A DNA stretch of 64,000 bases from a virus, in IMG/VR virus record IMGVR_UViG_3300010231_000003, positions 1 to 64,000 of that record. One strand, 5' to 3'. Positions 1-64,000 of this stretch are shown in pieces (within the stretch, counting starts at the first letter, position 1; each line of letters starts with the position of its first letter). Both the position numbers and the translations under genes were made by a program. The notes under the pieces were generated by a model, which ran no database searches, was not told the DNA's origin, and saw only the letters and a list, made by a program, of their open reading frames with translations.

Positions 1-331
1 CACCGGAGCTGATGTCGAACACGATGCGCTTACATCCAGCGGTAATCATGTCGTCCACTTGATTCAACAGTCCTGCGTAGCTTGTACCAGTTGCACCGCA
101 TAGCGATTCGACTGGCTTATTCGTCAGGCTTCCGTGAATATTGATTAGGCCGATCTTTCCTACCTTTGCAGGCTTATCCAGATCAGCGGAAACAGTTTCT
201 ACTTGTGCCAGCATCCCAGTATTGCGAAGGTCCAGATACGAAGTAATCGCACTGAACGCTTCGGCAGAAATGAGATGCGGCTTGTTATACAGATCGGATG
301 TCAATCTGCGAACAGGCCGTTGCATTGTCAT
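1..331 (-). CDS. prohead (head maturation) protease, S49/ClpP-like; C-terminal part lies outside the window
   Basis: Open minus-strand frame from ATG at 331 (MTMQRPVRRLTSDLYNKPHLISAEAF..GLINIHGSLTNKP..CKRIVFDISSG) runs off the left edge. It sits directly downstream of the portal gene. Confidence 0.55.
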   Translation of the reverse strand, partial: MTMQRPVRRLTSDLYNKPHLISAEAFSAITSYLDLRNTGMLAQVETVSADLDKPAKVGKIGLINIHGSLTNKPVESLCGATGTSYAGLLNQVDDMITAGCKRIVFDISSG

Positions 332-341
332 ATTGGATTCC

Positions 342-1841
342 TTATCCTGTGTTGTCTCGGTTTCTCGCAGACTTATCCTCTTTACTGGACTTGCCTCCGA
401 TACTCGAAGTTCCATCACCTGATTTGCCTGCTGCCATTCCGTCGCCGGATCGGCTAGCATTACCAGTCAGGTTCTCTTTATCCACAGGTTCATCGACAGG
501 CAGAGGTTCAACCCCCAGTACTTCGCGAGTCTTGTTAAGGATCGGACGATCAATTTCAACAAGTCCAACAGACGCGGCTCGTTGCAATGCTTTCGACCAT
601 GCTTCACTGTCAACGTCAGCAATATCGCCGTATTCGAACGTAGGCAAGCGATCTTGAGTCCAGCCGTTCAGAGCGAACAGTTGCGGGATCAGGTCGCCAT
701 TCAGAACGTCACGAATTTCGTTCAGGCGGTGCTCCATTGCCATAGCACAGAGGTTTGTCTTCGTGTCCTTAATCGAGAACGAGCCGGATTCTGTCTGCCC
801 ATTCTTTAGAACGTCTGCGCTCATCGCGGTCAGGATATCGTTCTGAAGCTGCTCGATAGTCTTCGGAATGTCGAACTTGTTAGTACCCTTCGCTTCCATC
901 AACTGGAACTCGAATTGCTTGTGTCCGTCTTCGTCTAGAACCATCGGCATAACTAGCGAGCGTTGCTTACCGTCTGCTACGCCTTGAGCGGCTTTCAGGT
1001 AGGCTTGATACACTGCCTTCTCTCCGTCGCTGGCGTCTTGGGCCATGTACTTCGGAGGGATGTAAATCACTGGGACCGATGCGATGTCTTTCGAAATACC
1101 CAACATCAACTGGTCTTTGAGCATTGACAACTGCTTGTAAGGTAGGTAGACTGCCTTCAATACGGACTTCCCTTCCGGGTTGCCCTTAACGCTGTCTGCC
1201 GAGAACAGGAGGAACTTCGAACGGTCGATGGTAATCATGCCGTCTTTGTCCGTTAGCTTGCTGAAGCGAGCTGCGTTCTCCATGTTGCGAATGCTCTGTC
1301 CTACGCTGACAAGCTCACGACCGTCCTCTGAAAAGTTCCAGTGACGGATAGAATCTTGTGGACGTGGAGCCAGCTTTCGCAGACCTACAAGGCCATCATC
1401 GTATTTGCTACCGTTCCGTGGCAGGCGGCGACGGAACACTTTTTCTTGAACTGAGAAGCCGTACTCTAGGTAGGTAACGACCTCTGCCATGAACTGGGAC
1501 CACGTGTTTTCCATGTCGCCCATACAGCTTTGAACGAACTCTGCTCGTTTCTTTTCTGTGGCAGTTGCGTGCTCCGGTGGAGTGACGCGCCATTTAACAC
1601 GTGTAAGCATCATCCGATAAACGTTGAGCGCTGCTGCAACGGTCGGATCGGTACGCATCTCGTTAACCGTCTTCAGGAACTCAGGGTATCGAAACGCCCG
1701 ATTCTGTTCCTCAAGGATTCGTCCATTCATGGTTGTGAGAGCGGTGAAACCAGTCTCACTCAAACTGATACGTGGGATTACTGCTGAAGGATCGGCGTTC
1801 AAACCAGCGCCGCTATCAGCTTGTGGCTTTTGGTCTGCCAT
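342..1841 (-). CDS. portal protein
   Basis: 499-aa ORF between the large terminase and the protease. RBS aaggag lies upstream and it has its own promoter. Size and position are typical of a portal. Confidence 0.7.
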   Translation of the reverse strand: MADQKPQADSGAGLNADPSAVIPRISLSETGFTALTTMNGRILEEQNRAFRYPEFLKTVNEMRTDPTVAAALNVYRMMLTRVKWRVTPPEHATATEKKRAEFVQSCMGDMENTWSQFMAEVVTYLEYGFSVQEKVFRRRLPRNGSKYDDGLVGLRKLAPRPQDSIRHWNFSEDGRELVSVGQSIRNMENAARFSKLTDKDGMITIDRSKFLLFSADSVKGNPEGKSVLKAVYLPYKQLSMLKDQLMLGISKDIASVPVIYIPPKYMAQDASDGEKAVYQAYLKAAQGVADGKQRSLVMPMVLDEDGHKQFEFQLMEAKGTNKFDIPKTIEQLQNDILTAMSADVLKNGQTESGSFSIKDTKTNLCAMAMEHRLNEIRDVLNGDLIPQLFALNGWTQDRLPTFEYGDIADVDSEAWSKALQRAASVGLVEIDRPILNKTREVLGVEPLPVDEPVDKENLTGNASRSGDGMAAGKSGDGTSSIGGKSSKEDKSARNRDNTG

Positions 1842-1869
1842 AGTGCTCCTTCTTTACTGTATATGCGTG

Positions 1870-1898
1870 ATTGTACACTACGTACCCTTATTTGTCAA
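1870..1898 (-). promoter_or_regulatory. sigma70-type promoter for the portal operon
   Basis: Minus strand reads TTGACA-aataagggtacgtagtg(17)-TACAAT, about 30 nt upstream of the portal RBS. Confidence 0.65.
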
Positions 1899-1952
1899 CT
1901 TTTTGCACACTACCTATTTACTTCCGTAAGAAAGTGTGGTAGGTAGTGTTAC

Positions 1953-3386
1953 TTAGAACGTTGGGACAGGGCTTGGCCCAGACAAATCCGGCACGGTAAA
2001 GTCGGGGATGTTCCCGTTCTTGGCTAGATAGTTGAAGGCGTCGGCACAGGCGTCAACCTGATCGTTCTTCTCCGTGCGGATGCCTTGGAAGTGTTCCAGC
2101 TCAACGAAGAAGTCCTCGTTCCAGTCGCCTTCCACGATGTCCACCATACCAGCCTCACACATCGAACAGAAAGGCAGGAAGCGCTGCATCTTGCTCGTGT
2201 GCCCGGAAATCGGGATACCCCTTACCGTGATACCCTGCTCGGCCAGCGAGCGGATGAAGAACTGTGTAGCAGCCTTACCACCGCCATTATCGCGAGGGAT
2301 CGTTACTGGGACATCCAATCCGTCTTCTCCGTGCGATGTGTCGATGAGCATCTTTACAACGCCGTCCGTCAGCTTTCGATCCTTCTTCACGTGCTCGATA
2401 ACGTATCGTCCGGCCTTCGTACGACTCATCTTCACGCCAGCCGTCCAGTCAGGGTCCGGGTACACTTCGCTTGGAACGGAGTGAGCCAAGTCCCATGAAC
2501 GGACACGGCCGCTGATGTCGTGCGGAGCGAATTGAATCTTGTTCAGCCACGCCCGGTTGAAAACGCTACTACCTTCCGTAACAGCCGTCCACGATCCTTT
2601 CAGGAATCGGAGCTGGTTGACACGAGACATCGATAGCAGGTTAGCCAGATAGCCCGGATTGTTCTTCATCAGGACCGGGTTGTCGTAAATGTTCATCGGA
2701 ATGTACTTCATGCTCGACGGCATCCAGTCCACCCCTTTTGTGAATCCCTTACCGACCGTTTCGTACAATTCGTCCGGGCTGTCTGCCCAGTGAATCTTGT
2801 TGTTGATAATCACGAACCAGCGTGTGATATCTTCCGTTCCCGATTTCGGGATACCCGTGTCCGGGTCCAGTGAGAACTTCACCCAGTCGTACAGGTAGCT
2901 GTTTCGATCCGGGTTACATGTAATCATCAGTTGCAGCTTACCTTTGAACGTAGTGCTACGGAGACGAGATTTAAGCATTAGAATCTGCTCAAGTTTCATC
3001 TCCGCGCCCTCGTCACAGATAACGGTCGTGAACTGACCACCCTGCAATTCTGACAGATCGTCAGGCATGGCTTTGAAAGTAATCGTAGCACCGTTCTTGA
3101 ATTGCCACTCCTTCTGCTGCGCTTTCCATACAGCCCCGAAAGGACGGTACAGTTGCTTGCTGCTGTCGATAAGACCACCCGGCTGCATAAGCTGCGGATA
3201 CGTCAGACGAACGATTAGAACGCGGGCTGCTGGGTCTTGGCAGTCGCCCAACGCTTTCAGCAAAGCCAAATGACTCTTACCCGATCCGGCCGATCCCCCT
3301 TGAATCAGGATATCGACCGTGTTTTCGGTTAGAACCTTACGCTGCTTTTCAGAGCACGGGCCATATACGATTTCTTTCTCTTCCAT
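1953..3386 (-). CDS. terL: terminase large subunit
   Basis: Walker A GGSAGSGKS, Walker B VICDEGAE, C-terminal nuclease-like region; 477 aa; adjacent to the portal. Confidence 0.9.
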   Translation of the reverse strand: MEEKEIVYGPCSEKQRKVLTENTVDILIQGGSAGSGKSHLALLKALGDCQDPAARVLIVRLTYPQLMQPGGLIDSSKQLYRPFGAVWKAQQKEWQFKNGATITFKAMPDDLSELQGGQFTTVICDEGAEMKLEQILMLKSRLRSTTFKGKLQLMITCNPDRNSYLYDWVKFSLDPDTGIPKSGTEDITRWFVIINNKIHWADSPDELYETVGKGFTKGVDWMPSSMKYIPMNIYDNPVLMKNNPGYLANLLSMSRVNQLRFLKGSWTAVTEGSSVFNRAWLNKIQFAPHDISGRVRSWDLAHSVPSEVYPDPDWTAGVKMSRTKAGRYVIEHVKKDRKLTDGVVKMLIDTSHGEDGLDVPVTIPRDNGGGKAATQFFIRSLAEQGITVRGIPISGHTSKMQRFLPFCSMCEAGMVDIVEGDWNEDFFVELEHFQGIRTEKNDQVDACADAFNYLAKNGNIPDFTVPDLSGPSPVPTF

Positions 3387-3387
3387 T

Positions 3388-3717
3388 TTATTTTGTGATG
3401 TCCTGCGTGAACAGGTACACGTCCTTTTCTAGTGTGAGGACACGCCCGTACGAGTCCGTCATCTGGACATCGTAATAGAAGTATCCAACTTGGTTAGCTT
3501 GATCCGTAGTCGGGGAGAACTCAACAATCCCCGTTTCCGGGGCGTTGATTACTCCGTCCAGTTGATACACCTGTGTAGTGGTATCAACCGGGTCCGGTAC
3601 GGTACTGATCGTCATTTTGAATGAGCACCCGGTAAGGTTCACTGCCGCTCGCGTTGTGCGATTAGTGACTGTGAAACTGTCCGGGGCTGTATCTCCACGA
3701 GTACGTGTGATTTGCAT
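3388..3717 (-). CDS. small Ig-like (BppU_N-like) structural protein
   Basis: 109 aa starting MQITRTRGDTAP..FTV..LTGCSF..G.V.F, the pattern typical of phage Ig-like N-terminal domains. Tightly packed with its neighbours. Confidence 0.6.
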   Translation of the reverse strand: MQITRTRGDTAPDSFTVTNRTTRAAVNLTGCSFKMTISTVPDPVDTTTQVYQLDGVINAPETGIVEFSPTTDQANQVGYFYYDVQMTDSYGRVLTLEKDVYLFTQDITK

Positions 3718-3724
3718 TTCGTCC

Positions 3725-5386
3725 TCAGTTGTTAAATGTCAGTTTGAATGGCGAGTCATTCAGTTTCAGCTTGTACGGTGACAGCGTTAGCGTAATCGAG
3801 AACTTGTCTCCCGATGCCGTGTAATGCAGTCCGCCTTCCGTGATACCGGATACCGTCGAACGCCCTTCAGCGTTTGCGAAAGCCGATGCTACCGAAGCCG
3901 CGATTGCCTGTACTTGAGCTGCCGATACCGAGATACCTTCGGCTCCGTAGATAGCGACCGACAATCCCCCGACGTTTGCAAGACCCGTAGCTGCACCAGA
4001 AGCGCATGCCAGAATCACGCCACCACCGTTAGCTGCTGACGTACCAGACGTTGTACCGCTCGTTGCTGCGCGTGCTACGCTGCTGCCTGAACCTGAAGCT
4101 GATCCCGACGCATTCGCTACTGCGCTGTTTGTCGATGCTCCACTTCCAGATGCCGATGCACTACCAACGGCCGATGCAATGGCGTTGTAGAACGCGCTCG
4201 CGATAGCTGCTGCACTCGACGTACCAACTGCTGTCCCGCTTGCCGATCCAGATGCCGGGGTCAACGCTGATCCCGATCCCGATACGGACGACGTTCCGGC
4301 TGTTCCGCCAGCTACCGGGAATAGCGATACGCCACTTCCTGTGCCTCCGGCAGAGCCGACAGTGTTTGCCTGCACGCTCCAGATGGAATACGCGTTACCA
4401 GATACCGTAGCCGTGCTTGTGCTTGCGCCACTCGTCAGGTACACCGACACACCGTTTGCGGCGTTCGTAGAGCTTCCTGATGTACTTCCGTCCGCATAGA
4501 ACAGACTGATTGTCGAACTCGCTAGAGCTGACGTACCAGTTGAGCTTCCGACAGCGTTTGCGATGGCCCTAGCAACTGCTGTTAGGTTTGCTACACCTAC
4601 GGAACTACCTGATGCGGATGTAATCGTTGGTCCGCCTGCCGTCGCCGTAGCGTAGTCCACTTCGATGTAGTCATCCTCGAAGTCGATGAACAGTTGCCAC
4701 GGGTTAGCGTGAAGTGATGCCATCTCCGCGTCGGATAGTGTACGAGCCCATGCAGCTACCATACCGATGCCGCCGCCCAGCCACCATCCTGCCGTTGACG
4801 AGGCGCGTGCACCGATGGAGATAGGGATTGCGTAGGTGGGCGCGATGAGGTTTGTCGGCGTTGCGGCCTGTCCAAGTACACCGTTCTTGAAGCATGCGGT
4901 ACGTGTCGGGCTCGCCGTGGCTCCCATCGTGAACCCGCCTGCCAATTCCGCCGCCGTGAACGCTGACGAAGTACACACACCAGTTGTCGCGGCTGACGTA
5001 TCAAACGGGATAAAGTTGACCTTACCGGAATCAAGTCGGAACTGGAAGTAACGTGGACTACCGTTGTCTAGGTCAATTACGTTGTACGTAGCACCTGTAG
5101 CGGCCGGTGTTGTTGCCGCCACTGCAAACAGACTATACGTCGTGGTGTTGATTCCATTGGCTCCACCGATGTTATACGCGGAGAAGCTACTGCTGTTCAA
5201 CTTCGCGCCAGTGCCGAATGGCAGTGAGACTTGGGAGGCGTTTCTGTAATACGTGCTGCGATCCCCATTTACACAGAATCCGGTTGCGCTGGCTCCGTGC
5301 ACGAATGCGAAAGCAAGACCCCGTGTAATAGGATTCGTCCAATCAATTGCGGCGATGCCTTGTGGTTGTTTACGAATCCTAGCCAT
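3725..5386 (-). CDS. fibre/decoration-like structural protein with a long Ala/Ser/Gly/Thr-rich repeat region
   Basis: 553 aa. The N-terminal ~220 aa look globular (lectin/LamG-like is a guess). They are followed by ~300 aa of low-complexity GSGSASGTA-type repeats. Confidence 0.7.
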   Translation of the reverse strand: MARIRKQPQGIAAIDWTNPITRGLAFAFVHGASATGFCVNGDRSTYYRNASQVSLPFGTGAKLNSSSFSAYNIGGANGINTTTYSLFAVAATTPAATGATYNVIDLDNGSPRYFQFRLDSGKVNFIPFDTSAATTGVCTSSAFTAAELAGGFTMGATASPTRTACFKNGVLGQAATPTNLIAPTYAIPISIGARASSTAGWWLGGGIGMVAAWARTLSDAEMASLHANPWQLFIDFEDDYIEVDYATATAGGPTITSASGSSVGVANLTAVARAIANAVGSSTGTSALASSTISLFYADGSTSGSSTNAANGVSVYLTSGASTSTATVSGNAYSIWSVQANTVGSAGGTGSGVSLFPVAGGTAGTSSVSGSGSALTPASGSASGTAVGTSSAAAIASAFYNAIASAVGSASASGSGASTNSAVANASGSASGSGSSVARAATSGTTSGTSAANGGGVILACASGAATGLANVGGLSVAIYGAEGISVSAAQVQAIAASVASAFANAEGRSTVSGITEGGLHYTASGDKFSITLTLSPYKLKLNDSPFKLTFNN

Positions 5387-5389
5387 ACG

Positions 5390-5764
5390 TTAAATCCCCG
5401 AAACAGCCATCAGAAACGCTTCAACCGTAACAGTGTTTGTAACGTTTCCGTACGCGATTGCTCGCAGATACATCACGCTCCGGTCCAGAGGCACAGTCGC
5501 AGAATAGACGCTATTTGCAACCGTATCTCCGCCGATTGTGAAGTAGTCATACCAGTTTGTACCATCAGGAGACGACTGGAACGTAATCGCACATTGCACA
5601 GTGGGAGCGCTTGATCCGTTCGTAATCTTGTAAACGATGTCACCACCATAAAACGTAGTGCAGTCTACGGACGATCCGATAACGTTCGGTGACGTTTTGG
5701 TTGATCCTGCTGCAACAGTCGTCGCAGACGCGATAAGTGTTCTAGTTGTTTTTGTAATTGCCAT
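5390..5764 (-). CDS. hypothetical structural-module protein
   Basis: 124-aa ORF, start/stop coupled to its neighbours, coding-like composition. Confidence 0.65.
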   Translation of the reverse strand: MAITKTTRTLIASATTVAAGSTKTSPNVIGSSVDCTTFYGGDIVYKITNGSSAPTVQCAITFQSSPDGTNWYDYFTIGGDTVANSVYSATVPLDRSVMYLRAIAYGNVTNTVTVEAFLMAVSGI

Positions 5765-6171
5765 TACTTCATACTCCCATCTGCGTTGTATAGTACCTCT
5801 GCGACCTCAGTAAAACTTACAGGGTCCGGTACAATAGCGAACGCAATCAGCTTATCAGCTTGCTCTTGTGTCAAAACGCTCGGCACGAATGCCTGCAACG
5901 TAGAGATGACAAGTTGGTCGCTGATAATCAACCTTCCCTGATCCAGTAGCGGAACAACGTATTTGAAGCGCGCGTCTGTGTGGAGAATGTCCAACAGTTT
6001 GTTTGCGGTCGTCAGGTCATTCAGCGCTGCGATAATTGTGCCATTACCGATCATAATGCTGCTCGGCTTCGTACGGCCTGCGCTCACTGCCTCCGCAATT
6101 GCGTGGCAATCACGGCTGGCAATCAGTTCAGAGCTACATTTCGCTACGATTTCATCTTTCGTGATTGCCAT
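5764..6171 (-). CDS. hypothetical structural-module protein
   Basis: 135-aa ORF, overlaps the downstream start by 1 nt. Confidence 0.65.
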   Translation of the reverse strand: MAITKDEIVAKCSSELIASRDCHAIAEAVSAGRTKPSSIMIGNGTIIAALNDLTTANKLLDILHTDARFKYVVPLLDQGRLIISDQLVISTLQAFVPSVLTQEQADKLIAFAIVPDPVSFTEVAEVLYNADGSMK

Positions 6172-6177
6172 TTCCGA

Positions 6178-6621
6178 TTAGTCCTCCGTTACAAGGTTCG
6201 GGGCCGTAGTGATACGTGGCTGGACGCCAACGTTCATTACGATGTTTGGCGACAGCGTACCGCTGTACAGAAGCTTACCTGCACCGCTTGCCGACGTACC
6301 GATACCGAAGTGGGTAAGCGTTCCGCCCGGAGCTGCTGTGCACTGGCCGAAGTCAGCGTTAGCAGTCAGGTTGACGGCGTTTGCAGAGACGGTGAAGCCA
6401 GCCGACGAGCGAGCCACACCGAGACGGGCATAACCTGTGTACGCTGTCTCAGACGTTGCTTGTGTGCCCGCGTCACCCGGATCAGCCGTGTGCAGCGACA
6501 GATACAGGTTGCCCGTAGTACCAGCCGGTAGGAGCCCGGTAGCGTCACCGATGAGGGAAGCACCGACGTTATTGAAGACCAGCTTCAGCAGGTCGTTTTC
6601 CCATGTATCACTCTTTGACAT
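6178..6621 (-). CDS. hypothetical structural protein (fibre-like)
   Basis: Start moved to ATG at 6621 (MSKSDTWENDLL..), preceded by aaaggaacaaat. The tracked ORF extends upstream without an RBS. Confidence 0.65.
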   Translation of the reverse strand: MSKSDTWENDLLKLVFNNVGASLIGDATGLLPAGTTGNLYLSLHTADPGDAGTQATSETAYTGYARLGVARSSAGFTVSANAVNLTANADFGQCTAAPGGTLTHFGIGTSASGAGKLLYSGTLSPNIVMNVGVQPRITTAPNLVTED

Positions 6622-6668
6622 ATTTGTTCCTTTAGATAAGAATTGAAGCTTTCGTAGCTCCATGCGAA

Positions 6669-6701
6669 AAAGCCGCCCCAGCAACGAGGCGGGAGCGGCA
6701 G
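6669..6701 (-). terminator. rho-independent terminator after the tRNA array
   Basis: Minus strand reads GCCGC(T)CCCGCC..GGGGCGGC followed by TTTTT. Confidence 0.55.
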
Positions 6702-6706
6702 TCTTT

Positions 6707-6781
6707 TGGCGAACAGGGCTGGATTCGAACCAACAAAAGCGGATTTGGAGTCACGCCGTTTTACCGTTAAACTACCTGAAC
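6707..6781 (-). tRNA. tRNA-Trp(CCA)-like, irregular
   Basis: Hand-folded. Canonical D arm (GTTT/AAAC) and T arm (GTTGG TTCGAAT CCAGC), loop CTCCAAA, encoded CCA. The anticodon stem needs a bulged U and the acceptor stem has two U-U mismatches. Confidence 0.45.
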
Positions 6782-6788
6782 ATTATGT

Positions 6789-6865
6789 TGGCACCGATAG
6801 AACGATTCGAACGTTCACTGTACAGGGTCAAAACCTGCTGCCTCTACCAGTTGGGCTATATCGGA
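6789..6865 (-). tRNA. tRNA-Gln(UUG)
   Basis: T arm GAACG TTCGAAT CGTTC, anticodon arm GCAGG TTTTGAC CCTGT, encoded CCA. Position 1-72 is U-U. Confidence 0.75.
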
Positions 6866-6875
6866 CTAGAATTCT

Positions 6876-6951
6876 TGGTAGTCCCACCGAGGATCGAACT
6901 CGGATTAGTGGATTATCGGTCCACCGTTTTAACCAGTTAAACTACAGGACA
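6876..6951 (-). tRNA. tRNA-Ile(GAU)
   Basis: D stem GTTT/AAAC, anticodon arm GTGGA CCGATAA TCCAC, T arm CCGAG TTCGATC CTCGG, encoded CCA. C at position 33 and U-U at 1-72 are unusual. Confidence 0.7.
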
Positions 6952-7054
6952 ATCGATGTGGTTCCTTTTCACCACCAAGCCATGTACAGTTAGCACCATC
7001 ACGCCGTTCTTTAGCAAGGTAGCGCTCCCTGCTCAATATACGGCCAACCTATTC

Positions 7055-7150
7055 TGGCGGTGACGGGGTAGAGTCGAACTCCCAAGGCTGTATCGCTACA
7101 ACTCACACGGTTTTCAAGACCGGCACCGTCGCCCATCGGTTTGCGTCACC
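7055..7150 (-). tRNA. tRNA-Ser(UGA), long variable arm
   Basis: Perfect acceptor GGTGACG/CGTCACC, G73, CCA. Loop CTTGAAA. Long extra arm. T stem has a bulged A. 96 nt. Confidence 0.8.
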
Positions 7151-7161
7151 ATATTCTGTTT

Positions 7162-7251
7162 TGGCGGAGAATGTGCGATTCGAACGCACGGACCCCGAGC
7201 GGAGCCTACAGGTTAGCAACCTGCTGCAATCGGCCTCTCTGCCAATTCTCC
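7162..7251 (-). tRNA. tRNA-Ser(GCU), long variable arm
   Basis: Acceptor GGAGAAT/ATTCTCC, anticodon arm GCAGG TTGCTAA CCTGT, T arm GTGCG TTCGAAT CGCAC, CCA. 90 nt. Confidence 0.85.
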
Positions 7252-7256
7252 ATGTT

Positions 7257-7331
7257 TGGCACGTCATGCAGGAGTTGAACCCGCATTTCCGGGTTCGTAG
7301 CCCAGCGTACTATCCATTGTACTAACGACGT
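7257..7331 (-). tRNA. tRNA-Arg(ACG)
   Basis: Acceptor ACGTCGT/ATGACGT, anticodon arm CTGGG CTACGAA CCCGG, T arm GCGGG TTCAACT CCTGC, CCA. Confidence 0.85.
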
Positions 7332-7338
7332 ATTATCT

Positions 7339-7412
7339 TGGACGCGATAGCGAGATTTTAACTCGCCTTCGAAGCTTTGCAGGCAACTACCTAGTCACTC
7401 GGCCATATCGCG
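7339..7412 (-). tRNA. tRNA-Cys(GCA), irregular
   Basis: Perfect acceptor CGCGATA/TATCGCG, loop CTGCAAA, CCA. Two U-U mismatches in the anticodon stem and an odd T loop TTAAAAT. Confidence 0.6.
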
Positions 7413-7417
7413 GGTTC

Positions 7418-7497
7418 TGGTGGAGAACATCGGATTCGAACCGATCTGATTAGCCTACTTGCAAGGCAGGTGTCCACTCCCAGCAGACCCGTTCCCC
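7418..7497 (-). tRNA. tRNA-Ala(UGC)
   Basis: Acceptor GGGGAAC/GTTCTCC with the G3-U70 Ala identity pair, anticodon arm CCTGC CTTGCAA GTAGG, T arm ATCGG TTCGAAT CCGAT, CCA. 8-nt variable loop gives 80 nt. Confidence 0.7.
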
Positions 7498-7501
7498 ATA
7501 A

Positions 7502-7912
7502 TCAGTTTCCCGATCTGGCGTACTGCGCACGCCTCTTTTCGGGAGTATAAATTCTTTTCTTCAAAGCTGCCTTAGCCGCTTTGCAAGGATCGCATCGGCA
7601 TCCTTTTGCGTACATGGTAGTGCTGCCACATTTAGCCGTTAGCTCAGGCTTTCGCCCTGCTGCTGTATTGCAAGCTAGATGGCTGTACGCGATATTATCG
7701 AGCGAGAAAAAGTTCTTAACCGGGTCAGAGCTATCTAGCCAAGCTTCTTTGTGCTCGATTGACAGTGTTTCCCTTGTTACTTTCTCGCCGCATCGGAAAC
7801 AGGTATCTTTTCCTGCCTTTACAACGAAGTCGAACAGCAAGTCCTTGACTAGTCTGTTACTCGCAGTGCTAGGATTCATACCTAGCTGCTCTTTCATCTT
7901 TTCGATTTTCAC
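7502..7912 (-). CDS. HNH homing endonuclease inside the tRNA array
   Basis: 136 aa with CFRCGEKV..IEHKEAW..AYSHLACN (HNH-type Cys/His motif). Inserted between tRNA-Ala and tRNA-Val. Confidence 0.75.
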   Translation of the reverse strand: MKIEKMKEQLGMNPSTASNRLVKDLLFDFVVKAGKDTCFRCGEKVTRETLSIEHKEAWLDSSDPVKNFFSLDNIAYSHLACNTAAGRKPELTAKCGSTTMYAKGCRCDPCKAAKAALKKRIYTPEKRRAQYARSGN

Positions 7913-7941
7913 GACTATCCTATGATGTCTTATGTGTAATT

Positions 7942-8015
7942 TGGTACTCCCTGTAAGAATCGAACTTACGTAATCGCCGTGTAAAGACGAAGTTCTACCA
8001 TTGAACTAAAGGAGC
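7942..8015 (-). tRNA. tRNA-Val(UAC)
   Basis: D arm GTTC AATGGTA GAAC, anticodon arm TCGTC TTTACAC GGCGA, T arm GTAAG TTCGATT CTTAC, CCA. Confidence 0.85.
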
Positions 8016-8022
8016 ATTGTTA

Positions 8023-8098
8023 TGGTATCCCGTGCGAGACTTGAACTCGGCATTTGCGGATTGAAAGTCCACCGTCCTGACCTTTAGACGAACGAGAT
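8023..8098 (-). tRNA. tRNA-Glu(UUC)
   Basis: Acceptor ATCTCGT/ACGGGAT, anticodon arm GTGGA CTTTCAA TCCGC, T loop TTCAAGT, CCA. Confidence 0.8.
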
Positions 8099-8099
8099 A

Positions 8100-8185
8100 T
8101 GGTGCGTCGGGAAGGATTCGAACCTCCACGTTCAAGACGACCACGGGGTTACAGCCCGGTGCCCTACCGAATAGGCGTCCAACGC
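8100..8185 (-). tRNA. tRNA-Tyr(GUA), long variable arm
   Basis: Acceptor GCGTTGG/CCGACGC, loop CTGTAAC, extra arm, T arm GGAGG TTCGAAT CCTTC, CCA. 86 nt. Confidence 0.85.
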
Positions 8186-8195
8186 ATTGTTTGTT

Positions 8196-8271
8196 TGGTG
8201 CAGAAGGATGGTATCGAACCATCATCTCCGATTTTTCAGACCGGCGCTAAGACCTCATCAGCTACTTCTGC
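8196..8271 (-). tRNA. tRNA-Phe(GAA)
   Basis: Perfect acceptor GCAGAAG/CTTCTGC, anticodon arm CCGGT CTGAAAA ATCGG, T arm GATGG TTCGATA CCATC, CCA. Confidence 0.85.
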
Positions 8272-8272
8272 A

Positions 8273-8346
8273 TGGTGTGACGCTGGGTTTCAATCCCGAT
8301 CCCTTAGTTTCACAGACTAAGATGCTCTCATTACACTATCGTCACC
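8273..8346 (-). tRNA. tRNA-His(GUG)
   Basis: Extra 5' G (G-1) before the acceptor, anticodon arm TTAGT CTGTGAA ACTAA, CCA. T loop ATTGAAA is atypical. Confidence 0.75.
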
Positions 8347-8352
8347 ATTGTT

Positions 8353-8430
8353 TGGTGGGAGCACTGGGACTTGAACCCAGAACCTATCGGTTAAAAGCCG
8401 AGTGCTCTAAACCAATTGAGCTATACTCCC
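8353..8430 (-). tRNA. tRNA-Lys(UUU)
   Basis: Acceptor GGGAGTA/TGCTCCC, D arm GCTC..GAGC, loop CTTTTAA, T arm CTGGG TTCAAGT CCCAG, CCA. Confidence 0.85.
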
Positions 8431-8431
8431 G

Positions 8432-8509
8432 TGGTACGCAAGGTGGGATTCGAACCCACAAGACGACAGGGTTTGAGCCTGCGGCGTATGCCGGTTCCGC
8501 CACTCACGC
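8432..8509 (-). tRNA. tRNA-Leu(CAA) with a short variable loop
   Basis: Anticodon arm GCAGG CTCAAAC CCTGT, T arm GTGGG TTCGAAT CCCAC, A73, CCA. Acceptor has three G-U pairs. Variable region is only 6 nt, which is unusual for bacterial-type Leu. Confidence 0.6.
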
Positions 8510-8614
8510 ATTGTAAATGAGGGTGCTCTGTCCACTGAGCTACCGAACGGGCTATTAACCACTACCGGGACGGATTCGAACCGTCGTCTCCCTACGCTCG
8601 TTACTACTGCTGTT
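8510..8614 (-). pseudogene. two tRNA fragments: a 3' half followed by an unrelated 5' half
   Basis: 8614-8566 carries a T arm plus acceptor strand (GACGG TTCGAAT CCGTC CCGGTAG). 8555-8512 carries an acceptor strand, a canonical D arm and the loop ATTTACA (CGTTCGG TA GCTCAGTGGACAGAGC A CCCTC ATTTACA). The acceptor strands do not pair and neither piece folds into a full cloverleaf. Confidence 0.4.
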
Positions 8615-8696
8615 TGGTAGGCAAGGAGAGATTCGAACTCTCAAAAGCCCTGCTTCTAAGGCAGGTAGGTGTACCGTTCCCATTAGCCACTCGCCC
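8615..8696 (-). tRNA. tRNA-Leu(UAG) with a short variable loop
   Basis: Perfect anticodon arm CCTGC CTTAGAA GCAGG, T arm GAGAG TTCGAAT CTCTC, A73, CCA. 22-nt D region and a 6-nt variable loop. Confidence 0.65.
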
Positions 8697-8849
8697 AAAT
8701 TCTTGCTACCATTTCTGTCAGGTTGGTAGCGACCTGTCCTTGTCGGGATTTCCCTGCCCTGCACGGGCCGAGACTGTTTGACGAGAGGCGTAGTTACACG
8801 GACTGGACACCGCCTGATAGGCTTCTCTTTCCTACGATTGTCGTCAACT

Positions 8850-8923
8850 TGGAGCGGGGTGCGAGAATCGAACTCGCCTCATTAGCTTGGAAGGCTAAGG
8901 CACAGCCACTATACCAAACCCGC
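8850..8923 (-). tRNA. tRNA-Gly(UCC)
   Basis: Anticodon arm TTAGC CTTCCAA GCTAA, T arm GCGAG TTCGATT CTCGC, acceptor GCGGGTT/ACCCCGC, CCA. Confidence 0.85.
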
Positions 8924-8930
8924 ATTGTTC

Positions 8931-9005
8931 TGGCGACTCTAGGGAGAATTGAACTCCCGTGCTCGGATCGACAATCCGGCGTAATAACCACTATACGATA
9001 GAGCC
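8931..9005 (-). tRNA. tRNA-Asp(GUC)
   Basis: Acceptor GGCTCTA/TAGAGTC, loop TTGTCGA, T arm GGGAG TTCAATT CTCCC, G73, CCA. Confidence 0.85.
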
Positions 9006-9007
9006 AT

Positions 9008-9292
9008 TTATTTAATCAGCTTCCGTACCAGACGGAAGTTGTTTGCTACCACTACGACGTACACTGCGCACAGTGCCGCGAGGATAGCAGGCAGTTGCAT
9101 CAGGAACGCATACGCCAGAGCCAGCACTACCAGCTTCGGCAGGATGAGCCCTGCTACCGTTCCTACCTTCTCGATCATAAAACGCATGACAGGGTTCGCC
9201 TCGTGTGCTACACTGGCATCTAGCAAGCGTTTCGTGGAGTACACGTCGCACATCTGGAGCACACACAGGGCTACAAACAAAATGATTGACAT
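9008..9292 (-). CDS. small multi-pass membrane protein embedded in the tRNA array
   Basis: Start at ATG 9292 (MSIILFVALCVLQMCDVYST..) after aaggagagaag. 94 aa with 3 hydrophobic segments. Confidence 0.65.
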   Translation of the reverse strand: MSIILFVALCVLQMCDVYSTKRLLDASVAHEANPVMRFMIEKVGTVAGLILPKLVVLALAYAFLMQLPAILAALCAVYVVVVANNFRLVRKLIK

Positions 9293-9309
9293 CTTCTCTC
9301 CTTTATTCT

Positions 9310-9396
9310 TGGCTGGCAAGGCTGGCTTCGAACCAGCAAGTGCATTTCTGCGCCTGATTAACAGTCAGGTAGGTCTACCAATTCCCCCACATGCCA
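9310..9396 (-). tRNA. tRNA-Asn(GUU) with a Leu-like body and long variable arm
   Basis: Perfect anticodon arm CCTGA CTGTTAA TCAGG, G73, CCA. D arm GGGGAATTGGTAGACC and a 15-nt extra arm (GCA GAAA TGC) resemble class II Leu tRNAs. 87 nt. Confidence 0.65.
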
Positions 9397-9398
9397 AT

Positions 9399-9472
9399 TG
9401 GTTGCGGATGCCAGAGTCGAACTGGACCTCCGGGTTATGAGCCCATAGTGCTTACCGTTACACCACACCGCA
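9399..9472 (-). tRNA. tRNA-Met(CAU)
   Basis: Loop CTCATAA above three G-C pairs (an initiator-like feature), T loop TTCGACT, CCA. The base of the acceptor stem is imperfect. Confidence 0.7.
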
Positions 9473-9572
9473 ATTGTACGACAGTTCTGTTTCTCGGCCG
9501 TCTTCGCCTCAGTGACTTATGATTTCGTCACGCCGCTTCTGCGATTGCTCTGCTACAGCGACAAGTACCAAC

Positions 9573-9601
9573 ATAATAACATACGTAGTGCTACTTGTCA
9601 A
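9573..9601 (-). promoter_or_regulatory. sigma70-type promoter inside the tRNA array
   Basis: Minus strand reads TTGACA-agtagcactacgtatgt(17)-TATTAT, between tRNA-Pro and tRNA-Met. Confidence 0.65.
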
Positions 9602-9625
9602 GCTTTGCGCTTACGCGCTGAATTC

Positions 9626-9701
9626 TGGTCTGGGTGGGTGGGATCGAACCACCGGCCTCAAGCTTCCAAAGCTCGCCGTCTACCGCTGACATTACACCCA
9701 G
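9626..9701 (-). tRNA. tRNA-Pro(UGG)
   Basis: Perfect acceptor CTGGGTG/CACCCAG (C1-G72), anticodon arm CGAGC TTTGGAA GCTTG, T arm GGTGG TTCGATC CCACC, CCA. Confidence 0.85.
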
Positions 9702-9702
9702 A

Positions 9703-9778
9703 TGGTGCCCCCGGCAGGAATCGAACCCGCGACCTTCGGATTACAAATCCGCTGCTCTACCTGCTGAGCTACAAGGGC
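9703..9778 (-). tRNA. tRNA-Thr(UGU)
   Basis: D arm GCTC AGCAGGTA GAGC, loop TTTGTAA, T arm GCGGG TTCGATT CCTGC, CCA. Confidence 0.85.
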
Positions 9779-10089
9779 AAACTTCTCCATGCATACCATC
9801 CAAGTTGCTGCGATGTGTGTACTGCGTGGCAATTTGCACATAGTACACGGCACTTAGCTATCTCGTCAAGTAGCACTTGCTTCTTAACACCAGCCGACAC
9901 AAGGGATGAAACCTTTGCCATCTTATCTCTAACGTGGTCGAGTTGGAGACAAGCTACTCGCGTTTCACCGCAGACTTCACACGGGTTGCGCTCGTAGTGC
10001 TGGTAAATTATTTCTCGCAGCGCGTTCCTGCGCTTTTCTCGCGCTACCGCTGCTGCTTCTTTGTTACGTACTTTCAAAACTACCTCCAA
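9769..10089 (-). CDS. HNH endonuclease (endonuclease VII-like)
   Basis: CEVCGE..LQLDHV..VLCANCH motif. Only TTG starts are available (10089 or 10077, the latter after GGAGG). The 3' end overlaps the tRNA-Thr 5' end by 10 nt. Confidence 0.65.
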   Translation of the reverse strand: MEVVLKVRNKEAAAVAREKRRNALREIIYQHYERNPCEVCGETRVACLQLDHVRDKMAKVSSLVSAGVKKQVLLDEIAKCRVLCANCHAVHTSQQLGWYAWRSLPL

Positions 10090-10423
10090 GACTAGGTTAA
10101 CTTACCAAGCGTTCTCCTTGGATCGGAGTTAGCCCTAATCTTGCTTGTTAGTCCCGCTTACTTTTACGGGGCCGGAACCACCCGGCAGCTTGGCAACCAA
10201 CCAAGGAGAAGACAAAGTTGAACAACGGAAGAGTAGTCGCCTACGAAGACACTGGAGCAATCCGTAGCGCTTCGTTTCGGGGACGGTAACTTCGCCAAGA
10301 CCCTGCAACGCTGGGTCTATCGAGATAGGATCAACCTCCTTTCGGAAATTAAATCAAGTGGCGACTACTCAAATCATGGAAGCAGCGTGGTAAAATCTGC
10401 TTCGGAATCTCTTACGTACTGCT

Positions 10424-10452
10424 ATCTTACACTACGGAGCCTTATTTGTCAA
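10424..10452 (-). promoter_or_regulatory. sigma70-type promoter driving a 330-nt leader plus the HNH gene
   Basis: Minus strand reads TTGACA-aataaggctccgtagtg(17)-TAAGAT, overlapping the stop codon of the upstream gene. Confidence 0.6.
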
Positions 10453-10987
10453 GTTTTTGCTCAATTGGCCTTGACTTGCCCCACCACTCTAGGTTAGAGA
10501 CATGATTATTCGTCACGTCTTTGTCCTTGTGGCGTACGTTGCGACGGTTCTCCGGGTTAGGGAGCCACGCCAGTGCGACAGCACGGTGGAGGGTAAGCAT
10601 CGAGCTACCACCGCCTACGTACATATACTGCTTCTTCGAAGCCTTCAGCCACTTGCTATGCAGGTGCGACCATACACGGCCATCCTGCGTCACTTCCCAT
10701 TTTCCTTCGAAGCCGGGGACCGGGCGGGTATCCGACTCTGCGAACTCCGCTACGAGGGCTGCACGAGCCTTGCGACGGGCTTCCGTAGCTTCTACTACGT
10801 CCTTTCCTACCTTCGAGATGCGTTTATCGCGCTTCAGTGTCTTGCGAACGAGACGAAGTTGCTCCACAATGTCCGTACGGCCGTTGGCTGTGTACGTCTT
10901 GATGGCGATGTGAAGAGCCTGCCGAGAAATTCCCTTGGCTCGTTCTACTGCTTCGTCCAAGGTTAGCTCTTTCCAGCTCTTGGCCAT
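10442..10987 (-). CDS. HNH_3/NUMOD-type homing endonuclease with an N-terminal HTH
   Basis: WEVTQDGRVWSH..LHRAVALAWLPNPENRRNVRHKDKDVTNNHVSNLEWW. Start moved to ATG 10987 after ccaaggaaaccaac. Confidence 0.7.
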   Translation of the reverse strand: MAKSWKELTLDEAVERAKGISRQALHIAIKTYTANGRTDIVEQLRLVRKTLKRDKRISKVGKDVVEATEARRKARAALVAEFAESDTRPVPGFEGKWEVTQDGRVWSHLHSKWLKASKKQYMYVGGGSSMLTLHRAVALAWLPNPENRRNVRHKDKDVTNNHVSNLEWWGKSRPIEQKLDK

Positions 10988-11010
10988 GTTGGTTTCCTTG
11001 GTAATATTGG

Positions 11011-11349
11011 TCATACTTCTTGAATTGTATGCATGTCGAGTCGTGGAGCACTGGGCTTCTTATCTTCGTCGCCGGGAATCAACGGGGTCTTCGGACCAGT
11101 TGCCCTCATCTCTGCGATGAGACGGTTCAGTTCGTCCTTGTTGATCTGGTCGGTGATACGAATCTGTAGGTCGATGATCGCCTCTGCCAGCTTCAAACGC
11201 TCCTTCAGTGGAACGTTCTCTTCGTCTTCCATCTTACTCGCCATCAGATCGATTGCAGCGGGCGTAATCCTTCCTAGCTGCTTGGCAAGGTCTGCCAACT
11301 CGTGCTTCTTCTTTACGAACATTTGGCCTTCCCTTAGTACTACTGCCAT
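11011..11349 (-). CDS. hypothetical protein
   Basis: Start at ATG 11349 (MAVVLREGQMF..) after caggagtatagc, downstream of a consensus promoter. Confidence 0.65.
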   Translation of the reverse strand: MAVVLREGQMFVKKKHELADLAKQLGRITPAAIDLMASKMEDEENVPLKERLKLAEAIIDLQIRITDQINKDELNRLIAEMRATGPKTPLIPGDEDKKPSAPRLDMHTIQEV

Positions 11350-11370
11350 GCTATACTCCTGAAAGTTCTT

Positions 11371-11399
11371 ATTATATACTAGGTAGTGGTGTTTGTCAA
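11371..11399 (-). promoter_or_regulatory. consensus sigma70 promoter (leftward)
   Basis: Minus strand reads TTGACA-aacaccactacctagta(17)-TATAAT. Confidence 0.75.
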
Positions 11400-11556
11400 C
11401 TTTACGTATCACTGCTTATATATTATTCATATATAACATATGTTATATAACTACTATATAGAATATTTATAACCCTTCCTATTGACTTTCCCTTCAGGAA
11501 AGTCTTACGCTAGCGTACTACTATATATAAACCTCGCTCCCTGCGGTCGCTCGGTT

Positions 11557-11585
11557 AGTATATATTACGTTCCCTTATTTGTCAA
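11557..11585 (-). promoter_or_regulatory. second leftward sigma70 promoter
   Basis: Minus strand reads TTGACA-aataagggaacgtaata(17)-TATACT, back to back with the rightward promoter at 11589. Confidence 0.55.
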
Positions 11586-11588
11586 ACA

Positions 11589-11617
11589 TTGACAGCAAAG
11601 AGAAGTAGGTATATAAT
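11589..11617 (+). promoter_or_regulatory. consensus sigma70 promoter (rightward)
   Basis: TTGACA-gcaaagagaagtaggta(17)-TATAAT, 30 nt before the RBS of the 11650 gene. Confidence 0.75.
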
Positions 11618-11649
11618 GCTTCTTATCCCAAACAAGAAAGGAGTAAAGG

Positions 11650-11865
11650 ATGGAAGCACTACCAATCGCGGAGGAAGTACGTAGCAAAGACTACAACGTT
11701 TACTTCCGCACACAATCTGGCTCCATTGGAGCTATAAAGGCTTCGGATTGCGTTTCGCACAAGCAAGCGATCCTCGAAGTCAAGGAACTACTGGTCGCAG
11801 GCGGAGATTGCCTGACTAACAAGGCGGTACTCGCCGTAATCAAAGGAGGTAAGAATGCAAACTAA
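11650..11865 (+). CDS. hypothetical protein
   Basis: 71 aa, RBS aaaggagtaaagg. Confidence 0.65.
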   Translation: MEALPIAEEVRSKDYNVYFRTQSGSIGAIKASDCVSHKQAILEVKELLVAGGDCLTNKAVLAVIKGGKNAN

Positions 11866-12139
11866 GTATCACGACATCGTAGAAACCAACATTGCTTCGT
11901 TCGCGAAGGAACTGGAGCTGAAGATTCTAGATGGCTGGGCCATCGACAAATCGAACGAGGGCGATGTCATCGGCTTCTATGGCGGGACGTATACAGTGAC
12001 GCTCAGCCGCAACTATGAGACTGTGGACCGATTCCGCAAGAGCGCAGCAGCGACACAGGACGCACCGAAGCTGTCACCCGCAGAGAGTCTTGCGAGAGCA
12101 CGTCAAGCCCGCTCAAACAAGGCCGGAAATAAGGGTTGA
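11855..12139 (+). CDS. hypothetical protein
   Basis: 94 aa, RBS aaggaggtaaga. Confidence 0.65.
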   Translation: MQTKYHDIVETNIASFAKELELKILDGWAIDKSNEGDVIGFYGGTYTVTLSRNYETVDRFRKSAAATQDAPKLSPAESLARARQARSNKAGNKG

Positions 12140-12255
12140 TGCGGCGAAACAACATCCGTAAAGATTCTGTTCCAATTCCGTCAGGCAACATGCATAATTC
12201 TTCCTGTCGGCAACAAGCCGAGAACAAATAACCTATCTCTTGGAGAGAATCTAAT

Positions 12256-12651
12256 ATGAGCAACCTGTCGATCCTGCGCAACTCGCTGAAACTCAACGCC
12301 GACGTTATTACCCTGCTGCAATTTACAGTGAAGGAATTCAAGGTCGAAGCTGGCAAGTGGCGTGAGCTGGGCGAGACGGCGTTTTTCGTGGCTGCATGCG
12401 CGGATCGCCGGAAGCACGAACGTAAGCTGGCGAAGGCTGTCGCCATTCAGGACCGTACGAAGGAAGAGATTGCGACGATCTTCCGCAAAGAGCGTATCCG
12501 CGTGAAGTACATGCGCGTGTTCGGCAAGTGGCCGGAGCAACAGCAGACCACGACCCGCGAACAGGAAGCCATGCTGGATGCTCTGCTGGCGGAGCAGGCG
12601 GCAGAACTGGCCCTCGCGTTCGTAGCTACGGATGTTGCAAAAAGTACTTGA
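12256..12651 (+). CDS. hypothetical protein
   Basis: 131 aa, RBS ggagag. The long antisense ORF 12181-13182 is judged to be a shadow. Confidence 0.6.
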   Translation: MSNLSILRNSLKLNADVITLLQFTVKEFKVEAGKWRELGETAFFVAACADRRKHERKLAKAVAIQDRTKEEIATIFRKERIRVKYMRVFGKWPEQQQTTTREQEAMLDALLAEQAAELALAFVATDVAKST

Positions 12652-12676
12652 CCGTCTGCATTTTATACGTGATAAT
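12648..12676 (+). promoter_or_regulatory. sigma70-type promoter upstream of the recombinase
   Basis: TTGACC-N17-GATAAT. Confidence 0.5.
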
Positions 12677-12708
12677 CCTTCCATAAACTCAACGCATGGA
12701 AGGACATC

Positions 12709-13377
12709 ATGAAAAAGCTCATCGGATATACCCGCGTCTCCCACAAAGAACAGGGCAAGACGAAGAACGGTCTGGAAGCGCAAGCGGAGGCAATCCGCTT
12801 GTTCGCTCACTACAACGGGTACGAACTCGTTGAAATCGTTCAGGAAGTCCGTACGGGCGCTGACAATGAGCGTCCTGTACTGGCTGAAATCACGAAGCGT
12901 GCCGCAAAGATCGGTGCATACGTCGTCGTGAACAAGCTGGACCGTCTGTCCCGCGATGCCCTGTTCATACTCCAGTACGTCAAGACCAATCCCCGCTTCA
13001 TCGTCACGATGTTGGGCGAAGGCGTTGACCCGTTCATGCTTCACATCTACGCCGGTTTGGCGGAGAAAGAGCGGGCGATGATTTCTGAGCGTACCCGTGC
13101 AGCCCTTCAGGCTAAACGCGCACGTGGCGAAACGTTGGGGGCCAAGGAATCGGTTCGCGTGAAGGCTACCGCCGCATCGCACGTGTCGATGAAGGCGCAG
13201 TCTGACGCATTCGCGGATCGCGTCAAGCCGATGATCCAGCGTATGATCCTCGCCGGGATGTCTTACCGTGCGATGGCCTCTGAGCTAAATGCGCTGAACG
13301 TCAAAACGGCTCGTGGAGGCGAGTGGCATGCTATGACGGTGAGGAACATCGTGGAACGCTTTAAGGAGGTCGCATGA
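12709..13377 (+). CDS. small serine recombinase (resolvase/invertase family)
   Basis: N-terminal IGYTRVSHKEQ catalytic-serine motif, ..VVVNKLDRLSRD.., and a C-terminal HTH-like tail. 222 aa. Confidence 0.85.
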   Translation: MKKLIGYTRVSHKEQGKTKNGLEAQAEAIRLFAHYNGYELVEIVQEVRTGADNERPVLAEITKRAAKIGAYVVVNKLDRLSRDALFILQYVKTNPRFIVTMLGEGVDPFMLHIYAGLAEKERAMISERTRAALQAKRARGETLGAKESVRVKATAASHVSMKAQSDAFADRVKPMIQRMILAGMSYRAMASELNALNVKTARGGEWHAMTVRNIVERFKEVA

Positions 13378-13613
13378 AATTCGCTATAGTCGCTGCTGTT
13401 GTCGTCGCAATGGCATTCTGGATCGCCATGCAACACACGGGCATCCCGCGTGACTTGTTCAACGCTGCGGTGCTGCTAATGTTTTGCCCGGACACTAACC
13501 CGCTGAGCCCTAGCTGCGGCGAAGTCACGTTAGATTTCGTTCTGCGGAGGGTGTTCTGGACCGCTACGGCCGTTCTCGTGCTGGTGACGGTATGGAGGGC
13601 GCCGCGAGATTAA
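13374..13613 (+). CDS. small membrane protein
   Basis: 79 aa, hydrophobic, ATGA overlap with the recombinase stop. Confidence 0.6.
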   Translation: MKFAIVAAVVVAMAFWIAMQHTGIPRDLFNAAVLLMFCPDTNPLSPSCGEVTLDFVLRRVFWTATAVLVLVTVWRAPRD

Positions 13614-13681
13614 AAGCGCCGCAGGCGGGCCGCAAAAATTTTTTAACGCCGGGAGTCCCGGCATCAACCAAGGAGAAGAAA

Positions 13682-14215
13682 ATGACCAGCTATGAATACG
13701 ATCTGACCATCACCATGACCTCGGGCTTCGCGTTGGGGGCTCACGCAGGCCAGAAACGCAAATACACGGGCGAGGACTACTACCATCACCCGAAACGCGT
13801 CGCTGAAATCCTCAACCAGCACGGCCACAAAGACATCGTGACGCTTCAAGCGGCTCTGCTGCACGACACGGTGGAGGACACGCACGTCACGCACGAGCAA
13901 ATCGTTGAGTATTTCGGCAACGACGTGGCCGTCCTCGTGGGCTGGTTGACGAAAACGGAGTGGGATGCCCCGGCTCCGCCTCGTGCAGAACGCAAAGCCT
14001 TCGAAATCGCTCGCCTGAAGGACGCTCCGGTCGTCGTCAAGACGATCAAGCTGGCCGACCGCTACGACAATCTGCCGTCCGTGATCGAGCACGATCCGAA
14101 ATTCGCTCCCGTCATCGTTGCGGAGACGCGTGAGCTGCTGGACGGAGCCCTCGTCGGCGGTTGCCCGGTGCTGTGGGCGAAGCTGGACGCCATCGTGCGT
14201 GAATTTCAGCAATAA
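13682..14215 (+). CDS. HD-domain phosphohydrolase, SpoT/Mesh1-like (p)ppGpp hydrolase fold
   Basis: GAHAGQKRKYTGEDYYHHP..LHDTVEDT motif. Start at ATG 13682 after accaaggagaagaaa. Confidence 0.7.
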   Translation: MTSYEYDLTITMTSGFALGAHAGQKRKYTGEDYYHHPKRVAEILNQHGHKDIVTLQAALLHDTVEDTHVTHEQIVEYFGNDVAVLVGWLTKTEWDAPAPPRAERKAFEIARLKDAPVVVKTIKLADRYDNLPSVIEHDPKFAPVIVAETRELLDGALVGGCPVLWAKLDAIVREFQQ

Positions 14216-14220
14216 AAGGC

Positions 14221-14249
14221 TTGACGCAATACGTAAGTAGCGCTACAAT
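14221..14249 (+). promoter_or_regulatory. sigma70-type promoter
   Basis: TTGACG-caatacgtaagtagcgc(17)-TACAAT, followed by the CA-rich leader. Confidence 0.65.
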
Positions 14250-14278
14250 CCTCTCTACCAACTAACCAAGGAGAACAA

Positions 14279-14656
14279 ATGAACACAATGCAACAGGAAT
14301 TCGATGCAATCGTTTTGCATCTGTACGCACAGGGCAAACCCGCGATGGAACACGGCATTTGCGCTTATCGCGGTGTTGACGGGACCAAGTGTGCGGTCGG
14401 TGCACGTATCCCGGACTCCGTATACAGCCCTGACATGGAAGGCAAAAACATGAGCTGCCTGATGGAATGCTTCGGTGACGCGCTGCCGCCTGAATTTACC
14501 GCGTACGAACCCATGTACGCTGCCGTGCAAAATGTCCACGACTACTGGGATCATCAGGGGCACAGGTCCAACGGCGTAACGTGGAACGATTGGCTGGATG
14601 TCCGGCTGGAACAAGCCGCTAAGGAACTGAATCTGACCTTCACTAAACCGCAATAA
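14279..14656 (+). CDS. hypothetical protein
   Basis: 125 aa, leader accaactaaccaaggagaacaa. Confidence 0.7.
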   Translation: MNTMQQEFDAIVLHLYAQGKPAMEHGICAYRGVDGTKCAVGARIPDSVYSPDMEGKNMSCLMECFGDALPPEFTAYEPMYAAVQNVHDYWDHQGHRSNGVTWNDWLDVRLEQAAKELNLTFTKPQ

Positions 14657-14666
14657 GGAGAACAAA

Positions 14667-15875
14667 ATGCAAGAACGTACCACTGCGAAGCAAGTAATTT
14701 ACGAAGAAGGCTCCCGTCCGATCAAAATCTGGACGAATGACATCGAGCCGGAAGCGCTGACGCAGCTCAAGAACCTGTCCCGCCTGCCGTTCATCGCGAA
14801 AGAAGGCGTTGCCTGTATGCCGGATGTCCACGCAGGCATCGGAAGCACCGTTGGCACGGTGATTGCGACGGACAGGGCTGTCATCCCGGCCGCTGTCGGC
14901 GTCGATATCGGCTGTGGCATGGTCGCTACCCGTCTGTCGCTGAAGGCACACCAGTTGCCGGACTCGCTGGCACGCATCCGCAGCGAAATCGAACGTGTTG
15001 TACCGATGGGCACGGGCGGCGAGCACAAGGATGACCGCACCATCGCCTTCCGTGCAAGCCGTCTGAACGATTCCGCCCCGGATCAGGTTTCCCGTATCGT
15101 TGGCGATCACTACCTGAAGAAAGCGGCTGGACAGCTCGGCACGCTCGGCTCCGGCAACCACTTCATCGAAATTTGTATCGACCAGAACGACGACGTGTGG
15201 GTCATGCTGCACTCCGGCTCCCGTGGCATCGGCAACATGATCGGTAAGTACTACATCGAGAAGGGCAAGGAGCTGATGAACCAGTTCCACATTACCCTGC
15301 CGGATGGCGATCTGGCGTACCTGCCTGAAGGTACGGACCTGTTCGAAGACTACGTAGCTGCTGTCCAGTGGGCGCAGGACTACGCGATGGAGAACCGCAA
15401 GGCGATGCTGCAAGCCGTGCTGGATGTGCTCCGCAAGGAGATTCCGATCCAGTTCGGCATCACGGAAGAAGCAATCAACTGCCACCACAACTACGTTACG
15501 AAGGAGAACCACTTTGGAAAGAACCTCTGGATCACACGAAAGGGAGCCATCAAGGCCGGAAAAGACGACCTCGGAATCATCCCCGGAAGCATGGGCCAGC
15601 GTTCTTATATCGTGCGAGGGAAAGGAAACAAGGAATCGTATTGTTCGTGTTCTCACGGAGCGGGGCGTAAGATGTCTCGTTCCGCCGCCCGAAAGAAGTT
15701 CACCCTCGCTGACCTCGCCGCTCAGACCGCAGGAGTGGAATGCCGAAAGGACGACGCCGTACTGGATGAAATTCCGGGCTCGTACAAGGACATCGACGTG
15801 GTGATGGACAACCAGAAATCGCTCGTGGAAGTGGTTCACGTCCTGAAGCAAGTGATGTGCTGTAAAGGGGCGTAA
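14667..15875 (+). CDS. rtcB: RtcB RNA 3'-phosphate ligase
   Basis: 402 aa with GSGNHFIE, HSGSRGIG, CHHNY and a C-terminal ..HVLKQV.. region, matching the RtcB signature. Confidence 0.9.
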   Translation: MQERTTAKQVIYEEGSRPIKIWTNDIEPEALTQLKNLSRLPFIAKEGVACMPDVHAGIGSTVGTVIATDRAVIPAAVGVDIGCGMVATRLSLKAHQLPDSLARIRSEIERVVPMGTGGEHKDDRTIAFRASRLNDSAPDQVSRIVGDHYLKKAAGQLGTLGSGNHFIEICIDQNDDVWVMLHSGSRGIGNMIGKYYIEKGKELMNQFHITLPDGDLAYLPEGTDLFEDYVAAVQWAQDYAMENRKAMLQAVLDVLRKEIPIQFGITEEAINCHHNYVTKENHFGKNLWITRKGAIKAGKDDLGIIPGSMGQRSYIVRGKGNKESYCSCSHGAGRKMSRSAARKKFTLADLAAQTAGVECRKDDAVLDEIPGSYKDIDVVMDNQKSLVEVVHVLKQVMCCKGA

Positions 15876-15876
15876 G

Positions 15877-16119
15877 GTGGATGCACACGAACTGAAAGTG
15901 CGGCAGAGGGAGGCACAAGAGTTCTGCCACGCACACCTGACTGAGTGTTGCCGGGAACTCGTGGAGTGGTCCGCTACAGGCATCCTCTGCGAAGGTAAGG
16001 TGCGAAAGCTTGCAACAATGTTCTCCTTCTGTTCGGATAGCGAGTTGCAACAACTGCACATCGCGGAACGTGCTGTGCAAATGGCAGCGGTTGAACTCGT
16101 AGGGTTGCGGGGGATATGA
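15877..16119 (+). CDS. hypothetical protein (GTG start)
   Basis: 80 aa, translationally coupled to rtcB. Confidence 0.5.
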   Translation: MDAHELKVRQREAQEFCHAHLTECCRELVEWSATGILCEGKVRKLATMFSFCSDSELQQLHIAERAVQMAAVELVGLRGI

Positions 16120-16328
16120 AAGCACTGCTACCGGCGTTGCTGGTAGTGCTGCTTACGGGCTGTGGCGGACCAAATTATGAGTTCGCCCCGCCTGCCTGTC
16201 ACTACGAACCGGCATACATCAAAGAGCTGCGCAGGGAATGTCACCCTCTAGGGAACGACCCTTGCGCTTACGTAACAACGAACGAATATACGTACAAGGC
16301 GGCGAACGCCGTGTGCGAAGGAGAGTAA
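16116..16328 (+). CDS. putative lipoprotein
   Basis: Signal peptide with lipobox LLTGC. 70 aa. Confidence 0.6.
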   Translation: MKALLPALLVVLLTGCGGPNYEFAPPACHYEPAYIKELRRECHPLGNDPCAYVTTNEYTYKAANAVCEGE

Positions 16329-16329
16329 A

Positions 16330-16548
16330 ATGGAAAAACTTGTAAGGCTCACGAAGGCTCTGATTTACGCAGTAGCACTTCTTACGTTGCTCGCCGTCGT
16401 GTTGCCGATTGCGGTCTGGACGAAAGGGCTGTTCATCATAGCCATCGTATTCGGCGTGTTCGTGTGGGCGATCTACACAATGCTGGAGCGCCGCGACTGG
16501 CACAGGAATTGGCGGCAACGTGCGGCGGACTGGAGAAACTACAAATGA
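16330..16548 (+). CDS. small membrane protein
   Basis: 72 aa, two hydrophobic helices, RBS gaaggagag. Confidence 0.6.
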   Translation: MEKLVRLTKALIYAVALLTLLAVVLPIAVWTKGLFIIAIVFGVFVWAIYTMLERRDWHRNWRQRAADWRNYK

Positions 16549-16712
16549 ACGGGCTACCTTACAAGGATACGTTCGCTGCGAAGGGTAGCGAACTCTACCG
16601 TGCACTGACGGAAGGCCCGGAGAAAGACCGGGCGAAAGCAGCTAAGGCTGTCTACGATGCAACCACCGAGCGTATGTATGCTCTGCTGAAGCCGAAGGAG
16701 AAAGTATCATGA
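16545..16712 (+). CDS. hypothetical small protein
   Basis: Start moved to ATG 16545 (MNGLPYKD..) after ggagaaactacaa. ATGA coupling to the upstream gene. Confidence 0.5.
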   Translation: MNGLPYKDTFAAKGSELYRALTEGPEKDRAKAAKAVYDATTERMYALLKPKEKVS

Positions 16713-17017
16713 CGAATTACAAATTCGAGGTAGGACAGAGGGTAGAGATTCACGGTTTGCCCGAGTTCTGTACGGACGCCATCTACAACGGCATGCAGGG
16801 TATGATCGTATCGCTCCCCGGCTTCCATCCTCGTGCGAAGACGGCCTACGCTGTGCTGATCGACAACGTAGGTATCGAGGCAGCAATCGATATGTACCTC
16901 CGTCCCGCTCCGCCGAAGGGCCGGAAGGACTACGACAACGTGACCTCGTGGGCTGAGTTCGACGCCCTGACAGGGGTGAAGAGCATCACGTTCCGTCGCT
17001 CCAATCTGGATTATTGA
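16709..17017 (+). CDS. hypothetical protein
   Basis: 102 aa, RBS gaaggagaaag. Confidence 0.65.
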   Translation: MTNYKFEVGQRVEIHGLPEFCTDAIYNGMQGMIVSLPGFHPRAKTAYAVLIDNVGIEAAIDMYLRPAPPKGRKDYDNVTSWAEFDALTGVKSITFRRSNLDY

Positions 17018-17018
17018 C

Positions 17019-17219
17019 ATGGCACAGGAAAAGGAGAAGTACGAATACATCGCTCACTCCTTCGACCTTCGTGTCGGAGGGAAGCAATACTGCGACGGCT
17101 GCGGACTAGTCGGACTGAACAACCCGTTCACCGACTGGGCTATCAGAATGGGATGCTTGCACCGTCTTCACCCTTCGTACGATAACAAACGCTACGACCT
17201 TACCAAAATCTTTGACTGA
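17019..17219 (+). CDS. hypothetical Cys-containing small protein
   Basis: 66 aa with CDGCG; last gene of the rightward unit. Confidence 0.5.
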   Translation: MAQEKEKYEYIAHSFDLRVGGKQYCDGCGLVGLNNPFTDWAIRMGCLHRLHPSYDNKRYDLTKIFD

Positions 17220-17415
17220 AAGGAAACATATGATAGCCTCCCTATTGGCTCGCCTTCGCGAGCTGTTCAGGAACGACCGAATGCCGCCTACAGGCATGGC
17301 TCCTGCTTGAGCCCGCTCAAGATGTACCGGCCCATTGGGCCTAATATTCAATTGCCCGTTCCATCCGGGCGTTCCATCTGGGGCTCACGCCGACCTCGTA
17401 CTGATGGAACCTTTC

Positions 17416-17444
17416 GCCCCGCCTCGTGCGGGGCTTTTCTTTTC
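17416..17444 (+). terminator. rho-independent terminator
   Basis: GCCCCGC-ctcgt-GCGGGGC followed by TTTTCTTTT. Confidence 0.7.
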
Positions 17445-17542
17445 GCCTATGGCGTGATAGATTGAATGCTCTTCGGGATTTGCTACCCCGCATGTACGGC
17501 CTCGCCTCCTTTCTGTCACTTTGCCTAACGTGGCCGTAGAAA

Positions 17543-17580
17543 CCCCTCCCAGACCCTCCCGCTGGGCGGGGTTTTCTTTT
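17543..17580 (+). terminator. second rho-independent terminator
   Basis: CCCCTCCCAG..CTGGGCGGGG followed by TTTTCTTTT. Confidence 0.6.
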
Positions 17581-18854
17581 ATCCGGACAGGATATACCGC
17601 ATAGCGCCGTTGGCGTCATATTATCTGCACGTAAGTGCTTGATTTTAAAAAATTTTTCCATACTCAGCCATTGGCTGCATACCCTTTCCGCCCGCCAGAA
17701 ATTTTATCAACGCTATTACCGAAACTTTTCTAGCATTTCTCCTATGAAACGTGTTAAAAAATTTTTCTAAAACAGGGCCATTTTCGACACGTTTTGGGAC
17801 ATGTTGGGAAACATCGTTTTAGCTCAAGAGCGGGAGGGTGGCTTAACCGCTCGCCGTGGCCTTGGGCATGGCCCGCTAAGGGCACAGAAATATCATAGGA
17901 GAGGCCGTCAGGGGATGGACAGGGCAAACCATGCCCAATGGGCCGGACGCCTCCTAGACCCCTTAAAACGCGTCTATGCCCCTGTGTATAAAATGCAGAC
18001 GGACGTTTGCCCCGTATACAGGGGCGTATGGATGAGGAATCGTATCCGTGCCAATGGCACAGGAATGCCCCTAGGGCTCGTGTATAGGGCCGCTATAGGG
18101 CGATTGGACGTGTGGACGTGGGGTACACAGGGGACGTACTGCAAACGCGTCCTAGCTCGTTTAAAGAGTTATGTGTTTGGCCTATGGCCTAATGCATATC
18201 TATGCTGTTTGATGGGGGCCAGTGGCCCGGATACGCAAGTTTCATGCCAAGAAAGAAGAGTTAGCAATGCTGGCGAGCTTAACCAGCCCGCCCGCCTGTG
18301 TCATTGGATACAGTTATGAGACGCTATAGTGCCATTGGCACGGCGTATATGTGCCCCTGTACCCCTGTTATTAACAATGTGTATGGACTGTATGTTGTGC
18401 CATTGGCACGTGAATAACTGACCCCATAGGGGCCATATGCTGTATGTGAATGATGTATGAGAACGTTATTATTTGACGTTATATAGTGCCAATGGCACGA
18501 CGTATGTACATGGGCCTATGGCCCGGACAGTACGTTAGCGGATTGGCCCGTAAGGGGGCCAATGGAGGAAAGGGCAGGAGATGGGCCAAAGGCCCGGTAG
18601 ATATGTGTTGTGCCTATGGCACTATAGTACGCTATATGCTTTGCAGCATAACACTGTTGTATGTACGTGCCACAGGAAGCGATTAGAGCCGTTTAAACGG
18701 TGCGGGGTATGCCAGCGTACCAACAAGGGGCCATTCGTTGAGCCTAGGCCCGTTCTGATGCGTCCTAGGGCCATTGGCCCATGTAGCACTACGTACAGGT
18801 ACGGCAGACAGGTGTATGTGAGTGGTCAAGTACAGATACGTGAGTAATCAAGTA

Positions 18855-18884
18855 TTGACTAAAAGAAATGACCCCATATAGGGG
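18855..18884 (-). terminator. terminator at the end of the leftward small-gene block
   Basis: Minus strand reads CCCCTATATGGGG followed by tcaTTTCTTTT. Confidence 0.5.
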
Positions 18885-18894
18885 CCGTCTCGTG

Positions 18895-19050
18895 TCACGC
18901 ATCAGGATGCGGATACTGGGAAACATCACGGGCCAGATCGATAAGCCGTTTTGCTTGATCGTTTGTCAGTCCGCTATGCTCGGCGTATTTCTCGATAGTG
19001 AGGTAATTATTGACGTAATCGAGATACGCGTTAATCAGAATGTCCCTCAT
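18895..19050 (-). CDS. hypothetical small protein (51 aa)
   Basis: Not in the ORF track (under 60 aa). MRDILINAYLDYVNNYLTIEKYAEHSGL.. after aaggatgaattgaa. Abuts the upstream stop. Confidence 0.5.
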   Translation of the reverse strand: MRDILINAYLDYVNNYLTIEKYAEHSGLTNDQAKRLIDLARDVSQYPHPDA

Positions 19051-19051
19051 T

Positions 19052-19291
19052 TCAATTCATCCTTTCTTTGATATAGATACGCTGGCCGGAAATGTCGCAA
19101 GCGGCCGACCATGCGTTATAAACATGTTCCCCTATACGTCCGGGCTGTTCGTAGCGGATACCGAAATGATCGCAGCGCATTTCTGTGCAGAATGCATCCA
19201 GCGCTTGCCCCGGCGTTATGGCGTCAAGCGTTGCTGTAGTTTTCAAACGGTTAGCTTTACCGTGATAAAGCACGAATTCAAATTGACGCAT
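19052..19291 (-). CDS. hypothetical protein
   Basis: 79 aa, tightly packed in the leftward block. Confidence 0.6.
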   Translation of the reverse strand: MRQFEFVLYHGKANRLKTTATLDAITPGQALDAFCTEMRCDHFGIRYEQPGRIGEHVYNAWSAACDISGQRIYIKERMN

Positions 19292-19292
19292 A

Positions 19293-19538
19293 TTATTCCT
19301 CTTCGTTGAACTGGCTTACAAACGCGTCCACTTTCGATTGCAGCGTTTTATATTCGCTTTCAACTTTGGTTAAGCGGTTTTGGTAATAGGTCAATGCTTC
19401 TACAAAAGCGGCGTCAGATGTTTTTGCACGCATCGATAGATTCATGCCCCGCGTTTTATCCCATAACCAATAACCGTCACGGCACAGCGAAAGGGTTAAT
19501 GTAGGGGATAACACGGTGGAAGAAATGGCCTTACTCAT
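19293..19538 (-). CDS. hypothetical protein
   Basis: 81 aa, coiled-coil-like C-terminus. Confidence 0.6.
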   Translation of the reverse strand: MSKAISSTVLSPTLTLSLCRDGYWLWDKTRGMNLSMRAKTSDAAFVEALTYYQNRLTKVESEYKTLQSKVDAFVSQFNEEE

Positions 19539-19864
19539 TATTCACCTTTCTTCGATAACAGCATGGTTGCGGCAAACTTGATTGCCGTATCTTCCGGGTT
19601 CCATTCGTAATGCGGTTTGGAGATTTGCCCGGACATGCTGCGCGACTGGCTGTAATAAAGCTGTTCCGTGTCGGCGTCCAATACTTCGGCGTACGTGGCC
19701 CCGTATTTGTTGATTTGAAGATTGCGCATGACGTTAAGGCCAGCTTCAAACAAATTCGTGCCGTGCGTCACCTTGACGATTTCATTACGGAAGACGTAAC
19801 GCGTTTTGAGTTTCAACGGCGCCGCTTTGGTTTTGCCGTTGTTCATTACGATTTTGTCAGTCAT
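19538..19864 (-). CDS. hypothetical protein
   Basis: Start moved to ATG 19864 (MTDKIVMNNG..) after ccaaggaaataac. Confidence 0.6.
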   Translation of the reverse strand: MTDKIVMNNGKTKAAPLKLKTRYVFRNEIVKVTHGTNLFEAGLNVMRNLQINKYGATYAEVLDADTEQLYYSQSRSMSGQISKPHYEWNPEDTAIKFAATMLLSKKGE

Positions 19865-19878
19865 GTTATTTCCTTGGG

Positions 19879-20106
19879 TTAGTTCATTTGGTATGAGATG
19901 AGATTGCATTCGGTATCGCCTTTGATACCGGCAATCTTCTTTTTGGAGATGATGCAAAACGTCCGCGTCATTGTGTAAAGCTTGTCGCCAACAATACGCG
20001 CCGGAATCGCTTTGCTAATCGTGTTGCCATTAGGCCGGACAATTTCAATGTCGGCCAATGCGTTAATCTTGCGAGCGTTGCCGCTACGCATGCGAGTCTG
20101 TTTCAT
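19879..20106 (-). CDS. hypothetical protein
   Basis: 75 aa, RBS aaaggatagaac. Confidence 0.6.
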   Translation of the reverse strand: MKQTRMRSGNARKINALADIEIVRPNGNTISKAIPARIVGDKLYTMTRTFCIISKKKIAGIKGDTECNLISYQMN

Positions 20107-20120
20107 GTTCTATCCTTTTC

Positions 20121-20170
20121 AAGAGAACCCGACATAGCGCACGCGTAATGCGCTATAGCTGATTAGCTCT
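20121..20170 (-). repeat. conserved intergenic hairpin element, copy 1
   Basis: AAGAGCTAATCAGCT-ATAGCGCA-loop-TGCGCTAT-GTCGGGTTCTCTT (minus-strand reading). Nearly identical to the copy at 23968. Confidence 0.75.
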
Positions 20171-20171
20171 T

Positions 20172-20390
20172 TTACTGTAATGGACGGGACAACAAGATAT
20201 AGATGCCTGTCTGTGCATTCCAAAACGCGGGATACATGACGCCTTTGTATTTGAAATGGTCCATTCCCCTAAATGAATATGGCTTTTGCCGAATCGTTGC
20301 GATTGGCTTTTCGTATCCGGGCTCTTGTTCCTCATACGCATGTGTACGGAAAACCAAAACCGTATTAGGCGCTTTATATTTGCGGTCCAT
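20172..20390 (-). CDS. hypothetical protein
   Basis: 72 aa. Confidence 0.55.
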   Translation of the reverse strand: MDRKYKAPNTVLVFRTHAYEEQEPGYEKPIATIRQKPYSFRGMDHFKYKGVMYPAFWNAQTGIYILLSRPLQ

Positions 20391-20630
20391 TTAATACCCC
20401 TTTTCGATTGCCCATTTTTCGATATCGTCCAGAATGGCGGGCTCCATTACATGGGCCATGCCGTCATTGCTTTCGAGTTCGCCTGTATCCTGTGCACAGG
20501 AAAGCGATGCGTTATAGCGTTTGCCTGTGGACGATTTGTATTCGATATACACGCCGTTTCCGCCCTCACCGTTTACATTCAAAATCAGCTCAACGGAGTA
20601 TTGCCCGAATTTCTCATTAAACACGTTCAT
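20391..20630 (-). CDS. hypothetical protein
   Basis: 79 aa. Confidence 0.6.
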   Translation of the reverse strand: MNVFNEKFGQYSVELILNVNGEGGNGVYIEYKSSTGKRYNASLSCAQDTGELESNDGMAHVMEPAILDDIEKWAIEKGY

Positions 20631-21106
20631 TTCGATTTACCTTTCATCGGTCGAATGGTGATGCACATTCCACGGCCAGCGCCTTTACCGTGCCACAGAG
20701 CCCCGTGCACGTCGATAACCCGAATGTGCGTGATAGTCGATCCATGCCAGCCCGAACGGCTATCGCCTTCCGAAATGACGCGGCCCAAGATGTTACCTTT
20801 CCAGCCCGTTACGTGTTTACCGTCGCTGGACAGATAGCAGAAAAACGGCTTGGTACGGTCGAGCAATTCCCGTCGCTCGCGGATGTTTACCCCATCGTCA
20901 GAAAACACATTGCCGTTATGGTCCCGTGCGTAATTCGTCGTGATGCCGTCTTGCGCTGCAATGAATTTCTTGCCCGTTTCAGTGCACGTCAATTCGTCCC
21001 CGAATTTGATTACCGGCATTCCGTTAATGTCTTTGTCCATTTCAATATTCCATTTGTCAGTTAATCCGTGAATGCCCACGTTTGATTTATGCTCGCGCAT
21101 GGGCAT
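20627..21106 (-). CDS. hypothetical protein
   Basis: 159 aa, overlaps the downstream start by 4 nt. Confidence 0.6.
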   Translation of the reverse strand: MPMREHKSNVGIHGLTDKWNIEMDKDINGMPVIKFGDELTCTETGKKFIAAQDGITTNYARDHNGNVFSDDGVNIRERRELLDRTKPFFCYLSSDGKHVTGWKGNILGRVISEGDSRSGWHGSTITHIRVIDVHGALWHGKGAGRGMCITIRPMKGKSK

Positions 21107-21127
21107 TGGCTGATTAACGCTATCGCA

Positions 21128-21613
21128 TTAGTTGTTCCAGAAATAATGTCCGTCCGATTCGAAAAACGATTCGATCATTAATTCATGAGCGTAATGTTTC
21201 CAGTCGATGAAACTAAACATCGGGTGATTATCATCGATAAGGCCCGCTTCTATTGCATGTTCCATTGCGAAGTCTTCAGGCGAATTGTATTTCCCCCTGA
21301 AATTCTCTTGTGCATCTTTAAACTCGCATTCACCATTATTGGCGATATATGCGGCCCACATTTCACGGTCACTTTCACTTAATGCGGCAAGCTCGAAAAC
21401 CTTTTCATCAATCGATGATTCGGAAATCAAGTCTTTCGGAATGTCTTCCCAGTCTTGAAACATGAATTCCGGATCGTGTTCATTTTTATGCAATTCCTTA
21501 CATGCCTCGTAAAACTCGTCTTTATCGGCATAGTCTTCAATGTCCAGCCATGCACCGTAAAGATTGCCGCTATTGTATTTGCCGTACGTGCCGACATAAA
21601 CGCGCATAGTCAT
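21128..21613 (-). CDS. ardA: ArdA-like antirestriction protein
   Basis: N-terminus VYVGTYGKYNSGNLYGAWLDIEDYADKDEFYEACKELHKNEHDPEFMFQDWEDIP matches my recollection of the ArdA family. Acidic, 161 aa. Confidence 0.7.
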   Translation of the reverse strand: MTMRVYVGTYGKYNSGNLYGAWLDIEDYADKDEFYEACKELHKNEHDPEFMFQDWEDIPKDLISESSIDEKVFELAALSESDREMWAAYIANNGECEFKDAQENFRGKYNSPEDFAMEHAIEAGLIDDNHPMFSFIDWKHYAHELMIESFFESDGHYFWNN

Positions 21614-21624
21614 TTCATTTCCCC

Positions 21625-21978
21625 TTATTCACCGTACGCCGATTCGATTTGATTGCCGCAATACTCGCAAATCAAGTCTTTATCTTCCCAGTTGATATCG
21701 CATGCGATTGCGCCGTTATGCAACAAGTCACGCGATACGCTTTTGTATTCTTTCCGTGCGCAATCCATGCAAATGCAATCTCCGTCGTTATTCACGAGGA
21801 AAAGCGGATAACCGCCGGGCCATGCATGCTTACCGTTGCGGATAGTTGCCCGCAATTCCAGCGTGGTATGAATACGCTTGAACGTACAGATGTATTTCGG
21901 ACGGATAACGGTTAATTCCGTTTTGTGCGTCAAATCTCCGAACGATTCAAACACATTAGCGAATTGATCGTAGGACAT
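21625..21978 (-). CDS. hypothetical Cys-rich protein
   Basis: 117 aa with WPGGYPLFLVNNDGDCICMDC..CEYCG (zinc-ribbon-like). Confidence 0.6.
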   Translation of the reverse strand: MSYDQFANVFESFGDLTHKTELTVIRPKYICTFKRIHTTLELRATIRNGKHAWPGGYPLFLVNNDGDCICMDCARKEYKSVSRDLLHNGAIACDINWEDKDLICEYCGNQIESAYGE

Positions 21979-22280
21979 TATTTTTCCTTTACCTTGAATT
22001 CGTAGTTAGTGACGGGCTGAATAGTCACGCCGTAATGCTCTAGAAACGCGCCATAAGCGCTTGCAAGCGTTTGCCATGCATCCGCATCATCTGGGATGCC
22101 AAGTAGCTCTAAACGCTTGTCTATGGCCCGTTCATAGCATCGGGGCATATTGTTTGCATCGGCTCCGATGTCAGTTGTTACGCCGTGCCCATTAACCCGA
22201 ATCACAAAGCTATTCGGGTTTTGCTTATGGCGGCGAAACGTGATGCCACGCGGCGCACCGTTTGAGTATAGAAGTTTCAT
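21978..22280 (-). CDS. hypothetical protein
   Basis: 100 aa. Confidence 0.6.
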   Translation of the reverse strand: MKLLYSNGAPRGITFRRHKQNPNSFVIRVNGHGVTTDIGADANNMPRCYERAIDKRLELLGIPDDADAWQTLASAYGAFLEHYGVTIQPVTNYEFKVKEK

Positions 22281-22285
22281 AGCCT

Positions 22286-22344
22286 TGAATGTTAGTTAGT
22301 CCGACAATGCCGACTAGTGAAAACATCGGCATTAGCTGAATAGC
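22286..22344 (-). repeat. intergenic hairpin element, variant copy
   Basis: GAATGTTAG, then stem AATGCCGA/TCGGCATT, then AGCTGAATAGCT. Shares the flanking motifs of the other copies. Confidence 0.55.
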
Positions 22345-22680
22345 TTACATTTCCTCGTACGTCTTAGCGGCCCATTCAATGAACGGGGTAACACCCAATC
22401 CATGCAAGCCGTATCCGATTGCGTCACCAGCGTACGAAACAACGTGACTATCGGAATGCCCAAGCGCTTTCGATATGAATACGCCGACGATTGCCACGCT
22501 AGCGCCGGTAATCAGGCGTTGCGCTAACGAATGCTCTTTTCCGAACATGGATGAGCAAATAGGCCGGATAACGTTGATCCGTGCAATTGCTTTCATTACA
22601 AACGGCGTCCGTTCTTTTGCCTGTGGCATGACAGACAGTTTGTTTTTACGACGGAGGGGCGACACGTTATGACGAAGCAT
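22345..22680 (-). CDS. hypothetical membrane-associated protein
   Basis: 111 aa, hydrophobic central segment, RBS aaaggaataataaaa. Confidence 0.55.
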   Translation of the reverse strand: MLRHNVSPLRRKNKLSVMPQAKERTPFVMKAIARINVIRPICSSMFGKEHSLAQRLITGASVAIVGVFISKALGHSDSHVVSYAGDAIGYGLHGLGVTPFIEWAAKTYEEM

Positions 22681-22704
22681 TTTTATTATTCCTTTCAGTT
22701 GTTA

Positions 22705-23319
22705 TTAGATATTGAAAAACGATTTGATGTCGTGATGCTTTTTACTTCCCGGTGCATGAATAAACATCACTTGAGTATTACCTACCATTGCATTAAACGG
22801 CTTTACCTTGAATTCAGTTACAACGAAATCATGTTCGGCAAGCCATTTAATAATCTTATCGTCGTGCAACCACATACGCGCCTGTTCTGCGCTTGCGAAG
22901 CCATAACGCCAGTTTTCGGCATCCTCAGTTAATGGCGTGCCGTTCACGAGCGCCCAAAGCGGGTCAGGGTTAATCAGACTACGCGCCGCCATTTGACGGC
23001 CCAATTTCGAGTCTGACCAAGGCGACGGATGCAACGCCCGGTTTTTGCTGTTGTCGTAATAGGGGCATTCACCTAAACCGGGGTAGGGCTCACAGTTATA
23101 CATGCCCTTGCCGTTATTCTTGTTTTCGATACGGAAAACCGTAACGGGCTCAACCGGCCCCATATTCAAACCGTCGCCGTTCATAATCGCTTCGGCTTCG
23201 TCCAATTCTGGCGGTTCAAAGTTATTCAAATCGGCCGGAAAGCACAGAATTTCGTTTCCATCGTTCGTCAGAATCAGTATTGCGCCGTCGTCATCGCGAT
23301 GTACTTTTATTTTCAACAT
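22705..23319 (-). CDS. hypothetical protein
   Basis: Start moved to ATG 23319 (MLKIKVHRDDDG..) after aagaggaataacaaa. 204 aa. Confidence 0.6.
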   Translation of the reverse strand: MLKIKVHRDDDGAILILTNDGNEILCFPADLNNFEPPELDEAEAIMNGDGLNMGPVEPVTVFRIENKNNGKGMYNCEPYPGLGECPYYDNSKNRALHPSPWSDSKLGRQMAARSLINPDPLWALVNGTPLTEDAENWRYGFASAEQARMWLHDDKIIKWLAEHDFVVTEFKVKPFNAMVGNTQVMFIHAPGSKKHHDIKSFFNI

Positions 23320-23392
23320 TTTGTTATTCCTCTTGGGGTTGTAATAGTAAATCCATGTATGCCACGCAATAACGCGGGCATACATTGAGCTA

Positions 23393-23935
23393 CTAAGCCA
23401 TTTCGATAATACGGCATTCTTCGATTACATCGGCCGCATTCATGCGAGCGATATAACCGGGCAATTGAGCGGCAACCCATGCCATTTGATCGTCCGGGAA
23501 TTGCCCGCCATTGCATGCGGCATACATCGATTGTCCGATAGTGTCGGCGTACATCATGATTGCCTCAAGCGAATCATGGCCGAATTCCGCTTGCACTTCT
23601 TTCACGTGGATTGCACCGATGGCGATTTCTTCGGCCGTCGTAAATCCTTTGTTCAGGACGCAATGCAAAACGTCGTGCCAGAACCGGAAAGCGTAGTTTG
23701 CGCCGGGGTTCGTGTAGATCGTCTTATCGCTTTGCCCGTTCCACACTGGCAAGGCCATACGGGACGATTTAGAAGCGTTCCACGCCGTTTTAAGTTCGTC
23801 GTAGTCGTTCGGTGCGTTCGGCACGTCAACGTAGCCAAAACCCACTTTAGCGGCCGTGTCACGCGCTTTCGTGATAACGAAGCTGGACAGGTTGCGGCGT
23901 GCCGCTTCAATGTTATTGATGTGTGCAAAAGTCAT
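23393..23935 (-). CDS. hypothetical protein
   Basis: 180 aa, RBS agggaaacaaa. Confidence 0.6.
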   Translation of the reverse strand: MTFAHINNIEAARRNLSSFVITKARDTAAKVGFGYVDVPNAPNDYDELKTAWNASKSSRMALPVWNGQSDKTIYTNPGANYAFRFWHDVLHCVLNKGFTTAEEIAIGAIHVKEVQAEFGHDSLEAIMMYADTIGQSMYAACNGGQFPDDQMAWVAAQLPGYIARMNAADVIEECRIIEMA

Positions 23936-23967
23936 TTTGTTTCCCTAGTTTTATTGGTTATTCGGAT

Positions 23968-24017
23968 AAGAGAATCCGACATAGCGCACCGTAATGCGCT
24001 ATAGCTGATTAGCTCTT
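23968..24017 (-). repeat. conserved intergenic hairpin element, copy 2
   Basis: Same ~50-nt sequence as 20121-20170, with stem ATAGCGCA/TGCGCTAT. Confidence 0.75.
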
Positions 24018-24303
24018 AATGCGGGTTGCGGAATCCATCGGTATTTTCCGCTTCCATTTCGGCCAGCGTTTGACGGGGCGGACGCTCGAAATGCTCATCC
24101 AATGCCCGTTGCAATTCGATAGCGCATCCGTGCCACGCTTGCCCGGATACCATCGGCGTGTCCAATTTTTCAGGCGTGCTAGCGGCGACGGATTTGGAAT
24201 ACTGTTCCAGCGCTTGCATGATGAATACTTGCATTAGTGCGCCATGATTCGAATATTCCATGATGTGTTTCACGAATTGGATATTGGTCTTACGACGAGC
24301 CAT
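24016..24303 (-). CDS. hypothetical protein
   Basis: 95 aa. Confidence 0.6.
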   Translation of the reverse strand: MARRKTNIQFVKHIMEYSNHGALMQVFIMQALEQYSKSVAASTPEKLDTPMVSGQAWHGCAIELQRALDEHFERPPRQTLAEMEAENTDGFRNPH

Positions 24304-24306
24304 GAT

Positions 24307-24420
24307 TTACTTTCCTTTGATCGATTGAATGAGTGCCATGCGAAACGCTACGCGTCCGGGCATGTCCTGTGCAACCACTTTAGCGGCAGCGGCCGCGTTG
24401 AATGCTGGAATTGGAATCAT
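24307..24420 (-). CDS. possible 37-aa peptide
   Basis: MIPIPAFNAAAAAKVVAQDMPGRVAFRMALIQSIKGK fills the gap between two genes. Not in the ORF track. Confidence 0.3.
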   Translation of the reverse strand: MIPIPAFNAAAAAKVVAQDMPGRVAFRMALIQSIKGK

Positions 24421-24422
24421 GA

Positions 24423-24740
24423 TTAGATCGCGTTTGCAGCGCTAATAAGCGCTTGCATTACAGTGTGCATGTTTTCGTTATATTCCGGGGTTTTACCGGG
24501 CTCATAATAACCATAAGAGATTCGGCCGTAGTCGTATTCAGCCATGACGAATTCTTTAACGTATTGTTCAACGCCAGAATTCCACACACATTCTCTTTTA
24601 GTAATCCCGTCGATATTCCTATCGACATCCGCGAACATTACACGTCCATCCGGCAACACGGTGCATGCAATGCGTTGCCCCTTATCGGAGTATTGACGGC
24701 CAGTGTTAAACACTGTGATACGCGACAGATTGACAGCCAT
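24423..24740 (-). CDS. hypothetical protein
   Basis: 105 aa, RBS aaggggg. Confidence 0.6.
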   Translation of the reverse strand: MAVNLSRITVFNTGRQYSDKGQRIACTVLPDGRVMFADVDRNIDGITKRECVWNSGVEQYVKEFVMAEYDYGRISYGYYEPGKTPEYNENMHTVMQALISAANAI

Positions 24741-24956
24741 TTAAACCCCCTTGTAAGCGATCAATTCGCCGTTGAAATTGTAGATATGCGTAGCGCCGAA
24801 CTTGCGAGCGTCATAGCATTGGAGCCATTCCATTGCGGCCGAATAGCTCCACGCATGATGCATCACTTTGAAATGAGCATTGCGGACAGTGTACGGCGCA
24901 AGGCAATTCACGCTTTCCACGAAAAACGATTTGATTGCGCTTTTGAATTTCTTCAT
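24741..24956 (-). CDS. hypothetical protein
   Basis: 71 aa, RBS agggggaag. Confidence 0.6.
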   Translation of the reverse strand: MKKFKSAIKSFFVESVNCLAPYTVRNAHFKVMHHAWSYSAAMEWLQCYDARKFGATHIYNFNGELIAYKGV

Positions 24957-24977
24957 TACTTCCCCCTAATTAACATC

Positions 24978-25016
24978 GCACGACATAGCGCACAGAATGC
25001 GCTATAGCTTGAAATG
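24978..25016 (-). repeat. intergenic hairpin element, copy 3
   Basis: Stem ATAGCGCA/TGCGCTAT, then AGCTTGAAATGTTAG. Confidence 0.65.
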
Positions 25017-25391
25017 TTAGACCGTCCATCCATCCCGGCCAGCATTGTAATAAAGCATCGACCCATCAGAGAATTTCCAATGATAGATATCGCTTTGTTC
25101 GCCTTTCGATACGCAACGAGCATTTGCCGCGTCACGCATCGTTGCGCTGCTGTATCCGGCCGCTTTGAAGTCAGACAGGAAACGGGCCGCTACTTTCTCA
25201 CGCTCGCACATACGCTTTGCAGTTTCGAAAGCATCCTCATTATCCGTCGTGAAATAATCGGCCGGTTCATAATGCGCGCCACTGATAAACAGTTGGCAAA
25301 CATATTCCTCCGTGCCTCCGTCGTATTTGATTTTGACGATTCGGCCAGTTGTACCGGCATCAGGCAATTGCACAATTTTAATCAGTCGCAT
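25017..25391 (-). CDS. hypothetical protein
   Basis: 124 aa, RBS acggaggtaataaa. Confidence 0.6.
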   Translation of the reverse strand: MRLIKIVQLPDAGTTGRIVKIKYDGGTEEYVCQLFISGAHYEPADYFTTDNEDAFETAKRMCEREKVAARFLSDFKAAGYSSATMRDAANARCVSKGEQSDIYHWKFSDGSMLYYNAGRDGWTV

Positions 25392-25455
25392 TTTATTACC
25401 TCCGTTTTAACATCACATACAAAAGCGCTAACACGTAGCGCTTTAATCTGGAATG

Positions 25456-25632
25456 TCAGTCCTTTACTTCGTGGATATCCATTTGATGGAATTTGCTATT
25501 CAACGGATTAGGATGCGGGTAATTAACGAATGTCGTCAACGCTTCGAACCTCGATTCCGCATACTCGCATGCCGTATAAAGGACATCGTTGTTTTCGCCG
25601 AAAATAACGAATTGGTATTTCTTCATTTTCAT
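25456..25632 (-). CDS. hypothetical small protein (58 aa)
   Basis: Not in the ORF track. MKMKKYQFVIFGENNDVLYTACEYAESRF.. after aaaggagcaatg. Confidence 0.55.
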   Translation of the reverse strand: MKMKKYQFVIFGENNDVLYTACEYAESRFEALTTFVNYPHPNPLNSKFHQMDIHEVKD

Positions 25633-25640
25633 TGCTCCTT

Positions 25641-25844
25641 TTAGATAATGAATTCTTTATGGTTTTTCACGCCGAACAATTCCGCATATTCCATCAATGC
25701 GGCATGTTGCGCTTTGGTACGGCATGCACGAATCAACGCGGACAGTCCACGCGATACAGTGTCTTGCATGTCTCCGAGTTTGTAATAAATCGCGAGTTTT
25801 TGAATCTCTTTCAATTGCGATTTGTTCAAAGCTTCGAGTGCCAT
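25641..25844 (-). CDS. hypothetical protein, first gene of the leftward block
   Basis: 67 aa, RBS taggagattcaaaa. Confidence 0.6.
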   Translation of the reverse strand: MALEALNKSQLKEIQKLAIYYKLGDMQDTVSRGLSALIRACRTKAQHAALMEYAELFGVKNHKEFII

Positions 25845-26005
25845 TTTTGAATCTCCTAAGTGATAAATTCGGAACCGCTATTTCAAACGGTTCCTAGTTT
25901 TATCAACCTAGCTAGGGACGCATCCCGCGTGCCTAGTGTGTTGCGCTATCCTGTAGTCATCCCGACTAGAATTCTTACAGCGCCAATTGTGCGTTAGGCA
26001 TACCA

Positions 26006-26914
26006 TCCCGGCATTCCCTCCGCTTACGCTTCCCGGCATCTTGTGGCACGGGCTCGATAGTCGAGCGTCAATTGTATTTCGTAGGTTGTTAAAGAGCGAA
26101 CTTCCCGGCATCCTCATCCTTGCCTTGCCTGTGCTATCCATCTAGCGGCGTCCGCCACTTCGCACAGGGTAAGCGCCTATGGCTTTGCCCCGTCTCCTTA
26201 GTAGCGTTCTGTACTAAGGAGACTCCATTCTAATGACTCTTCAGGGTATGCGCAATACCCCGCGCAAAATAATTTGTAACAGAGATGCGACACGTGCCGG
26301 ATGCCCAAAAGGAGAAATGCGCCCGCGTGGCGTGCACATGCGTACGCGCACGCGTAGCAAGAACCGTGCCAAGGCCGATTTTCGCATACTGTGTTTTTAT
26401 ACAGTAAAACGCCGTAGAGCCGTTTTTCGGGGTAGGTTGATATGCCGGGATAGGTTGCTGTGGATAACTCAATGTACCCCCCTTAAAACGCGTTTAAACG
26501 GTATGCCATTGTGGATAACTTTTGCCCAAAATCATGCCTTTTCGTGGGCTCGCATGTAAATCGACCTGTTTATTTCTGTAAAATCTACATAAAAATCGCG
26601 TCACAATGGCCGAGTTATCCACAGGCGATTTTGTGTTTTCCCTTTAAAATCAACTACTTGAGTCTTATATAAGAGCACATTTCAGTCTTATATAAGATAT
26701 AGGACTACTCTTATATAAGAGTGCTACATGAGCAACATTTGTTTCTCTCGCTACATCATGGCACGGCGATTGCATAGGCAAGTAGTGTGCCAGCTAGCAC
26801 TACATACCAAACGGCCGGATAGATAGCGCTACGAAACGTTACAGGGTATGCCGGATACCATTCAACATTTGGGCACGGGCTGATACAGTGGGCAATCTGG
26901 CATCCATGCCGGGA
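26006..26914. repeat. TCCCGGCAT iteron-like 9-mers (three direct, two inverted, one degenerate)
   Basis: Perfect copies at 26006, 26031 and 26103 (direct) and at 26442 and 26906 (inverted). A one-mismatch copy lies at 26848. Confidence 0.7.
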
Positions 26915-27248
26915 CAGTAGGCGTTACTTATGGGCAAGTGTGCCCATTGGCCGACTATTGCCGAAAGGAAAAGTATTGCTAGGATGCTAACACTACCTAT
27001 GCCACGTGTTTTGCTATCGATTCCACGCTATCGATAGGATTCGTTGTTTGCTATGGGTTCTTACCAATCGATAGGCTATAGCGATTCCCTATCAGCCGGG
27101 ACCATATGATGGGCGTTTGGCTATCGATTGTGGATAACCTGTCACCGGAGCAACATTGTGGCCGAACGACCGTGCTTTTTGACAAGTTATCCACAGAACG
27201 GGCGTGCTTTTCCGTGGTTATCCACAGGTTATCCACATTTTGTCCACA
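26459..27248. other. putative replication origin: two DnaA-box clusters flanking AT-rich palindromes
   Basis: Perfect TTATCCACA/TGTGGATAA boxes at 26459, 26510, 26615, 27129, 27187, 27218 and 27229, plus TTGTCCACA at 27240. Three CTCTTATATAAGAG-type palindromes lie at 26661-26721, and there are four CTATCGAT repeats at 27013-27128. Confidence 0.7.
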
Positions 27249-27339
27249 AAAAGTACTTTTGAGCAACTTTTCTGCTGCGATGCACCATTTCGGGCAGTTC
27301 CGGGGCAGAGGACGGGGTTTCCTTTTTAAGAAGAGACTC

Positions 27340-27462
27340 AAAAATTCCCCAGTCCCTGTGGAAAATCTGACTTTTGAAATCCAGATCGAATTCCGAAAAT
27401 CTTTCCCAAATGAAAACGCCCCAGCACAGGCCGGGGCGAAATTTTTGCGGAAATTTTTACGG
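27340..27462. repeat. copy A of the duplicated regulatory segment
   Basis: aaaaattccccagtccctgtggaaaatctgacttttgaaatccagatcgaattccgaaaatct.. aligns with 30007-30131. The match is strong over about 65 bp and weaker beyond. Confidence 0.7.
27412..27446. terminator. bidirectional terminator
   Basis: CGCCCC-agcacagg-CCGGGGCG flanked by an A run and a T run. Follows the stop of the 27472 gene on the minus strand. Confidence 0.6.
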
Positions 27463-27471
27463 CGGGGGCCG

Positions 27472-27909
27472 TTACCGGGGAAGCGGATCGACGTAATTTC
27501 CGATGTGCGTGCAGTGGGATGCAACCCATTCTGCCGTAAGGTCTGGACGCTCTTTCCAGCCCCAGTTGCCGACGAAGCAATCGGAGTATCGATGCTCATC
27601 GGACGAGGCCACGGAGCCGTCCCAACGCGTGATATACAGCGTTTCGATAGCGTATTCCTGATCGTCACTCAGACGCGTGGTTTGCCAGCCTGTGACGTAC
27701 GTAGGGCCGGTTGCACGGCTCGAAAGCATGTAGCGAATGAGGGCCGCTTCAAGTGATGCCAGCCTGTCATCAGTTGCCAGCTTGATATCGAATACGTTTC
27801 GGGCTCGATAGGCCATATCATCAAGGGCCAATTGTACCAACTGCTTTTCATGCTCCGTCAGCATTTCGCGATGGGCGAGCGCGTCACGGTCAGCGTGCGA
27901 AAGGGTCAT
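27472..27909 (-). CDS. hypothetical protein
   Basis: 145 aa, RBS gaaggagaatttgt, coding-like composition. Confidence 0.65.
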   Translation of the reverse strand: MTLSHADRDALAHREMLTEHEKQLVQLALDDMAYRARNVFDIKLATDDRLASLEAALIRYMLSSRATGPTYVTGWQTTRLSDDQEYAIETLYITRWDGSVASSDEHRYSDCFVGNWGWKERPDLTAEWVASHCTHIGNYVDPLPR

Positions 27910-27948
27910 ACAAATTCTCCTTCAGGTTGATGAATCTCAAGCATACAG

Positions 27949-27976
27949 TAAAAAATAAATGCCCGCAACAGCGGGC
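27949..27976 (-). terminator. rho-independent terminator
   Basis: Minus strand reads GCCCGC-tgtt-GCGGGC followed by atTTATTTTTT. Confidence 0.6.
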
Positions 27977-27996
27977 CTATACGTAGGTAACACTAC

Positions 27997-28161
27997 TTAC
28001 TGGTACGAGTTGAAGAACTCCGCCTGATCCCGCTTGTCGTTATCACGGGTCCACTGCTTACCGCGTTTCTGCTGCGGTTTCTGTTCCTGCTGTTCGCCAC
28101 GCGGCGGACGCTGGTTGGAGTTCTTGCGCGTGGTACGTTCGAAGTTGAAATTGCCTTGCAT
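27997..28161 (-). CDS. small basic Gln/Arg/Lys-rich protein (54 aa)
   Basis: Not in the ORF track. MQGNFNFERTTRKNSNQRPPRGEQQEQKPQQKRGKQW.. after leader cacaaccaactagggag. Has its own promoter and terminator. Confidence 0.5.
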   Translation of the reverse strand: MQGNFNFERTTRKNSNQRPPRGEQQEQKPQQKRGKQWTRDNDKRDQAEFFNSYQ

Positions 28162-28217
28162 GGTCTTGCTCCCTAGTTGGTTGTGACGCTGAGCGTCGTA
28201 GTTAAGTAGTGCTACGT

Positions 28218-28246
28218 ATGATAATGGCCTACGAAAAACCCGTCAA
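28218..28246 (-). promoter_or_regulatory. sigma70-type promoter (leftward)
   Basis: Minus strand reads TTGACG-ggtttttcgtaggccat(17)-TATCAT. Confidence 0.6.
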
Positions 28247-28475
28247 GGGTTTTGTGTAGAAATCAGAGGGCAGAGGATTTGTTGCGGGGACGCCACACGG
28301 ACAAGCCGAGGGTGACGTTGAGGCGATGCCACGCCGGGACAGGTCGGTTGATGCCGCGCCAGATGGAAGGGATGTCGAGAATGGTTTTCATATCACGTTG
28401 TCGGGGACAGGAGTTGATGGAAATCAAACGATATCACATCATCCTGCCCCGCACAACGGCTAACCCGGAGCGGGC

Positions 28476-29333
28476 TTATTTCTTCTTAGCTGGTGCGGGC
28501 GAGCGTTGGAACTTGCCACCGGCCCCGCGTGTCGTCTTCGTCTGTGCTGGAGCGGGATCGGCCTTTGGTTGCTCTGCCGGAGCCTGTGCGGCTGTCTTCG
28601 TCGCCTCGTCATGCAGCGCCTGTGCCGCCGTGGCGAGCGGATCACTGAGCCCGGTGACTTGAGCCAGCATTTCCTTGCGCCTGCGCAACTCTTCCTGCGA
28701 CTCGCGTTCGATCTGCTGTTCGAATTCGGCCGTGAGTTCCTTGCACGCCTGTTTCGTCGCGTCATAATCCGTGGTAGCGTTCTGGATCGTGGCCGTCAGT
28801 TGAGCCATGCGGGCGTTCAGTTCCTTGATACGGCGGAACATGACAGCGCTCGGAGGCTCGTTAGGATCGATTGCAGGGGCCGTAGAAGCGTTCGAAGCGG
28901 GCAGCGCAGCCGGAACCTCACCAGCCTTCGGTAAATCGCCTGTAGGGCCGCTAGGAGCGTTCTGTGCGTCGATGGGCTTGGCACTGGACTTGCGTTGCGT
29001 AGCCGGAGCCTGTTGCTTGTCTTCGTTCACAACGCTAGCCGGGGCTGCTGCGCCTGCCAGCATGTTAGGAAGCGGACGCGAGGTACGGGGCATACGGTGC
29101 GTGATACGAACGACCTGATCTTGCTTGCCCGTCGCTTGCTTGAAGCGCTCCATCAGTACGCGTTCGTCATCGGCGGACAGGGGCATGGTCATCTTGTAGT
29201 AGTCCAGCGGCATGAACTCCGGTTTGCCGGTTCCTTTCCAAACCTGAATCTTGTTGCCGTTGATCGTATCGCGGAGGAAGACGACCGCAGCCTCTTGTGC
29301 GGGGTCGAAGCGGCAGAGGATATCGGTAGGCAT
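28476..29333 (-). CDS. hypothetical protein with a Pro/Ala-rich linker and coiled coil
   Basis: 285 aa, RBS taggagttacacc, Lys-rich C-terminus. Confidence 0.7.
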   Translation of the reverse strand: MPTDILCRFDPAQEAAVVFLRDTINGNKIQVWKGTGKPEFMPLDYYKMTMPLSADDERVLMERFKQATGKQDQVVRITHRMPRTSRPLPNMLAGAAAPASVVNEDKQQAPATQRKSSAKPIDAQNAPSGPTGDLPKAGEVPAALPASNASTAPAIDPNEPPSAVMFRRIKELNARMAQLTATIQNATTDYDATKQACKELTAEFEQQIERESQEELRRRKEMLAQVTGLSDPLATAAQALHDEATKTAAQAPAEQPKADPAPAQTKTTRGAGGKFQRSPAPAKKK

Positions 29334-30006
29334 GGTGTAACTCCTATAAGGGTTGAGGTTTAGTGTCCGTTTGCTACGAGTGCTGCAAGGACAGTTCGAA
29401 GATTACACCGTTCTGTATGGAATTCAAGGGGGTAAATCAATCGTGTGGGCTCTTTTTGATAAAAATTTGATAACGATGTTGTGACGATACAACGGAACAC
29501 AAAATAAAGTTTGATGTCATTGCCATGTAACACTTCCTTCGACCTACGTGTCCTACGTCACGTAGTCTCGGTCCTACAAATCAACGAGTTACGTACGAAG
29601 GTAGGTAGCACTACTTACATATCGATATGACAGGAGCATTACATATTTACTATCTTTGTTACGTAAATATGGACAGACGTACAGGAGTTTCAATCGTGCG
29701 TCATGACGTGCGCCCAAAATTCGTGTAAAGTGAGAAGTGGGTAGAAGATTACCTGTTCCCAGAAACACGGATTTTCTGCTTAAAAGTTGTTCAAAAAGCT
29801 AGGAAATGTAAGGTTTCCTAGCTGCTGCATTGTCTAAACGGAGGAAAGTTAGCGGATACGTAGTGAAAAGACAACATTGCTTATAACATTTCTTATGAGA
29901 AACATCATAGGGAAGGGAGTTGCTTTACCTAAAGATTTGATGTAGGTAAGCAACATAGTAAGGTGTTTTGTACCTAGGTAGAGCTATCTATATATAAGAA
30001 AGAAGT

Positions 30007-30131
30007 AAAAATTTCCCCATCCCCTGTAGAAATTCTGACTTTTGATTTCCAAATCGATTTCCGAAAATCTACTGGGAACGAAAATAAGTAGCACTACCTG
30101 CTTGACACCGCAAAAAATTTACGGAATAATG
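30007..30131. repeat. copy B of the duplicated regulatory segment
   Basis: aaaaatttccccatcccctgtagaaattctgacttttgatttccaaatcgatttccgaaaatct.. Includes the promoter at 30102. Confidence 0.7.
30102..30130 (+). promoter_or_regulatory. sigma70-type promoter of the rightward replication operon
   Basis: TTGACA-N17-AATAAT, followed by leader caccaaccaaccaaggagagaac. Confidence 0.6.
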
Positions 30132-30161
30132 CGAATCACACCAACCAACCAAGGAGAGAAC

Positions 30162-30548
30162 ATGAACCACAATCAAGCTGTCATCGCAGTCCTGAACAAA
30201 GCACTGACCCTGCTGTGGGACGGTAAAGGTGACGAGTACTACTACGACTCGGACACTCCGGCGTACAAAGAGAAGCACGGTTGCCACGTCGTCACGTGGG
30301 CTGACTCCAGCATCCGCAGGGGCGAAGACATCCTCTTCTCCTGTATTTACTGGCGCGAGGCAGAAGCCGAAGAGCTGGTCGTGGAGCTGCATGCACGGAT
30401 CAAGAAGTACATCGGCGGGTATGACACTGCCGCCCAGTACATCCGCTCTCAGACTGGAGAATGGCCGGATAACGCAACCACGCAAGCCTTCCGCAAGAAG
30501 ATGCTGGAAGAAATCAAGGCCGAGTACGAAGCGAGGGAGGCTGCATAA
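30162..30548 (+). CDS. hypothetical protein (LLWDGKG family)
   Basis: Start moved to ATG 30162 (MNHNQAVIAVLNKALTLLWDGKG..). Paralogous to the next gene. Confidence 0.7.
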   Translation: MNHNQAVIAVLNKALTLLWDGKGDEYYYDSDTPAYKEKHGCHVVTWADSSIRRGEDILFSCIYWREAEAEELVVELHARIKKYIGGYDTAAQYIRSQTGEWPDNATTQAFRKKMLEEIKAEYEAREAA

Positions 30549-30886
30549 TGGCTCGCGAATTCACCACGGAAGAACTCATTCGTATCTGCGTGAAGGCGCG
30601 TACACTCCTGTGGGACGGGAAGGGCCGTCGCCCGGAGAGCAAGGAAGTATATGTGTGCTATGCCTTGTCCTCTGCCAGTGTGAAGCTCTTTAGTCACTGG
30701 CGTCCGGCTGCGCTCACTTCCCTCGTCAAGCAACACATAGGGGACCATACCTCCCTGAATGGCTTTCTCCGTACGAAGCTCGGGGACAGCAAAGTCAACA
30801 GGATGACCAACAAGCAGATTCAGGCGTGGCGCTTCCTGATGCTGGACAACATGATTAAAATGCTTCGTGAAGGAGATAAGAAGTGA
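30548..30886 (+). CDS. hypothetical protein (LLWDGKG family paralogue)
   Basis: 112 aa, shares the ..ARTLLWDGKG.. motif with the upstream gene. Confidence 0.65.
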   Translation: MAREFTTEELIRICVKARTLLWDGKGRRPESKEVYVCYALSSASVKLFSHWRPAALTSLVKQHIGDHTSLNGFLRTKLGDSKVNRMTNKQIQAWRFLMLDNMIKMLREGDKK

Positions 30887-32244
30887 ACAATACGTACACC
30901 ATCGTCAAGAGTCTGCAAACGGCTCAAGGCAACCTCGCCAAGCAAGCCATCCTCGACGCCAACAAGGGCAACGAGAACTTCAAGGCGTACATGAAGGCAG
31001 TGTATGACGTAGGTATCAACTACTACCAATCGAAGCTGCCGAAGGGCTACGAAAAGCTGGGTGACGGCACTGCTGAATTCGGCGTGCAAGACCTGTTCAT
31101 GATGGAAGAGCTGGCGAAGCGTCGGTACACAGGCCATGAAGCCATCAGCCGTCTCGCTGGTCACGCATCCGCCCTGAACACTGAAGGCCGGGAATTGCTG
31201 TCCCTGATGGTGAAGCGTTCCATCGGTGCATCCGTGGGCGATACGATGGTACTGAAGACGTGGCCCGACCTGTACTTCATTCCTCCGTACCAGCGTTGCT
31301 CGCTGCTGGATGCGAAGGCTCGTGAACGGTTCGGTAAGCTGAAGCGCTTCTACGTCCAGACCAAGGCAGACGGGTCGTTCGCGTACGTCATTAAACGCAA
31401 GGATCACTCCGTCGATGTGATTACGCGGCAGGGCTCGAAGTACCCGCGATGGTTCGCGGAGATGCTGACGAACGGAATGGAGCCGGGTACGGTCGTCGTC
31501 GGTGAACTGCTGGTTGGCGAAGCCTTCGAAGGACCGGAGGACGTTATGCTCGACCGTAAGACTGCGAACGGAATTTTGAATAGCTGCCTGAAGGACGGCG
31601 ATGGTCTAGGTACGCACAGGACTGTCCACGTTCAAGCGTGGGATATGCTGACGCAGGAAGAGTTCGAAGCTGGCAAGTCGTCGCGTCCGTATGAAGAACG
31701 GCTGAAAACGATGCAATCGTGCCCGTACTTCAGCATGACCTTCCGAATTCAGATCATTTATACCGCAATAGTGTCGTCGCTGGAAGAAGCGTTCGCTATC
31801 TACCAAGAGCACTTGCAACGTGGCCTCGAAGGTTGTATCATCAAAGACCCGGCATCGCTGTGGAAGGACGGTACTGCTAAGGACATGGTGAAGCTGAAGA
31901 TCAAGTTCCAAGTGGAGATGCGTGTGAAGCGACTCTACGAAGGTACTGGCAAAGCTGCTGGTATGCTGGGCGGTGCAGAACTGGAATCGGAAGACGGCGG
32001 TATCGTGAACGACTGCGGCTCCGGGTTCGATGACAAGCAACGTAAAGAGTTCTGGGACAACCCGAACATGCTGCTGGACAGGATCGTCATGGTAGAAGCC
32101 AACGACATCACGACCAGTCGAGACGGGAAGAAGAAACCGGCACTGTCGTTGCCGATCTTCTGCGAAGTGCGGTATGATAAGGTGGTAGCAGACACTACGG
32201 AGCGTATCTACGCACAGCTCGAAGCAGCGAAGCAGGGAGGGTAA
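30883..32244 (+). CDS. ATP-dependent DNA ligase
   Basis: Adenylation motif YVQTKADGSF (KxDG) plus downstream ligase-like motifs. GTG start after gaaggagataagaa. 453 aa. Confidence 0.75.
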   Translation: MNNTYTIVKSLQTAQGNLAKQAILDANKGNENFKAYMKAVYDVGINYYQSKLPKGYEKLGDGTAEFGVQDLFMMEELAKRRYTGHEAISRLAGHASALNTEGRELLSLMVKRSIGASVGDTMVLKTWPDLYFIPPYQRCSLLDAKARERFGKLKRFYVQTKADGSFAYVIKRKDHSVDVITRQGSKYPRWFAEMLTNGMEPGTVVVGELLVGEAFEGPEDVMLDRKTANGILNSCLKDGDGLGTHRTVHVQAWDMLTQEEFEAGKSSRPYEERLKTMQSCPYFSMTFRIQIIYTAIVSSLEEAFAIYQEHLQRGLEGCIIKDPASLWKDGTAKDMVKLKIKFQVEMRVKRLYEGTGKAAGMLGGAELESEDGGIVNDCGSGFDDKQRKEFWDNPNMLLDRIVMVEANDITTSRDGKKKPALSLPIFCEVRYDKVVADTTERIYAQLEAAKQGG

Positions 32245-32245
32245 C

Positions 32246-32446
32246 ATGGCGATCATCGGGTTCTTTGTAATGATCTTGTTGGGTCTGTACTTCGCAGTGC
32301 ACGCCATCGGCGGTGTAATGGTGTCGCTAGGGTTCACCGGGAAGTTTCCGTGGGCGTACTTCGGCATCTTCGCAGCTTTGAGTGCGGCTGTGTTTTACTA
32401 CGCATTCACACACGCACCGTTCGTGGTGTCGGTAGCAACAGCTTGA
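32246..32446 (+). CDS. small membrane protein
   Basis: 66 aa, two hydrophobic helices. Confidence 0.6.
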   Translation: MAIIGFFVMILLGLYFAVHAIGGVMVSLGFTGKFPWAYFGIFAALSAAVFYYAFTHAPFVVSVATA

Positions 32447-32471
32447 CAAACAGGTAGGGAGCGTGTAAGAT
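32443..32471 (+). promoter_or_regulatory. sigma70-type promoter
   Basis: TTGACA-aacaggtagggagcgtg(17)-TAAGAT, followed by the CA-rich leader. Confidence 0.65.
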
Positions 32472-32504
32472 AGCGCTTCCTACCAACTAACCAAGGAGAG
32501 AACA

Positions 32505-33047
32505 ATGTTTAAACAAGGCGATAAAGTAGTGCTAGTGAAGGCTGGCGAGATTGCAGGTAGCGAGCCAAGCTATCTCACTAAAGGTAAAATCTACGAAGTG
32601 GCGAAGGATCAAACCGAAGGTACGAACGTCAACGTCATCAACGACCAAGGCCGGAGTCAGGGCTACTTCCCTGAGCGTTTCGTGCTGCATGAGACGGCAA
32701 TCGACCTGAATCAACCGTTGGAAACGGTAGGCGGAGAACCTTTCGTCCTCTTGTCCACGGAAGGCCGTGGCCCGTTCAACATCATCGGCTACGTCGGTGA
32801 TCGTGACTACGTGATGAACTTCAACGATAAGGGCGATCCGGCGAGCAACCATCCGGCGTTCAAGCTGCGCAACATCCCGAAGAAGCCGCTGGAGAAGGAA
32901 GTGTACTTCAACGTTTACACCGCTAGCGATGACGGCCTCGCCTGTTCGCCGCAGTACGGCAGCCGCAAGGAAGCCGACGAAGGAGCCAGCACTACCCGTG
33001 TCGGCTGCGTCAAAGTGAAGCTGGCCGAAGGCCAGTACGACGAATAA
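32505..33047 (+). CDS. hypothetical protein
   Basis: 180 aa, leader ctaccaactaaccaaggagagaaca. Confidence 0.7.
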   Translation: MFKQGDKVVLVKAGEIAGSEPSYLTKGKIYEVAKDQTEGTNVNVINDQGRSQGYFPERFVLHETAIDLNQPLETVGGEPFVLLSTEGRGPFNIIGYVGDRDYVMNFNDKGDPASNHPAFKLRNIPKKPLEKEVYFNVYTASDDGLACSPQYGSRKEADEGASTTRVGCVKVKLAEGQYDE

Positions 33048-33078
33048 GTAGTACAACCAACCAACAAGGAGAAAAACA

Positions 33079-34239
33079 ATGGCTGAAATCAATCGCAAAC
33101 TGGCGTCCGTACGCCGCATCAAACAAATCCTGCCCATCGCGGGTGCAGACAAGATCGAACTGGCCCTCGTGGACGGCTGGCAGGTAGTGGTAAAGAAGGG
33201 GGAGTTCACGGAGGGCAGTCTCGCCGTGTATTTCGAAATCGACAGTTTTGTCCCGGACACCATCGCTCCGTTCCTGACGAAAGAAGGCTACGATCCGAAG
33301 GAATTCAACGGCGTCAAGGGCGAGCGCCTGAAGACGATCAAGCTGCGTAAGCAACTGTCGCAAGGTCTGCTGCTTCCGCTGGCTGTTGCCGAAGCATCCG
33401 GCAAGCGCTTCAACGAAGGCGACGACGTAACCGAACTGCTCGGCGTACAGAAGTGGGAAGCCGAAGAGAAGGCTACCAACACGAGCGGAAACCTGCTGCC
33501 GTCGAAGACGCGTTCGTTCCCGTACTTCATCAAGAAGACGGACCAAGAGCGTGCGCAGAACTACGGCCCGATGATCGAACAGAACCTCGACACGAAGTTC
33601 GAAACAACGGTGAAGAAGGACGGCTCCAGCCTGACGGTGTTCCGTATCGTGCCGGACAGCACGTTCTACGAAGATGCGAAGGAAATGGTGCATGGCAAGG
33701 ACTCGCTGTTCACCAAGATCAAGAACTTCGTGCTGCGTAAGAAGCCGCAGCCGGTGTACGGCCTGTGTTCGCGTAACGTCCTGCTGCCGTTGGAAGGTAA
33801 CAGTAACTTCCACGTGGCTGCAAAGCCGCTCATCGAGAAGCTGAAGAACGAAGTGTCCATTGCGCTCGAAGGCTCCATCGCCCTGCAAGGCGAGCTGGTT
33901 GCACCGGACATTCAGGGCAACTACGAGAAAGTGGACGGCGTGGAATTCCACCTGTTCGACATCTTCGACATCGATAAGCAGAAGTACATGCTTCCGACCG
34001 ACCGTATCGTGTTCGCGGACATCTACAGCATCCCGCACGCTACCATCGTGGACCGTGGCACGCTGCGTAACATCCTGCAACTGAAGGATGGTGAAGATGT
34101 CGTGCAAAAGCTCTTGACGTACGCGTCGGGCGAAGGCGATAATCCGGGTGTGATGCGTGAAGGCGTCGTGTTCAAGGCGAACGACAAGGACTTCAGCTTC
34201 AAGGTCATTTCGAACGAATACCTTCTGCACAAGGGTTAA
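33079..34239 (+). CDS. RNA ligase (DRB0094/Rnl5-like family)
   Basis: N-terminus KLASVRRIKQILPIAGADKIELALVDGWQVVVKKGEF and nucleotidyl-transfer motif VKKDGSS. 386 aa. Confidence 0.7.
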   Translation: MAEINRKLASVRRIKQILPIAGADKIELALVDGWQVVVKKGEFTEGSLAVYFEIDSFVPDTIAPFLTKEGYDPKEFNGVKGERLKTIKLRKQLSQGLLLPLAVAEASGKRFNEGDDVTELLGVQKWEAEEKATNTSGNLLPSKTRSFPYFIKKTDQERAQNYGPMIEQNLDTKFETTVKKDGSSLTVFRIVPDSTFYEDAKEMVHGKDSLFTKIKNFVLRKKPQPVYGLCSRNVLLPLEGNSNFHVAAKPLIEKLKNEVSIALEGSIALQGELVAPDIQGNYEKVDGVEFHLFDIFDIDKQKYMLPTDRIVFADIYSIPHATIVDRGTLRNILQLKDGEDVVQKLLTYASGEGDNPGVMREGVVFKANDKDFSFKVISNEYLLHKG

Positions 34240-34240
34240 T

Positions 34241-34708
34241 ATGCGACGGTTGCTTAGGGTGGTAGTGCTGTGTACGGCACTCGTTACAAACACGCTGGCA
34301 ACCCCGCCGCACATCCCAGCAGCCCCGGCTGTTACGCGGGAAGACATCTGCATGGCATGGGTCATCAACGACGAGGCCCGTGGTGAACCACTGCGAGGCC
34401 AGCGTGCCGTGTACGATGTCGTCAAGCACCGGATGGAAATACGTAAGCTTACAGCTTGCGAGGTAGTTAAGGAACCTTACCAGTTCTCGGGCTACCATCG
34501 CGGCATGAGGTTGACAGCTACCGAAGAGATGTTGCAAAGGCTGGCGAAAGTGCGTAGAATAGCGCCTGTAGTTGGTAACGCTACATACTTCCATAGCAAG
34601 AAAGTAAAGCCGTCTTGGGCTTCCAAGATGAAGAAGATTCTAACCATCGGAAAGCATGCTTTTTATATGCCCCGCAAACCAAAGGAGAAAAAACATGGCA
34701 GTAGCTAA
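34241..34708 (+). CDS. SleB-like cell wall hydrolase with a signal peptide
   Basis: Start at ATG 34241 (MRRLLRVVVLCTALV..). NDEARGEPLRGQRAVYDVVKHR..YQFS motif of the Hydrolase_2 family. Confidence 0.65.
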   Translation: MRRLLRVVVLCTALVTNTLATPPHIPAAPAVTREDICMAWVINDEARGEPLRGQRAVYDVVKHRMEIRKLTACEVVKEPYQFSGYHRGMRLTATEEMLQRLAKVRRIAPVVGNATYFHSKKVKPSWASKMKKILTIGKHAFYMPRKPKEKKHGSS

Positions 34709-35066
34709 CGTAGATGTGAAAGTCGGTAAGCAGTACCGATACAACGAACACAACCACGACGGTGTGGACTGGTTCGAAAAGGGGAGCATCATCACGATCA
34801 CGCATATTAGCGATAACGGCGTTGACGTTAAAGCAAAAGGTCCGGCGAAGTATGATGGCATCGCAGGCTACAGCATCGTCAAGCAAGGTGACATTATCGA
34901 CGGCTGGGTCCGGCCTGATTCGATTGACGAGCTGGAGTCCGCCGAAGCCCCGGTTGAGCCCGTCGCTGTCCACATCAACCTGAACGGCAACAGCACTACC
35001 ATCGTCGTTCAACGCAACCTGACCGCAGACGAAGTGGCTGCTGTCCTGAAAGCAATCAACCAGTAA
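34695..35066 (+). CDS. hypothetical protein
   Basis: Start at ATG 34695 (MAVANVDVKVG..) after aaaggagaaaaaac. Confidence 0.6.
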   Translation: MAVANVDVKVGKQYRYNEHNHDGVDWFEKGSIITITHISDNGVDVKAKGPAKYDGIAGYSIVKQGDIIDGWVRPDSIDELESAEAPVEPVAVHINLNGNSTTIVVQRNLTADEVAAVLKAINQ

Positions 35067-35076
35067 GGAGAATGGT

Positions 35077-35406
35077 ATGACTATCGCAACGAGTAACGGA
35101 TTCATCGTCGGCCAACGGTACGTAATGTCCAGCGGACCCGAAGAAGTCCCCCATCACAAGTTCAAAGAAGGTGAGCTGCTGGAATTCATCTACGACGACG
35201 GGAGCCGGAACCCGAAGTTCCGCCGCGTTGGTGACGGCGAGACGGGTTACTGCAACATCAAGCGCCTGAAACTGGCCCCAATCTTGGCTACGGCCGAACA
35301 AGTGACGTACACCGTCGAATCGAATAAGGACAACACTACCGTGTTCGTCCGCAAGCAATTGTCGCTGGACCAGATCAAGCGCATCCTCGACATCGTGGGG
35401 GAGTAA
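35077..35406 (+). CDS. hypothetical protein
   Basis: 109 aa, RBS taaggagaatggt. Confidence 0.65.
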   Translation: MTIATSNGFIVGQRYVMSSGPEEVPHHKFKEGELLEFIYDDGSRNPKFRRVGDGETGYCNIKRLKLAPILATAEQVTYTVESNKDNTTVFVRKQLSLDQIKRILDIVGE

Positions 35407-36485
35407 TGCTGACGATCCTAGGTAAGTACGGAATCAAGGCTACCATCCTCGCTGACTCGATCAGCAAGGTAGGCGTCCGGTTCCTGACGTATGAAATCGA
35501 ATACCCGCGTATCGTTCTGGCTGAGCTGAACACGCACAAGATGCTGTCGAAGAACTCGTTCAGCTCCCGTGCTGTCCCGTTCAAGAAGATGGTCGACCAA
35601 CTGAATGGCCGTCCTGTACGCTTCGGTGCGAATCAGGCAGGTATGCAGGATCAGGGCGTCGATTTCGAAGCGATGGTTGAAATCCCTGAGCACTTGTATC
35701 AAGCGCTTGATGTGTGGCTGGAAGACTTCAGTGCCGGTGCACTGACGGTCGATGACCTCCGTGAACTTGGCGATGGCAAGGCATGCGTCACTGGCTACGG
35801 TGCGTACGACTTCCACAAGTTCCTGAGCGTTGGCATCGCCGGAGCAATGGACGATGCCAAGTACCACAAGCAAGTGTTCAATCGCTTGACCGAAGCGCAC
35901 CAGATGATGAAGACGGTGTTGAGCGGCACTGAGCTGGAGAACTTCTTCTGGCTCCGTGACCACTCGGCCGCTGATCCGTCGCTGGCAGAGCTGGCCCGTG
36001 TGATGAACGAGGCACGTAAGGCTTCCACGCCTCAACTGCTGAAAGCTGGCGAATGGCACTTGCCGTACGTGGATGTCAACTACGTTGAAGGGGGACCGAA
36101 CGGTAAGGTGCAGACATTCTGGCTCGACGGCGAAGTGTTGTCACTCGAAGACGCCATCAAGATTTCGTGTGCTCGTTGCGCTGCTGTCAGCTACCGTAAC
36201 GAAGGCTACGGGCTGGAGAAGTCGCTGGAAGTGTACGACCGTCTGGTAGGCGACGAGAAAAAGCATGCTTCTGCATTCGAGCACTGCGCTACACCGATTG
36301 CAGATCGTGTGCATCACACGGACATCGAGGACGTGCTCACGAAGGTGAATTGTGTGGAAGACCCTCGTTCGTGGGAGCCGGGTATCACGCACATGGATCG
36401 GGACGGTAAGCTGTGGTCGGGCAACCTGAAGGGCTGGATTCAGTATCGCAAACTCATTCCGGGAGAGAACTATGTTGGAGCGTAA
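35406..36485 (+). CDS. thyX: ThyX-like (Thy1 family) flavin-dependent thymidylate synthase homologue, unusually long
   Basis: ELNTHKMLSKNSFSSRAVPF resembles the ThyX RHRxxSxxxxSxR motif. 359 aa versus about 220-250 for typical ThyX. Confidence 0.55.
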   Translation: MLTILGKYGIKATILADSISKVGVRFLTYEIEYPRIVLAELNTHKMLSKNSFSSRAVPFKKMVDQLNGRPVRFGANQAGMQDQGVDFEAMVEIPEHLYQALDVWLEDFSAGALTVDDLRELGDGKACVTGYGAYDFHKFLSVGIAGAMDDAKYHKQVFNRLTEAHQMMKTVLSGTELENFFWLRDHSAADPSLAELARVMNEARKASTPQLLKAGEWHLPYVDVNYVEGGPNGKVQTFWLDGEVLSLEDAIKISCARCAAVSYRNEGYGLEKSLEVYDRLVGDEKKHASAFEHCATPIADRVHHTDIEDVLTKVNCVEDPRSWEPGITHMDRDGKLWSGNLKGWIQYRKLIPGENYVGA

Positions 36486-36852
36486 CACTCGCATTGCTGC
36501 TGAACGGGCGTTGAGGATGGCAGCAGTGAATCCGAACTCACATGCCCTGTTCGTCTGTGGAAAAGCAGTGAACGTGGCGTCGATCTGGAAGTATCTGATC
36601 CGCAACAAGGTGGCTGACTTCACGTACGAAATGCAGAGCCGAAAGGTTACACACAAAGACGGTGGCGTCATCCGCTTCGCTCATTGCGAGACTGGCTCGA
36701 ATGGGTTCTCCGCTATGCAGGTTTCGCACCTGTGGCTTGACGAGTACGTTGTCGGCGAAGCAAGGGCGCATCTCCGTAGCCGTGTGCGCTCGGCGTTGAA
36801 GCATAACGATCCGATTGGGGTCTACACATACTACGGGCTCGAAGTGCAGTAA
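36472..36852 (+). CDS. hypothetical protein
   Basis: 126 aa, RBS gggagagaact, overlaps the thyX end. Confidence 0.55.
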   Translation: MLERNTRIAAERALRMAAVNPNSHALFVCGKAVNVASIWKYLIRNKVADFTYEMQSRKVTHKDGGVIRFAHCETGSNGFSAMQVSHLWLDEYVVGEARAHLRSRVRSALKHNDPIGVYTYYGLEVQ

Positions 36853-36864
36853 GAAAGGAAGAAG

Positions 36865-38637
36865 ATGGAAAATAAATGGGGCATCGACTTGTCGTATCCC
36901 CATAATTGCCAGTGTCCTCGTTGTGCCCGGAATGGTCGGGACACGGCGAAGGACAACTTGCAAGTTTATGGCGAGGGCAAAGGGGCGTACTGTCACGCGT
37001 GCGAATTTACGATCCTCAGTGATGAAGAGAAGGAAGCACGAGGTATCGATGAGGAAGAAGACGAAAGCGAGGACGAAGTGAGTACGAAAGAACCACTAAC
37101 TAAGGAAGAGAATGAACAGATCAAGACATACACCGGCGTCAAGTCGAAGGGCTGGCGTGGCATCAAGGACGACACAAACAAGTTCTTCGGTGTCCGCTAC
37201 ACCTACGACGAAGAGACTGGTGAACCGGACGCACAATACGTCCCTACCACTGTCGGCGGAAAGCTCACTGGATACAAGGTGCGAGGCTTCCCGAAGGACT
37301 TCCAAAACCCCGGTCCCGTTGGAGTTGTTGGCAAGGACTGCGACCTCGTGGGGCAATTCCGGTTCCCCAATGGTGGCCGTGTAGTCGTCATCGTCGGCGG
37401 CGAAGTAGACCAACTGTCCGCATACCAAATGCTGGCAGAGTACCAAGAGTCGAAAGGCTACGACGCTGTACCTGTTGTCGCTCCTACCGTGGGCGAAACC
37501 GGGTGCGTGAAGCAAATCCAAGCGCAGTATGAATGGTTCAATAAGTTTGACAGGATCATCATCGGCATGGACAATGACGACGCCGGAGAGAAGGCTACAC
37601 ACAAGATTGCGAAGGTGCTGCCGAAGGGTAAAGTGTACGTCGCCAAGTGGTCGAAGAAAGACCCGAACGCGATGTTGCAAGCGGGACTGGAGAAGGAGTT
37701 CGTCAACAACTACTTCAAATCCAAGCCGTACACACCGGACGGTATCGTGGGATCGAGCGGACTTGGTGACAAGATTCGTGAAGCTGCTGCGATGAAGAAG
37801 ATTCCGCTGCCGCCGTTCATGCACAGGCTGCAAAAGATGATGGCCGGGGGCTTCCCGCTCAAGACCATTATCAACCTCGGCTCTGCGTCGGGTACTGGTA
37901 AGTCTACAATTGTAGATGAGATGACGTACTACTGGATTTTCAACAGTCCATACAAGGTAGGCATCGTTACGCTCGAAAGCGACAGCGGACAGTACGGTAC
38001 GAAGATTCTCAGCCGACACGTCGGGCGGAAGATCGACCTGATCGAAGATGAGACGGACAAGCTGGCATACCTCGACTCGGACTATGTACGGGAGAAGGAA
38101 AAAGAGCTATACTTCATGCCAGATGGTACGGATCGCTTCTATCTTATCGAGGACCGGGACGGTGGCCTTGACTCGATGAAGGCGAAGATCGAAGAGCTGA
38201 TTATCGCTTGCGGTTGCCAACTCATCATTCTGGACCCGTTGCAGGACATTCTGGACGGTATGACGAACGAAGAGCAAGCTGTCTTCCTGAAATGGATGAA
38301 GGGCATGCTGAAGTCGCACGATGTCACGTTCATCAACGTCAACCACGTTCGTAAGAGCGGTGGCGGACAGAAGGCGAACTCGACGGGTGCTGACCTGTTC
38401 GAAGAAGACATGCAAGGTAGCTCGTCTATCTTCAAGTCCGGTGCGTGTAACCTGCTGTTCACCCGTAACAAGGAAGCAGAAGACGAAATCGAGCGGAACA
38501 CCACTCGAATGAAGGCAAGTAAGATTCGTTGGACCGGCAAGACGGGCGTAGCAGGCGAGTACTACTACTCGAATGAGACGCATACGATGTGGGACAAAGA
38601 CGACTGGCTTTCGAAGAACGGTGTAAAAGAGTTTTGA
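36865..38637 (+). CDS. bifunctional primase-helicase (T7 gp4-like)
   Basis: Zinc ribbon CQCPRC..CHAC, Toprim IIGMDNDDAGEKA, Walker A GSASGTGKST. 590 aa. Confidence 0.9.
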   Translation: MENKWGIDLSYPHNCQCPRCARNGRDTAKDNLQVYGEGKGAYCHACEFTILSDEEKEARGIDEEEDESEDEVSTKEPLTKEENEQIKTYTGVKSKGWRGIKDDTNKFFGVRYTYDEETGEPDAQYVPTTVGGKLTGYKVRGFPKDFQNPGPVGVVGKDCDLVGQFRFPNGGRVVVIVGGEVDQLSAYQMLAEYQESKGYDAVPVVAPTVGETGCVKQIQAQYEWFNKFDRIIIGMDNDDAGEKATHKIAKVLPKGKVYVAKWSKKDPNAMLQAGLEKEFVNNYFKSKPYTPDGIVGSSGLGDKIREAAAMKKIPLPPFMHRLQKMMAGGFPLKTIINLGSASGTGKSTIVDEMTYYWIFNSPYKVGIVTLESDSGQYGTKILSRHVGRKIDLIEDETDKLAYLDSDYVREKEKELYFMPDGTDRFYLIEDRDGGLDSMKAKIEELIIACGCQLIILDPLQDILDGMTNEEQAVFLKWMKGMLKSHDVTFINVNHVRKSGGGQKANSTGADLFEEDMQGSSSIFKSGACNLLFTRNKEAEDEIERNTTRMKASKIRWTGKTGVAGEYYYSNETHTMWDKDDWLSKNGVKEF

Positions 38638-38662
38638 CAAACGGACGTACGTAGTGTAAGCT
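38634..38662 (+). promoter_or_regulatory. sigma70-type promoter
   Basis: TTGACA-aacggacgtacgtagtg(17)-TAAGCT, followed by the CA-rich leader. Confidence 0.6.
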
Positions 38663-38694
38663 ACGTACTTCTTAACCGACCAAGGAGAAATACA

Positions 38695-39018
38695 ATGAAG
38701 AAATCCCTGCTGATCGTTTCCCTGCTGGCTGTTGCGTTGGCCTGTTGCGGCAGGACGGCCGAAGCGATTCCGGTAGTGGCCGCGCATCCCGTCGTGATCG
38801 CCCCGCACGTCTCGTCACCTGCTCACGCGGCTACCCCGGCCCCTCGCGTTGCCACGCCTGCACCCGCTACACGCGCACCTGTGACCCCGGCTCGTCCGGT
38901 GTACGTTCCGCCTGTGATCGTAGCGCCGACGCCGAAGCAAGAAGGCGAACTCGCGAGGAAACGCCACAGTAACAATTCCATCTACTGCGAACGCCGTCAA
39001 TACCGTTTCGGCTGCTAA
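38695..39018 (+). CDS. Pro-rich secreted protein or lipoprotein
   Basis: Signal peptide LLAVALACCG, then a Pro/Ala-rich region. 107 aa. Confidence 0.6.
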   Translation: MKKSLLIVSLLAVALACCGRTAEAIPVVAAHPVVIAPHVSSPAHAATPAPRVATPAPATRAPVTPARPVYVPPVIVAPTPKQEGELARKRHSNNSIYCERRQYRFGC

Positions 39019-39040
39019 TTAACCAACCAAGGAGAAATAT

Positions 39041-40297
39041 ATGAGCAAAGCAACCGCAGCAATCACCAGTAAATTCAAGTGCTCGTTCATCCGCGTGGCG
39101 AACGTGTCTGAATCCGTAGCCGTACAGAAGATGATGCACAAGCTGGGATTCGGCGTGTACCCGTTCCGTTCGCGGACGGTGGACAACAACGACAACATCC
39201 GGTTCATCTACGTGAACATCCATTGCGATATGTTCCTCTACGAGAAGCACTGCGCCGGTAATACGTGGCGGGAAACCAACTTCGAAGAACTGTCGAAGGC
39301 AGTGCAGGAAGTCGTGACCATCAAACGCCGCGAGCACAAGGAGACGAAGAAGCGCCGTGCTCTACGTAAGTGGGATGAGACGGCTACCAAGCGTACCACT
39401 GAAAACTGCCCGGTTCGTCGTGACGTTATCATCGCTGCTAAGCTGAACAGCGGCGAGGTCATCACTGAGCGTGCTGACTGGTTCGACTGGACTACCGGCA
39501 CCGCGTACACCGGGCAAGACATCGCGAGCTACAAGGTTCTGACTCCGAACAAGCACAAACCCAAGCGCGTCGAAGGTGAGTGGATTGAGTGGAAGGGCGG
39601 TCAGTGTCCGATTCGCCCTGAAGACTACGTTCAGATCAAGTTCCGCTTCGATAATACCAATACTCCGGCGAACCAGAACGCAAACAAGTGCTGGTGGAGT
39701 CATACTGGCGGCGCCGGCGACATCGTAGCATACCGTATCCAACCGGAAAGTGAGCGTCTACCGAAGATCGTCACGCAGGAACAGATGGTGGATGCACTGG
39801 CTGACAGCATCGGCAAGCCGCTGGCAATCCCGGTCCTTGGCGAGTGCCAAGTTCTGGCCCCGGCAGGCGATCCGATCCCCGACACGAACCCGAAGAAGCA
39901 GTACGGTGTGTCGTCGGTTCCGCTGAACATGTGGAGCCCGCTGGCATCGGCGTATGGTTCGCTCGCTCTGTACAACGGTTCGCTGAAGTACGGCAAGGCG
40001 AATTTTGCGAACACGAAGGTGGAAGCGTCGATCTACATCGCTGCTGCAATGCGTCACTTGCTGGCGTGGGCATGCGGACAGGAAGACGATCCGGCTGATG
40101 GCGTTCCGAACCTCGGCGGCGTACTGGCGAACGTGGCGATTTTGCTGGAAGCCCGTGCTGCTGGCATGCTGATCGATGATCGCCTCCGTATGGCTGGCTA
40201 CCTGAGCGAGCTGGAGATGCTGAAGGGCAAGGTGAAAGCCCTCAACGAACTGCACGCCGGGAAGAACCCGAAGCATTACACGCTGGATCAGGAATGA
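39041..40297 (+). CDS. hypothetical protein with a C-terminal all-alpha NTP pyrophosphohydrolase-like (DUF5664/MazZ-like) domain
   Basis: C-terminus KKQYGVSSVPL..LKYGKANF..AAAMRHLLAW..DPADGVPNLGGVLANVAILLEA fits my recollection of the dATP/dGTP diphosphohydrolase-type domain. The N-terminal 270 aa are unknown. Confidence 0.5.
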   Translation: MSKATAAITSKFKCSFIRVANVSESVAVQKMMHKLGFGVYPFRSRTVDNNDNIRFIYVNIHCDMFLYEKHCAGNTWRETNFEELSKAVQEVVTIKRREHKETKKRRALRKWDETATKRTTENCPVRRDVIIAAKLNSGEVITERADWFDWTTGTAYTGQDIASYKVLTPNKHKPKRVEGEWIEWKGGQCPIRPEDYVQIKFRFDNTNTPANQNANKCWWSHTGGAGDIVAYRIQPESERLPKIVTQEQMVDALADSIGKPLAIPVLGECQVLAPAGDPIPDTNPKKQYGVSSVPLNMWSPLASAYGSLALYNGSLKYGKANFANTKVEASIYIAAAMRHLLAWACGQEDDPADGVPNLGGVLANVAILLEARAAGMLIDDRLRMAGYLSELEMLKGKVKALNELHAGKNPKHYTLDQE

Positions 40298-40325
40298 TCT
40301 ACTTCCTACGTTTCTTACTAGCTTC

Positions 40326-40550
40326 TTGAACATCGGGCTGCGTTCGTTCCAGCAGCTCAATGTGATACACAAGAAGTACTGGTGGATTCTGCCGACGAGC
40401 ATGGTGATGGCTGTATGTGAGGCTATCATCCTGCTTAACGTGGTCCACAACGGAATGGGGCTGGTTGTTCTGGCAATCGGCCTCGGTGGCGGGCTTGGTA
40501 GCATTACGTCTACCTTCCTGCATAGCAAGCTACACAAGGAGAAGAAATGA
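40326..40550 (+). CDS. small membrane protein (start uncertain)
   Basis: Hydrophobic 74-aa frame. Has a TTG start at 40326 or an ATG at 40401. Confidence 0.45.
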   Translation: MNIGLRSFQQLNVIHKKYWWILPTSMVMAVCEAIILLNVVHNGMGLVVLAIGLGGGLGSITSTFLHSKLHKEKK

Positions 40551-40870
40551 CTACGTTTAAAGTTGGCGACAAAATTCGTTGCATCGACGGAAAAGGCGCA
40601 GCAAAAGGTATCAAGGAAGGCGAGACTTACGAGGTTGAACGCGACGACGCGAGCGGCCTGCAAATTGTTGGCGTTTACTCGGCTGGCGGGCACTGGCGCC
40701 CGCGTTTCGAACTCGCGAAGCCTGAAGTGAAGGTAACGGTTCGAACCAAGGAACAGGTATGGGCCGACCGTACGAAGGAACTGCTGGATGGCATTGTAGC
40801 CACGCACACAGCGGGCCAAGAGATTCCGCGTGAGTGGATCGAAGAACTGTACTTCAGCAGCGCACGGTAA
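40547..40870 (+). CDS. hypothetical protein
   Basis: 107 aa, RBS acaaggagaagaa. Confidence 0.65.
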   Translation: MTTFKVGDKIRCIDGKGAAKGIKEGETYEVERDDASGLQIVGVYSAGGHWRPRFELAKPEVKVTVRTKEQVWADRTKELLDGIVATHTAGQEIPREWIEELYFSSAR

Positions 40871-40876
40871 CAACAA

Positions 40877-40905
40877 GCCGCCCTCCGGGGCGGTTTTTCT
40901 TTTTG
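40877..40905 (+). terminator. rho-independent terminator
   Basis: GCCGCCC-tccg-GGGCGGT followed by TTTTTCTTTTT. Confidence 0.75.
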
Positions 40906-40913
40906 TGAAGGGG

Positions 40914-40942
40914 TTGCATTCGTAGTGCTACCTACGTATAAT
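40914..40942 (+). promoter_or_regulatory. sigma70-type promoter
   Basis: TTGCAT-tcgtagtgctacctacg(17)-TATAAT. Confidence 0.65.
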
Positions 40943-40967
40943 GGCTGAATTCAACAACGGAGTGCAT

Positions 40968-41495
40968 ATGAAACCCCTTAAAGCTAGAGTTAGTAAATGT
41001 TCATACGGGTCGTACACGGCCAGCCTCAGTAACAGGCCAGTAGCGACGTACCACGACGAGTCAGACGCGGCGGACTGGCTCCAATACATGCTATCTAACG
41101 GATGTGTCATTTCACAACACTCGTGTGTGAAACCTTCTGGTGCTATGCCAACAGGTTACAAAGCAGAACGCTGCGAGAGAGATTTGAAGATCGGAACGGA
41201 GTGGAAGGCTAACCATCCAGCTAGGGGTATCACTCCTGAACAATACCGGGAGAATTGTCAAATTTCACGTATCAGAGCCAGAGTCGAGGCCGAAGACAAG
41301 CAAGCCGGCGAGCAACGACTGAAAGATGCTGGTTGGAATGACACAGTAGAAATGCTCAGGGTTCTGCTCGGGTACAACGACGAAACAAACCCATACTCAA
41401 TGGATAAATTCAACGAAGACCTAGCCAAGTTGCGGGCGAAACGGAATCAGATCGCAGCGGGAACAGCTTGCGTAGGTAGCGCTTCTTCCATATAA
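40968..41495 (+). CDS. hypothetical protein
   Basis: Start at ATG 40968 (MKPLKARVSK..). 175 aa, visibly AT-richer than its neighbours. Confidence 0.6.
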   Translation: MKPLKARVSKCSYGSYTASLSNRPVATYHDESDAADWLQYMLSNGCVISQHSCVKPSGAMPTGYKAERCERDLKIGTEWKANHPARGITPEQYRENCQISRIRARVEAEDKQAGEQRLKDAGWNDTVEMLRVLLGYNDETNPYSMDKFNEDLAKLRAKRNQIAAGTACVGSASSI

Positions 41496-41496
41496 T
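41468..41496 (+). promoter_or_regulatory. sigma70-type promoter inside the 3' end of the preceding gene
   Basis: TTGCGT-aggtagcgcttcttcca(17)-TATAAT, then leader cactaaccaaccaacggagaacaa. Confidence 0.6.
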
Positions 41497-41525
41497 ACTC
41501 TCACTAACCAACCAACGGAGAACAA

Positions 41526-43190
41526 ATGAAACCTACCGAACAACAACTGAACTGCATCGCTGCTGCAATCAAGCACATGATCGTGAAGATCGAGGCAGGC
41601 GCAGGCAGTGGTAAGACCAGTACGCTCAAGCTCGTGTCCGAAGAGCTGGACCAATCGTCCCTATACATCGCCTTCAACAAGGTGACTGCTACGGAAGCAT
41701 CCGAGAAGTTCCCGAGCCACGTGACGTGCAAGACCACTCACAGTCTCGCATTCGCCAAGTTCGGCCGTGCGCTGATGGACAAGCTGAACCGTCCGAAGGG
41801 TGGCTACGTCAACGTCGCCTTCACTGGCACGGAAATCGCCCGCTTCTACAAGATCGGCTGCATCATGGACATGCAACTGGGAACGCTCGCTACCACTGAA
41901 AACGCTATCGGCCTGTTCGTGCGTCAAACTGTGGAACGCTTCGAGCAATCCGCAGACACGGAAATCACGGAAAACCATCTGCCGCGATTCGACATGAAGA
42001 AGACGCTGGATGCCGATCCCTCGTCCGGAGCCTACGTCCTTCGTCTCGCAAAGCGTCTGTGGCAGGATCGTATCGATCCGGGTAGCCCTGTGCTGGCAAC
42101 GCACGATACGTACCTGAAGCAGTTCCAGCTCAGCAAACCGCGTCTGCCGTACAACATCATCTATCTGGACGAAGCGCAGGATAGCACGCCTTGCGTACTG
42201 GACATCGTGATGACGCAAGCGCAGAAGGGTGCGAAGATCATCCTCGTGGGCGACCGCCGACAGGCAATCTACGGATGGCGTGGTGCGATCAACGCCATGA
42301 CCCGTATCGAAGGCCACAGCGAGTTCCTGACGAAGAGCTTCCGCTTCGGCCAAGGCGTGGCTGACGTTGCTACCGCTGTCCTGCAAGGTCTGATGAAGCT
42401 GACGGGCCGGGATGACATGCCCTCGACTATCGGCCGTGGCGTGGTGGATCGTACGAAGCCTTACATGTACCTGTTCCGTACGAACTCGGGTCTGCTGTAC
42501 GCTGCTGTGGCTGCAATTTCGAAGGGCGAGAACATCCGTCTCGAAATCGACGTGAAAGACTTCCTCCGCCTGCTGGAGTCGGCGTACGCGCTGTCTAAGG
42601 GCGACATGCGGAACGTCAAGCACGAGAACATCCTTCCGTACCCGACGTGGCAAGAGTACAAGGAAGAGGCGGAGAAGATGACTGGCGAGATGAAGCGCAT
42701 CGTCAACATCATCGAAGGCGGTGACTACTTCCGCTTCGTACGTACGTTGGAAGGGTTCCATAACCCGGCTAACGCTCCAATCGTGTACACTACGGCCCAC
42801 AAGTCGAAGGGTCGTGAGCACGATCAGGTGTTGCTGGCGGATGATTTCCCAAGCCACTACGACGGCGGTGATTGGGTAGGACTGAACGAGATGGAACAGA
42901 ACCTTCTGTACGTCGCTGTTACCCGTGCAATGCGTGTGCTGGAAATCAACGATTCGGTGCAGGAAGCGCTGGACTACTACGCAGACGGTCCTGAGCATCT
43001 GGACTCCGGCGAGCTGGAGTACCACAAGATCGCAGCAGCGTACGACAACGGCGACCTCGATCACGAAGATGACCGTGCTGCGTACGAGCACTACGTTGTC
43101 AACGGGGACAAGCCAAGGCTCATGCCTAGCCCTGATTTGCGGAGGGAGCTTCGGGACATGCAACGTGACTACGATTGGCAAGGGCTGTAA
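41526..43190 (+). CDS. UvrD/Rep-like superfamily 1 DNA helicase
   Basis: Walker A EAGAGSGKTST, YLDEAQD, GDRRQAIYGWRGA, TAHKSKGREHD motifs. 554 aa. Confidence 0.85.
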   Translation: MKPTEQQLNCIAAAIKHMIVKIEAGAGSGKTSTLKLVSEELDQSSLYIAFNKVTATEASEKFPSHVTCKTTHSLAFAKFGRALMDKLNRPKGGYVNVAFTGTEIARFYKIGCIMDMQLGTLATTENAIGLFVRQTVERFEQSADTEITENHLPRFDMKKTLDADPSSGAYVLRLAKRLWQDRIDPGSPVLATHDTYLKQFQLSKPRLPYNIIYLDEAQDSTPCVLDIVMTQAQKGAKIILVGDRRQAIYGWRGAINAMTRIEGHSEFLTKSFRFGQGVADVATAVLQGLMKLTGRDDMPSTIGRGVVDRTKPYMYLFRTNSGLLYAAVAAISKGENIRLEIDVKDFLRLLESAYALSKGDMRNVKHENILPYPTWQEYKEEAEKMTGEMKRIVNIIEGGDYFRFVRTLEGFHNPANAPIVYTTAHKSKGREHDQVLLADDFPSHYDGGDWVGLNEMEQNLLYVAVTRAMRVLEINDSVQEALDYYADGPEHLDSGELEYHKIAAAYDNGDLDHEDDRAAYEHYVVNGDKPRLMPSPDLRRELRDMQRDYDWQGL

Positions 43191-43282
43191 TGTGCAGACC
43201 CACGAAGAGTGGGTTTCTGCGAGGGTTGCAGAGGGTTATACCGATGCAGAGATAGAAACACTACCATTTTAAGGAGAGAAAT

Positions 43283-43477
43283 ATGGCAACGAAGTACATG
43301 ATGGTTCGTAAGACGAAGAGCGGTAAATGGCGTCCGTGCTGGCTTGACGACGACTCCGGCAGGAACGTCGAAGGTGGGGCCACTACGGACAAATTCAACG
43401 CCGAACGCCAGCGGAGGGCGATGGCAAAAACATACCCGCAGCACACGTACGCACTGCTTGAACTGCCGGAGGACTAA
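43283..43477 (+). CDS. hypothetical small protein
   Basis: 64 aa, RBS taaggagagaaat. Confidence 0.6.
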   Translation: MATKYMMVRKTKSGKWRPCWLDDDSGRNVEGGATTDKFNAERQRRAMAKTYPQHTYALLELPED

Positions 43478-43480
43478 GCT

Positions 43481-45997
43481 ATGGGATTGCGTGTAATCTG
43501 GGACACGGAGGCTAAAAACCTCCTGAACTCGGAGTCGATTGACTACACGGCCTCCCCGTACTGCCTGAAAGACCCGGAGTTTATGCACTGCGCCGGGTTC
43601 GTTGATGCCGACTCAGAAGACGAGTGGTTCTTCGGACCCGAAGACGTACGCAAGGGCAAACACATCGAGTTCATCATGAACGAAGTGGACGAACTGATCG
43701 GTCACAATACGATCAGCTACGACCATTTGCTCTTGAAGCTCTATGACGGGTTGAACTACTCCATCGGCTGTAAGGCTCTGGGAATCCCTGATACGGTTAC
43801 GTACAAAGGTAAGACCAAGGCTGTCAAGATTACCGATACGCTCGTGATGTCGAAGACGCTCAACCCTGACCGTCCTCAACACAGCATCGAGTACTTCGGT
43901 AGCGTGCTGGGGCTGGAGAAGATCAACTGGCGTGCGAAGGCTGTAGAGCTGGGCCTGATCGAAGCGAACGCTCCGAAAGGGCAGGAATTCCGCGTGTACC
44001 ACGAAGAGATGGGTGTGTACATGATGCGAGACTGCCACGTCAACAAGCGGGTGTATCGCTGGCTGATGCGGGAATGGGGCGACTGGGACTGGGATGATGC
44101 GTACGAGCTGGAGAAATCCGTAGCGGAAATCATCACTCGACAGGAGCACCGTGGCTTCAAGTTCAACAAGTTCAAGGCTATCGAGAACGTTCGATTCCTC
44201 GACGCGAAGATGGAAGAGCTACGGGCAACCGTGGAGCCGCTCATCCCTCCGAAACCGTTGACGAAGGGTAAGCTGGCGGATGTCACGCCGACGAAGAAGC
44301 AGTTCAAGAACAACGGGGAGCCCGTCAGCCACATGTTCAACTTCGCCAAGCGTCACGGCGGATCGTTGTACGAGGAATCGGGCGACTGGTATCTGGAAGT
44401 GTTCGGTAAGAAGCACAAGCTACCTATCCCGAACGAACCGTTGTTCACGACTGAACCGGCAAGGCTGGACGATACGTTGCACATCAAGCAATGGCTCGTG
44501 GAGCTGGGCTGGAACCCTACGCAGTATAAGGAACGTGACCTAACGGTAGACAGCAAGAAGAAGAAGATCACGAAGGAAAAGTTCGTGGAGGCTGTGACGA
44601 AGTGGGTTGACCAGACCTTTGATAGCCCGTTCAAAGCGGACAGGCTGGAAGAGCTGGAATACTCGCCGCGTGTGAGCAAAGAGTTCGTGCTGAAGAAGCT
44701 GTTGGCCCACGACCATATCAAGCGTCCGCTGAAGGTTTATACGAACCCTACGCTGACTATCGGTATGGAGAAGGAGATTGACCCGGAGCTGCTGAAGCTG
44801 TCGGAGAAGTTCGCGTATGCCAAGGAGATTTCGCACTACCTGACGTACAAGCATCGACGTAACAGTATCTTGGGTGGAGGTATCGACCCGGACGACGACG
44901 AAGACATGCAGAAGGGTTGGATGTCCGTTGACCGTCTCGACGTTGACGGCCGTATCCCAACGCCTGCTGACACGTGCGGAGCCGCTACGAGCCGTTTTAA
45001 ACACCGTCTGGTGTGTAACGTGCCGCGTGTGTCTTCGATGTACGGCTACGAGATGCGGGAGTTGTTCGGAACGGACGAATTCTTCTACCAGATGGGCTAC
45101 GACTTCGACTCTCTTGAAGCGAAGGTGGAAGCACACTATACTTACCGTTATCCGGGCGGTCCCGAGTACGGCGTGTCGCTGACGGCTGAGAAGCCGAACG
45201 ACTGTCACTCTGTTCTCGCTGCCAAGATCACGGACATTCTGGGACGTAAGTTCCCTCGTTCGACTGCAAAGAGCGTGAAGTACGGTTGCTCGTACAATGC
45301 GCAGATTCCACGTATCGCTAAGACCGTGGGCTGCTCGATTGAAGAAGCTACCATCATCTTCAACACGTTCTGGGAGCAAGCGTTCCCGCTGAAGCAGTTG
45401 AAAGAGGCAATGCAAGCGTACTGGGAGTCCACAGGCGGGAAGAAATTCCTGCTGGGTATTGACGGACGTAAGCTTCCTATCCGTGCTAAGGGCAACGTGA
45501 TTAACACTGCGTTCCAAAGCTGCGGCGTTATCTGCGCAAAGAGGGCGATGGTGCTGCACGACCGTTACCTGAAGGCTGAAGGGCTGTCCGTGGACTTCTT
45601 CGTGGACGACTGGAAGGCCAAGCTGGAAGAGAAGGATCAGTTCGCACAACAACTCATCGCTTACCACGACGAGGCACAGTGCGAGGTAACGAAGTCGAGC
45701 GTGACGTTCAAGCTGTTCAAGTTCGAAGGTCCAATGGAAGTAGAAAACGAGAAGGGCGAGATGGAACTGTCCGAATCCGCAGCAGCCGCTAAGAAGGCTT
45801 GTAAGGCTTTTAAAGAGGCGCAGACGGACAAGGTATGGTCTGATATCGGCCACACCGATAAATGCTTCTACGTGGCCTATAATCGAGCCGGAGAGCTTGC
45901 TACGAAGGCCGTTACGGACGCAGGTAAGTACTACAAGCTGAAAGCGGAGCTGACGGCTGGCTACATGATTGGAACTAATTGGGCCACGACTCACTGA
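43481..45997 (+). CDS. family A DNA polymerase with an N-terminal 3'-5' exonuclease
   Basis: Exo I VIWDTEA, motif A DFDSLEA, motif B RSTAKSVKYGCSYNA, motif C AYHDEAQ. 838 aa. Confidence 0.9.
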   Translation: MGLRVIWDTEAKNLLNSESIDYTASPYCLKDPEFMHCAGFVDADSEDEWFFGPEDVRKGKHIEFIMNEVDELIGHNTISYDHLLLKLYDGLNYSIGCKALGIPDTVTYKGKTKAVKITDTLVMSKTLNPDRPQHSIEYFGSVLGLEKINWRAKAVELGLIEANAPKGQEFRVYHEEMGVYMMRDCHVNKRVYRWLMREWGDWDWDDAYELEKSVAEIITRQEHRGFKFNKFKAIENVRFLDAKMEELRATVEPLIPPKPLTKGKLADVTPTKKQFKNNGEPVSHMFNFAKRHGGSLYEESGDWYLEVFGKKHKLPIPNEPLFTTEPARLDDTLHIKQWLVELGWNPTQYKERDLTVDSKKKKITKEKFVEAVTKWVDQTFDSPFKADRLEELEYSPRVSKEFVLKKLLAHDHIKRPLKVYTNPTLTIGMEKEIDPELLKLSEKFAYAKEISHYLTYKHRRNSILGGGIDPDDDEDMQKGWMSVDRLDVDGRIPTPADTCGAATSRFKHRLVCNVPRVSSMYGYEMRELFGTDEFFYQMGYDFDSLEAKVEAHYTYRYPGGPEYGVSLTAEKPNDCHSVLAAKITDILGRKFPRSTAKSVKYGCSYNAQIPRIAKTVGCSIEEATIIFNTFWEQAFPLKQLKEAMQAYWESTGGKKFLLGIDGRKLPIRAKGNVINTAFQSCGVICAKRAMVLHDRYLKAEGLSVDFFVDDWKAKLEEKDQFAQQLIAYHDEAQCEVTKSSVTFKLFKFEGPMEVENEKGEMELSESAAAAKKACKAFKEAQTDKVWSDIGHTDKCFYVAYNRAGELATKAVTDAGKYYKLKAELTAGYMIGTNWATTH

Positions 45998-46440
45998 TGA
46001 AAACTTGTACAGTGTGTCGGGAGTTGAAGCCTCTGACGGAATACTGGGCAAACAAGAGGTCTGCGGACGGGTTGAATTACAGGTGCAAACACTGTGATAC
46101 ACACGCCCGTAAGACTTCGCGTAGCAGTAAAGGTTCGGAAGGTACTCGCTACGGGTATCGCCGGAGGGCTTTGCTGTCTAAGTACGGTATAACGATGGAG
46201 CAATACGAAGAGATGTTTCGAAATCAGGGAGGTCGATGTGCAGTTTGTGGCACAGATAACCCTGTGGGCGAAGGTAACACTACGTCACGTGAGACGTTCT
46301 CGTTTGCAGTAGACCACTGCCATGCTACAGGCAAGGTGCGTGGACTGCTGTGCAACCCATGTAATCGTGGGATCGGGTTTCTGAAGGACAGTGCTGAGCT
46401 GCTTGATAAGGCATCAGCTTATTTGCAAAGGAGTAGTTGA
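45997..46440 (+). CDS. HNH endonuclease (endonuclease VII family)
   Basis: CAVCG..VDHCHATGKVRGLLCNPCNRGIG. ATG overlaps the polymerase stop. Confidence 0.8.
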   Translation: MKTCTVCRELKPLTEYWANKRSADGLNYRCKHCDTHARKTSRSSKGSEGTRYGYRRRALLSKYGITMEQYEEMFRNQGGRCAVCGTDNPVGEGNTTSRETFSFAVDHCHATGKVRGLLCNPCNRGIGFLKDSAELLDKASAYLQRSS

Positions 46441-46441
46441 A

Positions 46442-46588
46442 ATGTTTTTGAATGACGAGTATTATGAAGGTAAGCGTGCGTACCGGGAAGGCTACGGACA
46501 CGACGAGAATCCGTACCAAGATGGCACAACTGAAGCCAGCGATTGGACGGATGGCTGGGAAGACGCCGAAGGCGAAACAACGATGTAA
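46442..46588 (+). CDS. hypothetical acidic small protein (48 aa)
   Basis: MFLNDEYYEGKRAYREGYGHDENPYQDG.. after aaaggagtagttgaa. Confidence 0.5.
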   Translation: MFLNDEYYEGKRAYREGYGHDENPYQDGTTEASDWTDGWEDAEGETTM

Positions 46589-46596
46589 AATAGTTG

Positions 46597-46625
46597 TTGA
46601 CAGGTAGGATAAGAAGCAGTACTAT
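46597..46625 (+). promoter_or_regulatory. sigma70-type promoter
   Basis: TTGACA-ggtaggataagaagcag(17)-TACTAT, followed by the CA-rich leader. Confidence 0.65.
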
Positions 46626-46657
46626 CTTACCTGTCGCAACCAACCAAGGAGAAAGAA

Positions 46658-46834
46658 ATGTTCGGAATGATCGGTAAGCTGGCGAAAGCCACTGTTGGCG
46701 CAGTCGTGGAAACCCCGATTGCTGTTGTCGCAGATGTCGTCACCCTCGGCTGTGCCCTGAACGACCGTAAGGAGCCTTACACCGCTACGGCGGTGCAGAA
46801 GGTTGTAAAAAATGTGCAGGACTCGACCAAGTAA
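46658..46834 (+). CDS. hypothetical small protein (58 aa)
   Basis: Not in the ORF track. MFGMIGKLAKATVGAVVETPIAVVADVV.. after caaccaaccaaggagaaagaa. Confidence 0.6.
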   Translation: MFGMIGKLAKATVGAVVETPIAVVADVVTLGCALNDRKEPYTATAVQKVVKNVQDSTK

Positions 46835-46845
46835 GGAGAAACAAA

Positions 46846-47022
46846 ATGAACAAATTCGAAGCAACCCATAAGTACGTTACCGCCGACTCCAACGTCGTAG
46901 CGTTCAAGGTCGGGGACGAGCTTCAACGCCTCCGCGATTCCCGCTATGAGGGCGTCAGCTATTTCGTCAACGCCGCTGGCAAACACCAGTACGTCAGCGA
47001 CGACTGCGTGGAGGCCATCTAA
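46846..47022 (+). CDS. hypothetical small protein (58 aa)
   Basis: Not in the ORF track. MNKFEATHKYVTADSNVVAFKVGDEL.. after taaggagaaacaaa. Its stop overlaps the next ATG. Confidence 0.6.
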   Translation: MNKFEATHKYVTADSNVVAFKVGDELQRLRDSRYEGVSYFVNAAGKHQYVSDDCVEAI

Positions 47023-47315
47023 TGGGACAGGCTAAACAGCGTGGCACGTTCGAACAACGTGTGGAGCAGTCCCGTGTCAAGTGGGAGCAGGGTATCGAAG
47101 TAACGAAGAAGGAAATCCAAGAGATGGAAGCGCTGGAGCAACGCCAGCTCGACGCTCTCGGACGCTTCGTGAACAACCAAGTGCTCCCGCATATGGAACG
47201 CCAACACGGTGCCCTGATGCGTGCCGATTTCTCGCTGGTGGATATGCCGGTGACGAAGATGTCGCAGGAACAAGCGATGGCGGAAGCCCTCAAAAAAGCA
47301 GCAAAAAGTGTTTGA
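47022..47315 (+). CDS. hypothetical protein
   Basis: 97 aa, translationally coupled to the upstream gene. Confidence 0.6.
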   Translation: MGQAKQRGTFEQRVEQSRVKWEQGIEVTKKEIQEMEALEQRQLDALGRFVNNQVLPHMERQHGALMRADFSLVDMPVTKMSQEQAMAEALKKAAKSV

Positions 47316-47340
47316 CAATCCGTACGTAGTGCTCCATAAT
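47312..47340 (+). promoter_or_regulatory. sigma70-type promoter
   Basis: TTGACA-atccgtacgtagtgctc(17)-CATAAT, followed by the CA-rich leader. Confidence 0.6.
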
Positions 47341-47373
47341 AACACTACCTACTAACCAACCAAGGAGAAACAA

Positions 47374-48351
47374 ATGAAGAAATTTTTCGCTGGTATCATT
47401 CTGTCACTGGCAACCGTTGCAGCTCTGGCAATGCCCCGTCCATCGGACATCGAGAACGCTCTGGCAGCTCGCGACTACCAATCGGCCAAGTCGATGACGC
47501 AAGAAGTGCTGCGTGAGCGTCCGGACAGTGCGAAAGCACACCTGTTCAACGCCTACGTGCTGCTGAAAGCAGATAACGACCGTCAAGGTGCGGCTGCTGA
47601 ACTGAAGACGGCACGGATGCTCGACAAGAACCACAGCGTCCAGAACTCGGCCCTGTTCGGCCGGATGACGGCGGAGCTGGAGCGTACTCCGAACCCGGTC
47701 CAACGGATGGCTCCTTCCCAACGGCGATACGAACCTGCCCCGGTGGCAACGTACACCGAAGTGAAACCGGCTGGTGGTAGTGGTATCATGACCGTGCTGA
47801 AGTGGTTGTTCTGGGCGACCATCATCGGCCTGATCGTGTACTTCATCTACAAAGTGTGGCAGAATAGTCGTCAGGTAGTGGTGCATAACTCGGTGGAATC
47901 GTGGGCACGCACGCCAGTAGAACCGCTCCGTACGGAACGCCTGTACACGAACCAAGGCCGTACTTACGACGCTCCGCCGCATCCTGTGTACCCTTCGGCC
48001 CCGGTGGCTGTTCAACCGGCAGTGGTCCAGCCGAGCACGGTGGTGGTGCATGACAACGGAGCGAACAACCTGATGACGGGTATGATGCTGAACGAAATGA
48101 TGCACAGCCATCACCATCATCACGATTCGTACGGTCATGGCCATGATCGAATCATCGAACGTCAAACGTACGTGGAAGCAGCACCGGCCTACCAGCCTTC
48201 GTACCCTAGCGATACGACCGACTACGAAACGAAACGTTCCTCGTACTCGTCCGGGAGTGATGATAGCTGGTTCAGCTCGTCGTCCAGTTCGTCCTCGTCT
48301 TCCAGCAGCGACTGGAGTTCGTCGGACAGCGGTGGCGGTTCGTGGGATTAA
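47374..48351 (+). CDS. secreted/membrane protein with a TPR-like N-domain, one TM helix, a His-rich patch and a poly-Ser tail
   Basis: Signal peptide, TM WLFWATIIGLIVYFIY, then MHSHHHHHDSYGHGHD and SSSSSSSSSSSDWSSSDSGGGSWD. Confidence 0.7.
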   Translation: MKKFFAGIILSLATVAALAMPRPSDIENALAARDYQSAKSMTQEVLRERPDSAKAHLFNAYVLLKADNDRQGAAAELKTARMLDKNHSVQNSALFGRMTAELERTPNPVQRMAPSQRRYEPAPVATYTEVKPAGGSGIMTVLKWLFWATIIGLIVYFIYKVWQNSRQVVVHNSVESWARTPVEPLRTERLYTNQGRTYDAPPHPVYPSAPVAVQPAVVQPSTVVVHDNGANNLMTGMMLNEMMHSHHHHHDSYGHGHDRIIERQTYVEAAPAYQPSYPSDTTDYETKRSSYSSGSDDSWFSSSSSSSSSSSSDWSSSDSGGGSWD

Positions 48352-48701
48352 TGGCAACAAAAGCTAAACGCAGGGACTATCTTCGGATGGTCCTAGCAGC
48401 AAGTCAGGTAGTGATGCGTAGCAGGCTTGGGACACTTTCTAACCAAAGTAAATCTGGCGAAGATGAGTACGTTCTGATAGAATTCTCAAACGCGGCGACC
48501 TTCAAAAAAGGGTTCCCGAAGGGATACATAGTAGAGCGTACTAGCACTACCAACGTTCATAAGATACATGCCGTAAGACTGCTTGACTGGCTGCACGAAA
48601 ACGGATATAGTGCTTACACTGCTAAGCAGCTAGTGCAACAAACCAAGGACTACGAACGGTTGGAAGCCTCAATCGAACGGATGTTCACCCAAACCAACTG
48701 A
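48351..48701 (+). CDS. hypothetical protein
   Basis: ATG overlaps the upstream TAA. 116 aa, AT-richer than its neighbours. Confidence 0.55.
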   Translation: MATKAKRRDYLRMVLAASQVVMRSRLGTLSNQSKSGEDEYVLIEFSNAATFKKGFPKGYIVERTSTTNVHKIHAVRLLDWLHENGYSAYTAKQLVQQTKDYERLEASIERMFTQTN

Positions 48702-48715
48702 AAAGGAGAAACAAA

Positions 48716-49162
48716 ATGACCCGTAACTTCATCGTAGGCCAACTCGCTGCAACCCGCTTCGCTGAAACCGCTGCACGTATGCAAGCTGGCGAAGAACTCG
48801 ACCTCGACAAAGTCGTCAGCCAGATCGGCCGTATTACTTCCATCGACGGTACGAACGTCACGATCAAGAGCGCTGACGGCACTGTGGGAACGCATGACGC
48901 TTCGGCACTGGTGGATGTCGTCCACTTCGATATCACCCAACCGATGAGCGGTTCCGTCGGTGGTAGCGGTTCGGTGTTCGCAATCGATCATCCGCTGCTT
49001 CCGGCAAATCAGTTCGTGACGACCTCGGAAATCAAGTACATCATGGCTGACGGCAAGTTCGAAACCCGCAACACGCTGTACATCCCGAACCTGTACGACA
49101 TCTTCGGCCTCGGTATCAAGGAATTCATGGCGGAATCGCCGTACCTGACCGGCGAAGCATAA
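48716..49162 (+). CDS. hypothetical protein
   Basis: 148 aa, RBS aaaaggagaaacaaa. Confidence 0.65.
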   Translation: MTRNFIVGQLAATRFAETAARMQAGEELDLDKVVSQIGRITSIDGTNVTIKSADGTVGTHDASALVDVVHFDITQPMSGSVGGSGSVFAIDHPLLPANQFVTTSEIKYIMADGKFETRNTLYIPNLYDIFGLGIKEFMAESPYLTGEA

Positions 49163-49165
49163 AAC

Positions 49166-49194
49166 TTGACAAGTAGTACTACGTAATGTATGAT
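49166..49194 (+). promoter_or_regulatory. sigma70-type promoter
   Basis: TTGACA-agtagtactacgtaatg(17)-TATGAT. Confidence 0.7.
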
Positions 49195-49254
49195 AGCGGT
49201 TCTGGAGCAGACAATGCTCCGGCCGCAACCAACCAAATCTTAGGAGAGAAAATT

Positions 49255-49866
49255 ATGGAAATGTCCCTGCACCGCGTTATCGCTGAAATCAAAGCGACCG
49301 AACAAAAACTGAATCAGATTCAAAACGGCCACTTCGTCTTCACCGTCCCGGCTGACTCCGATGCCGATACGCTGGAAGCGAAACGCCTGTCCCAGTCGAA
49401 CTTCGACGGCATCCAAACGCTGCTGAAGAAGCTGGCGATCCTGAAGGCAGAACGCAACAAAGCGAACGCTACCACGAAAGTGAAGATCGCTGGCGTCGAG
49501 ATGACGATTGACGAAGCGCTGGCACGTAAGGCTGCTAACGTCTACCGTCTGACCTTCCTGAACACCCTGCGTGCTCAGATGAACACCGGCAAGGCCCGTG
49601 TCGATCAGGTCCAAGCGCAGATCGAAGCGAAGATTGCTCAGCAAGTTGCTGCTGCATCCGGTGGTACGAAGAAGGCCAGCGAAGAGGAAATCAAGGTCTT
49701 CCGCCAACTGGCAGAGCGTAACACGAAGATCGCTGTCGTCACGTTCGACGGCCTGAAGGACCAGATCGATGCAATCGCAAAAGAGCTGGAACAGTTCGCT
49801 ACCGAAGTGGATTACGTCCTGTTGGAAGCAAACGCTGTAACGAAGGTGGAAGTGAACCTTTCGTAA
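49255..49866 (+). CDS. hypothetical coiled-coil protein
   Basis: Start at ATG 49255 (MEMSLHRVIAEIK..) after taggagagaaaatt. 203 aa. Confidence 0.65.
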   Translation: MEMSLHRVIAEIKATEQKLNQIQNGHFVFTVPADSDADTLEAKRLSQSNFDGIQTLLKKLAILKAERNKANATTKVKIAGVEMTIDEALARKAANVYRLTFLNTLRAQMNTGKARVDQVQAQIEAKIAQQVAAASGGTKKASEEEIKVFRQLAERNTKIAVVTFDGLKDQIDAIAKELEQFATEVDYVLLEANAVTKVEVNLS

Positions 49867-49884
49867 TCAGCATGGGGCTTGTCC

Positions 49885-50255
49885 CCATTTAGTAGCAGAT
49901 GTACGTAGCAAAACAAGAATCTATCCCGTCATGTGGCCCTAGGACGGAAACTATGGGCCAGCCAACTATGCTAATGGATATAGCTATCAAAAGTTTGCTC
50001 GCGGTCGCCGGAGTGTGACGTGCCAGCCTAATGTTGAAGCTGAAAGTTTGACTCTAAAAGCTGAAAGGTTATGCTAACGACTGTGGGCCTGTGTTGTCGC
50101 ACGGTTAGCATCAAAGTTCAAGACGTAAAAGATTGAGCCCTCTACTATGGGCTTGGAGCTAAATGCTTGTTCAATCTTCCACAAAAGTTTTGATAGCCAA
50201 GGATGGAGCTTTATGTTTGATAGGAAGGTGCTACGTAGCGTCTGCTACTAAATGG
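49885..50255 (+). ncRNA. candidate large structured RNA (alternatively a MITE-like inverted-repeat element)
   Basis: A perfect 15-bp inverted repeat (49885-49899 / 50241-50255), extended by 49903-49910 / 50229-50236, closes about 340 nt. A nested 10-bp helix (49983-49992 / 50188-50197) and a local hairpin (50071-50078 / 50104-50111) lie inside. There is no ORF with an RBS. Strand is assumed from context. Confidence 0.4.
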
Positions 50256-50273
50256 CGATAACGTCATTACTTC

Positions 50274-50349
50274 GGGTCGTTAGCTCAGCGGATAGAGCAC
50301 GGGATTTCTACTCCCGGTGTCGTAGGTTTGAATCCTACACGACCTACCA
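50274..50349 (+). tRNA. tRNA-Arg(UCU)
   Basis: GGGTCGT TA GCTC AGCGGATA GAGC A CGGGA TTTCTAC TCCCG GTGTC GTAGG TTTGAAT CCTAC ACGACCT A CCA. Confidence 0.9.
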
Positions 50350-50375
50350 ACCAACCGTAACAAAAGGAGAGAACA

Positions 50376-50534
50376 ATGCAACGCAAAGAATTCATGTCTG
50401 CCGCTCAGACCCGTGCCATCGGCAACGCCCCGCGTACCCACGAGAACTGCATCCGCCTGTTGAAAGCTGCTGGCCTGCATCCGGTGGCTCGTCCGGGCAA
50501 GACGGCGAAAGACGCGGCTCGTAAGGCACGCTAA
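50376..50534 (+). CDS. hypothetical small basic protein (52 aa)
   Basis: Not in the ORF track. MQRKEFMSAAQTRAIGNAPRTHENCIRLLKAAGLHP.. after leader ctaccaaccaaccgtaacaaaaggagagaaca. Confidence 0.5.
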   Translation: MQRKEFMSAAQTRAIGNAPRTHENCIRLLKAAGLHPVARPGKTAKDAARKAR

Positions 50535-50535
50535 C

Positions 50536-50736
50536 ATGCTGAAGGTCGGGGACTGGAGTAATCCAGCTTGGGTCGAGAAATATAGCTGGGGATGCACGAG
50601 CGACAACCACGTGTGGGAGTGCTGCGAAACTGGTCTGTACCACTTCAGCGATGAAGCCAGCCAGATCGACATCTACGGCTACAAGACACAAGCAGAATGT
50701 AAATCAGCGCTAGACGCCTACACGGCTGTGCTGTAA
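50536..50736 (+). CDS. hypothetical small protein
   Basis: 66 aa, starts 1 nt after the upstream stop. Confidence 0.55.
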   Translation: MLKVGDWSNPAWVEKYSWGCTSDNHVWECCETGLYHFSDEASQIDIYGYKTQAECKSALDAYTAVL

Positions 50737-50842
50737 AGTTTCGAGAGACGAAGAGCCGTAAGTGTCTATAAAGAAAATGGCTATTGCGTAAGACCGAAAG
50801 GCTACGGGGCAACAAAGGTTGCTATTATTAAGGAGCATTACA

Positions 50843-51805
50843 ATGGCTGGTCTGAAACCAAAATCGAGCGGTAAAGGTGGTAACGGTGGTAACTACGAAC
50901 AACGGAACTTCCCGGTTCCGAAAGCTGGTGCCCGTCGTGCCCGTGTATCGCTGATCGTTGACCTCGGCACTCAGGAACGTGAGCCAAGCTACATCGGCCC
51001 GGACGGCAAGCTGTGCAAGCCGGATGCGGAAGGTGCAGTTCGTAAGGACAACAAGCCCGCACATCAGATCGCGATGTTCGCTGACCTCGTGAACGACGTG
51101 GTGGACTACGGTGGTGAAATCGGCAAGGCTCAATACCGCCTGCTGCTGAACAAGAGCTTCAAGGGCGATATCCAAGGTATCAACTTCTACCACTGCCCGC
51201 CTATCGACAACAAAGGCAACATCATCGAAGGCAAGAAGTGGTCGTACCATGCGCAATCCATGCTGACGAAGCTGGGCGACGCAATCGGTATCGAGAACTT
51301 CGGTGTGCAGGACGAGAACGACGACGTGGAACTGCTGCTGAACGGCCAGTTCATCGCTGAAGTGGATGTGAAGGAAACCAACTCCGGTAAGCAGGACAAG
51401 GACGGCAACGACATCATCTACAAGAACGTCAACTTCAAGAAGCCTGCCAAGGTTCCGCCTGAGATTAAGGAAGACGCAGACGGTAACGAAATCGAAGTGG
51501 TGCCTACCTTCGCCAAGCTGCAACAGCCTGCGATGATTATCGGCTTCGACAACGTGAACGAAGACAACGTGAAGTTCCTGCGTGCTGATATCCGCAAGAA
51601 AATCAAGCTGTCGGCCGAGTATGACACGCCTGAAGGCGCTCAGATGAAGGCAGCAATCGAAGCGTACGAAGCCAAGCTGGGCATCAAGGACGACGGCGAT
51701 ACCAAAGCCGACAAACCGGCTGCGAAGCCGAAGGCAGCTCCGGCAAAACCGAAGAAGCCTGTCGCTCCTGCCGATCAGGACATGGACGACGACATTCCTT
51801 TCTAA
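50843..51805 (+). CDS. ssb: single-stranded DNA-binding protein (long form) with a host-type acidic tip
   Basis: Start at ATG 50843 after taaggagcattaca. The C-terminus PADQDMDDDIPF equals the E. coli SSB tip motif DDDIPF, preceded by a Lys/Pro/Ala linker. Confidence 0.6.
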   Translation: MAGLKPKSSGKGGNGGNYEQRNFPVPKAGARRARVSLIVDLGTQEREPSYIGPDGKLCKPDAEGAVRKDNKPAHQIAMFADLVNDVVDYGGEIGKAQYRLLLNKSFKGDIQGINFYHCPPIDNKGNIIEGKKWSYHAQSMLTKLGDAIGIENFGVQDENDDVELLLNGQFIAEVDVKETNSGKQDKDGNDIIYKNVNFKKPAKVPPEIKEDADGNEIEVVPTFAKLQQPAMIIGFDNVNEDNVKFLRADIRKKIKLSAEYDTPEGAQMKAAIEAYEAKLGIKDDGDTKADKPAAKPKAAPAKPKKPVAPADQDMDDDIPF

Positions 51806-51827
51806 TCTAAGGAACGTTAGCTAACAC

Positions 51828-51862
51828 GCCCGCTACTCGAAAGGGTAGCGGGCTTTCCTTTT
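51828..51862 (+). terminator. rho-independent terminator
   Basis: GCCCGCTAC-tcgaaagg-GTAGCGGGC followed by TTTCCTTTT. Confidence 0.75.
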
Positions 51863-51873
51863 AGGAGAAACGA

Positions 51874-52857
51874 ATGACAGAACTACCAAAATTGGTGTGC
51901 ATCGACGGTGATATTCTGTCCTATCGTGCTGCTGCGGCGAATGAGAAACGCTTCGTACGCTGCACTCACATGGAGACAGCGGAAACGGTGGAGTTCGACA
52001 CGCTGACCAAGTTCCGTGAATGGGCAGGGGACAGCAAGGATGAGTACGAGGTTGTACCGGGGCAGAAGTCCGGCCCGTTGCAGAACGCGTTCCACATCCT
52101 GAACCACATGATCGACAACATCGTGAAGGCGTGCAAGGCAGAGAGCTACCACATCGTTGTGAGCGGGGACAACAACTTCCGCCTCGACCTTCCGTTGCCG
52201 ACACGCTACAAGGACGCCCGTAAGGAAAGCACGAAACCGTTGCAATTGGCCGACTGCAAGAACTACCTCATCAACTCGCACTCAGCGGAAATCAGCGATG
52301 GCGTGGAAGCGGACGATGTACTCGTTGCTTACATGACTGCTGGACACACGCAAGCGTCGATTGATAAGGACGCCAACCACGGACCGGGGCACTTGTACAA
52401 CTGGGACAACATGACGGAGCCTGAGTTCATCAGTGGCTTCGGAGAGCTGACCCTGATCGTCAAGGAGAACCCGAACGGGACCAAGACGAAGAGCGCCAAG
52501 GGTAAGGGACGTGTGTGGTTGTACTACCAGATGGTCTTCGGGGACGCTGTGGACTGCTACAAGCCCTGTGAGCTTGCGAAAGTGAAGTTCGGAGAGGTAG
52601 GAGCGTACGAACTGCTACATCGCTGCAAGACGGATAAAGAGGCTCTGGAGGCTGTTGCCAAGCAGTATCAGATTTGGTATCCTAAACCGATTACCTACCG
52701 TGCGTGGGATGGATCGCTACAGGAGAACAAATCGTGGCTGGACATCTGGCAACTCTATGCGGACTGTGCGTTCATGCGCCGCTGGGAAGGTGACAGGTTT
52801 GACGTACGGAAGGTACTGAAGAAGGCGGGGATCGAGTATGGCGACACGGAAGAGTAA
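51874..52857 (+). CDS. 5'-3' exonuclease (T7 gp6-like, PIN/FEN fold)
   Basis: CIDGDIL, VEADDVL and SIDKD acidic motifs spaced as in the T7 gene 6 exonuclease. 327 aa. Confidence 0.55.
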   Translation: MTELPKLVCIDGDILSYRAAAANEKRFVRCTHMETAETVEFDTLTKFREWAGDSKDEYEVVPGQKSGPLQNAFHILNHMIDNIVKACKAESYHIVVSGDNNFRLDLPLPTRYKDARKESTKPLQLADCKNYLINSHSAEISDGVEADDVLVAYMTAGHTQASIDKDANHGPGHLYNWDNMTEPEFISGFGELTLIVKENPNGTKTKSAKGKGRVWLYYQMVFGDAVDCYKPCELAKVKFGEVGAYELLHRCKTDKEALEAVAKQYQIWYPKPITYRAWDGSLQENKSWLDIWQLYADCAFMRRWEGDRFDVRKVLKKAGIEYGDTEE

Positions 52858-53398
52858 GGAGTCCCCGAAGACCCGTTGTAGCGGGACGATGACGGAGGCT
52901 CAGTACCTAGCGTGGATTCGTTCTGCGCTTCGTTCCAAGTGGCTTCGTTGGCAACCCCGGAATGACTGCCTTGCCGCAGCTCGCCGCCCTTACAAGGGGC
53001 CGAAGAAGCAGCAGAAGTGGGAATACCAGTGTGCCATTTGTAAGGAGTGGTTCATACTGAAAGTGATGGAGGTTGACCACTACCCGCACGATGCTGGAGC
53101 GATCCTGACCGTAGAAGACATCGGCCCGTTCGTTGGACGACTCTACTGCGAGACGGACAACCTGCGTGCGTTGTGCAAACCGTGCCACAGCATCTACACG
53201 TACTCCCAGAGCGAGGGAATTTCGTTCGAAGAGGCAAGGTTCGCTAAGAAGGTATTGGAGATTACGAGACAGCCGGTGAAACAGGTACTTGCGTTCCTAA
53301 TGCAGTACGGATATACTGGTAGCTCGGTAAGTAACGATACCAAGCGGAAGGAGCTAGTCACCAAAATTTTGAAGGAGCAACATGAGCAACACGATTGA
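52838..53398 (+). CDS. HNH/NinG-like nuclease domain protein
   Basis: CAICK..EVDHYPH..NLRALCKPCH motif. 186 aa. Confidence 0.5.
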   Translation: MATRKSKESPKTRCSGTMTEAQYLAWIRSALRSKWLRWQPRNDCLAAARRPYKGPKKQQKWEYQCAICKEWFILKVMEVDHYPHDAGAILTVEDIGPFVGRLYCETDNLRALCKPCHSIYTYSQSEGISFEEARFAKKVLEITRQPVKQVLAFLMQYGYTGSSVSNDTKRKELVTKILKEQHEQHD

Positions 53399-54221
53399 AT
53401 GGACCGTCCTCGCGGTCAAGCTGGACGAGGCGAAGATGAGCTGGCGAGAAATCGCGGAGATGCTTGGCAAGCCTAAGAGCACGGTGAGTGATTTCCTTCG
53501 CTCGTACCACGCTCAAAAGGCGATGGCGGCAGGTAACGACGGCTACGACAACAGCCGTATCCTGTTCATCTCGGACCAGCACATCCCGTACCATCACGAA
53601 CAGATGTTCGACTTCCTCGAATACCTGAAGCGTAAGTACGACCCGACACGAGTTGTCAACGTCGGGGACGAGCTTGACAAACACGCGATGAGCTACCATG
53701 ACCATGACCCGGACCTTCCGAGTGCTGGTGATGAGCTGGAGCGAGCCCTACCGCACGTCAAGCGTATGGAAACGATGTTCCCTAACATGGACATCATCGA
53801 GTCGAACCACGGCTCCCTACACTTGCGTAAGGCGAAGAGCCACGGCTTTTCGAAGCGTTACATCCGTAGCTACAACGAAATCCTCGAAGTGGGAGATGGC
53901 TGGAAGTGGCACAACGATCTGACGCTGGACATGAGCAAGTGGAACCGACCAGACGTTTATGTTCACCACGGGAAGACGAAACGTGCTATCATGACGAGTA
54001 AGGCTATGTCGATGTCGCATGTATGCGGACACTACCACGAATCGTTCGGTATCGAATACTGGGCGAATCCGAAAGGTCTGTACTTCGGCATGAACGTAGG
54101 CTGTCTAATCGATGACCGAAAACTGGCGTTCGCTTACAATAAAATAAACCCTCATCGCCCAATTATCGGCACAGGGCTTATCATTGAAGGTGAACCGATT
54201 CTAGAAGCGATGAAGCTGTGA
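53382..54221 (+). CDS. calcineurin-like metallophosphoesterase with an N-terminal HTH
   Basis: ISDQHIPYHH, VGDELD, SNHGS, HHGKT and GHYHE motifs. N-terminus SWREIAEMLGKPKSTVSDFLR. Confidence 0.8.
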   Translation: MSNTIEWTVLAVKLDEAKMSWREIAEMLGKPKSTVSDFLRSYHAQKAMAAGNDGYDNSRILFISDQHIPYHHEQMFDFLEYLKRKYDPTRVVNVGDELDKHAMSYHDHDPDLPSAGDELERALPHVKRMETMFPNMDIIESNHGSLHLRKAKSHGFSKRYIRSYNEILEVGDGWKWHNDLTLDMSKWNRPDVYVHHGKTKRAIMTSKAMSMSHVCGHYHESFGIEYWANPKGLYFGMNVGCLIDDRKLAFAYNKINPHRPIIGTGLIIEGEPILEAMKL

Positions 54222-54766
54222 TTAAATGGGACGACTGGTATTACTATGATGAAACCAGCCCGTCCTGTTTGAGATGGGCTGTGAACAGGTACAAGGGAAG
54301 AGGGCACGCAATACTTCTTATTGCAAAGGATGCTGTAGCAGGCTCGTTTGACACATCCAGAGGTAGCGGGTACTATGTAGTGTTCCTGCATAAGAAGGGC
54401 TACACCGCTCACAGAGTAATCTGGGAGATGCACAACGGTCCAATACCTGACGACCTAATGATCGACCATATAAACGGCGACAGCAGTGATAACAGGTTGC
54501 CTAATTTGCGGCTGGTGACGAAGAGGGTGAATGCAAGGAACCAGAAAAAGCGGTCTTGCAACACAAGCGGCGTCACAGGCGTAAGTAAGACGACCAAGGA
54601 CGGGAACGACTACTGGATAGCGTTCTGGACCGATGACAAGGGAAAAGGTCAACGGAAGTCGTTCAACTGCTGCATCGGTGAACGGGCTGCGTTTACGCTG
54701 GCCTGCGAATACAGAGCAAGAATGATCGCAACACACGAGGGCTATACCGAACGGCATGGCCTATAA
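54218..54766 (+). CDS. HNH_3 plus AP2-domain homing endonuclease
   Basis: IDHINGDSSDNRLPNLRLVTKRVNARN followed by SGVTGVSKT..YWIAFW (AP2-like). GTG start. Confidence 0.8.
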   Translation: MIKWDDWYYYDETSPSCLRWAVNRYKGRGHAILLIAKDAVAGSFDTSRGSGYYVVFLHKKGYTAHRVIWEMHNGPIPDDLMIDHINGDSSDNRLPNLRLVTKRVNARNQKKRSCNTSGVTGVSKTTKDGNDYWIAFWTDDKGKGQRKSFNCCIGERAAFTLACEYRARMIATHEGYTERHGL

Positions 54767-54797
54767 GTAGCACTACTAACTAACCAAGGAGAAAATT

Positions 54798-55031
54798 ATG
54801 ACTACCTATGACGTACGCAATCAAAGCTGTGATGAAATCACTGTCCTCCGAATCGCTGACCGGGACAGCAACACGTATATCGCGGAGCTGGTCATCCCTT
54901 CGAACGGAGCCGGGATCAAGATTTACGACTCGCAAGACACCGGCCACTCCGTTGTGGTCAAGACGAAAGAGCATGCGGCCAACCTCCGCAAAGCTTTGGA
55001 CAAGGCTGAGCAAATGGGCTGGCTGAAATAA
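54798..55031 (+). CDS. hypothetical protein, tandem paralogue 1
   Basis: 77 aa ending KEHAANLRKALDKAEQMGWLK. Leader ctaactaaccaaggagaaaatt. Confidence 0.7.
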   Translation: MTTYDVRNQSCDEITVLRIADRDSNTYIAELVIPSNGAGIKIYDSQDTGHSVVVKTKEHAANLRKALDKAEQMGWLK

Positions 55032-55050
55032 CACTACCAAGGAGAAAATT

Positions 55051-55278
55051 ATGAGCACTATCGATGTACGTGGCGATCTGACCAACGTGTCCGAAATCCG
55101 CTTCGCAGACAAAGACGCGTTTGACTACTGCCCGGACGTGATTCGTGGCGGCGAACGCCGTCAAACTCTGCTGGTCGAGACGGACTCCGACCGTGAACTG
55201 GTCATTAAGGACAAGGAGCACGCTGAAAACCTCATCAAAGCCCTGAACAAAGCAATCGAGCTGGGCTGGCTGAAATGA
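55051..55278 (+). CDS. hypothetical protein, tandem paralogue 2
   Basis: 75 aa ending KEHAENLIKALNKAIELGWLK, with the same RBS. Confidence 0.7.
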   Translation: MSTIDVRGDLTNVSEIRFADKDAFDYCPDVIRGGERRQTLLVETDSDRELVIKDKEHAENLIKALNKAIELGWLK

Positions 55279-55553
55279 GCAACCTGACCTTTCTGGAAGT
55301 TCCGATTGCGAACACCGGACTGGTCCTAGTGCTTCTTTCCAACGGGCTGCTGATGATGGAACGTAGCCCGTTCTTCACCCCGATGTACGATCACTTTCCA
55401 GAGGGCGTATCGGGCGTGTTCAACGTTTCGAGCTTCAGCTTGCTCGACGGGGAAGGACGCTGGACTGAGTACGACTACGGTGTGGCGTACGCTTACAAAG
55501 AAATGCCAATGCTGAAAGCATGGCTGATTCAACAAAAACTGCAACTAGCATAA
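55275..55553 (+). CDS. hypothetical protein
   Basis: 92 aa, ATGA coupling to the upstream gene. Confidence 0.55.
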   Translation: MSNLTFLEVPIANTGLVLVLLSNGLLMMERSPFFTPMYDHFPEGVSGVFNVSSFSLLDGEGRWTEYDYGVAYAYKEMPMLKAWLIQQKLQLA

Positions 55554-55564
55554 GGAGTATTACC

Positions 55565-55939
55565 ATGAGTATCAAACACGACATCAACGCAGCAGTAGAC
55601 GCATGCCACAAAGCTTCGACGGACGCAGGCTGGTGGAATGACAAGGAAGGCAACCATCTCACGCTGAACCCGTTCGCCTTCTCCAACAAACTCGCCCTCG
55701 TGCATAGCGAGCTGTCGGAAGCGCTGGAAGCAGACCGCAAAGACCTGATGGACGACAAGCTGCCACAGTTCCACGGCCGTGCTACGGAGCTGGCTGACGC
55801 AGTGATCCGTATCTTCGATCTGGCCGGTGCGTACAACATCCCGCTGGGCGATGCAATCGAAGCAAAGATGGCGTTCAATGCCGTTCGCCCGGACCACAAG
55901 AAAGAAGCACGCGAAGCTGCTGGTGGCAAGTCGTACTAA
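55565..55939 (+). CDS. mazG: MazG-like nucleoside triphosphate pyrophosphohydrolase
   Basis: Start at ATG 55565. LVHSELSEALEADRK..ELADAVIRIFDLA motif pattern. 124 aa. Confidence 0.7.
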   Translation: MSIKHDINAAVDACHKASTDAGWWNDKEGNHLTLNPFAFSNKLALVHSELSEALEADRKDLMDDKLPQFHGRATELADAVIRIFDLAGAYNIPLGDAIEAKMAFNAVRPDHKKEAREAAGGKSY

Positions 55940-55948
55940 GGAGGCAAC

Positions 55949-56509
55949 ATGAAAACTATTAGCGTCACTGACCTGATGGCGAAGGTGGATGAGCTGTCCC
56001 ATCTTCGTATGATCGACTTCCCCGATCCGAAGAACGACGCTCTGATTGCTCCGTACCTGAAGGTGCTGGGCTTCGATCTGGACTACCCTATTCAGTACAT
56101 TCCGTGTCAACATCGGAACCTGCAAGGGCAAGTCGTTATCGCGTATTTGATCGCCGGGGAAGTAGATATCAATTCGAACTTCCTGAACAGTTCGTTCGCT
56201 ACGCCGGAAGACCGGCTCATCGCCGCTGGCTACAAGGACATGAGCCTTGCCAACGAAATGTCTCGCTCGTTGTCCACGAGCCGAGATTACAACAGCGGCG
56301 TGGTCGAAGGTTTCCCAGCGGAATTGACGAACCCGGACGAGAAGGCTATCATCGAACAGATCGAAGTGCTACAAAACCTGCTGGATGTGGTACGACCGAA
56401 TCGGTTCAGCGATGGTGGCCGTCTGAAGACGATGGCAGAGTACCATGCCCCGCCCGTCGTCATCGTCAAGAAGGATCGCAGGAAGCGTTCCGTCAAGATT
56501 GATAAGTAA
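55949..56509 (+). CDS. hypothetical protein
   Basis: 186 aa, RBS taaggaggcaac. Confidence 0.65.
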   Translation: MKTISVTDLMAKVDELSHLRMIDFPDPKNDALIAPYLKVLGFDLDYPIQYIPCQHRNLQGQVVIAYLIAGEVDINSNFLNSSFATPEDRLIAAGYKDMSLANEMSRSLSTSRDYNSGVVEGFPAELTNPDEKAIIEQIEVLQNLLDVVRPNRFSDGGRLKTMAEYHAPPVVIVKKDRRKRSVKIDK

Positions 56510-56527
56510 GGCTACCTGTGCTATAAT
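56499..56527 (+). promoter_or_regulatory. sigma70-type promoter upstream of the RNR gene
   Basis: TTGATA-N17-TATAAT. Confidence 0.6.
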
Positions 56528-56540
56528 GTCTGCCTGACAC

Positions 56541-56566
56541 GCGGAGGCTTCGGCCTCCGTTTTCAT
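56541..56566 (+). terminator. terminator or attenuator hairpin between the promoter and the RNR gene
   Basis: GCGGAGGC-ttcg-GCCTCCGT followed by TTTC. Confidence 0.55.
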
Positions 56567-56590
56567 TCAACTAACATAAGGAAATAGAAA

Positions 56591-58453
56591 TTGGACATCT
56601 CCCAGAAAATTCTCAGTGACGTAGTGGTCTTTAACAAATACGCGAAATACATCCCAGAAGCAGGACGCCGGGAGACGTGGGAAGAGATTTGCGACCGCAA
56701 CGCAGAGATGCACATGAAGCGCTACCCGCATATGGCACAAGAGATTGCCTATGTGTTCGACCGTTACGTCAAGCCGAAGAAAGTGCTGCCATCGATGCGT
56801 TCGATGCAGTTCGGTGGTAAGCCTATCGAAATGAACAACACGCGCATGTTCAACTGCTGCTGCCTGCCAATCGACAGCCTGCATGCGTTCTCCGAGACGA
56901 TGTTCCTGTTGCTGGGTGGTAGCGGTGTCGGCTACAGCGTCCAGAAGCATCACGTCGATCAACTGCCTGTTGTGCAGGGTCCGAAGGCTACGCGTCGTCG
57001 CTTCGTCGTCGGTGACAGCATCGAAGGATGGGCTGACGCAGTGAAGGTGGTTGTGCGTGCCTACTTCGAAGGCCGTGCTGACCCGGACATGGACTACGGT
57101 GATATCCGTCCGAAGGGTGCTCGTCTGATTACGGCCGGTGGTAAGGCTCCGGGACCGGAACCGCTGCGTATCTGTATCGAACAAATCCGTCACGTATTGA
57201 ACGGTGCTATCGGTCGTAAGCTGACGCCGCTGGAATGCCATGACATCGAGTGCCACATTGCTGACGCTGTGCTGTCCGGTGGCATCCGTCGTGCTGCAAT
57301 GATCGCGTTCTTCAGCCCGGACGATCTGGACATGATTACGTGCAAGAGCGGCCCGTGGTGGGAGCTGAATCCGCAGCGTGGTCGTGCTAACAACTCGGTG
57401 GTGCTGCTGCGTGGTACGGTGGACGAAGAAACGTTCAAAGCCATCTGGAAGCTTGTCGAGATTTCGAACGCTGGTGAACCGGGTGTGTACTGGACGAACG
57501 ACCGTAATATCCTGAGCAATCCGTGTGTCGAGGCAACGCTGCGTATGTACTCGTTCTGTAACCTGACGACGATCAACGGCGATGACGTAGAGACTCAGGA
57601 AGAACTGAACAAGCGTGCAGAAGTCGCTACGTTCATCGGTACGCTGCAAGCTGGCTATACCAACTTCCACTACCTCCGTCCGCAATGGCGTGAAGTGACG
57701 GAAGACGACGCTCTGATCGGTGTTTCGTGCACTGGTACGGGCTCGGGCAAGGCATTGCCGTTGAACTGGGAAGAAGCAGCCCGTTGCGTGGTTGCAGAGA
57801 ACGCACGTGTTGCCGCCCTGATCGGTATCAACACTGCCGCTCGTACGTCGCTGATGAAGCCGGAAGGCACTGCGTCCATCGTCGTTGGTTCGTCCTCGGG
57901 CGTCCACGCATGGCACAATGACTACTACATCCGTCGTATGCGTGTCGGTAAGAACGAAGCCCTGTATGCGTACATGGTCAAGAACTTCCCGCTGCTGGTC
58001 GAGGACTGCAAGTTCAAGCCTCATCTGGAAGCTGTGATGTCGTTCCCGCAGAAGGCTCCTGAAGGGTCGATCCTGCGTACGGAAAGCTTCATGGACCTGC
58101 TGGAGCGTGTGCGTCGCTTCAATCAGGAATGGATCAAGCCGGGACACAACCGTGGCGTGCAGCGTCACAACATCTCGTGCACGATCAGCCTGAAAGCTGA
58201 CGAGTGGGATGCATGCGGACAGTGGATGTGGGACCACAGGGACGAATACAACGGTATCAGCGTTCTTCCGTACGACGGTGGCACCTACGTTCAGGCTCCG
58301 TTCGAAGACTGCACCAAGGACGTGTACGAGGGTCTGATGGGCTACATCGAAGCACAGGGTTCGTTCGATCTGACACAGGTGAACGAGGAAGAAGACAACA
58401 CGGCACACACGATGGAAGCTGCGTGTGCTGGCGGAGCGTGCGAGGTTAAGTAA
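56591..58453 (+). CDS. nrdJ: class II (B12-dependent type) ribonucleotide reductase
   Basis: NPCVEA..FCNLTTIN active-site region, C-terminal CAGGAC cysteine pair. 620 aa single chain, TTG start after aaggaaatagaaa. Confidence 0.8.
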   Translation: MDISQKILSDVVVFNKYAKYIPEAGRRETWEEICDRNAEMHMKRYPHMAQEIAYVFDRYVKPKKVLPSMRSMQFGGKPIEMNNTRMFNCCCLPIDSLHAFSETMFLLLGGSGVGYSVQKHHVDQLPVVQGPKATRRRFVVGDSIEGWADAVKVVVRAYFEGRADPDMDYGDIRPKGARLITAGGKAPGPEPLRICIEQIRHVLNGAIGRKLTPLECHDIECHIADAVLSGGIRRAAMIAFFSPDDLDMITCKSGPWWELNPQRGRANNSVVLLRGTVDEETFKAIWKLVEISNAGEPGVYWTNDRNILSNPCVEATLRMYSFCNLTTINGDDVETQEELNKRAEVATFIGTLQAGYTNFHYLRPQWREVTEDDALIGVSCTGTGSGKALPLNWEEAARCVVAENARVAALIGINTAARTSLMKPEGTASIVVGSSSGVHAWHNDYYIRRMRVGKNEALYAYMVKNFPLLVEDCKFKPHLEAVMSFPQKAPEGSILRTESFMDLLERVRRFNQEWIKPGHNRGVQRHNISCTISLKADEWDACGQWMWDHRDEYNGISVLPYDGGTYVQAPFEDCTKDVYEGLMGYIEAQGSFDLTQVNEEEDNTAHTMEAACAGGACEVK

Positions 58454-58656
58454 TGGCAAGGGTGACGGTGGAGCTGATCTGGAATGACAGCTTCCCGCCA
58501 CTCAACCTGTACAACCATCCCAGTCACGGGGTCGTGGACGTATGGGCAGAGGCGGTGAAGCTCGGGTGCATCCACGTACCCGACCACATCAAACGAACAA
58601 TTTTGTATGGAGTAAACAACAATGGAACAGAACCACTTGACGGTGTTTTCAAGTAA
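58453..58656 (+). CDS. hypothetical small protein
   Basis: 67 aa, ATG overlaps the nrdJ stop. Confidence 0.5.
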   Translation: MARVTVELIWNDSFPPLNLYNHPSHGVVDVWAEAVKLGCIHVPDHIKRTILYGVNNNGTEPLDGVFK

Positions 58657-58882
58657 CGGGTGTGCTGGATGTAAGGCTGTCATCCAACACTTCGAACGGC
58701 TGAACATCCGCCACAAGGTCGTGAAGATCGATGAGGACGAACAAGGCATGCACGCGTTCAAGACGCTGGGGCATCGTACTGTCCCTCAGATTTACAACGA
58801 GAACATCGAACTGCTGGGTAGCTCGCTGATGGATATCCTGAAGCTGCCGACTGGCACGTTGGATTTCTACAAAGCAGCTTGA
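58622..58882 (+). CDS. NrdH/glutaredoxin-like redoxin
   Basis: CAGC redox motif near the N-terminus, then ..TVPQIY.. 86 aa, next to the RNR gene. Confidence 0.75.
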   Translation: MEQNHLTVFSSNGCAGCKAVIQHFERLNIRHKVVKIDEDEQGMHAFKTLGHRTVPQIYNENIELLGSSLMDILKLPTGTLDFYKAA

Positions 58883-58907
58883 CAGCTACGTAAGGCTACG
58901 TTACGAT
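58879..58907 (+). promoter_or_regulatory. sigma70-type promoter
   Basis: TTGACA-gctacgtaaggctacgt(17)-TACGAT, followed by the CA-rich leader. Confidence 0.65.
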
Positions 58908-58939
58908 GTAGCCTTTCTTACCAACCAAAGGAGAATGAA

Positions 58940-59347
58940 ATGACCAAACAACCAAAGATCGGTGCACGCTTCGTCTACGCTGATGTCAGCACTGTCACGG
59001 ACTGCACCGTTGGCAAGATTTACACAATCGAGCGCTATCGCCCGAACTCCGGCAACGCACAGTTCCGGGATGACGTGGGCGACTGGAATAGCGGTGCTGC
59101 AACGGGTGGTATGGGTCGCCCGGTATTCCTCGTCGGAGACTACGTGCCCCTGAAGGACATCGAAGGGAACGACGTTATCGAGGGTGACATCATCGCTTAC
59201 GCATTCGCTGGTGCACAGAGCCGTCATCTGGCTCTGTTCGAAGTCGTTGAAATCAACGGCCCGGTGGCCCTGTGCCGTGCTAAGGCGGACGGTGCTGTCA
59301 TCAATCTCGGCGTGTTCGAAGAGCGTGCCATCAAAATCAACAAGTAA
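58940..59347 (+). CDS. hypothetical protein
   Basis: 135 aa. Confidence 0.65.
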   Translation: MTKQPKIGARFVYADVSTVTDCTVGKIYTIERYRPNSGNAQFRDDVGDWNSGAATGGMGRPVFLVGDYVPLKDIEGNDVIEGDIIAYAFAGAQSRHLALFEVVEINGPVALCRAKADGAVINLGVFEERAIKINK

Positions 59348-59360
59348 CACTACTTGACAG

Positions 59361-59397
59361 GCTGGTGTGGCTTCGGCTACACTGGCCTTTTCTTTTA
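59361..59397 (+). terminator. rho-independent terminator (overlaps a TTGACA-N18-TACACT promoter-like site)
   Basis: GGCTGGTGTGGC-ttcg-GCTACACTGGCC, with G-U pairs on the plus strand, followed by TTTTCTTTT. Confidence 0.65.
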
Positions 59398-59409
59398 CCG
59401 GAGATAGAA

Positions 59410-59658
59410 ATGACCCGTATGATTATCGACCTCGAAGCAAACCCGTTCGGTATGAACGGTGGTATCAACGCTGGCGAGCTTGCGATCTTTGTAGTGAAGC
59501 CAAACGACATCAAATCGAAAGTGCCGGAAGTTCACATCCTGAAGCAGCGGCCGGGACCGTACGAATTCGCTCTGCACCCTCGATTCCTGTTCAGCGAGAC
59601 GCCGGAGCAACGGGCCAAACGTGAACTCGGCTTCCCGATTGAAGGAGTGGAGCCATGA
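59410..59658 (+). CDS. hypothetical protein
   Basis: Start at ATG 59410 (MTRMIIDLEANPFG..). 82 aa. Confidence 0.55.
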   Translation: MTRMIIDLEANPFGMNGGINAGELAIFVVKPNDIKSKVPEVHILKQRPGPYEFALHPRFLFSETPEQRAKRELGFPIEGVEP

Positions 59659-59852
59659 AACGGAACTCCCCGGAGTGGAAAAGGATGATAGGCCACAGGC
59701 AACTGAATGATGACGGGTTTACGTACCCGTACGGCCGGTTCCCGTTTAACTACAACACAAGGTCTGCCAGTATTAAACGGCAGATTCGAAGCGACAAACG
59801 CGCTGTTCGTCAAGCTGAAACGCGCAGACTGGAAAAGGAGGAAGAACAATGA
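59655..59852 (+). CDS. hypothetical basic small protein
   Basis: 65 aa, ATGA coupling to the upstream gene. Confidence 0.5.
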   Translation: MKRNSPEWKRMIGHRQLNDDGFTYPYGRFPFNYNTRSASIKRQIRSDKRAVRQAETRRLEKEEEQ

Positions 59853-60283
59853 ACAAGATCGATTCGTTCAGGGGCGAGCATCGCTTCCTGTCTAACTTCT
59901 GGAACGTCTACGTGACCTATGACAGCGTTACGTACCCAACCGTAGAGCATGCCTACCAAGCTGCGAAGACGCTGGAGCCGGAGTTCCGTAGGGCTATCTG
60001 CTACGCTACGACAGGCGATGCGAAGCGTATGGGCCGTCAGGTTCCGATGCGCCCGGACTGGGAGACGGCTAAACTCGGCATCATGGACGGCCTGCTGCGT
60101 CAGAAGTTCAGTGACCCGGAGCTGGCGGAACGGTTGCTGGCTACGGGCGATGCCGAACTCATCGAAGGTAACACGTGGGGCGACTACTACTGGGGCGTAT
60201 GCAACGGGGAGGGTCAAAACTGGCTGGGTAAGCTGCTGATGGCTATCCGGGAAGACATTCGCAATTACGGAGGAACGAAGTGA
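59849..60283 (+). CDS. NADAR (YbiA/DUF1768) family protein
   Basis: GEHRFLSNFW..YPTVEHAYQAAK..GNTWGDYYWG signature. 144 aa. Confidence 0.85.
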   Translation: MNKIDSFRGEHRFLSNFWNVYVTYDSVTYPTVEHAYQAAKTLEPEFRRAICYATTGDAKRMGRQVPMRPDWETAKLGIMDGLLRQKFSDPELAERLLATGDAELIEGNTWGDYYWGVCNGEGQNWLGKLLMAIREDIRNYGGTK

Positions 60284-60765
60284 AGCTCGTCATCGCAGGA
60301 AGCCGGAGCATCCGGGACTATAACGTCACGCGTCAGGCCATCATCGAATCCGGCCTCTGGGCCAAGTACGGCAAGAAGATTCACGTCATCTCTGGCGAAG
60401 CCGAAGGCCCGGACAAACACGGGGAAATCTTCGCTGAAAAGGCGGGACTGAAGCTTACGAAGAAGCCCGCTGACTGGGGCAACGTGAAAGCACGTGGGGC
60501 AGTGGTACGTCACAACAGTCGTGGGCCGTACAACGCTCTGGCGGGCCACTGGCGTAACGAAGAGATGGCACAGATGGCCGATGCCGCTCTGATTGTGTGG
60601 GACGGTCGTAGCACTGGCTCCCTCGATATGCTGCACCGTATGATCGCTCTGGACAAGCCTGCGTACTTGTTCCCGCTGCGTATCGACGCTGACGCATTGG
60701 ACCGGCTGCAAGACAAGTGCGAAATTATTTTTCCAAATAGCTTGACTGAGCGTAAGAAACTGTAG
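60280..60765 (+). CDS. SLOG-superfamily (DUF2493-like) protein
   Basis: KLVIAGSRSIRDY..VISGEAEGPDKHGE pattern. GTG start. 161 aa. Confidence 0.5.
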   Translation: MKLVIAGSRSIRDYNVTRQAIIESGLWAKYGKKIHVISGEAEGPDKHGEIFAEKAGLKLTKKPADWGNVKARGAVVRHNSRGPYNALAGHWRNEEMAQMADAALIVWDGRSTGSLDMLHRMIALDKPAYLFPLRIDADALDRLQDKCEIIFPNSLTERKKL

Positions 60766-60770
60766 ATAAT
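60742..60770 (+). promoter_or_regulatory. sigma70-type promoter
   Basis: TTGACT-N17-GATAAT. Confidence 0.55.
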
Positions 60771-60818
60771 ACTACCTATCGCAACCAAGCCCGTCAGGGC
60801 AAACCAAAGGAGAACGAA

Positions 60819-61142
60819 ATGAATACCGCAGATATCCTGAAAGCAGCGAAAGCAAAGATCGCTAACCCCGCCAACTGGATGCAGGGCTTTTACGCTCGTG
60901 ACATCAACGGCAATGAGCTGATCGGTAACGAACCGGGAGCTGTATGCTTCTGCGCTATCGGCGCTATCGAGTCCGTGCAGGGCATCGAACATCACGGGAA
61001 CGGCTGGGCTGAACGTCCTGTCGAGCTGCTGTGCGAAGCTGCAAACCAGCAGATCGCTATCTACAACGACGGTCACACGCACGAAGAAGTGCTGGCTGTG
61101 TACGACAAGGCCATCGCTGCCGCTGAGAAAGAAAGTGCTTGA
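60819..61142 (+). CDS. hypothetical protein
   Basis: 107 aa, leader aaaccaaaggagaacgaa. Confidence 0.65.
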   Translation: MNTADILKAAKAKIANPANWMQGFYARDINGNELIGNEPGAVCFCAIGAIESVQGIEHHGNGWAERPVELLCEAANQQIAIYNDGHTHEEVLAVYDKAIAAAEKESA

Positions 61143-61276
61143 CCCGGACGACGTTTATGAGCTACGATGTGAAGTACGTAGCAAGCACAACAAGCGTTGC
61201 CAATGCGACGTAGAATGGGGCACATGCCCCGGACCAACCAACTGCCTGTATTCGGGCTATGAACAAGGAGAAGATA

Positions 61277-61708
61277 ATGAGTATCACTTCCAATCTGGAA
61301 ACCCTGCTGGCGGCAGTTGAAGCACAGCCGGAAGATAATTTCGACCTGAGCCACTTCCGGCAGGATACCGCTTGCGGTACAAACTTCTGTACCCTCGGCC
61401 TCGCCTGTACCATGCCGAAATTTCGGGAGATGGGCTTCAGCCTGCGCGAAGAGTTGAATACCTTCGCACCAAGCGGTTTCTCCTATCACGCACAGGTCAA
61501 CGGCCTCTCCGCTATGTGGGGTAACAGGACGGATTTCGCCTTTGGTACGAACTCGTACGAGCGCCTGTTCGAACCTGCGGATGACGGCAATCTGGACGAA
61601 GAACTTGGTTATGAGTTCGACTACGATACGGACACAGCCAACATGTCGGACAAAGAGCTGGCTATCGCACGCCTGAAGAAACAAATCGAACTGATGAAAG
61701 GGGAATAA
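61277..61708 (+). CDS. hypothetical protein
   Basis: Start at ATG 61277 (MSITSNLETLL..) after acaaggagaagataa. Confidence 0.6.
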   Translation: MSITSNLETLLAAVEAQPEDNFDLSHFRQDTACGTNFCTLGLACTMPKFREMGFSLREELNTFAPSGFSYHAQVNGLSAMWGNRTDFAFGTNSYERLFEPADDGNLDEELGYEFDYDTDTANMSDKELAIARLKKQIELMKGE

Positions 61709-61710
61709 CA

Positions 61711-61911
61711 ATGAGCCGCAACCAACGTGAAGGTAAATTCGTTCCGGGCTGGTGCCTCAATCCGAACATGGTGAAGGACAAGAATGGCGTCTACCGTCAC
61801 GGCGTCCGTGCTGGCAAGTACGCTGACCTGAAGGGCGTCCGTAACGCTTTCGATGGCTACACTACCGTCCCCGGCCTGACCTTCATCCGCTCGCTGCGTG
61901 TGGGAGTGTAA
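61711..61911 (+). CDS. hypothetical small protein
   Basis: 66 aa, RBS aaaggggaataaca. Confidence 0.55.
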   Translation: MSRNQREGKFVPGWCLNPNMVKDKNGVYRHGVRAGKYADLKGVRNAFDGYTTVPGLTFIRSLRVGV

Positions 61912-61912
61912 G

Positions 61913-62743
61913 ATGAGTGTGTATCTCGACACCTTTGCCAAGGACGTAACGAAGACTACCTTCCCCGGTGGCGAGTCGTGCATCCGCATCAATCCGGAAT
62001 CGTTCCGTGGCGTACCGGGCTACGAAGCCGTGGTCGTGCTGGAGTTCGAAAGCAACAGCGATCTGTTCGATCTGGCTCTGCTGGTGGACGCCTACCGGCG
62101 TATCGTTCCGGGCGGGAAGCTGATCTTGCGTATGCCGTACGTACCGTACGCTCGCCAAGACCGCGTGTGCAACCCCGGCGAAAGCCTGTCGATCAAGGTC
62201 GTGGCAGACTTCATCAACGCGCTGAAGTTCGAAATGGTCGTTATATTCGATCCGCACTCGGACGTAGCAACTGCCCTGTTCGATAACGTGTCAGTGATCC
62301 CGCAGGAGTGGTATGCTGTGACCGTCGCCCGTCGCTGGGGCGATCCAAGTAACGCTATCGTGGTAGCCCCGGACACGGGCGCTTCGAAGAAGGCTTTCAA
62401 GTTCTTCCAGAAGGGTCAGTTCGGCGGGTTCGTAAAAGCGGACAAGGTGCGTGATCCGTTGAGCGGTAAGATCGTGGCTACGAGCGTGGCAGGCATTCCA
62501 CACATCGGTGATAAAGACTTCCTGATCGTGGACGACATCTGCGATGGTGGCCGTACGTTCACTGAACTGGCGAAAGTGCTGCGTCCACTGACGAACGGTA
62601 ACATCGTACTGTACACTACGCACGGCATTTACAGCTACGGCACGGAAGTGTTTGACAACCTGATCGATGCTGTGTACACTGTGAATCCTGTCGGGCCGAA
62701 AGCGAGAGACGCAATCGCATCCGGCAAGGTAATCAAGCTATAA
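61913..62743 (+). CDS. ribose-phosphate pyrophosphokinase (Prs) homologue; candidate ADPR-pyrophosphate synthetase of a NARP1-type pathway
   Basis: FDPHSD, VAPDTGASKKA and PRPP loop LIVDDICDGGRTF. Start at ATG 61913. 276 aa, shorter than cellular Prs. Confidence 0.8.
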   Translation: MSVYLDTFAKDVTKTTFPGGESCIRINPESFRGVPGYEAVVVLEFESNSDLFDLALLVDAYRRIVPGGKLILRMPYVPYARQDRVCNPGESLSIKVVADFINALKFEMVVIFDPHSDVATALFDNVSVIPQEWYAVTVARRWGDPSNAIVVAPDTGASKKAFKFFQKGQFGGFVKADKVRDPLSGKIVATSVAGIPHIGDKDFLIVDDICDGGRTFTELAKVLRPLTNGNIVLYTTHGIYSYGTEVFDNLIDAVYTVNPVGPKARDAIASGKVIKL

Positions 62744-62793
62744 GAACCACTCGCTACGTAGGTGGCGAGAAACTACCAACCAAGGAGAAAACA

Positions 62794-64000
62794 ATGAAAG
62801 TCAAACCACACCTGATCCTCGATTCGTACAAACTGGGCCACATCGATCAGTACCCGGAAGGCACGCAGTACGTGTATTCCAACCTGACGGCACGTTCGGC
62901 TGGTCATGCCAAGATGGGCAAGCTGTACGATAACAAGGTTGTGTTCGTCGGCCTGCAAGGCTTCGTGAAAGAATTCCTGATCGAAGTATGGGACGAATAC
63001 TTCTTCAAGCGCCCGAAGGACGAAGTGATTGCTGAATACAAGCGCCGCTGCGACAACTTCCTCGGCCCGGATACCGTTCGTACCGACCACATCGCCGCTC
63101 TGCACGATCTGGGCTACCTGCCCATCGTCATCAAGGCGCTGCCGGAAGGTTCCCGTGTGGACATCAAGGTTCCGTTCCTGACGATTCGTAACACGCTGCC
63201 GCAATTCTTCTGGCTGACGAACTATCTGGAAACGGTGTTGTCGGACGAACTCTGGCAACAAATCACGGTAGCGACCACTACGTACGAATATCGTCGCATC
63301 CTGAACAAGTATGTGGAACTCACCGGCTCCGACATCGACTTTGCCGATTGGCAGATTCACGACTTCTCGATGCGTGGTATGGTCGGCTGGCACGGTGCAG
63401 CCAAGGGCGGTGCTGCTCACCTGTTCATCTCGCGTGGTACGGATACGCTCCCGGCTATCGACTATCTGGAAGAGTACTACAACGCGGACGTGACGAAGGA
63501 ACTGGTCGCTGGCTCCGTGCCTGCTACCGAACACTCGGTCATGTGCATGGGCGGTCAAGGGCTGCTGGGCGAAGAAGAGCTGGCTACGTTCCGTCGTCTC
63601 ATCACGAAGGTGTATCCGGGCGGTATCGTATCCATCGTATCGGATACGTGGGACTTCTGGCGTGTCATCACGGTGTACGCTCGTGAGCTGAAGGACGAGA
63701 TTCTGGCTCGCAAGGTGAACGCTCTGGGCCAAGCCAAGGTCGTGTTCCGTCCTGACTCGGGTGATCCGGTCAAGATCATCACTGGCCTGACGGTGTACGA
63801 GCTGACGGGTGAGCGTTGGGACGACTGTGATGCACTGGCGTATGGTGGGTACGATGTGGTCAAGCAGGATGGGAAGTTCTATACGTTCAACGTCACCTAC
63901 TACCCAGACGGTAGCCCACGCGACTTCCGCGTCAACAAGGACGTAGAGGTGCCTGAGCACGAAGTCAAAGGTGCTGTGGAATGCCTGTACGACATCTTCG
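62794..64000 (+). CDS. nicotinamide phosphoribosyltransferase (Nampt) family protein; C-terminus lies outside the window
   Basis: Open frame from ATG 62794 after actaccaaccaaggagaaaaca. LILDSYKLGHIDQYPEG.., HDFSMRGM, GTDTLPAID and ATEHSVM motifs. The long minus-strand ORF 62773-63960 is a shadow. Confidence 0.85.
   Translation, partial: MKVKPHLILDSYKLGHIDQYPEGTQYVYSNLTARSAGHAKMGKLYDNKVVFVGLQGFVKEFLIEVWDEYFFKRPKDEVIAEYKRRCDNFLGPDTVRTDHIAALHDLGYLPIVIKALPEGSRVDIKVPFLTIRNTLPQFFWLTNYLETVLSDELWQQITVATTTYEYRRILNKYVELTGSDIDFADWQIHDFSMRGMVGWHGAAKGGAAHLFISRGTDTLPAIDYLEEYYNADVTKELVAGSVPATEHSVMCMGGQGLLGEEELATFRRLITKVYPGGIVSIVSDTWDFWRVITVYARELKDEILARKVNALGQAKVVFRPDSGDPVKIITGLTVYELTGERWDDCDALAYGGYDVVKQDGKFYTFNVTYYPDGSPRDFRVNKDVEVPEHEVKGAVECLYDIF

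Follow-up and report, generated by a model that had tools for sequence, protein, structure and literature searches.

The leftward array at 18895-25844 of the window analysed here (the whole 64,000-nt stretch, positions 1 to 64,000 of IMG/VR record IMGVR_UViG_3300010231_000003) is read, with a probability of about 0.6, as a hyperplastic accessory region of the phage, in which ~20 small, mostly non-core genes are probably expressed early and partly serve counter-defence. Demonstrable counter-defence identity belongs to one of its 21 genes, and, judged by sequence, the term 'anti-defence island' would hold only for ArdA. The initial annotation had proposed an early anti-defence island; its accessory, variable and ArdA-bearing character stands, but no further gene matches an anti-defence or takeover family, and 'early' is by analogy.

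The window comes from an uncultured ~90-kb phage of the virulent type, whose host probably belongs to the Enterobacterales. Its DNA polymerase is ~47% identical to those of PAK_P3/PAK_P4-type Pseudomonas phages, and the replication genes are distantly related. Its relatives are myovirus-like. Four related contigs (R1-R4) served as the comparison set, and gene content was compared for 21 block ORFs (20 confident and a doubtful 37-aa ORF).

Layout and composition of the block

Minus-strand ORFs with strong Shine-Dalgarno sequences tile 18895-25844 at a coding fraction of 0.94, in agreement with the dense, single-orientation block first described. The earlier count of about 24 small ORFs was slightly high, as we find 20 confident genes and one doubtful ORF (24307-24420), and JGI, calling genes independently on the identical source contig, arrived at these 20 as well. 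The reported size range (37-204 aa) holds provided that the 226-aa ORF begins at 23319 and so has 204 aa, a start chosen because homologs have 203-204 aa and an AAGAGGA ribosome-binding site (RBS) is present. Substitutions between the window and R1 are distributed 166:114:409 over the three codon positions (59% at third positions); thus, the shared ORFs are real coding sequence under purifying selection.

Windowed GC and GC3 bear out the by-eye impression of an AT-richer block. Its GC is the lowest among 229 same-length sliding windows (7 kb), at 47.2% vs 53.6% in the remaining window (6.4 points lower), GC3 is 0.54 compared to 0.61 outside (Mann-Whitney p = 2e-4), and GC1 and GC2 are likewise lower. 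The palindrome array on the left (11 sites in 17858-18769) and the ori-like region on the right (a DnaA-box cluster of 8 sites in 26459-27357) are where they had been placed. Flanking genes include tRNA-repair genes (RtcB, HD) and replication genes, which are kept in the relatives. The features are as follows.

18870..18886, minus: intrinsic terminator from the terminator scan, GGCCCC-tatat-GGGGTC then a T-rich tail; predicted fold -14.8 kcal/mol; closes the block
18895..19050, minus: 51-aa acidic protein, pI 4.95; PHROG 26669 and 4907 (label function unknown); in R2 and R3, missing from R1
19052..19291, minus: 79-aa ORFan; good RBS; homolog in 0 of 4 relatives
19293..19538, minus: 81-aa protein; phrog_19040, E = 1.4e-33; missing from R1-R4
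19538..19864, minus: 108-aa basic protein, the most conserved block gene; identity 94-95% in R1 and R2, 82% in R3; no family or PDB match
19879..20106, minus: 75-aa basic protein, pI 10.2; among relatives, R1 only
20172..20390, minus: 72-aa ORFan; good RBS; no homolog in relatives
20391..20630, minus: 79-aa acidic protein, pI 4.4, net charge -7; among relatives, R2 only, at a rearranged position
20627..21106, minus: 159-aa ORF; probable start 21019 (130 aa)
21128..21613, minus: ArdA, 161 aa (JGI: 159); PF07275
21625..21978, minus: 117-aa Cys-rich protein; C-terminal zinc ribbon
21978..22280, minus: 100-aa protein; in R1, R2 and R3 at 59-89% identity; no family match
22345..22680, minus: 111-aa basic protein; one predicted membrane segment (Kyte-Doolittle 1.8)
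22705..23319 (ORF to 23385), minus: 204-aa protein; phrog_1106 and precomputed Pfam PF26820 Phage_T4_Y00F, function label unknown
23393..23935, minus: 180-aa protein; phrog_7806
24016..24303, minus: 95-aa protein; phrog_7895, E = 1.4e-21; in R2, also R3 by reverse search; missing from R1
24307..24420, minus: doubtful 37-aa ORF; no RBS, homolog or JGI call
24423..24740, minus: 105-aa ORFan; good RBS; no homolog in relatives
24741..24956, minus: 71-aa basic protein; in R1 and R4; weak phrog_30187 match
25017..25391, minus: 124-aa protein; N-terminal half matches phrog_7884
25456..25632, minus: 58-aa ORFan; good RBS; no homolog in relatives
25641..25844, minus: 67-aa first gene of the block; in R1 and R2, 78-82% identity
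25845..25960, minus: conserved leader, ahead of the first gene; hairpin 25871-25894, GGAACCG/CGGTTCC, where R1 has a T-A pair in place of C-G (compensatory change)

Variability among relatives

R1 shares 13 of the 21 block genes (13/21 are collinear with it), R2 shares 8, R3 7 and R4 3, and seven are found in no relative. The 124-aa gene is chimeric, since its N-terminal half is common to R1 and R2 and its C-terminal half is unique. The equivalent interval in each relative holds 23-29 minus-strand ORFs, mostly without a window homolog, and the replacement genes in these slots gave no match to known anti-defence, defence or host-takeover families. Presence in relatives is 28/63 for the block vs 41/51 for the flanks (Fisher p = 1e-4), a result that covers four relatives only and that agrees with the hypervariability expected of such regions. 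A GC equal to the genome mean or strict conservation of the block would, by the initial annotation, have spoken against its proposal; the block has neither.

ArdA and the restriction context

By its sequence, 21128..21613 encodes a bona fide ArdA, as first proposed. It matches PF07275 (E = 1.2e-24, 88 bits vs a cutoff of 27) and phrog_2059, aligns over its full length with PDB 2W82 (residues 4-159 to 3-157), and is strongly acidic (pI 4.3, net charge -25). The protein would mimic DNA and block host Type I restriction-modification enzymes, and this action would complement a genome-wide loss of Type II sites. CCWGG has 0 sites in the 64 kb and 17 hexamer palindromes are absent, while EcoKI and EcoBI-type sites do occur. 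R2 has no ArdA, and the same part of its block holds three strongly acidic proteins (net charges -21, -22 and -34), which is compatible with replacement of ArdA by other mimic-like proteins.

Other protein families of the block

Beyond ArdA, no block protein matched a known-function family in Pfam, PHROGs, NCBIfam, PADLOC or PDB, in keeping with the first reading, which recognised no other member; most block ORFs have PHROG or metagenome homologs. Homologs of three uncharacterised families (180-aa, Zn-ribbon and 130-aa) occupy early or leading-end positions in unrelated phages. The 180-aa family occurs in 81 GenBank phages, mostly Autographiviridae, at the left genome end; in T7-like phages it supplies one of the first genes (Phi-S1 gp01, BB8 gp03). 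Phi-S1 gp01 lies directly behind three annotated sigma-70 promoters and ahead of RNAP, the slot that Ocr fills in T7. The invariant residues of the 180-aa protein (N80, F83 R84.. H87 D88.. H91, E103, E124, D131 T132, Q135) point to a putative metal or catalytic site. Its gene and the 111-aa membrane-segment gene co-occur in the window, R1, R3 and R4; R2 lacks both.

The true start of the 159-aa ORF is probably M30 (21019), giving 130 aa, because homologs of ~130 aa align from residue ~32 and model residues 1-20 have low pLDDT. This gene adjoins that of ArdA. Its unnamed family has 364 cluster representatives, and all six sampled contexts (6/6) are short small-ORF clusters at early or divergent junctions; one of them lies upstream of a Lar gene and another (L067) beside a borderline ArdA-like gene that scores exactly at the Pfam threshold and is dissimilar to the window ArdA. 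The structure prediction called for earlier yielded two confident AF2 models, of the 180-aa protein (pLDDT 90.8; no PDB neighbour) and of the 159-aa ORF (pLDDT 89.5; a beta-rich domain with weak and partial eIF5A-like similarity), but no characterised structural match for either; mechanisms of the unnamed genes are therefore guesses.

The 117-aa protein has 7 Cys and a C-terminal CxxC...CxxC, as its zinc-ribbon-like description implied, and family homologs lie within terminal repeats of Caulobacter jumbo phages. It matches phrog_18452, whose label 'DNA ligase' is a probable mis-annotation. The weakest of the positional signals is that of the 81-aa family, which is common to E. coli jumbo phages and Pseudomonas plasmids; several of these jumbo-phage records carry it at two places, and in one of them the match is annotated under direct terminal repeats. 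Many other block proteins would have early targets in the defence or physiology of the host; the best candidates for such a role are the 180-aa HDxxH protein together with the small membrane protein linked to it, the beta-rich 130-aa protein and the Zn-ribbon protein.

Hairpin spacers, breakpoints and expression

A repeated intergenic element, CAGCTA-hairpin-TGTCGG, recurs in the block with a conserved frame and four different stems that are always complementary. The hairpin spacers are as follows.

20107..20171, minus: GAGCTAATCAGCTA-TAGCGCA/TGCGCTA hairpin-TGTCGG, -19.1 kcal/mol; R1 homology ends at 20170
21020..21127, minus: spacer after ArdA, strong hairpin, -25.8 kcal/mol; conserved with R1; R1 homology breakpoint within it at 21024
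22281..22344, minus: CAGCTA-ATGCCGA/TCGGCAT hairpin-TGTCGG, -14.1 kcal/mol; conserved in R1, R2 and R3, stem compensated in R3
23936..24015, minus: GAGCTAATCAGCTA-TAGCGCA/TGCGCTA hairpin-TGTCGG, -22.4 kcal/mol; coincides with breakpoints R1 24020 and R2 24002
24957..25016, minus: AGCTA-TAGCGCA/TGCGCTA hairpin-TGTCG, -15.9 kcal/mol; R1 breakpoint at 25019
25392..25455, minus: variant hairpin AAGCGCTA-cgtgt-TAGCGCTT then TTGTATG, -14.9 kcal/mol; conserved in R1 and R2; R1 breakpoint at 25459

Gene indel and replacement breakpoints coincide with this element. Four R1 homology edges (20170, 24020, 25019 and 25459) fall on the upstream ends of hairpin spacers, for which the chance of four breakpoints on four of the six hairpin junctions among 20 gene junctions is ~0.003 (hypergeometric estimate), and a three-gene indel relative to R2 is bounded by spacers 22281-22344 (left) and 23936-24015. 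By analogy with T4 PeSLs and with the RNase III hairpins that separate the early genes of T7, the elements would act as RNA in intercistronic processing, stabilisation or attenuation, and as DNA they would offer short homology patches for cassette swapping by recombination.

Transcription of the array probably runs from the conserved leader (~25.9 kb), in one or a few polycistronic units, and would end at the terminator at 18.87 kb. No convincing sigma-70 promoter was detected upstream of the block (14 found in the scan vs 18.4 expected, no enrichment), nor a canonical one in the leader 25845..25960; thus, the early timing rests on analogy.

Alternative explanations

It is possible, though rather unlikely, that we are dealing with a generic ORFan or 'moron' region of tolerated small, non-essential genes with mixed roles, such as superinfection exclusion, regulation, metabolic tweaks or selfish genes, in which ArdA is a lone passenger. 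The 19-20 genes without a functional match in the five databases, the likewise uncharacterised replacement genes of the relatives and the early promoter missing from the scan agree with this. However, unrelated phages carry several of the families specifically in their early or leading-end regions, R2 carries its acidic trio where ArdA is missing, and the shared genes are clearly under purifying selection.

Very improbable is a recently imported foreign island, e.g., from a conjugative-plasmid leading region, which would explain the low GC and an ArdA that is ~44% identical to that of enterobacterial conjugative plasmids but 33% or less to any ArdA of GenBank phages. The plasmid leading-region likeness noted initially holds only for ArdA itself; of the other block genes, the 81-aa gene alone has plasmid relatives. 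Database searches found no near-identical plasmid or phage DNA for the block, a distant plasmid search matches the 81-aa gene and, of ArdA, the first ~190 nt, but nothing else, and the 159-aa neighbour has no plasmid homolog. Moreover, the block is collinear with R1 in 13 of its 21 genes and takes part in the genome-wide purge of CCWGG and hexamer palindromes (0 sites), and so has long evolved under the constraints of its lineage. That many of the small ORFs are chance frames in mostly non-coding or regulatory DNA would fit the 37-aa ORF and six others without a homolog in the four relatives, but it is hardly credible given the tight tiling with canonical ribosome-binding sites, the excess of third-position substitutions, the homologs of most ORFs and the independent JGI calls.

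Comparison with known systems

The accessory-region reading thus remains preferred, and it has counterparts elsewhere. Accessory regions of phages form hotspots for genes with anti-defence roles (Silas et al., bioRxiv 10.1101/2023.04.06.535777). Like them, the block has small, fast-turnover genes between conserved core genes and holds a known counter-defence factor (ArdA) among mostly uncharacterised members; unlike them, it has a single known counter-defence gene, none was found in the homologous slots of the four relatives, and the lineage is uncultured. In PAK_P4, a distant relative, the early region is made up of unique hypothetical proteins (PMC5563952). The block resembles it in having a long run of unique small hypothetical genes; in the PAK phages such a run is expressed early. 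No block gene was shown to be common to both.

In T4-type phages, cassettes are shuffled through PeSLs (PMC2839356, PMC4122927). The block likewise concentrates a repeated intergenic stem-loop motif in its variable region, with close-relative indel and replacement breakpoints at the motif and ORFan cassettes bounded by it. However, the element lacks the sigma-70-like promoter, the half that defines PeSLs, its stems are not of the G-tract/C-tract type, and the phage is unrelated to T4-like phages.

The T7 class I early region combines Ocr (gp0.3) and small genes with intercistronic RNase III hairpins. It shares with the block a DNA-mimic anti-restriction gene among unidirectional small genes parted by hairpins, and the 180-aa family fills the first-gene slot in T7-like Phi-S1; in contrast, ArdA is from a different family than Ocr, the block is internal to a ~90-kb genome with myovirus-like relatives, and strong early promoters were not detected for it. 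Compared to plasmid and Tn916 ArdA (PF07275; PDB 2W82), the window protein has the full-length homology, strong acidity and ~44% identity to enterobacterial plasmid forms, but is phage-encoded and outside a plasmid leading region. Overall, the block is a good example of a phage accessory or counter-defence region, though not an unusual one.

Gene content, composition and edges of the block

The minus strand between 18895 and 25844 is tiled by ORFs with canonical ribosome-binding sites, separated by gaps of mostly 0–25 nt, and reaches a coding density of 94%. The initial annotation had counted about 24 small ORFs; the dense leftward tiling holds, and the count falls to 20 genes plus one doubtful ORF of 37 aa, the same 20 being called independently by JGI on an identical contig. 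Substitutions between the window and R1, the closest of four related IMG/VR contigs (R1–R4), are distributed over codon positions 1, 2 and 3 as 166:114:409; the block genes are therefore real and under purifying selection. The 204-aa protein most likely keeps the start first given to it (23319); the ORF extends to 226 aa, and the homologs measure 203–204 aa. For the 159-aa ORF (20627–21106), a start at 21019, giving 130 aa, is most likely because homologs of ~130 aa align from residue ~32, residues 1–20 have low pLDDT, and a breakpoint of homology with R1 lies at 21024. The claim that the block is AT-richer than its surroundings is borne out by a GC content of 47.2%, compared with 53.6% elsewhere, the lowest among 229 sliding windows of the same size, and by a GC3 of 0.54 compared with 0.61 outside (p = 2e-4).

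Features assigned in and next to the block
18886–18870, minus strand: intrinsic terminator downstream of the block's last gene
21128–21613, minus strand: ArdA, assigned from PF07275, phrog_2059, the alignment with structure 2W82 and charge
21625–21978, minus strand: 117-aa Zn-ribbon protein, phrog_18452 match
23393–23935, minus strand: 180-aa protein, phrog_7806

Both edges agree with the first description, which placed the block between a palindrome array and an ori-like region. The window has 18 matches to [G/T]GCC-NNN-GGC[C/A], and 11 of them are packed into ~0.9 kb (17858–18769) immediately beyond the downstream end of the block. The array (17858–18779), exemplified by GTGCCATTGGCAC and GGGCCTATGGCCC, shows ~68% conservation with R1 and R2 and may serve a dimeric protein as a set of binding sites; JGI calls a poorly conserved 172-aa ORF over it. 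The right flank is a 1.6-kb non-coding region (25845–27475), 79% conserved with R1, with eight DnaA boxes of consensus TTWTCCACA in 26459–27357. The same region holds TCTTATATAAGA repeats at 26658–26720 and paired CTATCGAT motifs. It looks like an origin that would recruit host DnaA, unusual for a large virulent-type phage.

Replicon, host and neighbouring modules

The replicon is a phage, because it encodes DNA polymerase I, a primase-helicase and a tRNA array. The family-A DNA polymerase shares 47–51% identity with the enzymes of Aeromonas phiA047-like and Pseudomonas KPP10/PAK_P-like phages, and the window also encodes ThyX, an ATP-dependent DNA ligase (30883–32244), RNA ligase, RtcB, an HD phosphohydrolase, a serine recombinase and an HNH endonuclease. 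The JGI metagenome contig 3300010384 Ga0136217_1000101 (90,576 bp) encodes one block protein in identical form. Megablast of the block against GenBank phages and plasmids found no close DNA relative. More distant blastn matches were limited to the 81-aa gene in phages and to that gene plus ArdA in plasmids. An enterobacterial host is pointed to by the nearest kin of ArdA, on Pantoea, Enterobacter and Klebsiella plasmids, by the E. coli-consensus DnaA boxes and by total CCWGG avoidance.

Further features were observed in the neighbouring modules. The array of ~22 tRNA genes (6.7–9.8 kb; 6710–9778) lies near the HD phosphohydrolase and RtcB (13592–15875), with the RNA ligase further right (33079–34239). 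Together they plausibly form a tRNA-repair and replacement toolkit against host anticodon nucleases; the window would then contain a second counter-defence module. A serine recombinase/invertase (12709–13377; phrog_95/125, Resolvase Pfam per JGI) is kept in R1–R3; in other respects the phage looks lytic. A 76-nt direct repeat (82% identity; 27327–27402 and 29995–30070) brackets a small leftward gene group at 27472–29333, and its right copy lies directly upstream of the region's best sigma-70 promoter (30102–30130, TTGACA-17-AATAAT), at the head of the replication module.

Gene turnover among related phages

IMG/VR contains a family of roughly 15 or more contigs of 80–92 kb with the same backbone. 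We rebuilt the RtcB-to-ligase interval for the four relatives, whose gene calls are simple ORF tilings. The flank genes (serine recombinase, HD phosphohydrolase, RtcB, four small genes, p54, p285, DNA ligase and RNA ligase) occur in R1–R3 at 50–98% identity. The 21 block genes, in contrast, are shared unevenly: R1 has 13, R2 eight, R3 seven and R4 three, and seven are found in none. Across R1–R3, block genes are present in 28 of 63 cases and flank genes in 41 of 51 (Fisher p = 1e-4), and the hypervariable presence and absence anticipated for such an island was thus seen among these four relatives. The equivalent interval of R1–R4 contains 23–29 minus-strand ORFs each, most without a counterpart in the window; gene order is largely the same for the shared genes, R2 having one rearrangement. 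Because gene content varies among relatives while the flanks are kept, the block is a hyperplastic accessory region, as in T4-type phages and in the 'accessory regions' of Silas et al. One gene inside it, encoding a 108-aa basic protein (19538–19864), is 94–95% identical in R1 and R2, above RtcB (81–90%), and is therefore core-like and strongly constrained.

Profile searches of ten replacement genes of R1–R4 found no known family and no known anti-defence gene. Where the corresponding part of R2 (IMGVR_UViG_3300037467_000294, merged 16924–19106) is without ArdA, it encodes three consecutive acidic proteins of 202, 172 and 214 aa, with pI 4.1–4.3 and net charges of -21, -22 and -34. None of the three has a Pfam match. 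They are candidate alternative DNA mimics and the best hint of functional replacement in this part of the block. For the 214-aa protein, the one member of the trio compared with ArdA, a reading as a divergent ArdA is not supported (BLASTP E = 0.38).

Hairpin spacers at cassette junctions

All six block spacers of at least 60 nt are predicted to form stable hairpins, with folding energies of -14 to -26 kcal/mol. The frame (GAGCTAAT)CAGCTA-hairpin-TGTCGG is common to four of them, and a variant of it occurs in a fifth. In the window and its relatives the stem occurs in four versions, TAGCGCA/TGCGCTA, ATGCCGA/TCGGCAT, ATGCCTAG/CTAGGCAT and AAGCGCTA/TAGCGCTT, which are always perfectly complementary; this argues that the hairpin structure itself is selected. 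The exact TAGCGCA-N-TGCGCTA hairpin has three copies in 64 kb, all in the block, against an expectation of zero, and hairpins of this type are kept at the corresponding places of R1. The frame motif AGCTA-N-TGTCG falls in the block, on the transcribed strand, in four of its six window matches. One extra AGCTA-hairpin-TGTCG copy, with the stem TTCCTT/AAGGAA, stands outside the block between two plus-strand genes (51790–51822, minus strand).

The spacers coincide with the places where relatives diverge. Every upstream edge of R1 homology in the block (20170, 24020, 25019 and 25459) lies at the upstream end of a hairpin spacer, and the R1 breakpoint at 21024 falls at the sixth spacer. Compared with R2, the window carries an insertion of 1.66 kb with three genes (a membrane protein, the Y00F-like protein and the 180-aa protein), bounded by the spacers at 22281–22344 and 23936–24015; the R2 breakpoints are 22345 and 24002, and at this junction R2 shows just one spacer, a hybrid. 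By our own calculation, four of four breakpoints falling on the six hairpin junctions among 20 gene junctions has p of about 0.003.

Breakpoints at an intergenic stem-loop motif are the behaviour described for PeSLs, the promoter-early stem-loop cassettes of T4-type phages (PMC2839356, PMC4122927). The two kinds of element share a repeated intergenic motif in a hyperplastic region, a stable stem-loop, and insertion, deletion or replacement breakpoints at the elements. The T4-type PeSL, however, includes a strong sigma-70-like early promoter, and none was detected in the window spacers: neither a sigma-70 scan nor inspection of the spacers revealed a promoter site or a -35/-10 pair in any element. 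Because this promoter half is undetectable, the spacer element probably works like a PeSL at the level of recombination without being one. The block offers a clean case of gene-cassette turnover at conserved intergenic hairpins outside T4-like phages.

ArdA and avoidance of restriction sites

The protein at 21128–21613, initially described as ArdA-like, is upheld by several measures. It matches PF07275 with 88.1 bits (Pfam gathering cutoff 27; E = 1.2e-24) over model positions 1–152 of 155, and the PHROG 'anti-restriction protein' phrog_2059 with E = 2.2e-22. In a phmmer comparison with the Tn916 ORF18 structure 2W82 (E = 1e-4), query residues 3–157 align collinearly with residues 4–159 of the 165-residue chain, that is, end to end. 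A pI of 4.3, 23% Asp+Glu and a net charge of -25 fit the expectation for a DNA mimic (pI about 4). Its identity as ArdA is secure, and by family membership it is predicted to inhibit Type I restriction-modification. The family is rare in GenBank phages (34 of 50,697 records), and the protein shares ~44% identity with the ArdA proteins of enterobacterial conjugative plasmids and at most 33% with GenBank phage ArdAs. The initial view that ArdA is the only recognisable member also stands: the other block proteins have zero matches to families of known function in Pfam, PHROGs, NCBIfam, PADLOC or, by sequence, the PDB.

CCWGG does not occur in the 64 kb, compared with ~147 sites expected from composition, and 17 of the 64 hexamer palindromes are wholly absent, each expected 14–22 times. 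R1–R4 show the same CCWGG purge, with 0–2 sites per ~36 kb. Type I sites, by comparison, are not avoided (EcoKI 17, EcoBI 14). The phage may thus pair near-total avoidance of Type II sites, a passive escape by site loss, with an ArdA directed at Type I systems; against the latter, ArdA rather than site loss would be needed because bipartite Type I sites are probably too diverse to purge. The block itself carries none of the purged sites, and beyond ArdA and the 81-aa gene it has no plasmid relatives, none being found for the 159-aa neighbour of ArdA either; both points speak against the block having been acquired recently from plasmids.

The 180-aa family

The 180-aa protein has 29 metagenomic homologs, in which N80, F83, R84, H87, D88, H91, E103, E124, D131, T132 and Q135 are invariant. 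This HDxxH...E...E...DT pattern looks like a putative metal or catalytic site. The AF2 model (pLDDT 90.8, pTM 0.86) predicts an all-helical fold; a PDB structure search found no neighbour for it (best E = 2.3, TM below 0.3), and a BFVD search returned only uncharacterised podophage proteins (E = 2e-8, TM about 0.7). A tblastn search places the family near the left genome end of 81 GenBank phages, most of them Autographiviridae. The homolog in BB8 is gp03, and that in Phi-S1 is gp01, which directly follows three annotated sigma-70 promoters and precedes RNAP, a slot that in T7 is occupied by Ocr. In the window, the gene co-occurs with that of a 111-aa protein with one predicted membrane segment; both are found in R1, R3 and R4, and both are absent from R2. 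Among the T7-like homologs, a small membrane protein is not a consistent partner.

A predicted fold without a solved relative, an invariant metal-like site, a first-gene slot in T7-like phages and a hairpin-bounded mobile cassette shared with a membrane protein lead us to suggest, with a probability of roughly one in four, that the 180-aa family is an unrecognised enzymatic effector of counter-defence or host takeover and, more broadly, that the CAGCTA-hairpin-TGTCGG elements are a promoter-less analogue of PeSLs driving cassette exchange outside the T4 group.

Other proteins of the block

The 130-aa protein beside ArdA is not an orphan, with 364 cluster representatives, 104 of them with E < 1e-10. 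The model of the 159-aa version (pLDDT 89.5) is beta-rich; its resemblance to an eIF5A-like barrel is partial and weak (E = 0.09, TM 0.27), and we draw no function from it. In six of six sampled contigs, members of the family lie in short runs of small ORFs, which either diverge from the packaging genes at a junction or precede RNAP or replication genes at the leading end. One run has a Lar restriction-alleviation gene downstream, and another adjoins a borderline ArdA-like gene (27.0 bits, exactly the Pfam threshold). We keep ArdA adjacency of the family as a weak hint, as that neighbour sits at the threshold and is not similar to the ArdA of the window.

The zinc-ribbon-like protein noted initially proved to be a 117-aa Zn ribbon matching phrog_18452; in Caulobacter jumbo phages its homologs are encoded within the terminal repeats. 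Many phage records give proteins of this PHROG (about 95–117 aa) the label 'DNA ligase'. That label is almost certainly an error that has been propagated, because the window's member is a Zn ribbon of 117 aa and the genuine ATP-dependent ligase of the window has its own gene elsewhere. The 81-aa protein (phrog_19040) is also found in E. coli jumbo phages; several carry it at two places per record, and in one record the match is annotated under direct terminal repeats; it also occurs in some Pseudomonas plasmids. For the 204-aa protein, a precomputed annotation of an identical protein lists PF26820 (Phage_T4_Y00F), and another Pfam copy gave no match. Phage_T4_Y00F is a T4 ORF whose function is not known. 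Against GenBank phages, tblastn with the 204-aa protein found Sinorhizobium phiM9 only. PDB sequence and family-profile searches with the 226-, 180-, 159-, 108- and 117-aa proteins returned nothing significant.

Expression timing

About 100 nt upstream of the first block gene are strongly conserved in three phages. A leader hairpin lies at 25871–25894, with a compensatory pair change in R1. In a sigma-70 consensus scan, 25845–26000 had no canonical site, the nearest weak one being at 26560–26531 (9/12 matches), and the window showed no overall enrichment. From the positional homology of unknown families and the analogy with the PAK_P4 early region (PMC5563952), we infer that the block is probably transcribed early.

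Significance and relation to known systems

The proposal of an early anti-defence island is partly supported. Its hypervariable, accessory character and ArdA stand; no other known anti-defence gene was found in the block or among the ten replacement genes of R1–R4. The block is a hypervariable accessory region, probably of early type, in which one gene belongs to a proven counter-defence kind and several others are candidates by their position; ArdA alone among its members has a counter-defence role established by family. No source of new anti-defence proteins is currently richer than phage accessory regions, and the block gives a short ranked list for testing: the 180-aa HDxxH family, first gene of many T7-like phages; the abundant beta-rich 130-aa family beside ArdA; the Zn-ribbon family of jumbo-phage terminal repeats; and the acidic proteins of R2 in the block part without ArdA. 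These results extend current ideas to an uncultured ~90-kb phage lineage, overturn none and hold nothing surprising to a specialist.

Early genes of T7 are separated by RNase III hairpins, and the spacing of the block resembles that region, a likeness of layout. The likeness to plasmid leading regions proposed initially is not sustained: unlike the leading region of conjugative plasmids, with its oriT, ssb and psiB neighbours, the block belongs to a phage replicon, and its plasmid DNA kin are limited to ArdA and the 81-aa gene. Like the accessory regions of Silas et al. (bioRxiv 10.1101/2023.04.06.535777), it is variable, bracketed by conserved genes and equipped with one known counter-defence gene, ArdA.

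Follow-up and report, generated by a model that had tools for sequence, protein, structure and literature searches.

A conserved spacer combining DnaA boxes, an IHF site and host SdhR operator cores in a freshwater phage: a candidate origin or initiation-control region

The untranslated spacer upstream of the early operon of a lytic freshwater phage contains two clusters of DnaA boxes, a predicted IHF site and three copies of a palindrome that matches the core of a host operator. Judged from its sequence, the spacer (26290-27416) appears to be a docking platform for the host proteins DnaA, IHF and SdhR. That host DnaA is recruited to a cis-element here is well founded, and an origin of replication is a reasonable reading of the box cluster. 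Our tentative proposal is that the module could be a DnaA- and IHF-dependent origin, or initiation-control region, with an opening site gated by host SdhR. Apart from T5, virulent phages have hardly figured in discussions of DnaA-box clusters, and the origins of most large lytic phages are unmapped. The element described here is organized, widespread in uncultured freshwater phages and fused to a host central-carbon operator; no description of DnaA boxes together with an SdhR operator in phages was found in the literature searched.

The phage genome is approximately 90.5 kb and its assembly is circular, the contig closing with a 99-nt overlap. The window is the whole 64,000-nt stretch that was analyzed, and all coordinates refer to it. 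The boxes lie inside an untranslated gap of 1.57 kb (Table 1). An earlier note on this DNA had called the region noncoding, and this holds: it contains merely short overlapping ORFs, and the JGI gene caller leaves 25845-27471 empty. Every motif named in that note was found in its place. A strong terminator closes the leftward 29333->27472 unit (o285-o54-o145) and forms the right border of the spacer, which is probably untranscribed; on the other side are the predicted early promoter P_E and the leftward early operon, running from o67 to the anti-restriction gene ArdA. The earlier note had extended its proposed origin over 25990-27250, of which the part 25990-26282 is leader and promoter and no longer belongs to the candidate. 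It had also seen no obvious Rep gene nearby, and indeed the neighboring ORFs gave no Rep, DnaD or O-like match in Pfam or PHROGs. The small neighbors of the gap are not conserved in phages DC31 or P26059A, the gap contains none of the already known RNA families, and its 1.5 kb has no DNA similarity to GenBank phages. The phage encodes its own gp4-type primase-helicase and PolA polymerase.

Table 1. Features of the gap and its borders, in window coordinates.
Feature	Position	Strand	Remarks
5' leader of early operon, ~375 nt	25845..26220	-	covarying hairpin array, downstream of P_E
Leader hairpin	25871-25894		just before SD and ATG at 25844
Leader hairpin	25912-25936		
Stem-loop, 12-bp perfect	26192..26223	-	predicted 5' end of early transcript; adjoins predicted start site
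Early promoter P_E, predicted	26227..26255	-	-35 TTGCGC (26255-26250), 17-nt spacer, -10 TAGAAT (26232-26227)
A/T block AAAATAATTTGTAACAG	26266..26282	-	conserved; just upstream of -35
Block CGCGCACGCGTAGCAAG..GTGCCA	26345..26371	.	similar block in DC31 gap
DnaA box, perfect, cluster A	26459..26467	-	
CCTTAAAACGCGTTTAAACGGTAT	26481..26504	+	imperfect palindrome around ACGCGT; also fits TTAA-N7-TTAA
DnaA box, perfect, cluster A	26510..26518	-	directly follows conserved ACGCGT block
AT-rich inverted repeat ATGTAAAT..N21..ATCTACAT	26554..26590	.	arms conserved in alignment
DnaA box, perfect	26615..26623	+	CACA end towards IHF site and palindromes
IHF core site, predicted	26648..26660	+	AATCAACTACTTG (WATCAANNNNTTR); A-tract upstream
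Three TCTTATATAAGA copies	26663..26720	.	starts 26663, 26686, 26709; 23-bp spacing
GAGCAACATT copy 1	26730..26739	+	further copies 27148, 27261; after each palindrome or box cluster
CTATCGAT / ATCGATAG repeats	27014..27128	.	27014, 27028, 27030-, 27067-, 27121; within 37-bp direct repeats
DnaA box, perfect, cluster B start	27129..27137	-	invariant in all relatives (TGTGGATAAC.TG)
Four direct DnaA boxes	27187..27248	+	27187, 27218, 27229 perfect; 27240 = TTGTCCACA
Block (i), ~90 nt	27327..27415	+	TAAGAAGAG..AAAATTCCCCAG.., RAWTTCC repeats
Intrinsic terminator	27417..27438	-	9-bp stem, 8 GC pairs, then TTTTCATTT; kept in relatives' alignment

Nine DnaA boxes fall within 900 bp: the seven perfect copies of TTATCCACA reported earlier, all with a 5' G, and two with one mismatch, namely the last of the four direct boxes and TTTTCCACA at 27357 on the minus strand. 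The boxes at 27218, 27229 and 27240 stand in an 11-bp tandem register with 2-bp gaps. The claim that so many sites exceed chance is borne out, since the window has eight perfect copies (the eighth, at position 478, is outside the gap) against 0.28 expected, and none of 100 shuffles reaches eight. A scan of 81.4 kb of the ~90.5-kb genome detected no further cluster. The positions of the boxes and the two-cluster layout are kept in all eight close relatives, despite flanking proteins that are merely 40-80% identical, and the four direct boxes are kept there as TTrTCCACA. Two subgroups of relatives differ in the orientation of the cluster A boxes.

The AT-rich palindromes had been proposed as an unwinding element. 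Their duplex stability is low: the array is the second least stable 60-mer in the 64 kb, and the segment ranks 0-5 for duplex instability in 7/8 phages, each over a locus of 11-21 kb. They are not, however, a mere duplex unwinding element, because TCTTATATAAGA provides three perfect 12-bp core matches to the published SdhR motif, TCTTATGTCTTATATAAGACATAAGA. Neither a 13-mer nor a DnaA-trio pattern was recognized by eye in the segment. SdhR belongs to the GntR/HutC regulators and acts on TCA and glyoxylate genes of Burkholderiales-like bacteria. On this sequence match, the TCTTATATAAGA palindromes are the core of the host SdhR operator. The window has no further copy, even with one mismatch, and the palindromes are conserved in the relatives. 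Most phage copies keep merely the 12-14-bp core of the 26-bp operator; some keep its extended arm GTCTTATGTCTTATATAAGAC, and the extended left arm is found in two relatives (L126, L129) and three other IMG/VR contigs (L020, L177, L197).

What does this operator control in bacteria? At least 120 metagenome copies were collected, 69 of the 120 lying within 2.5 kb of mdh, a GntR+UTRA regulator or sdhA, and others upstream of isocitrate lyase, a distribution that ties the bacterial motif to the locus of the regulator itself and to its regulon genes. The operator is found there among promoter elements, at mdh 10-12 nt from a TTGACA, and one of the 120 copies is flanked by DnaA boxes. No phage-encoded SdhR was detected in the 1.58 Mb searched. 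The predicted IHF core in the phage gap, one of seven core matches in the window, keeps a constant place immediately 5' of the palindromes in 7/8 phages, the same seven in which the palindrome segment has its high instability rank. It is nearly the same as the IHF site that accompanies SdhR operators in front of the host isocitrate lyase gene. The phage operators are unlikely to be ordinary transcriptional operators, because no sigma70 promoter within ~400 bp of them is positionally conserved in the window clade. Inspection by eye and by PWM revealed no convincing or conserved sigma70 or sigma54 promoter in block (d), block (i) or the palindrome, the last offering only poor -10 candidates.

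Relatives were retrieved from IMG/VR with the ligase as query; the small proteins flanking the gap gave no match there. All eight uncultured relatives with at least 66% ligase identity possess the module, and each genome of this window clade has 1-4 operator cores and 3-7 perfect boxes. A more distant relative with 59% ligase identity, L131, is without boxes, palindromes and ACGCGT block, its syntenic gap holding a gene instead; the promoter-type motif and the two copies of block (i) are retained. The module was also absent from the examined flanks of L131-L136. It is therefore, from the example of L131, not indispensable to this phage type. Core parts of the module are present in two cultured Comamonadaceae phages, DC31 of Limnohabitans DCL3 and P26059A of Curvibacter IMCC26059. 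In each of these genomes the palindrome occurs once, and all boxes, or nearly all, converge there. DC31 additionally has a 20-bp iteron-like tandem array beside its boxes, in a place analogous to that of the CTATCGAT repeats. Its 80-nt core composite matched only DC31 and P26059A, and no plasmid in PLSDB. At least 120 IMG/VR contigs (107 unique sequences), belonging to three or more genome types, have a strictly symmetric composite in which the CACA ends point inward: outer box, inner box, N7-9, TCTTATATAAGA, N7-9, inner box and outer box. The window clade departs from the tight box-N8-palindrome geometry, its order being box, 24 nt, IHF site and palindromes. Podovirus-like carriers have the composite near their primase-helicase module. 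The carrier phages span 32-57% GC and their proteins are mostly diverged beyond recognition. The supposed origin of PseuGes_254 was considered as a homologue and rejected, as it has only AT repeats and no box within one mismatch of the consensus. The closest capsids to that of the window phage are from Comamonadaceae phages, and host indications point to Betaproteobacteria. Finding the operator in an uncultured phage would predict a Burkholderiales-type host.

How might the module act as an origin? Host DnaA would fill the high-affinity boxes first and IHF would then bend the DNA. DnaA oligomers would open the least stable segment, with the CACA ends facing the AT-rich operator array, and the replisome of gp4-type primase-helicase and PolA would enter at the opened segment. 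Because this proposed site consists of SdhR operator cores, bound SdhR would prevent opening or set its timing, and phage initiation would thereby be coupled to the central-carbon state of the host. This proposal draws on the excess and uniqueness of the boxes, the kept architecture, the IHF core 5' of the unstable palindromes, the probably untranscribed state of the spacer, the convergence of boxes in DC31 and P26059A, the symmetric composite and its proximity to the primase-helicase. It draws further on the likeness of the IHF site and box flanks to E. coli oriC, the 11-bp register of three boxes, the match of the palindrome to the SdhR operator core, the lack of a phage SdhR gene and of a conserved promoter near the operators, and the tandem array of DC31. 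Two traits of oriC-type origins are present: a box cluster above chance and a predicted IHF site within the box region. The CACA end of box 26615 faces the least stable segment, a candidate unwinding element that is itself a transcription factor operator. Counting against an origin are the GC skew, which makes no origin-like turn at the module in the complete genomes, the lack of a nearby initiator and of a GATC cluster, the looser geometry of box and palindrome in the window clade, the absence of the module from L131, the orientation differences in cluster A, and T5, the sole described lytic-phage precedent, whose DnaA-box region is not an origin. The phage also brings a helicase of its own, and DnaA is not known to interact with helicases of the gp4 type.

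A check by cumulative GC skew had been suggested. The window minimum is at 26757, but neither the relatives nor the two complete cultured genomes repeat this: relatives of the window have their minimum 0-2.5 kb off the module, DC31 has negative skew on both sides of the module and its global minimum at a strand switch, and the P26059A module is at a local cumulative maximum. GC skew follows transcription in these phages and is a weak test of an origin, and the minimum was withdrawn as evidence.

The statement that the layout copies chromosomal and plasmid theta origins was too strong, since the region lacks DNA iterons, a Rep gene and a GATC cluster. The boxes share the extended sequence GTTATCCACAG with R1 and R4 of E. 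coli oriC, and some are closely phased direct boxes (11 bp). The box nearest to the least stable segment turns its CACA/TGTGG end towards it, an orientation like that of R1 relative to the 13-mers. The IHF core is AAATCAACAACTTG in two relatives (L123/L122) and AAATCAACTACTTG in the window compared with AGATCAACAACCTG in E. coli, and the site in the gap is nearly the same as the oriC IHF site AGATCAACAACCTGG. The heptamer CTCTTAT is common to the R 13-mer of oriC and the phage palindrome. Unlike oriC, the phage region has one GATC site where ~6 are expected and no 13-mer repeats, its IHF site is between the box and the unstable segment, that segment is a transcription factor operator, and its clusters are 500 bp apart, in a lytic phage with its own primase-helicase and polymerase. 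Like the phage gap, iteron theta origins with DnaA boxes, such as P1 oriR, pSC101 and RK2 oriV, combine these boxes with short repeats and a neighboring AT-rich segment, and DC31 has a true 20-bp array; the window differs in that no Rep or initiator gene is adjacent and its supposed iteron is an RNA-hairpin sequence.

That iteron was the 9-mer TCCCGGCAT. The repeats are real, with five copies in the region and six in the window against 0.47 expected, but they are ruled out as a DNA iteron. The exact 9-mer was found in no relative's syntenic gap, and the direct copies at 26006, 26031 and 26103 form loop and stem of small covarying hairpins, with GGGA(U) loops, in the leader downstream of P_E. 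The relatives keep the leader hairpin and its loop and change the stems, which points to RNA structure. Of 24 predicted pairs in the leader, 13 stay paired through changes on both sides, and in 8/8 phages the minus-strand RNA folds 6-19 kcal/mol better than the plus strand. GGA occurs in hairpin loops 1-4 times per phage compared with 0.2-0.7 in shuffles. Several GGA motifs in the loops of short hairpins are a CsrA/RsmA-type trait, and their flanks resemble the CsrA SELEX consensus, RUACARGGAUGU; the GGGA loop is also a GNRA tetraloop, and these loops may be purely structural. The promoter itself is of the sigma70 type, and its prediction falls on one and the same alignment position in 8/8 phages, with a -10 that varies among TAGAAT, CATAAT, TATAAT, TATTCT, TATTAT and TAATAT. 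The sequence GGGTATGCGCAATACCC, once taken for an RNA hairpin, is now assigned to its -35 region. We infer that the A/T block AAAATAATTTGTAACAG acts like an UP element, and AAAATAATTTGT is also present in the DC31 gap. The stem at the predicted 5' end of the transcript covaries in the alignment, and its loop GCGTTsTG is conserved.

A gate on initiation by a host regulator has chromosomal parallels: CtrA at Caulobacter Cori, Spo0A at B. subtilis oriC, ArcA at E. coli oriC, as well as MtrA, AdpA and HP1021. In these, as proposed for SdhR, the operator overlaps or adjoins a box or the unwinding region, and physiology can veto initiation. Unlike those response regulators acting on chromosomes, the phage DNA would be read by a metabolite-sensing GntR/HutC repressor of TCA genes. 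Should SdhR bind, the module would offer a clear example of how a lytic phage can tie its replication or early development to the TCA and glyoxylate status of the host by cis-DNA alone, or alternatively of a phage titrating a host metabolic repressor. Two of the carriers, DC31 and P26059A, are cultured with their hosts, making the questions of initiation and metabolism sensing directly testable.

Could the same proteins control transcription instead of replication? DnaA, IHF and SdhR upstream of the early operon might constitute a host-state-sensing switch acting on P_E at a distance, or on a rightward promoter or noncoding transcript reaching up to the bidirectional terminator, with early development proceeding only in energized, growing hosts. 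We consider this unlikely. In its favor, the order of the phage elements, with the IHF site ahead of tandem SdhR operators, copies the layout upstream of host isocitrate lyase, the bacterial operator is a promoter-region element, the module always comes after a terminator and upstream of early genes (in the window, DC31 and podovirus-like contigs), and in unrelated phages the ACGCGT block precedes SD+ATG by 13-30 nt. The likeness extends to the host SdhR regions generally (mdh<>sdhR-sdhCDA and isocitrate lyase), which have the identical 12-14-bp core, tandem copies and the same type of adjacent IHF site. The phage operators, unlike those of the host, are flanked by converging boxes and have no regulon gene, regulator gene or conserved promoter adjacent. 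P_E, the only conserved promoter, starts 440-500 bp from the operators and at least 240 bp from the nearest box, the palindrome is a poor source of a -10, and a symmetric convergence of boxes on a palindrome is no known promoter architecture.

A replicating DNA decoy is an improbable explanation, and with it a gene-free means of reading or rewiring host physiology. Amplifying phage genomes would titrate DnaA and SdhR, the module being inactive in cis; re-initiation at oriC would be blocked, and DnaA-controlled genes and mdh, sdh and isocitrate lyase would be derepressed, feeding phage production. In E. coli, additional clusters of boxes such as datA are well known to titrate DnaA, which favors a decoy, as do the operators unaccompanied by a regulator gene or adjacent conserved promoter, the numbers of operator cores and boxes per genome in the window clade, and the presence of this very operator at TCA and glyoxylate genes on bacterial chromosomes. 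The non-origin elements datA and DARS of E. coli combine boxes and IHF sites to act on DnaA by titration or nucleotide-state switching, and oppositely oriented boxes are essential in DARS. The phage module likewise has a few strong boxes and an IHF site; unlike datA and DARS, to which it has no sequence relation, its boxes converge on a 12-bp palindrome and do not abut each other. A sink needs no fixed spacing or orientation, yet the 107 unique contigs keep N7-9 with CACA inward; furthermore, DC31 and P26059A have a single operator core, and the prevalence of shortened cores is unlike selection for maximal affinity. Were a decoy nevertheless correct, host initiation would be shut down and malate dehydrogenase, succinate dehydrogenase and isocitrate lyase derepressed, amounting to auxiliary metabolic reprogramming without an auxiliary metabolic gene.

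Very improbable is an entry element of the T5 iss type, which would be located close to the leading end of the genome and would anchor or pause incoming DNA, for example on membrane-bound DnaA. The iss region of T5-like phages is large, untranslated and conserved, with ~8 DnaA boxes, repeats and palindromes, and is not an origin (Davison, bioRxiv 10.1101/866236); anchoring of incoming DNA there by membrane-bound DnaA was proposed but not tested, and the T5 boxes form pairs 3 bp apart in the IRC/IRD inverted repeats, which belong to the terminal repeat, follow the pre-early genes and are situated where the DNA of the first transfer step ends (Davison, bioRxiv 10.1101/866236). Our phage shares with T5 an untranslated region rich in repeats and palindromes in a virulent, tRNA-rich phage, and the T5 boxes are better conserved than coding regions. 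The gap adjoins early genes including ArdA, and podovirus-like box arrays lie between terminase and early genes, where T7-type genome ends are found. Unlike in T5, to which there is no relation in sequence or gene content, the boxes are single or in 11-bp tandem rather than in pairs 3 bp apart, no IRC/IRD-like long inverted repeats are present, and the boxes are upstream of an early promoter, together with IHF and SdhR sites that an entry element leaves unexplained. The contig is circular, and by analogy with PseuGes_254 the physical ends of the phage DNA would be at the far end of the small-gene block. Inert captured host DNA, suggested by the resemblance of the operator and IHF parts to host regulatory DNA, or a chance build-up of motifs is effectively refuted by conservation: position is kept across phages of widely differing GC and unrecognizably diverged proteins, shuffles do not reach the box count, and the bacterial operator is almost never flanked by boxes.

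A gated initiation region remains our tentative preference. The most conserved element of the gap is CCTTAAAACGCGTTTAAACGGTAT, the core of which is invariant in the alignment. An exact 21-mer of this ACGCGT block occurs in 22 unrelated IMG/VR contigs, near replication modules, in single copy and without DnaA boxes, and in only two MAG contigs among 185,579 species genomes. Its TTAA-N7-TTAA was considered as a CtrA box and is not supported as one, since the window has one match against 0.64 expected and the N7 is itself invariant; a CtrA box does not require an invariant N7 spacer. An alphaproteobacterial host, which that motif might have suggested, is unsupported. The block is present once per locus and no RNAP gene was seen, excluding a multicopy phage-RNAP promoter, and the carrier groups share no small protein, excluding a mobile cassette of site and binding protein. 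Positions 26345-26364 have a mean identity of 0.79 across 7 relatives in a 20-nt window, and a weak leftward promoter-like match, TTTACA-18-CATGAT, is present at 26560-26531. All three window matches of GAGCAACATT are in the gap compared with 0.28 expected. The CTATCGAT repeats noted earlier are confirmed, with five of the eight window matches in 27014-27128 and 1.66 expected for the window; they are loosely conserved in relatives and, with ATCGATAG, are possible binding sites for a phage-specific factor. Block (i) has a second copy at 29994-30085, just upstream of a strong rightward promoter, TTGACA-17-AATAAT (30102-30130).

What might a phage do with an untranslated gap that holds DnaA boxes, an IHF core and palindromes resembling the operator of a host metabolic regulator? 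All the motifs listed in the earlier note were found there, and its view that the stretch is non-coding was borne out; on the right the gap is bordered by a strong terminator that ends the o285-o54-o145 unit, o67, o145, o54 and o285 being the flanking ORFs. The seven DnaA boxes reported are all perfect copies of TTATCCACA, a sequence matched eight times in the window against 0.28 expected, a count that no shuffle attains, and there is no second box cluster in 81.4 kb of genome. The window has just three copies of the palindrome TCTTATATAAGA, spaced 23 bp apart, and the region has five of TCCCGGCAT, as previously counted. Another motif, GAGCAACWTT, has three copies in 64 kb and is kept in relatives; to the left of each copy, at 10-13 nt, is a palindrome or a DnaA-box cluster.

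Features of the gap and of other parts of the window
Feature	Position	Strand	Remark
Perfect DnaA boxes	26459, 26510, 27129	-	TTATCCACA
Perfect DnaA boxes	26615, 27187, 27218, 27229	+	TTATCCACA
Box variant	27240		TTGTCCACA
Box variant	27357	-	TTTTCCACA
Repeat	27014-27128		CTATCGAT, 5 of 8 window matches
GAGCAACWTT	26730, 27148, 27261	+
Invariant ACGCGT block	26481-26504		CCTTAAAACGCGTTTAAAYGGCAT, 24 nt
IHF site and operators	26648-26720
Minimum of cumulative GC skew	26757
Predicted promoter P_E, -35	26255-26250	-	TTGCGC, 17 nt to -10; conserved A/T block upstream
Predicted promoter P_E, -10	26232-26227	-	TAGAAT
Predicted start	~26220	-	5' base of hairpin
Perfect 12-bp hairpin	26223-26192	-
o67 start codon	25844	-
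Terminator	27438-27417	-	strong
Block (i), copies 1 and 2	27327-27415, 29994-30085		~90 nt, RAWTTCC repeats
Replication-operon promoter	30102-30130	+	TTGACA-17-AATAAT
Least stable 60-mer	11412-11471		GC 0.15, TATATA-rich, palindromic
Higher-GC island	12709-15875	+	GC 0.56-0.58
Echo of ACGCGT block plus box	17963-17991		TTAAAACGCGT, in ORF 17801-18319
ArdA gene	21128-21613	-	PF07275, E = 1e-24
PF18909 ORF	39041-40297

The window lies within a 90,576-bp metagenome contig (JGI 3300010384, Ga0136217_1000101) whose 99-nt self-overlap gives a circular assembly of ~90.5 kb. The phage is tailed and of virulent type, with a Mu-like portal, a T4-type large terminase, about 21 tRNA genes, and genes for two ligases, a T7 gp4-type primase-helicase, a UvrD-type helicase and a family A polymerase. 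It has no DNA-level relatives among 50,697 GenBank phages. The closest polymerases (~50%) belong to Aeromonas phages and the Pseudomonas PAK_P3/KPP10 group, and the closest capsid proteins to phages DC31 of Limnohabitans sp. DCL3 (52%) and P26059A of Curvibacter sp. IMCC26059 (47%), both hosts being freshwater Comamonadaceae. One ORF carries the N-terminal domain of a dATP/dGTP diphosphohydrolase (MazZ/DatZ-like), which hints at manipulation of the purine dNTP pool or a modified base.

With the nearby ligase as query, IMG/VR yielded 15 related loci, which belong to genomes of 83-92 kb. In all eight with at least 66% ligase identity the gene order is o67 / gap / o145 / o54 / o285, and the syntenic gap, which holds 3-6 perfect boxes, aligns as a mosaic of conserved blocks; the flanking proteins are merely 40-80% identical. 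The shared architecture runs from cluster A (3-4 boxes around the invariant block CCTTAAAACGCGTTTAAAYGG) through an AT-rich inverted repeat, the IHF core, 1-4 copies of TCTTATATAAGA and a ~400-bp spacer to cluster B, block (i) and the terminator. Cluster B, in which one invariant inverted box faces 2-4 direct boxes, the last ones in an 11-bp register, is constant, whereas the box orientation of cluster A differs between two subgroups of relatives. In L131, a relative with 59% ligase identity, the promoter-type motif and the two block (i) copies are present and a gene stands where the boxes, palindromes and ACGCGT block would be; the module behaves as a cassette dispensable to this phage type. 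Of the copies of block (i), the first comes after the gap's right-hand terminator and the second directly precedes the strong rightward promoter that serves the replication operon.

Single copies of the ACGCGT block, unaccompanied by DnaA boxes, are also found near replication modules in 22 IMG/VR contigs (L138-L164), and the phage groups that have them, at least eight in number, are unrelated. The copy may precede a gp4-type primase-helicase gene, lie in a divergent SSB/replication region or fall within an ORF resembling an initiator. Bacterial genomes almost entirely lack the block, with 2 MAG contigs carrying it among GTDB species genomes. Elsewhere in the window, TTAAAACGCGT has a one-mismatch DnaA box (TTATACACA, - strand) 20 nt after it, a faint echo of the block-and-box arrangement that is probably due to chance.

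The one literature match to the palindrome is a survey of GntR-family motifs, in which the HutC-subfamily regulator SdhR has the motif TCTTATGTCTTATATAAGACATAAGA. The 20-nt symmetric core is present in at least 120 metagenome contigs, many of 0.3-1.1 Mb, and among the matches listed 69 of 120 have a gene for malate dehydrogenase, a GntR+UTRA regulator or SdhA no more than 2.5 kb away, the gene order being mdh <> regulator-sdhCDA. Going by the motif, the palindromes of the window are a predicted host operator, that of SdhR. They had been proposed as a possible unwinding element; their low stability holds good, only one 60-mer of the window being less stable than the array, but their identity has to be revised to a putative SdhR operator core. 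In a second bacterial context, mirrored in the window, one or two tandem operators and an IHF site, AAATCAACAACTT, stand upstream of isocitrate lyase (PF00463, E = 5e-115). Six bacterial contigs with this layout (L366, L370, L338, L356, L387, L406) have it near thrS, often with two tandem operator copies 30 bp apart, which points to the glyoxylate shunt as a member of the SdhR regulon, with IHF taking part. DnaA boxes accompany only one of 120 copies of the bacterial-type operator among the matches listed. A search of 1.58 Mb of phage DNA that included the complete genomes of DC31 and P26059A found no SdhR homologue, so these phages carry the operator without its regulator.

The combination of boxes and palindrome is not confined to this phage type. 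All five perfect boxes of the DC31 genome (76 kb, 37.6% GC) lie at 20233-20350, where they converge on its sole TCTTATATAAGA (20271) inside an unannotated 930-bp gap; next come further TTATATAAG palindromes and a tandem array of 20-bp units (4.6 copies). In P26059A (84 kb) boxes converge from both sides on a single palindrome (72356), within a gap of 657 bp. Neither paper on these phages mentions DnaA or an origin. The pattern TCTTATATAAGA-N4-14-TGTGGATAA is present in at least 120 IMG/VR contigs, against ~0.5 by chance on a rough estimate, and the 107 unique sequences among the matches listed (32-57% GC) share a consensus that is symmetric about the palindrome: on each side there is an inner box at N7-9 and, ~12 nt beyond it, an outer box, with every CACA end inward. 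Carriers include ~78-84-kb genomes and ~37-40-kb podovirus-like ones; in the podovirus-like genomes the module has the terminase operon on one side and the early and primase-helicase genes on the other. The composite is widespread, and no published account of it was found; DC31 and P26059A are its only carriers among cultured phages, and it was not found in plasmids. The proteins recognisably shared by the window and these two phages are core ones (portal, terminase, primase-helicase at 42-48%, exonuclease, RNA ligase), and because no gap-adjacent small protein is common to them, host proteins are favoured as readers of the module. Plain box arrays are common too: at least four perfect boxes per kb in 58 of 120 IMG/VR tandem-box-pair loci among the matches listed. 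Five loci (L048, L071, L008, L097, L093) have arrays of 6-9 perfect boxes in the same orientation, and several of these contigs are podovirus-like, with the array between terminase genes and early/primase-helicase genes. The first 2972 positions of the DC31 GenBank record (L169), which lack an annotated gene, look by eye coding-like, repetitive and fibre-like in composition, and the annotation is probably incomplete there.

The left third of the stretch is not part of any origin; it holds a predicted promoter and an RNA leader instead. In a PWM scan a single sigma70-type promoter, P_E in the window, kept its position throughout the eight phages. Between its predicted start and the start codon of o67 the - strand RNA is rich in structure (-163.9 kcal/mol, z = -4.5); in 8/8 phages the + strand folds less well, by 6-19 kcal/mol, and in the one leader sub-block examined for covariation 13 of 24 pairs stay paired through double changes. 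The direct copies of TCCCGGCAT, formerly taken for a DNA iteron, are hairpin loops and 3' stems. In relatives the loop TCCC (GGGA on the - strand) is retained and the stems change (ACGAC-GGGAU-GUCGU, ACGCC-GGGA-GGCGU, AUGUC-GGGA-GACAU), which identifies these copies as early-mRNA leader elements. All eight phages have such short hairpins with GGGA(U) loops and covarying stems, and the hairpin loops carry 1-4 GGA motifs, compared with 0.2-0.7 in shuffles; they might be CsrA/Rsm-type sites, the leader then possibly binding a regulator or acting as a sponge, or structural loops of GNRA type. The operon behind the leader, under P_E, is a leftward small-gene block that includes an ArdA-type anti-restriction gene, consistent with an early, first-expressed region.

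How far, then, does the remainder of the gap resemble an origin? The feature is real and conserved and of more interest than its first description suggested, while its assignment as an origin is one that we infer from sequence. The palindrome array with the IHF core directly 5' ranks 0-5 in instability in seven of eight relatives' loci. The phage IHF site and box flanks resemble those of E. coli oriC, and just as R1 faces the DUE by its TGTGG end, the phage box faces the unstable array. Counting against an origin, GATC is depleted in the module, no Rep-like gene was found nearby, as had been remarked, and L131 does without the boxes and palindromes. The cumulative GC skew does have its minimum within the module in the window, but the minima of relatives are 0-2.5 kb off, the skew of DC31 is unchanged across the module and that of P26059A has a local maximum there, so GC skew is not evidence for an origin here.

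We tentatively favour a module that may serve initiation, or the control of initiation, gated by SdhR. A nucleoprotein complex acting on DNA is favoured by the strict convergence of boxes on the palindrome in more than 100 contigs, the IHF site, the instability of the duplex, and the lack of a conserved promoter within ~400 bp of the operators. That last point bears on a transcription switch responding to host state, which seems somewhat unlikely, even though the module resembles the host aceA control region and is always positioned upstream of early genes. Operators with neither regulator gene nor promoter would permit reading the module as a sink for DnaA and SdhR; its fixed geometry speaks against a pure sink, and such a decoy is doubtful. 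A role like that of the T5 iss is highly improbable, the box-pair and inverted-repeat structure that defines it being missing from the module.

Two other parts of the window stand out in composition. Its least stable 60-mer is intergenic, in the 11.0-12.1 kb stretch adjoining the tRNA cluster, and makes a second candidate for a regulatory or origin-like site. The higher-GC island, whose genes are on the other strand from those around it, may be mobile; its products are a serine recombinase/resolvase, an HD-domain protein and an RtcB tRNA ligase. Together with the ~21 tRNAs and the RNA ligase of the phage, the RtcB gene suggests a tRNA-repair theme.
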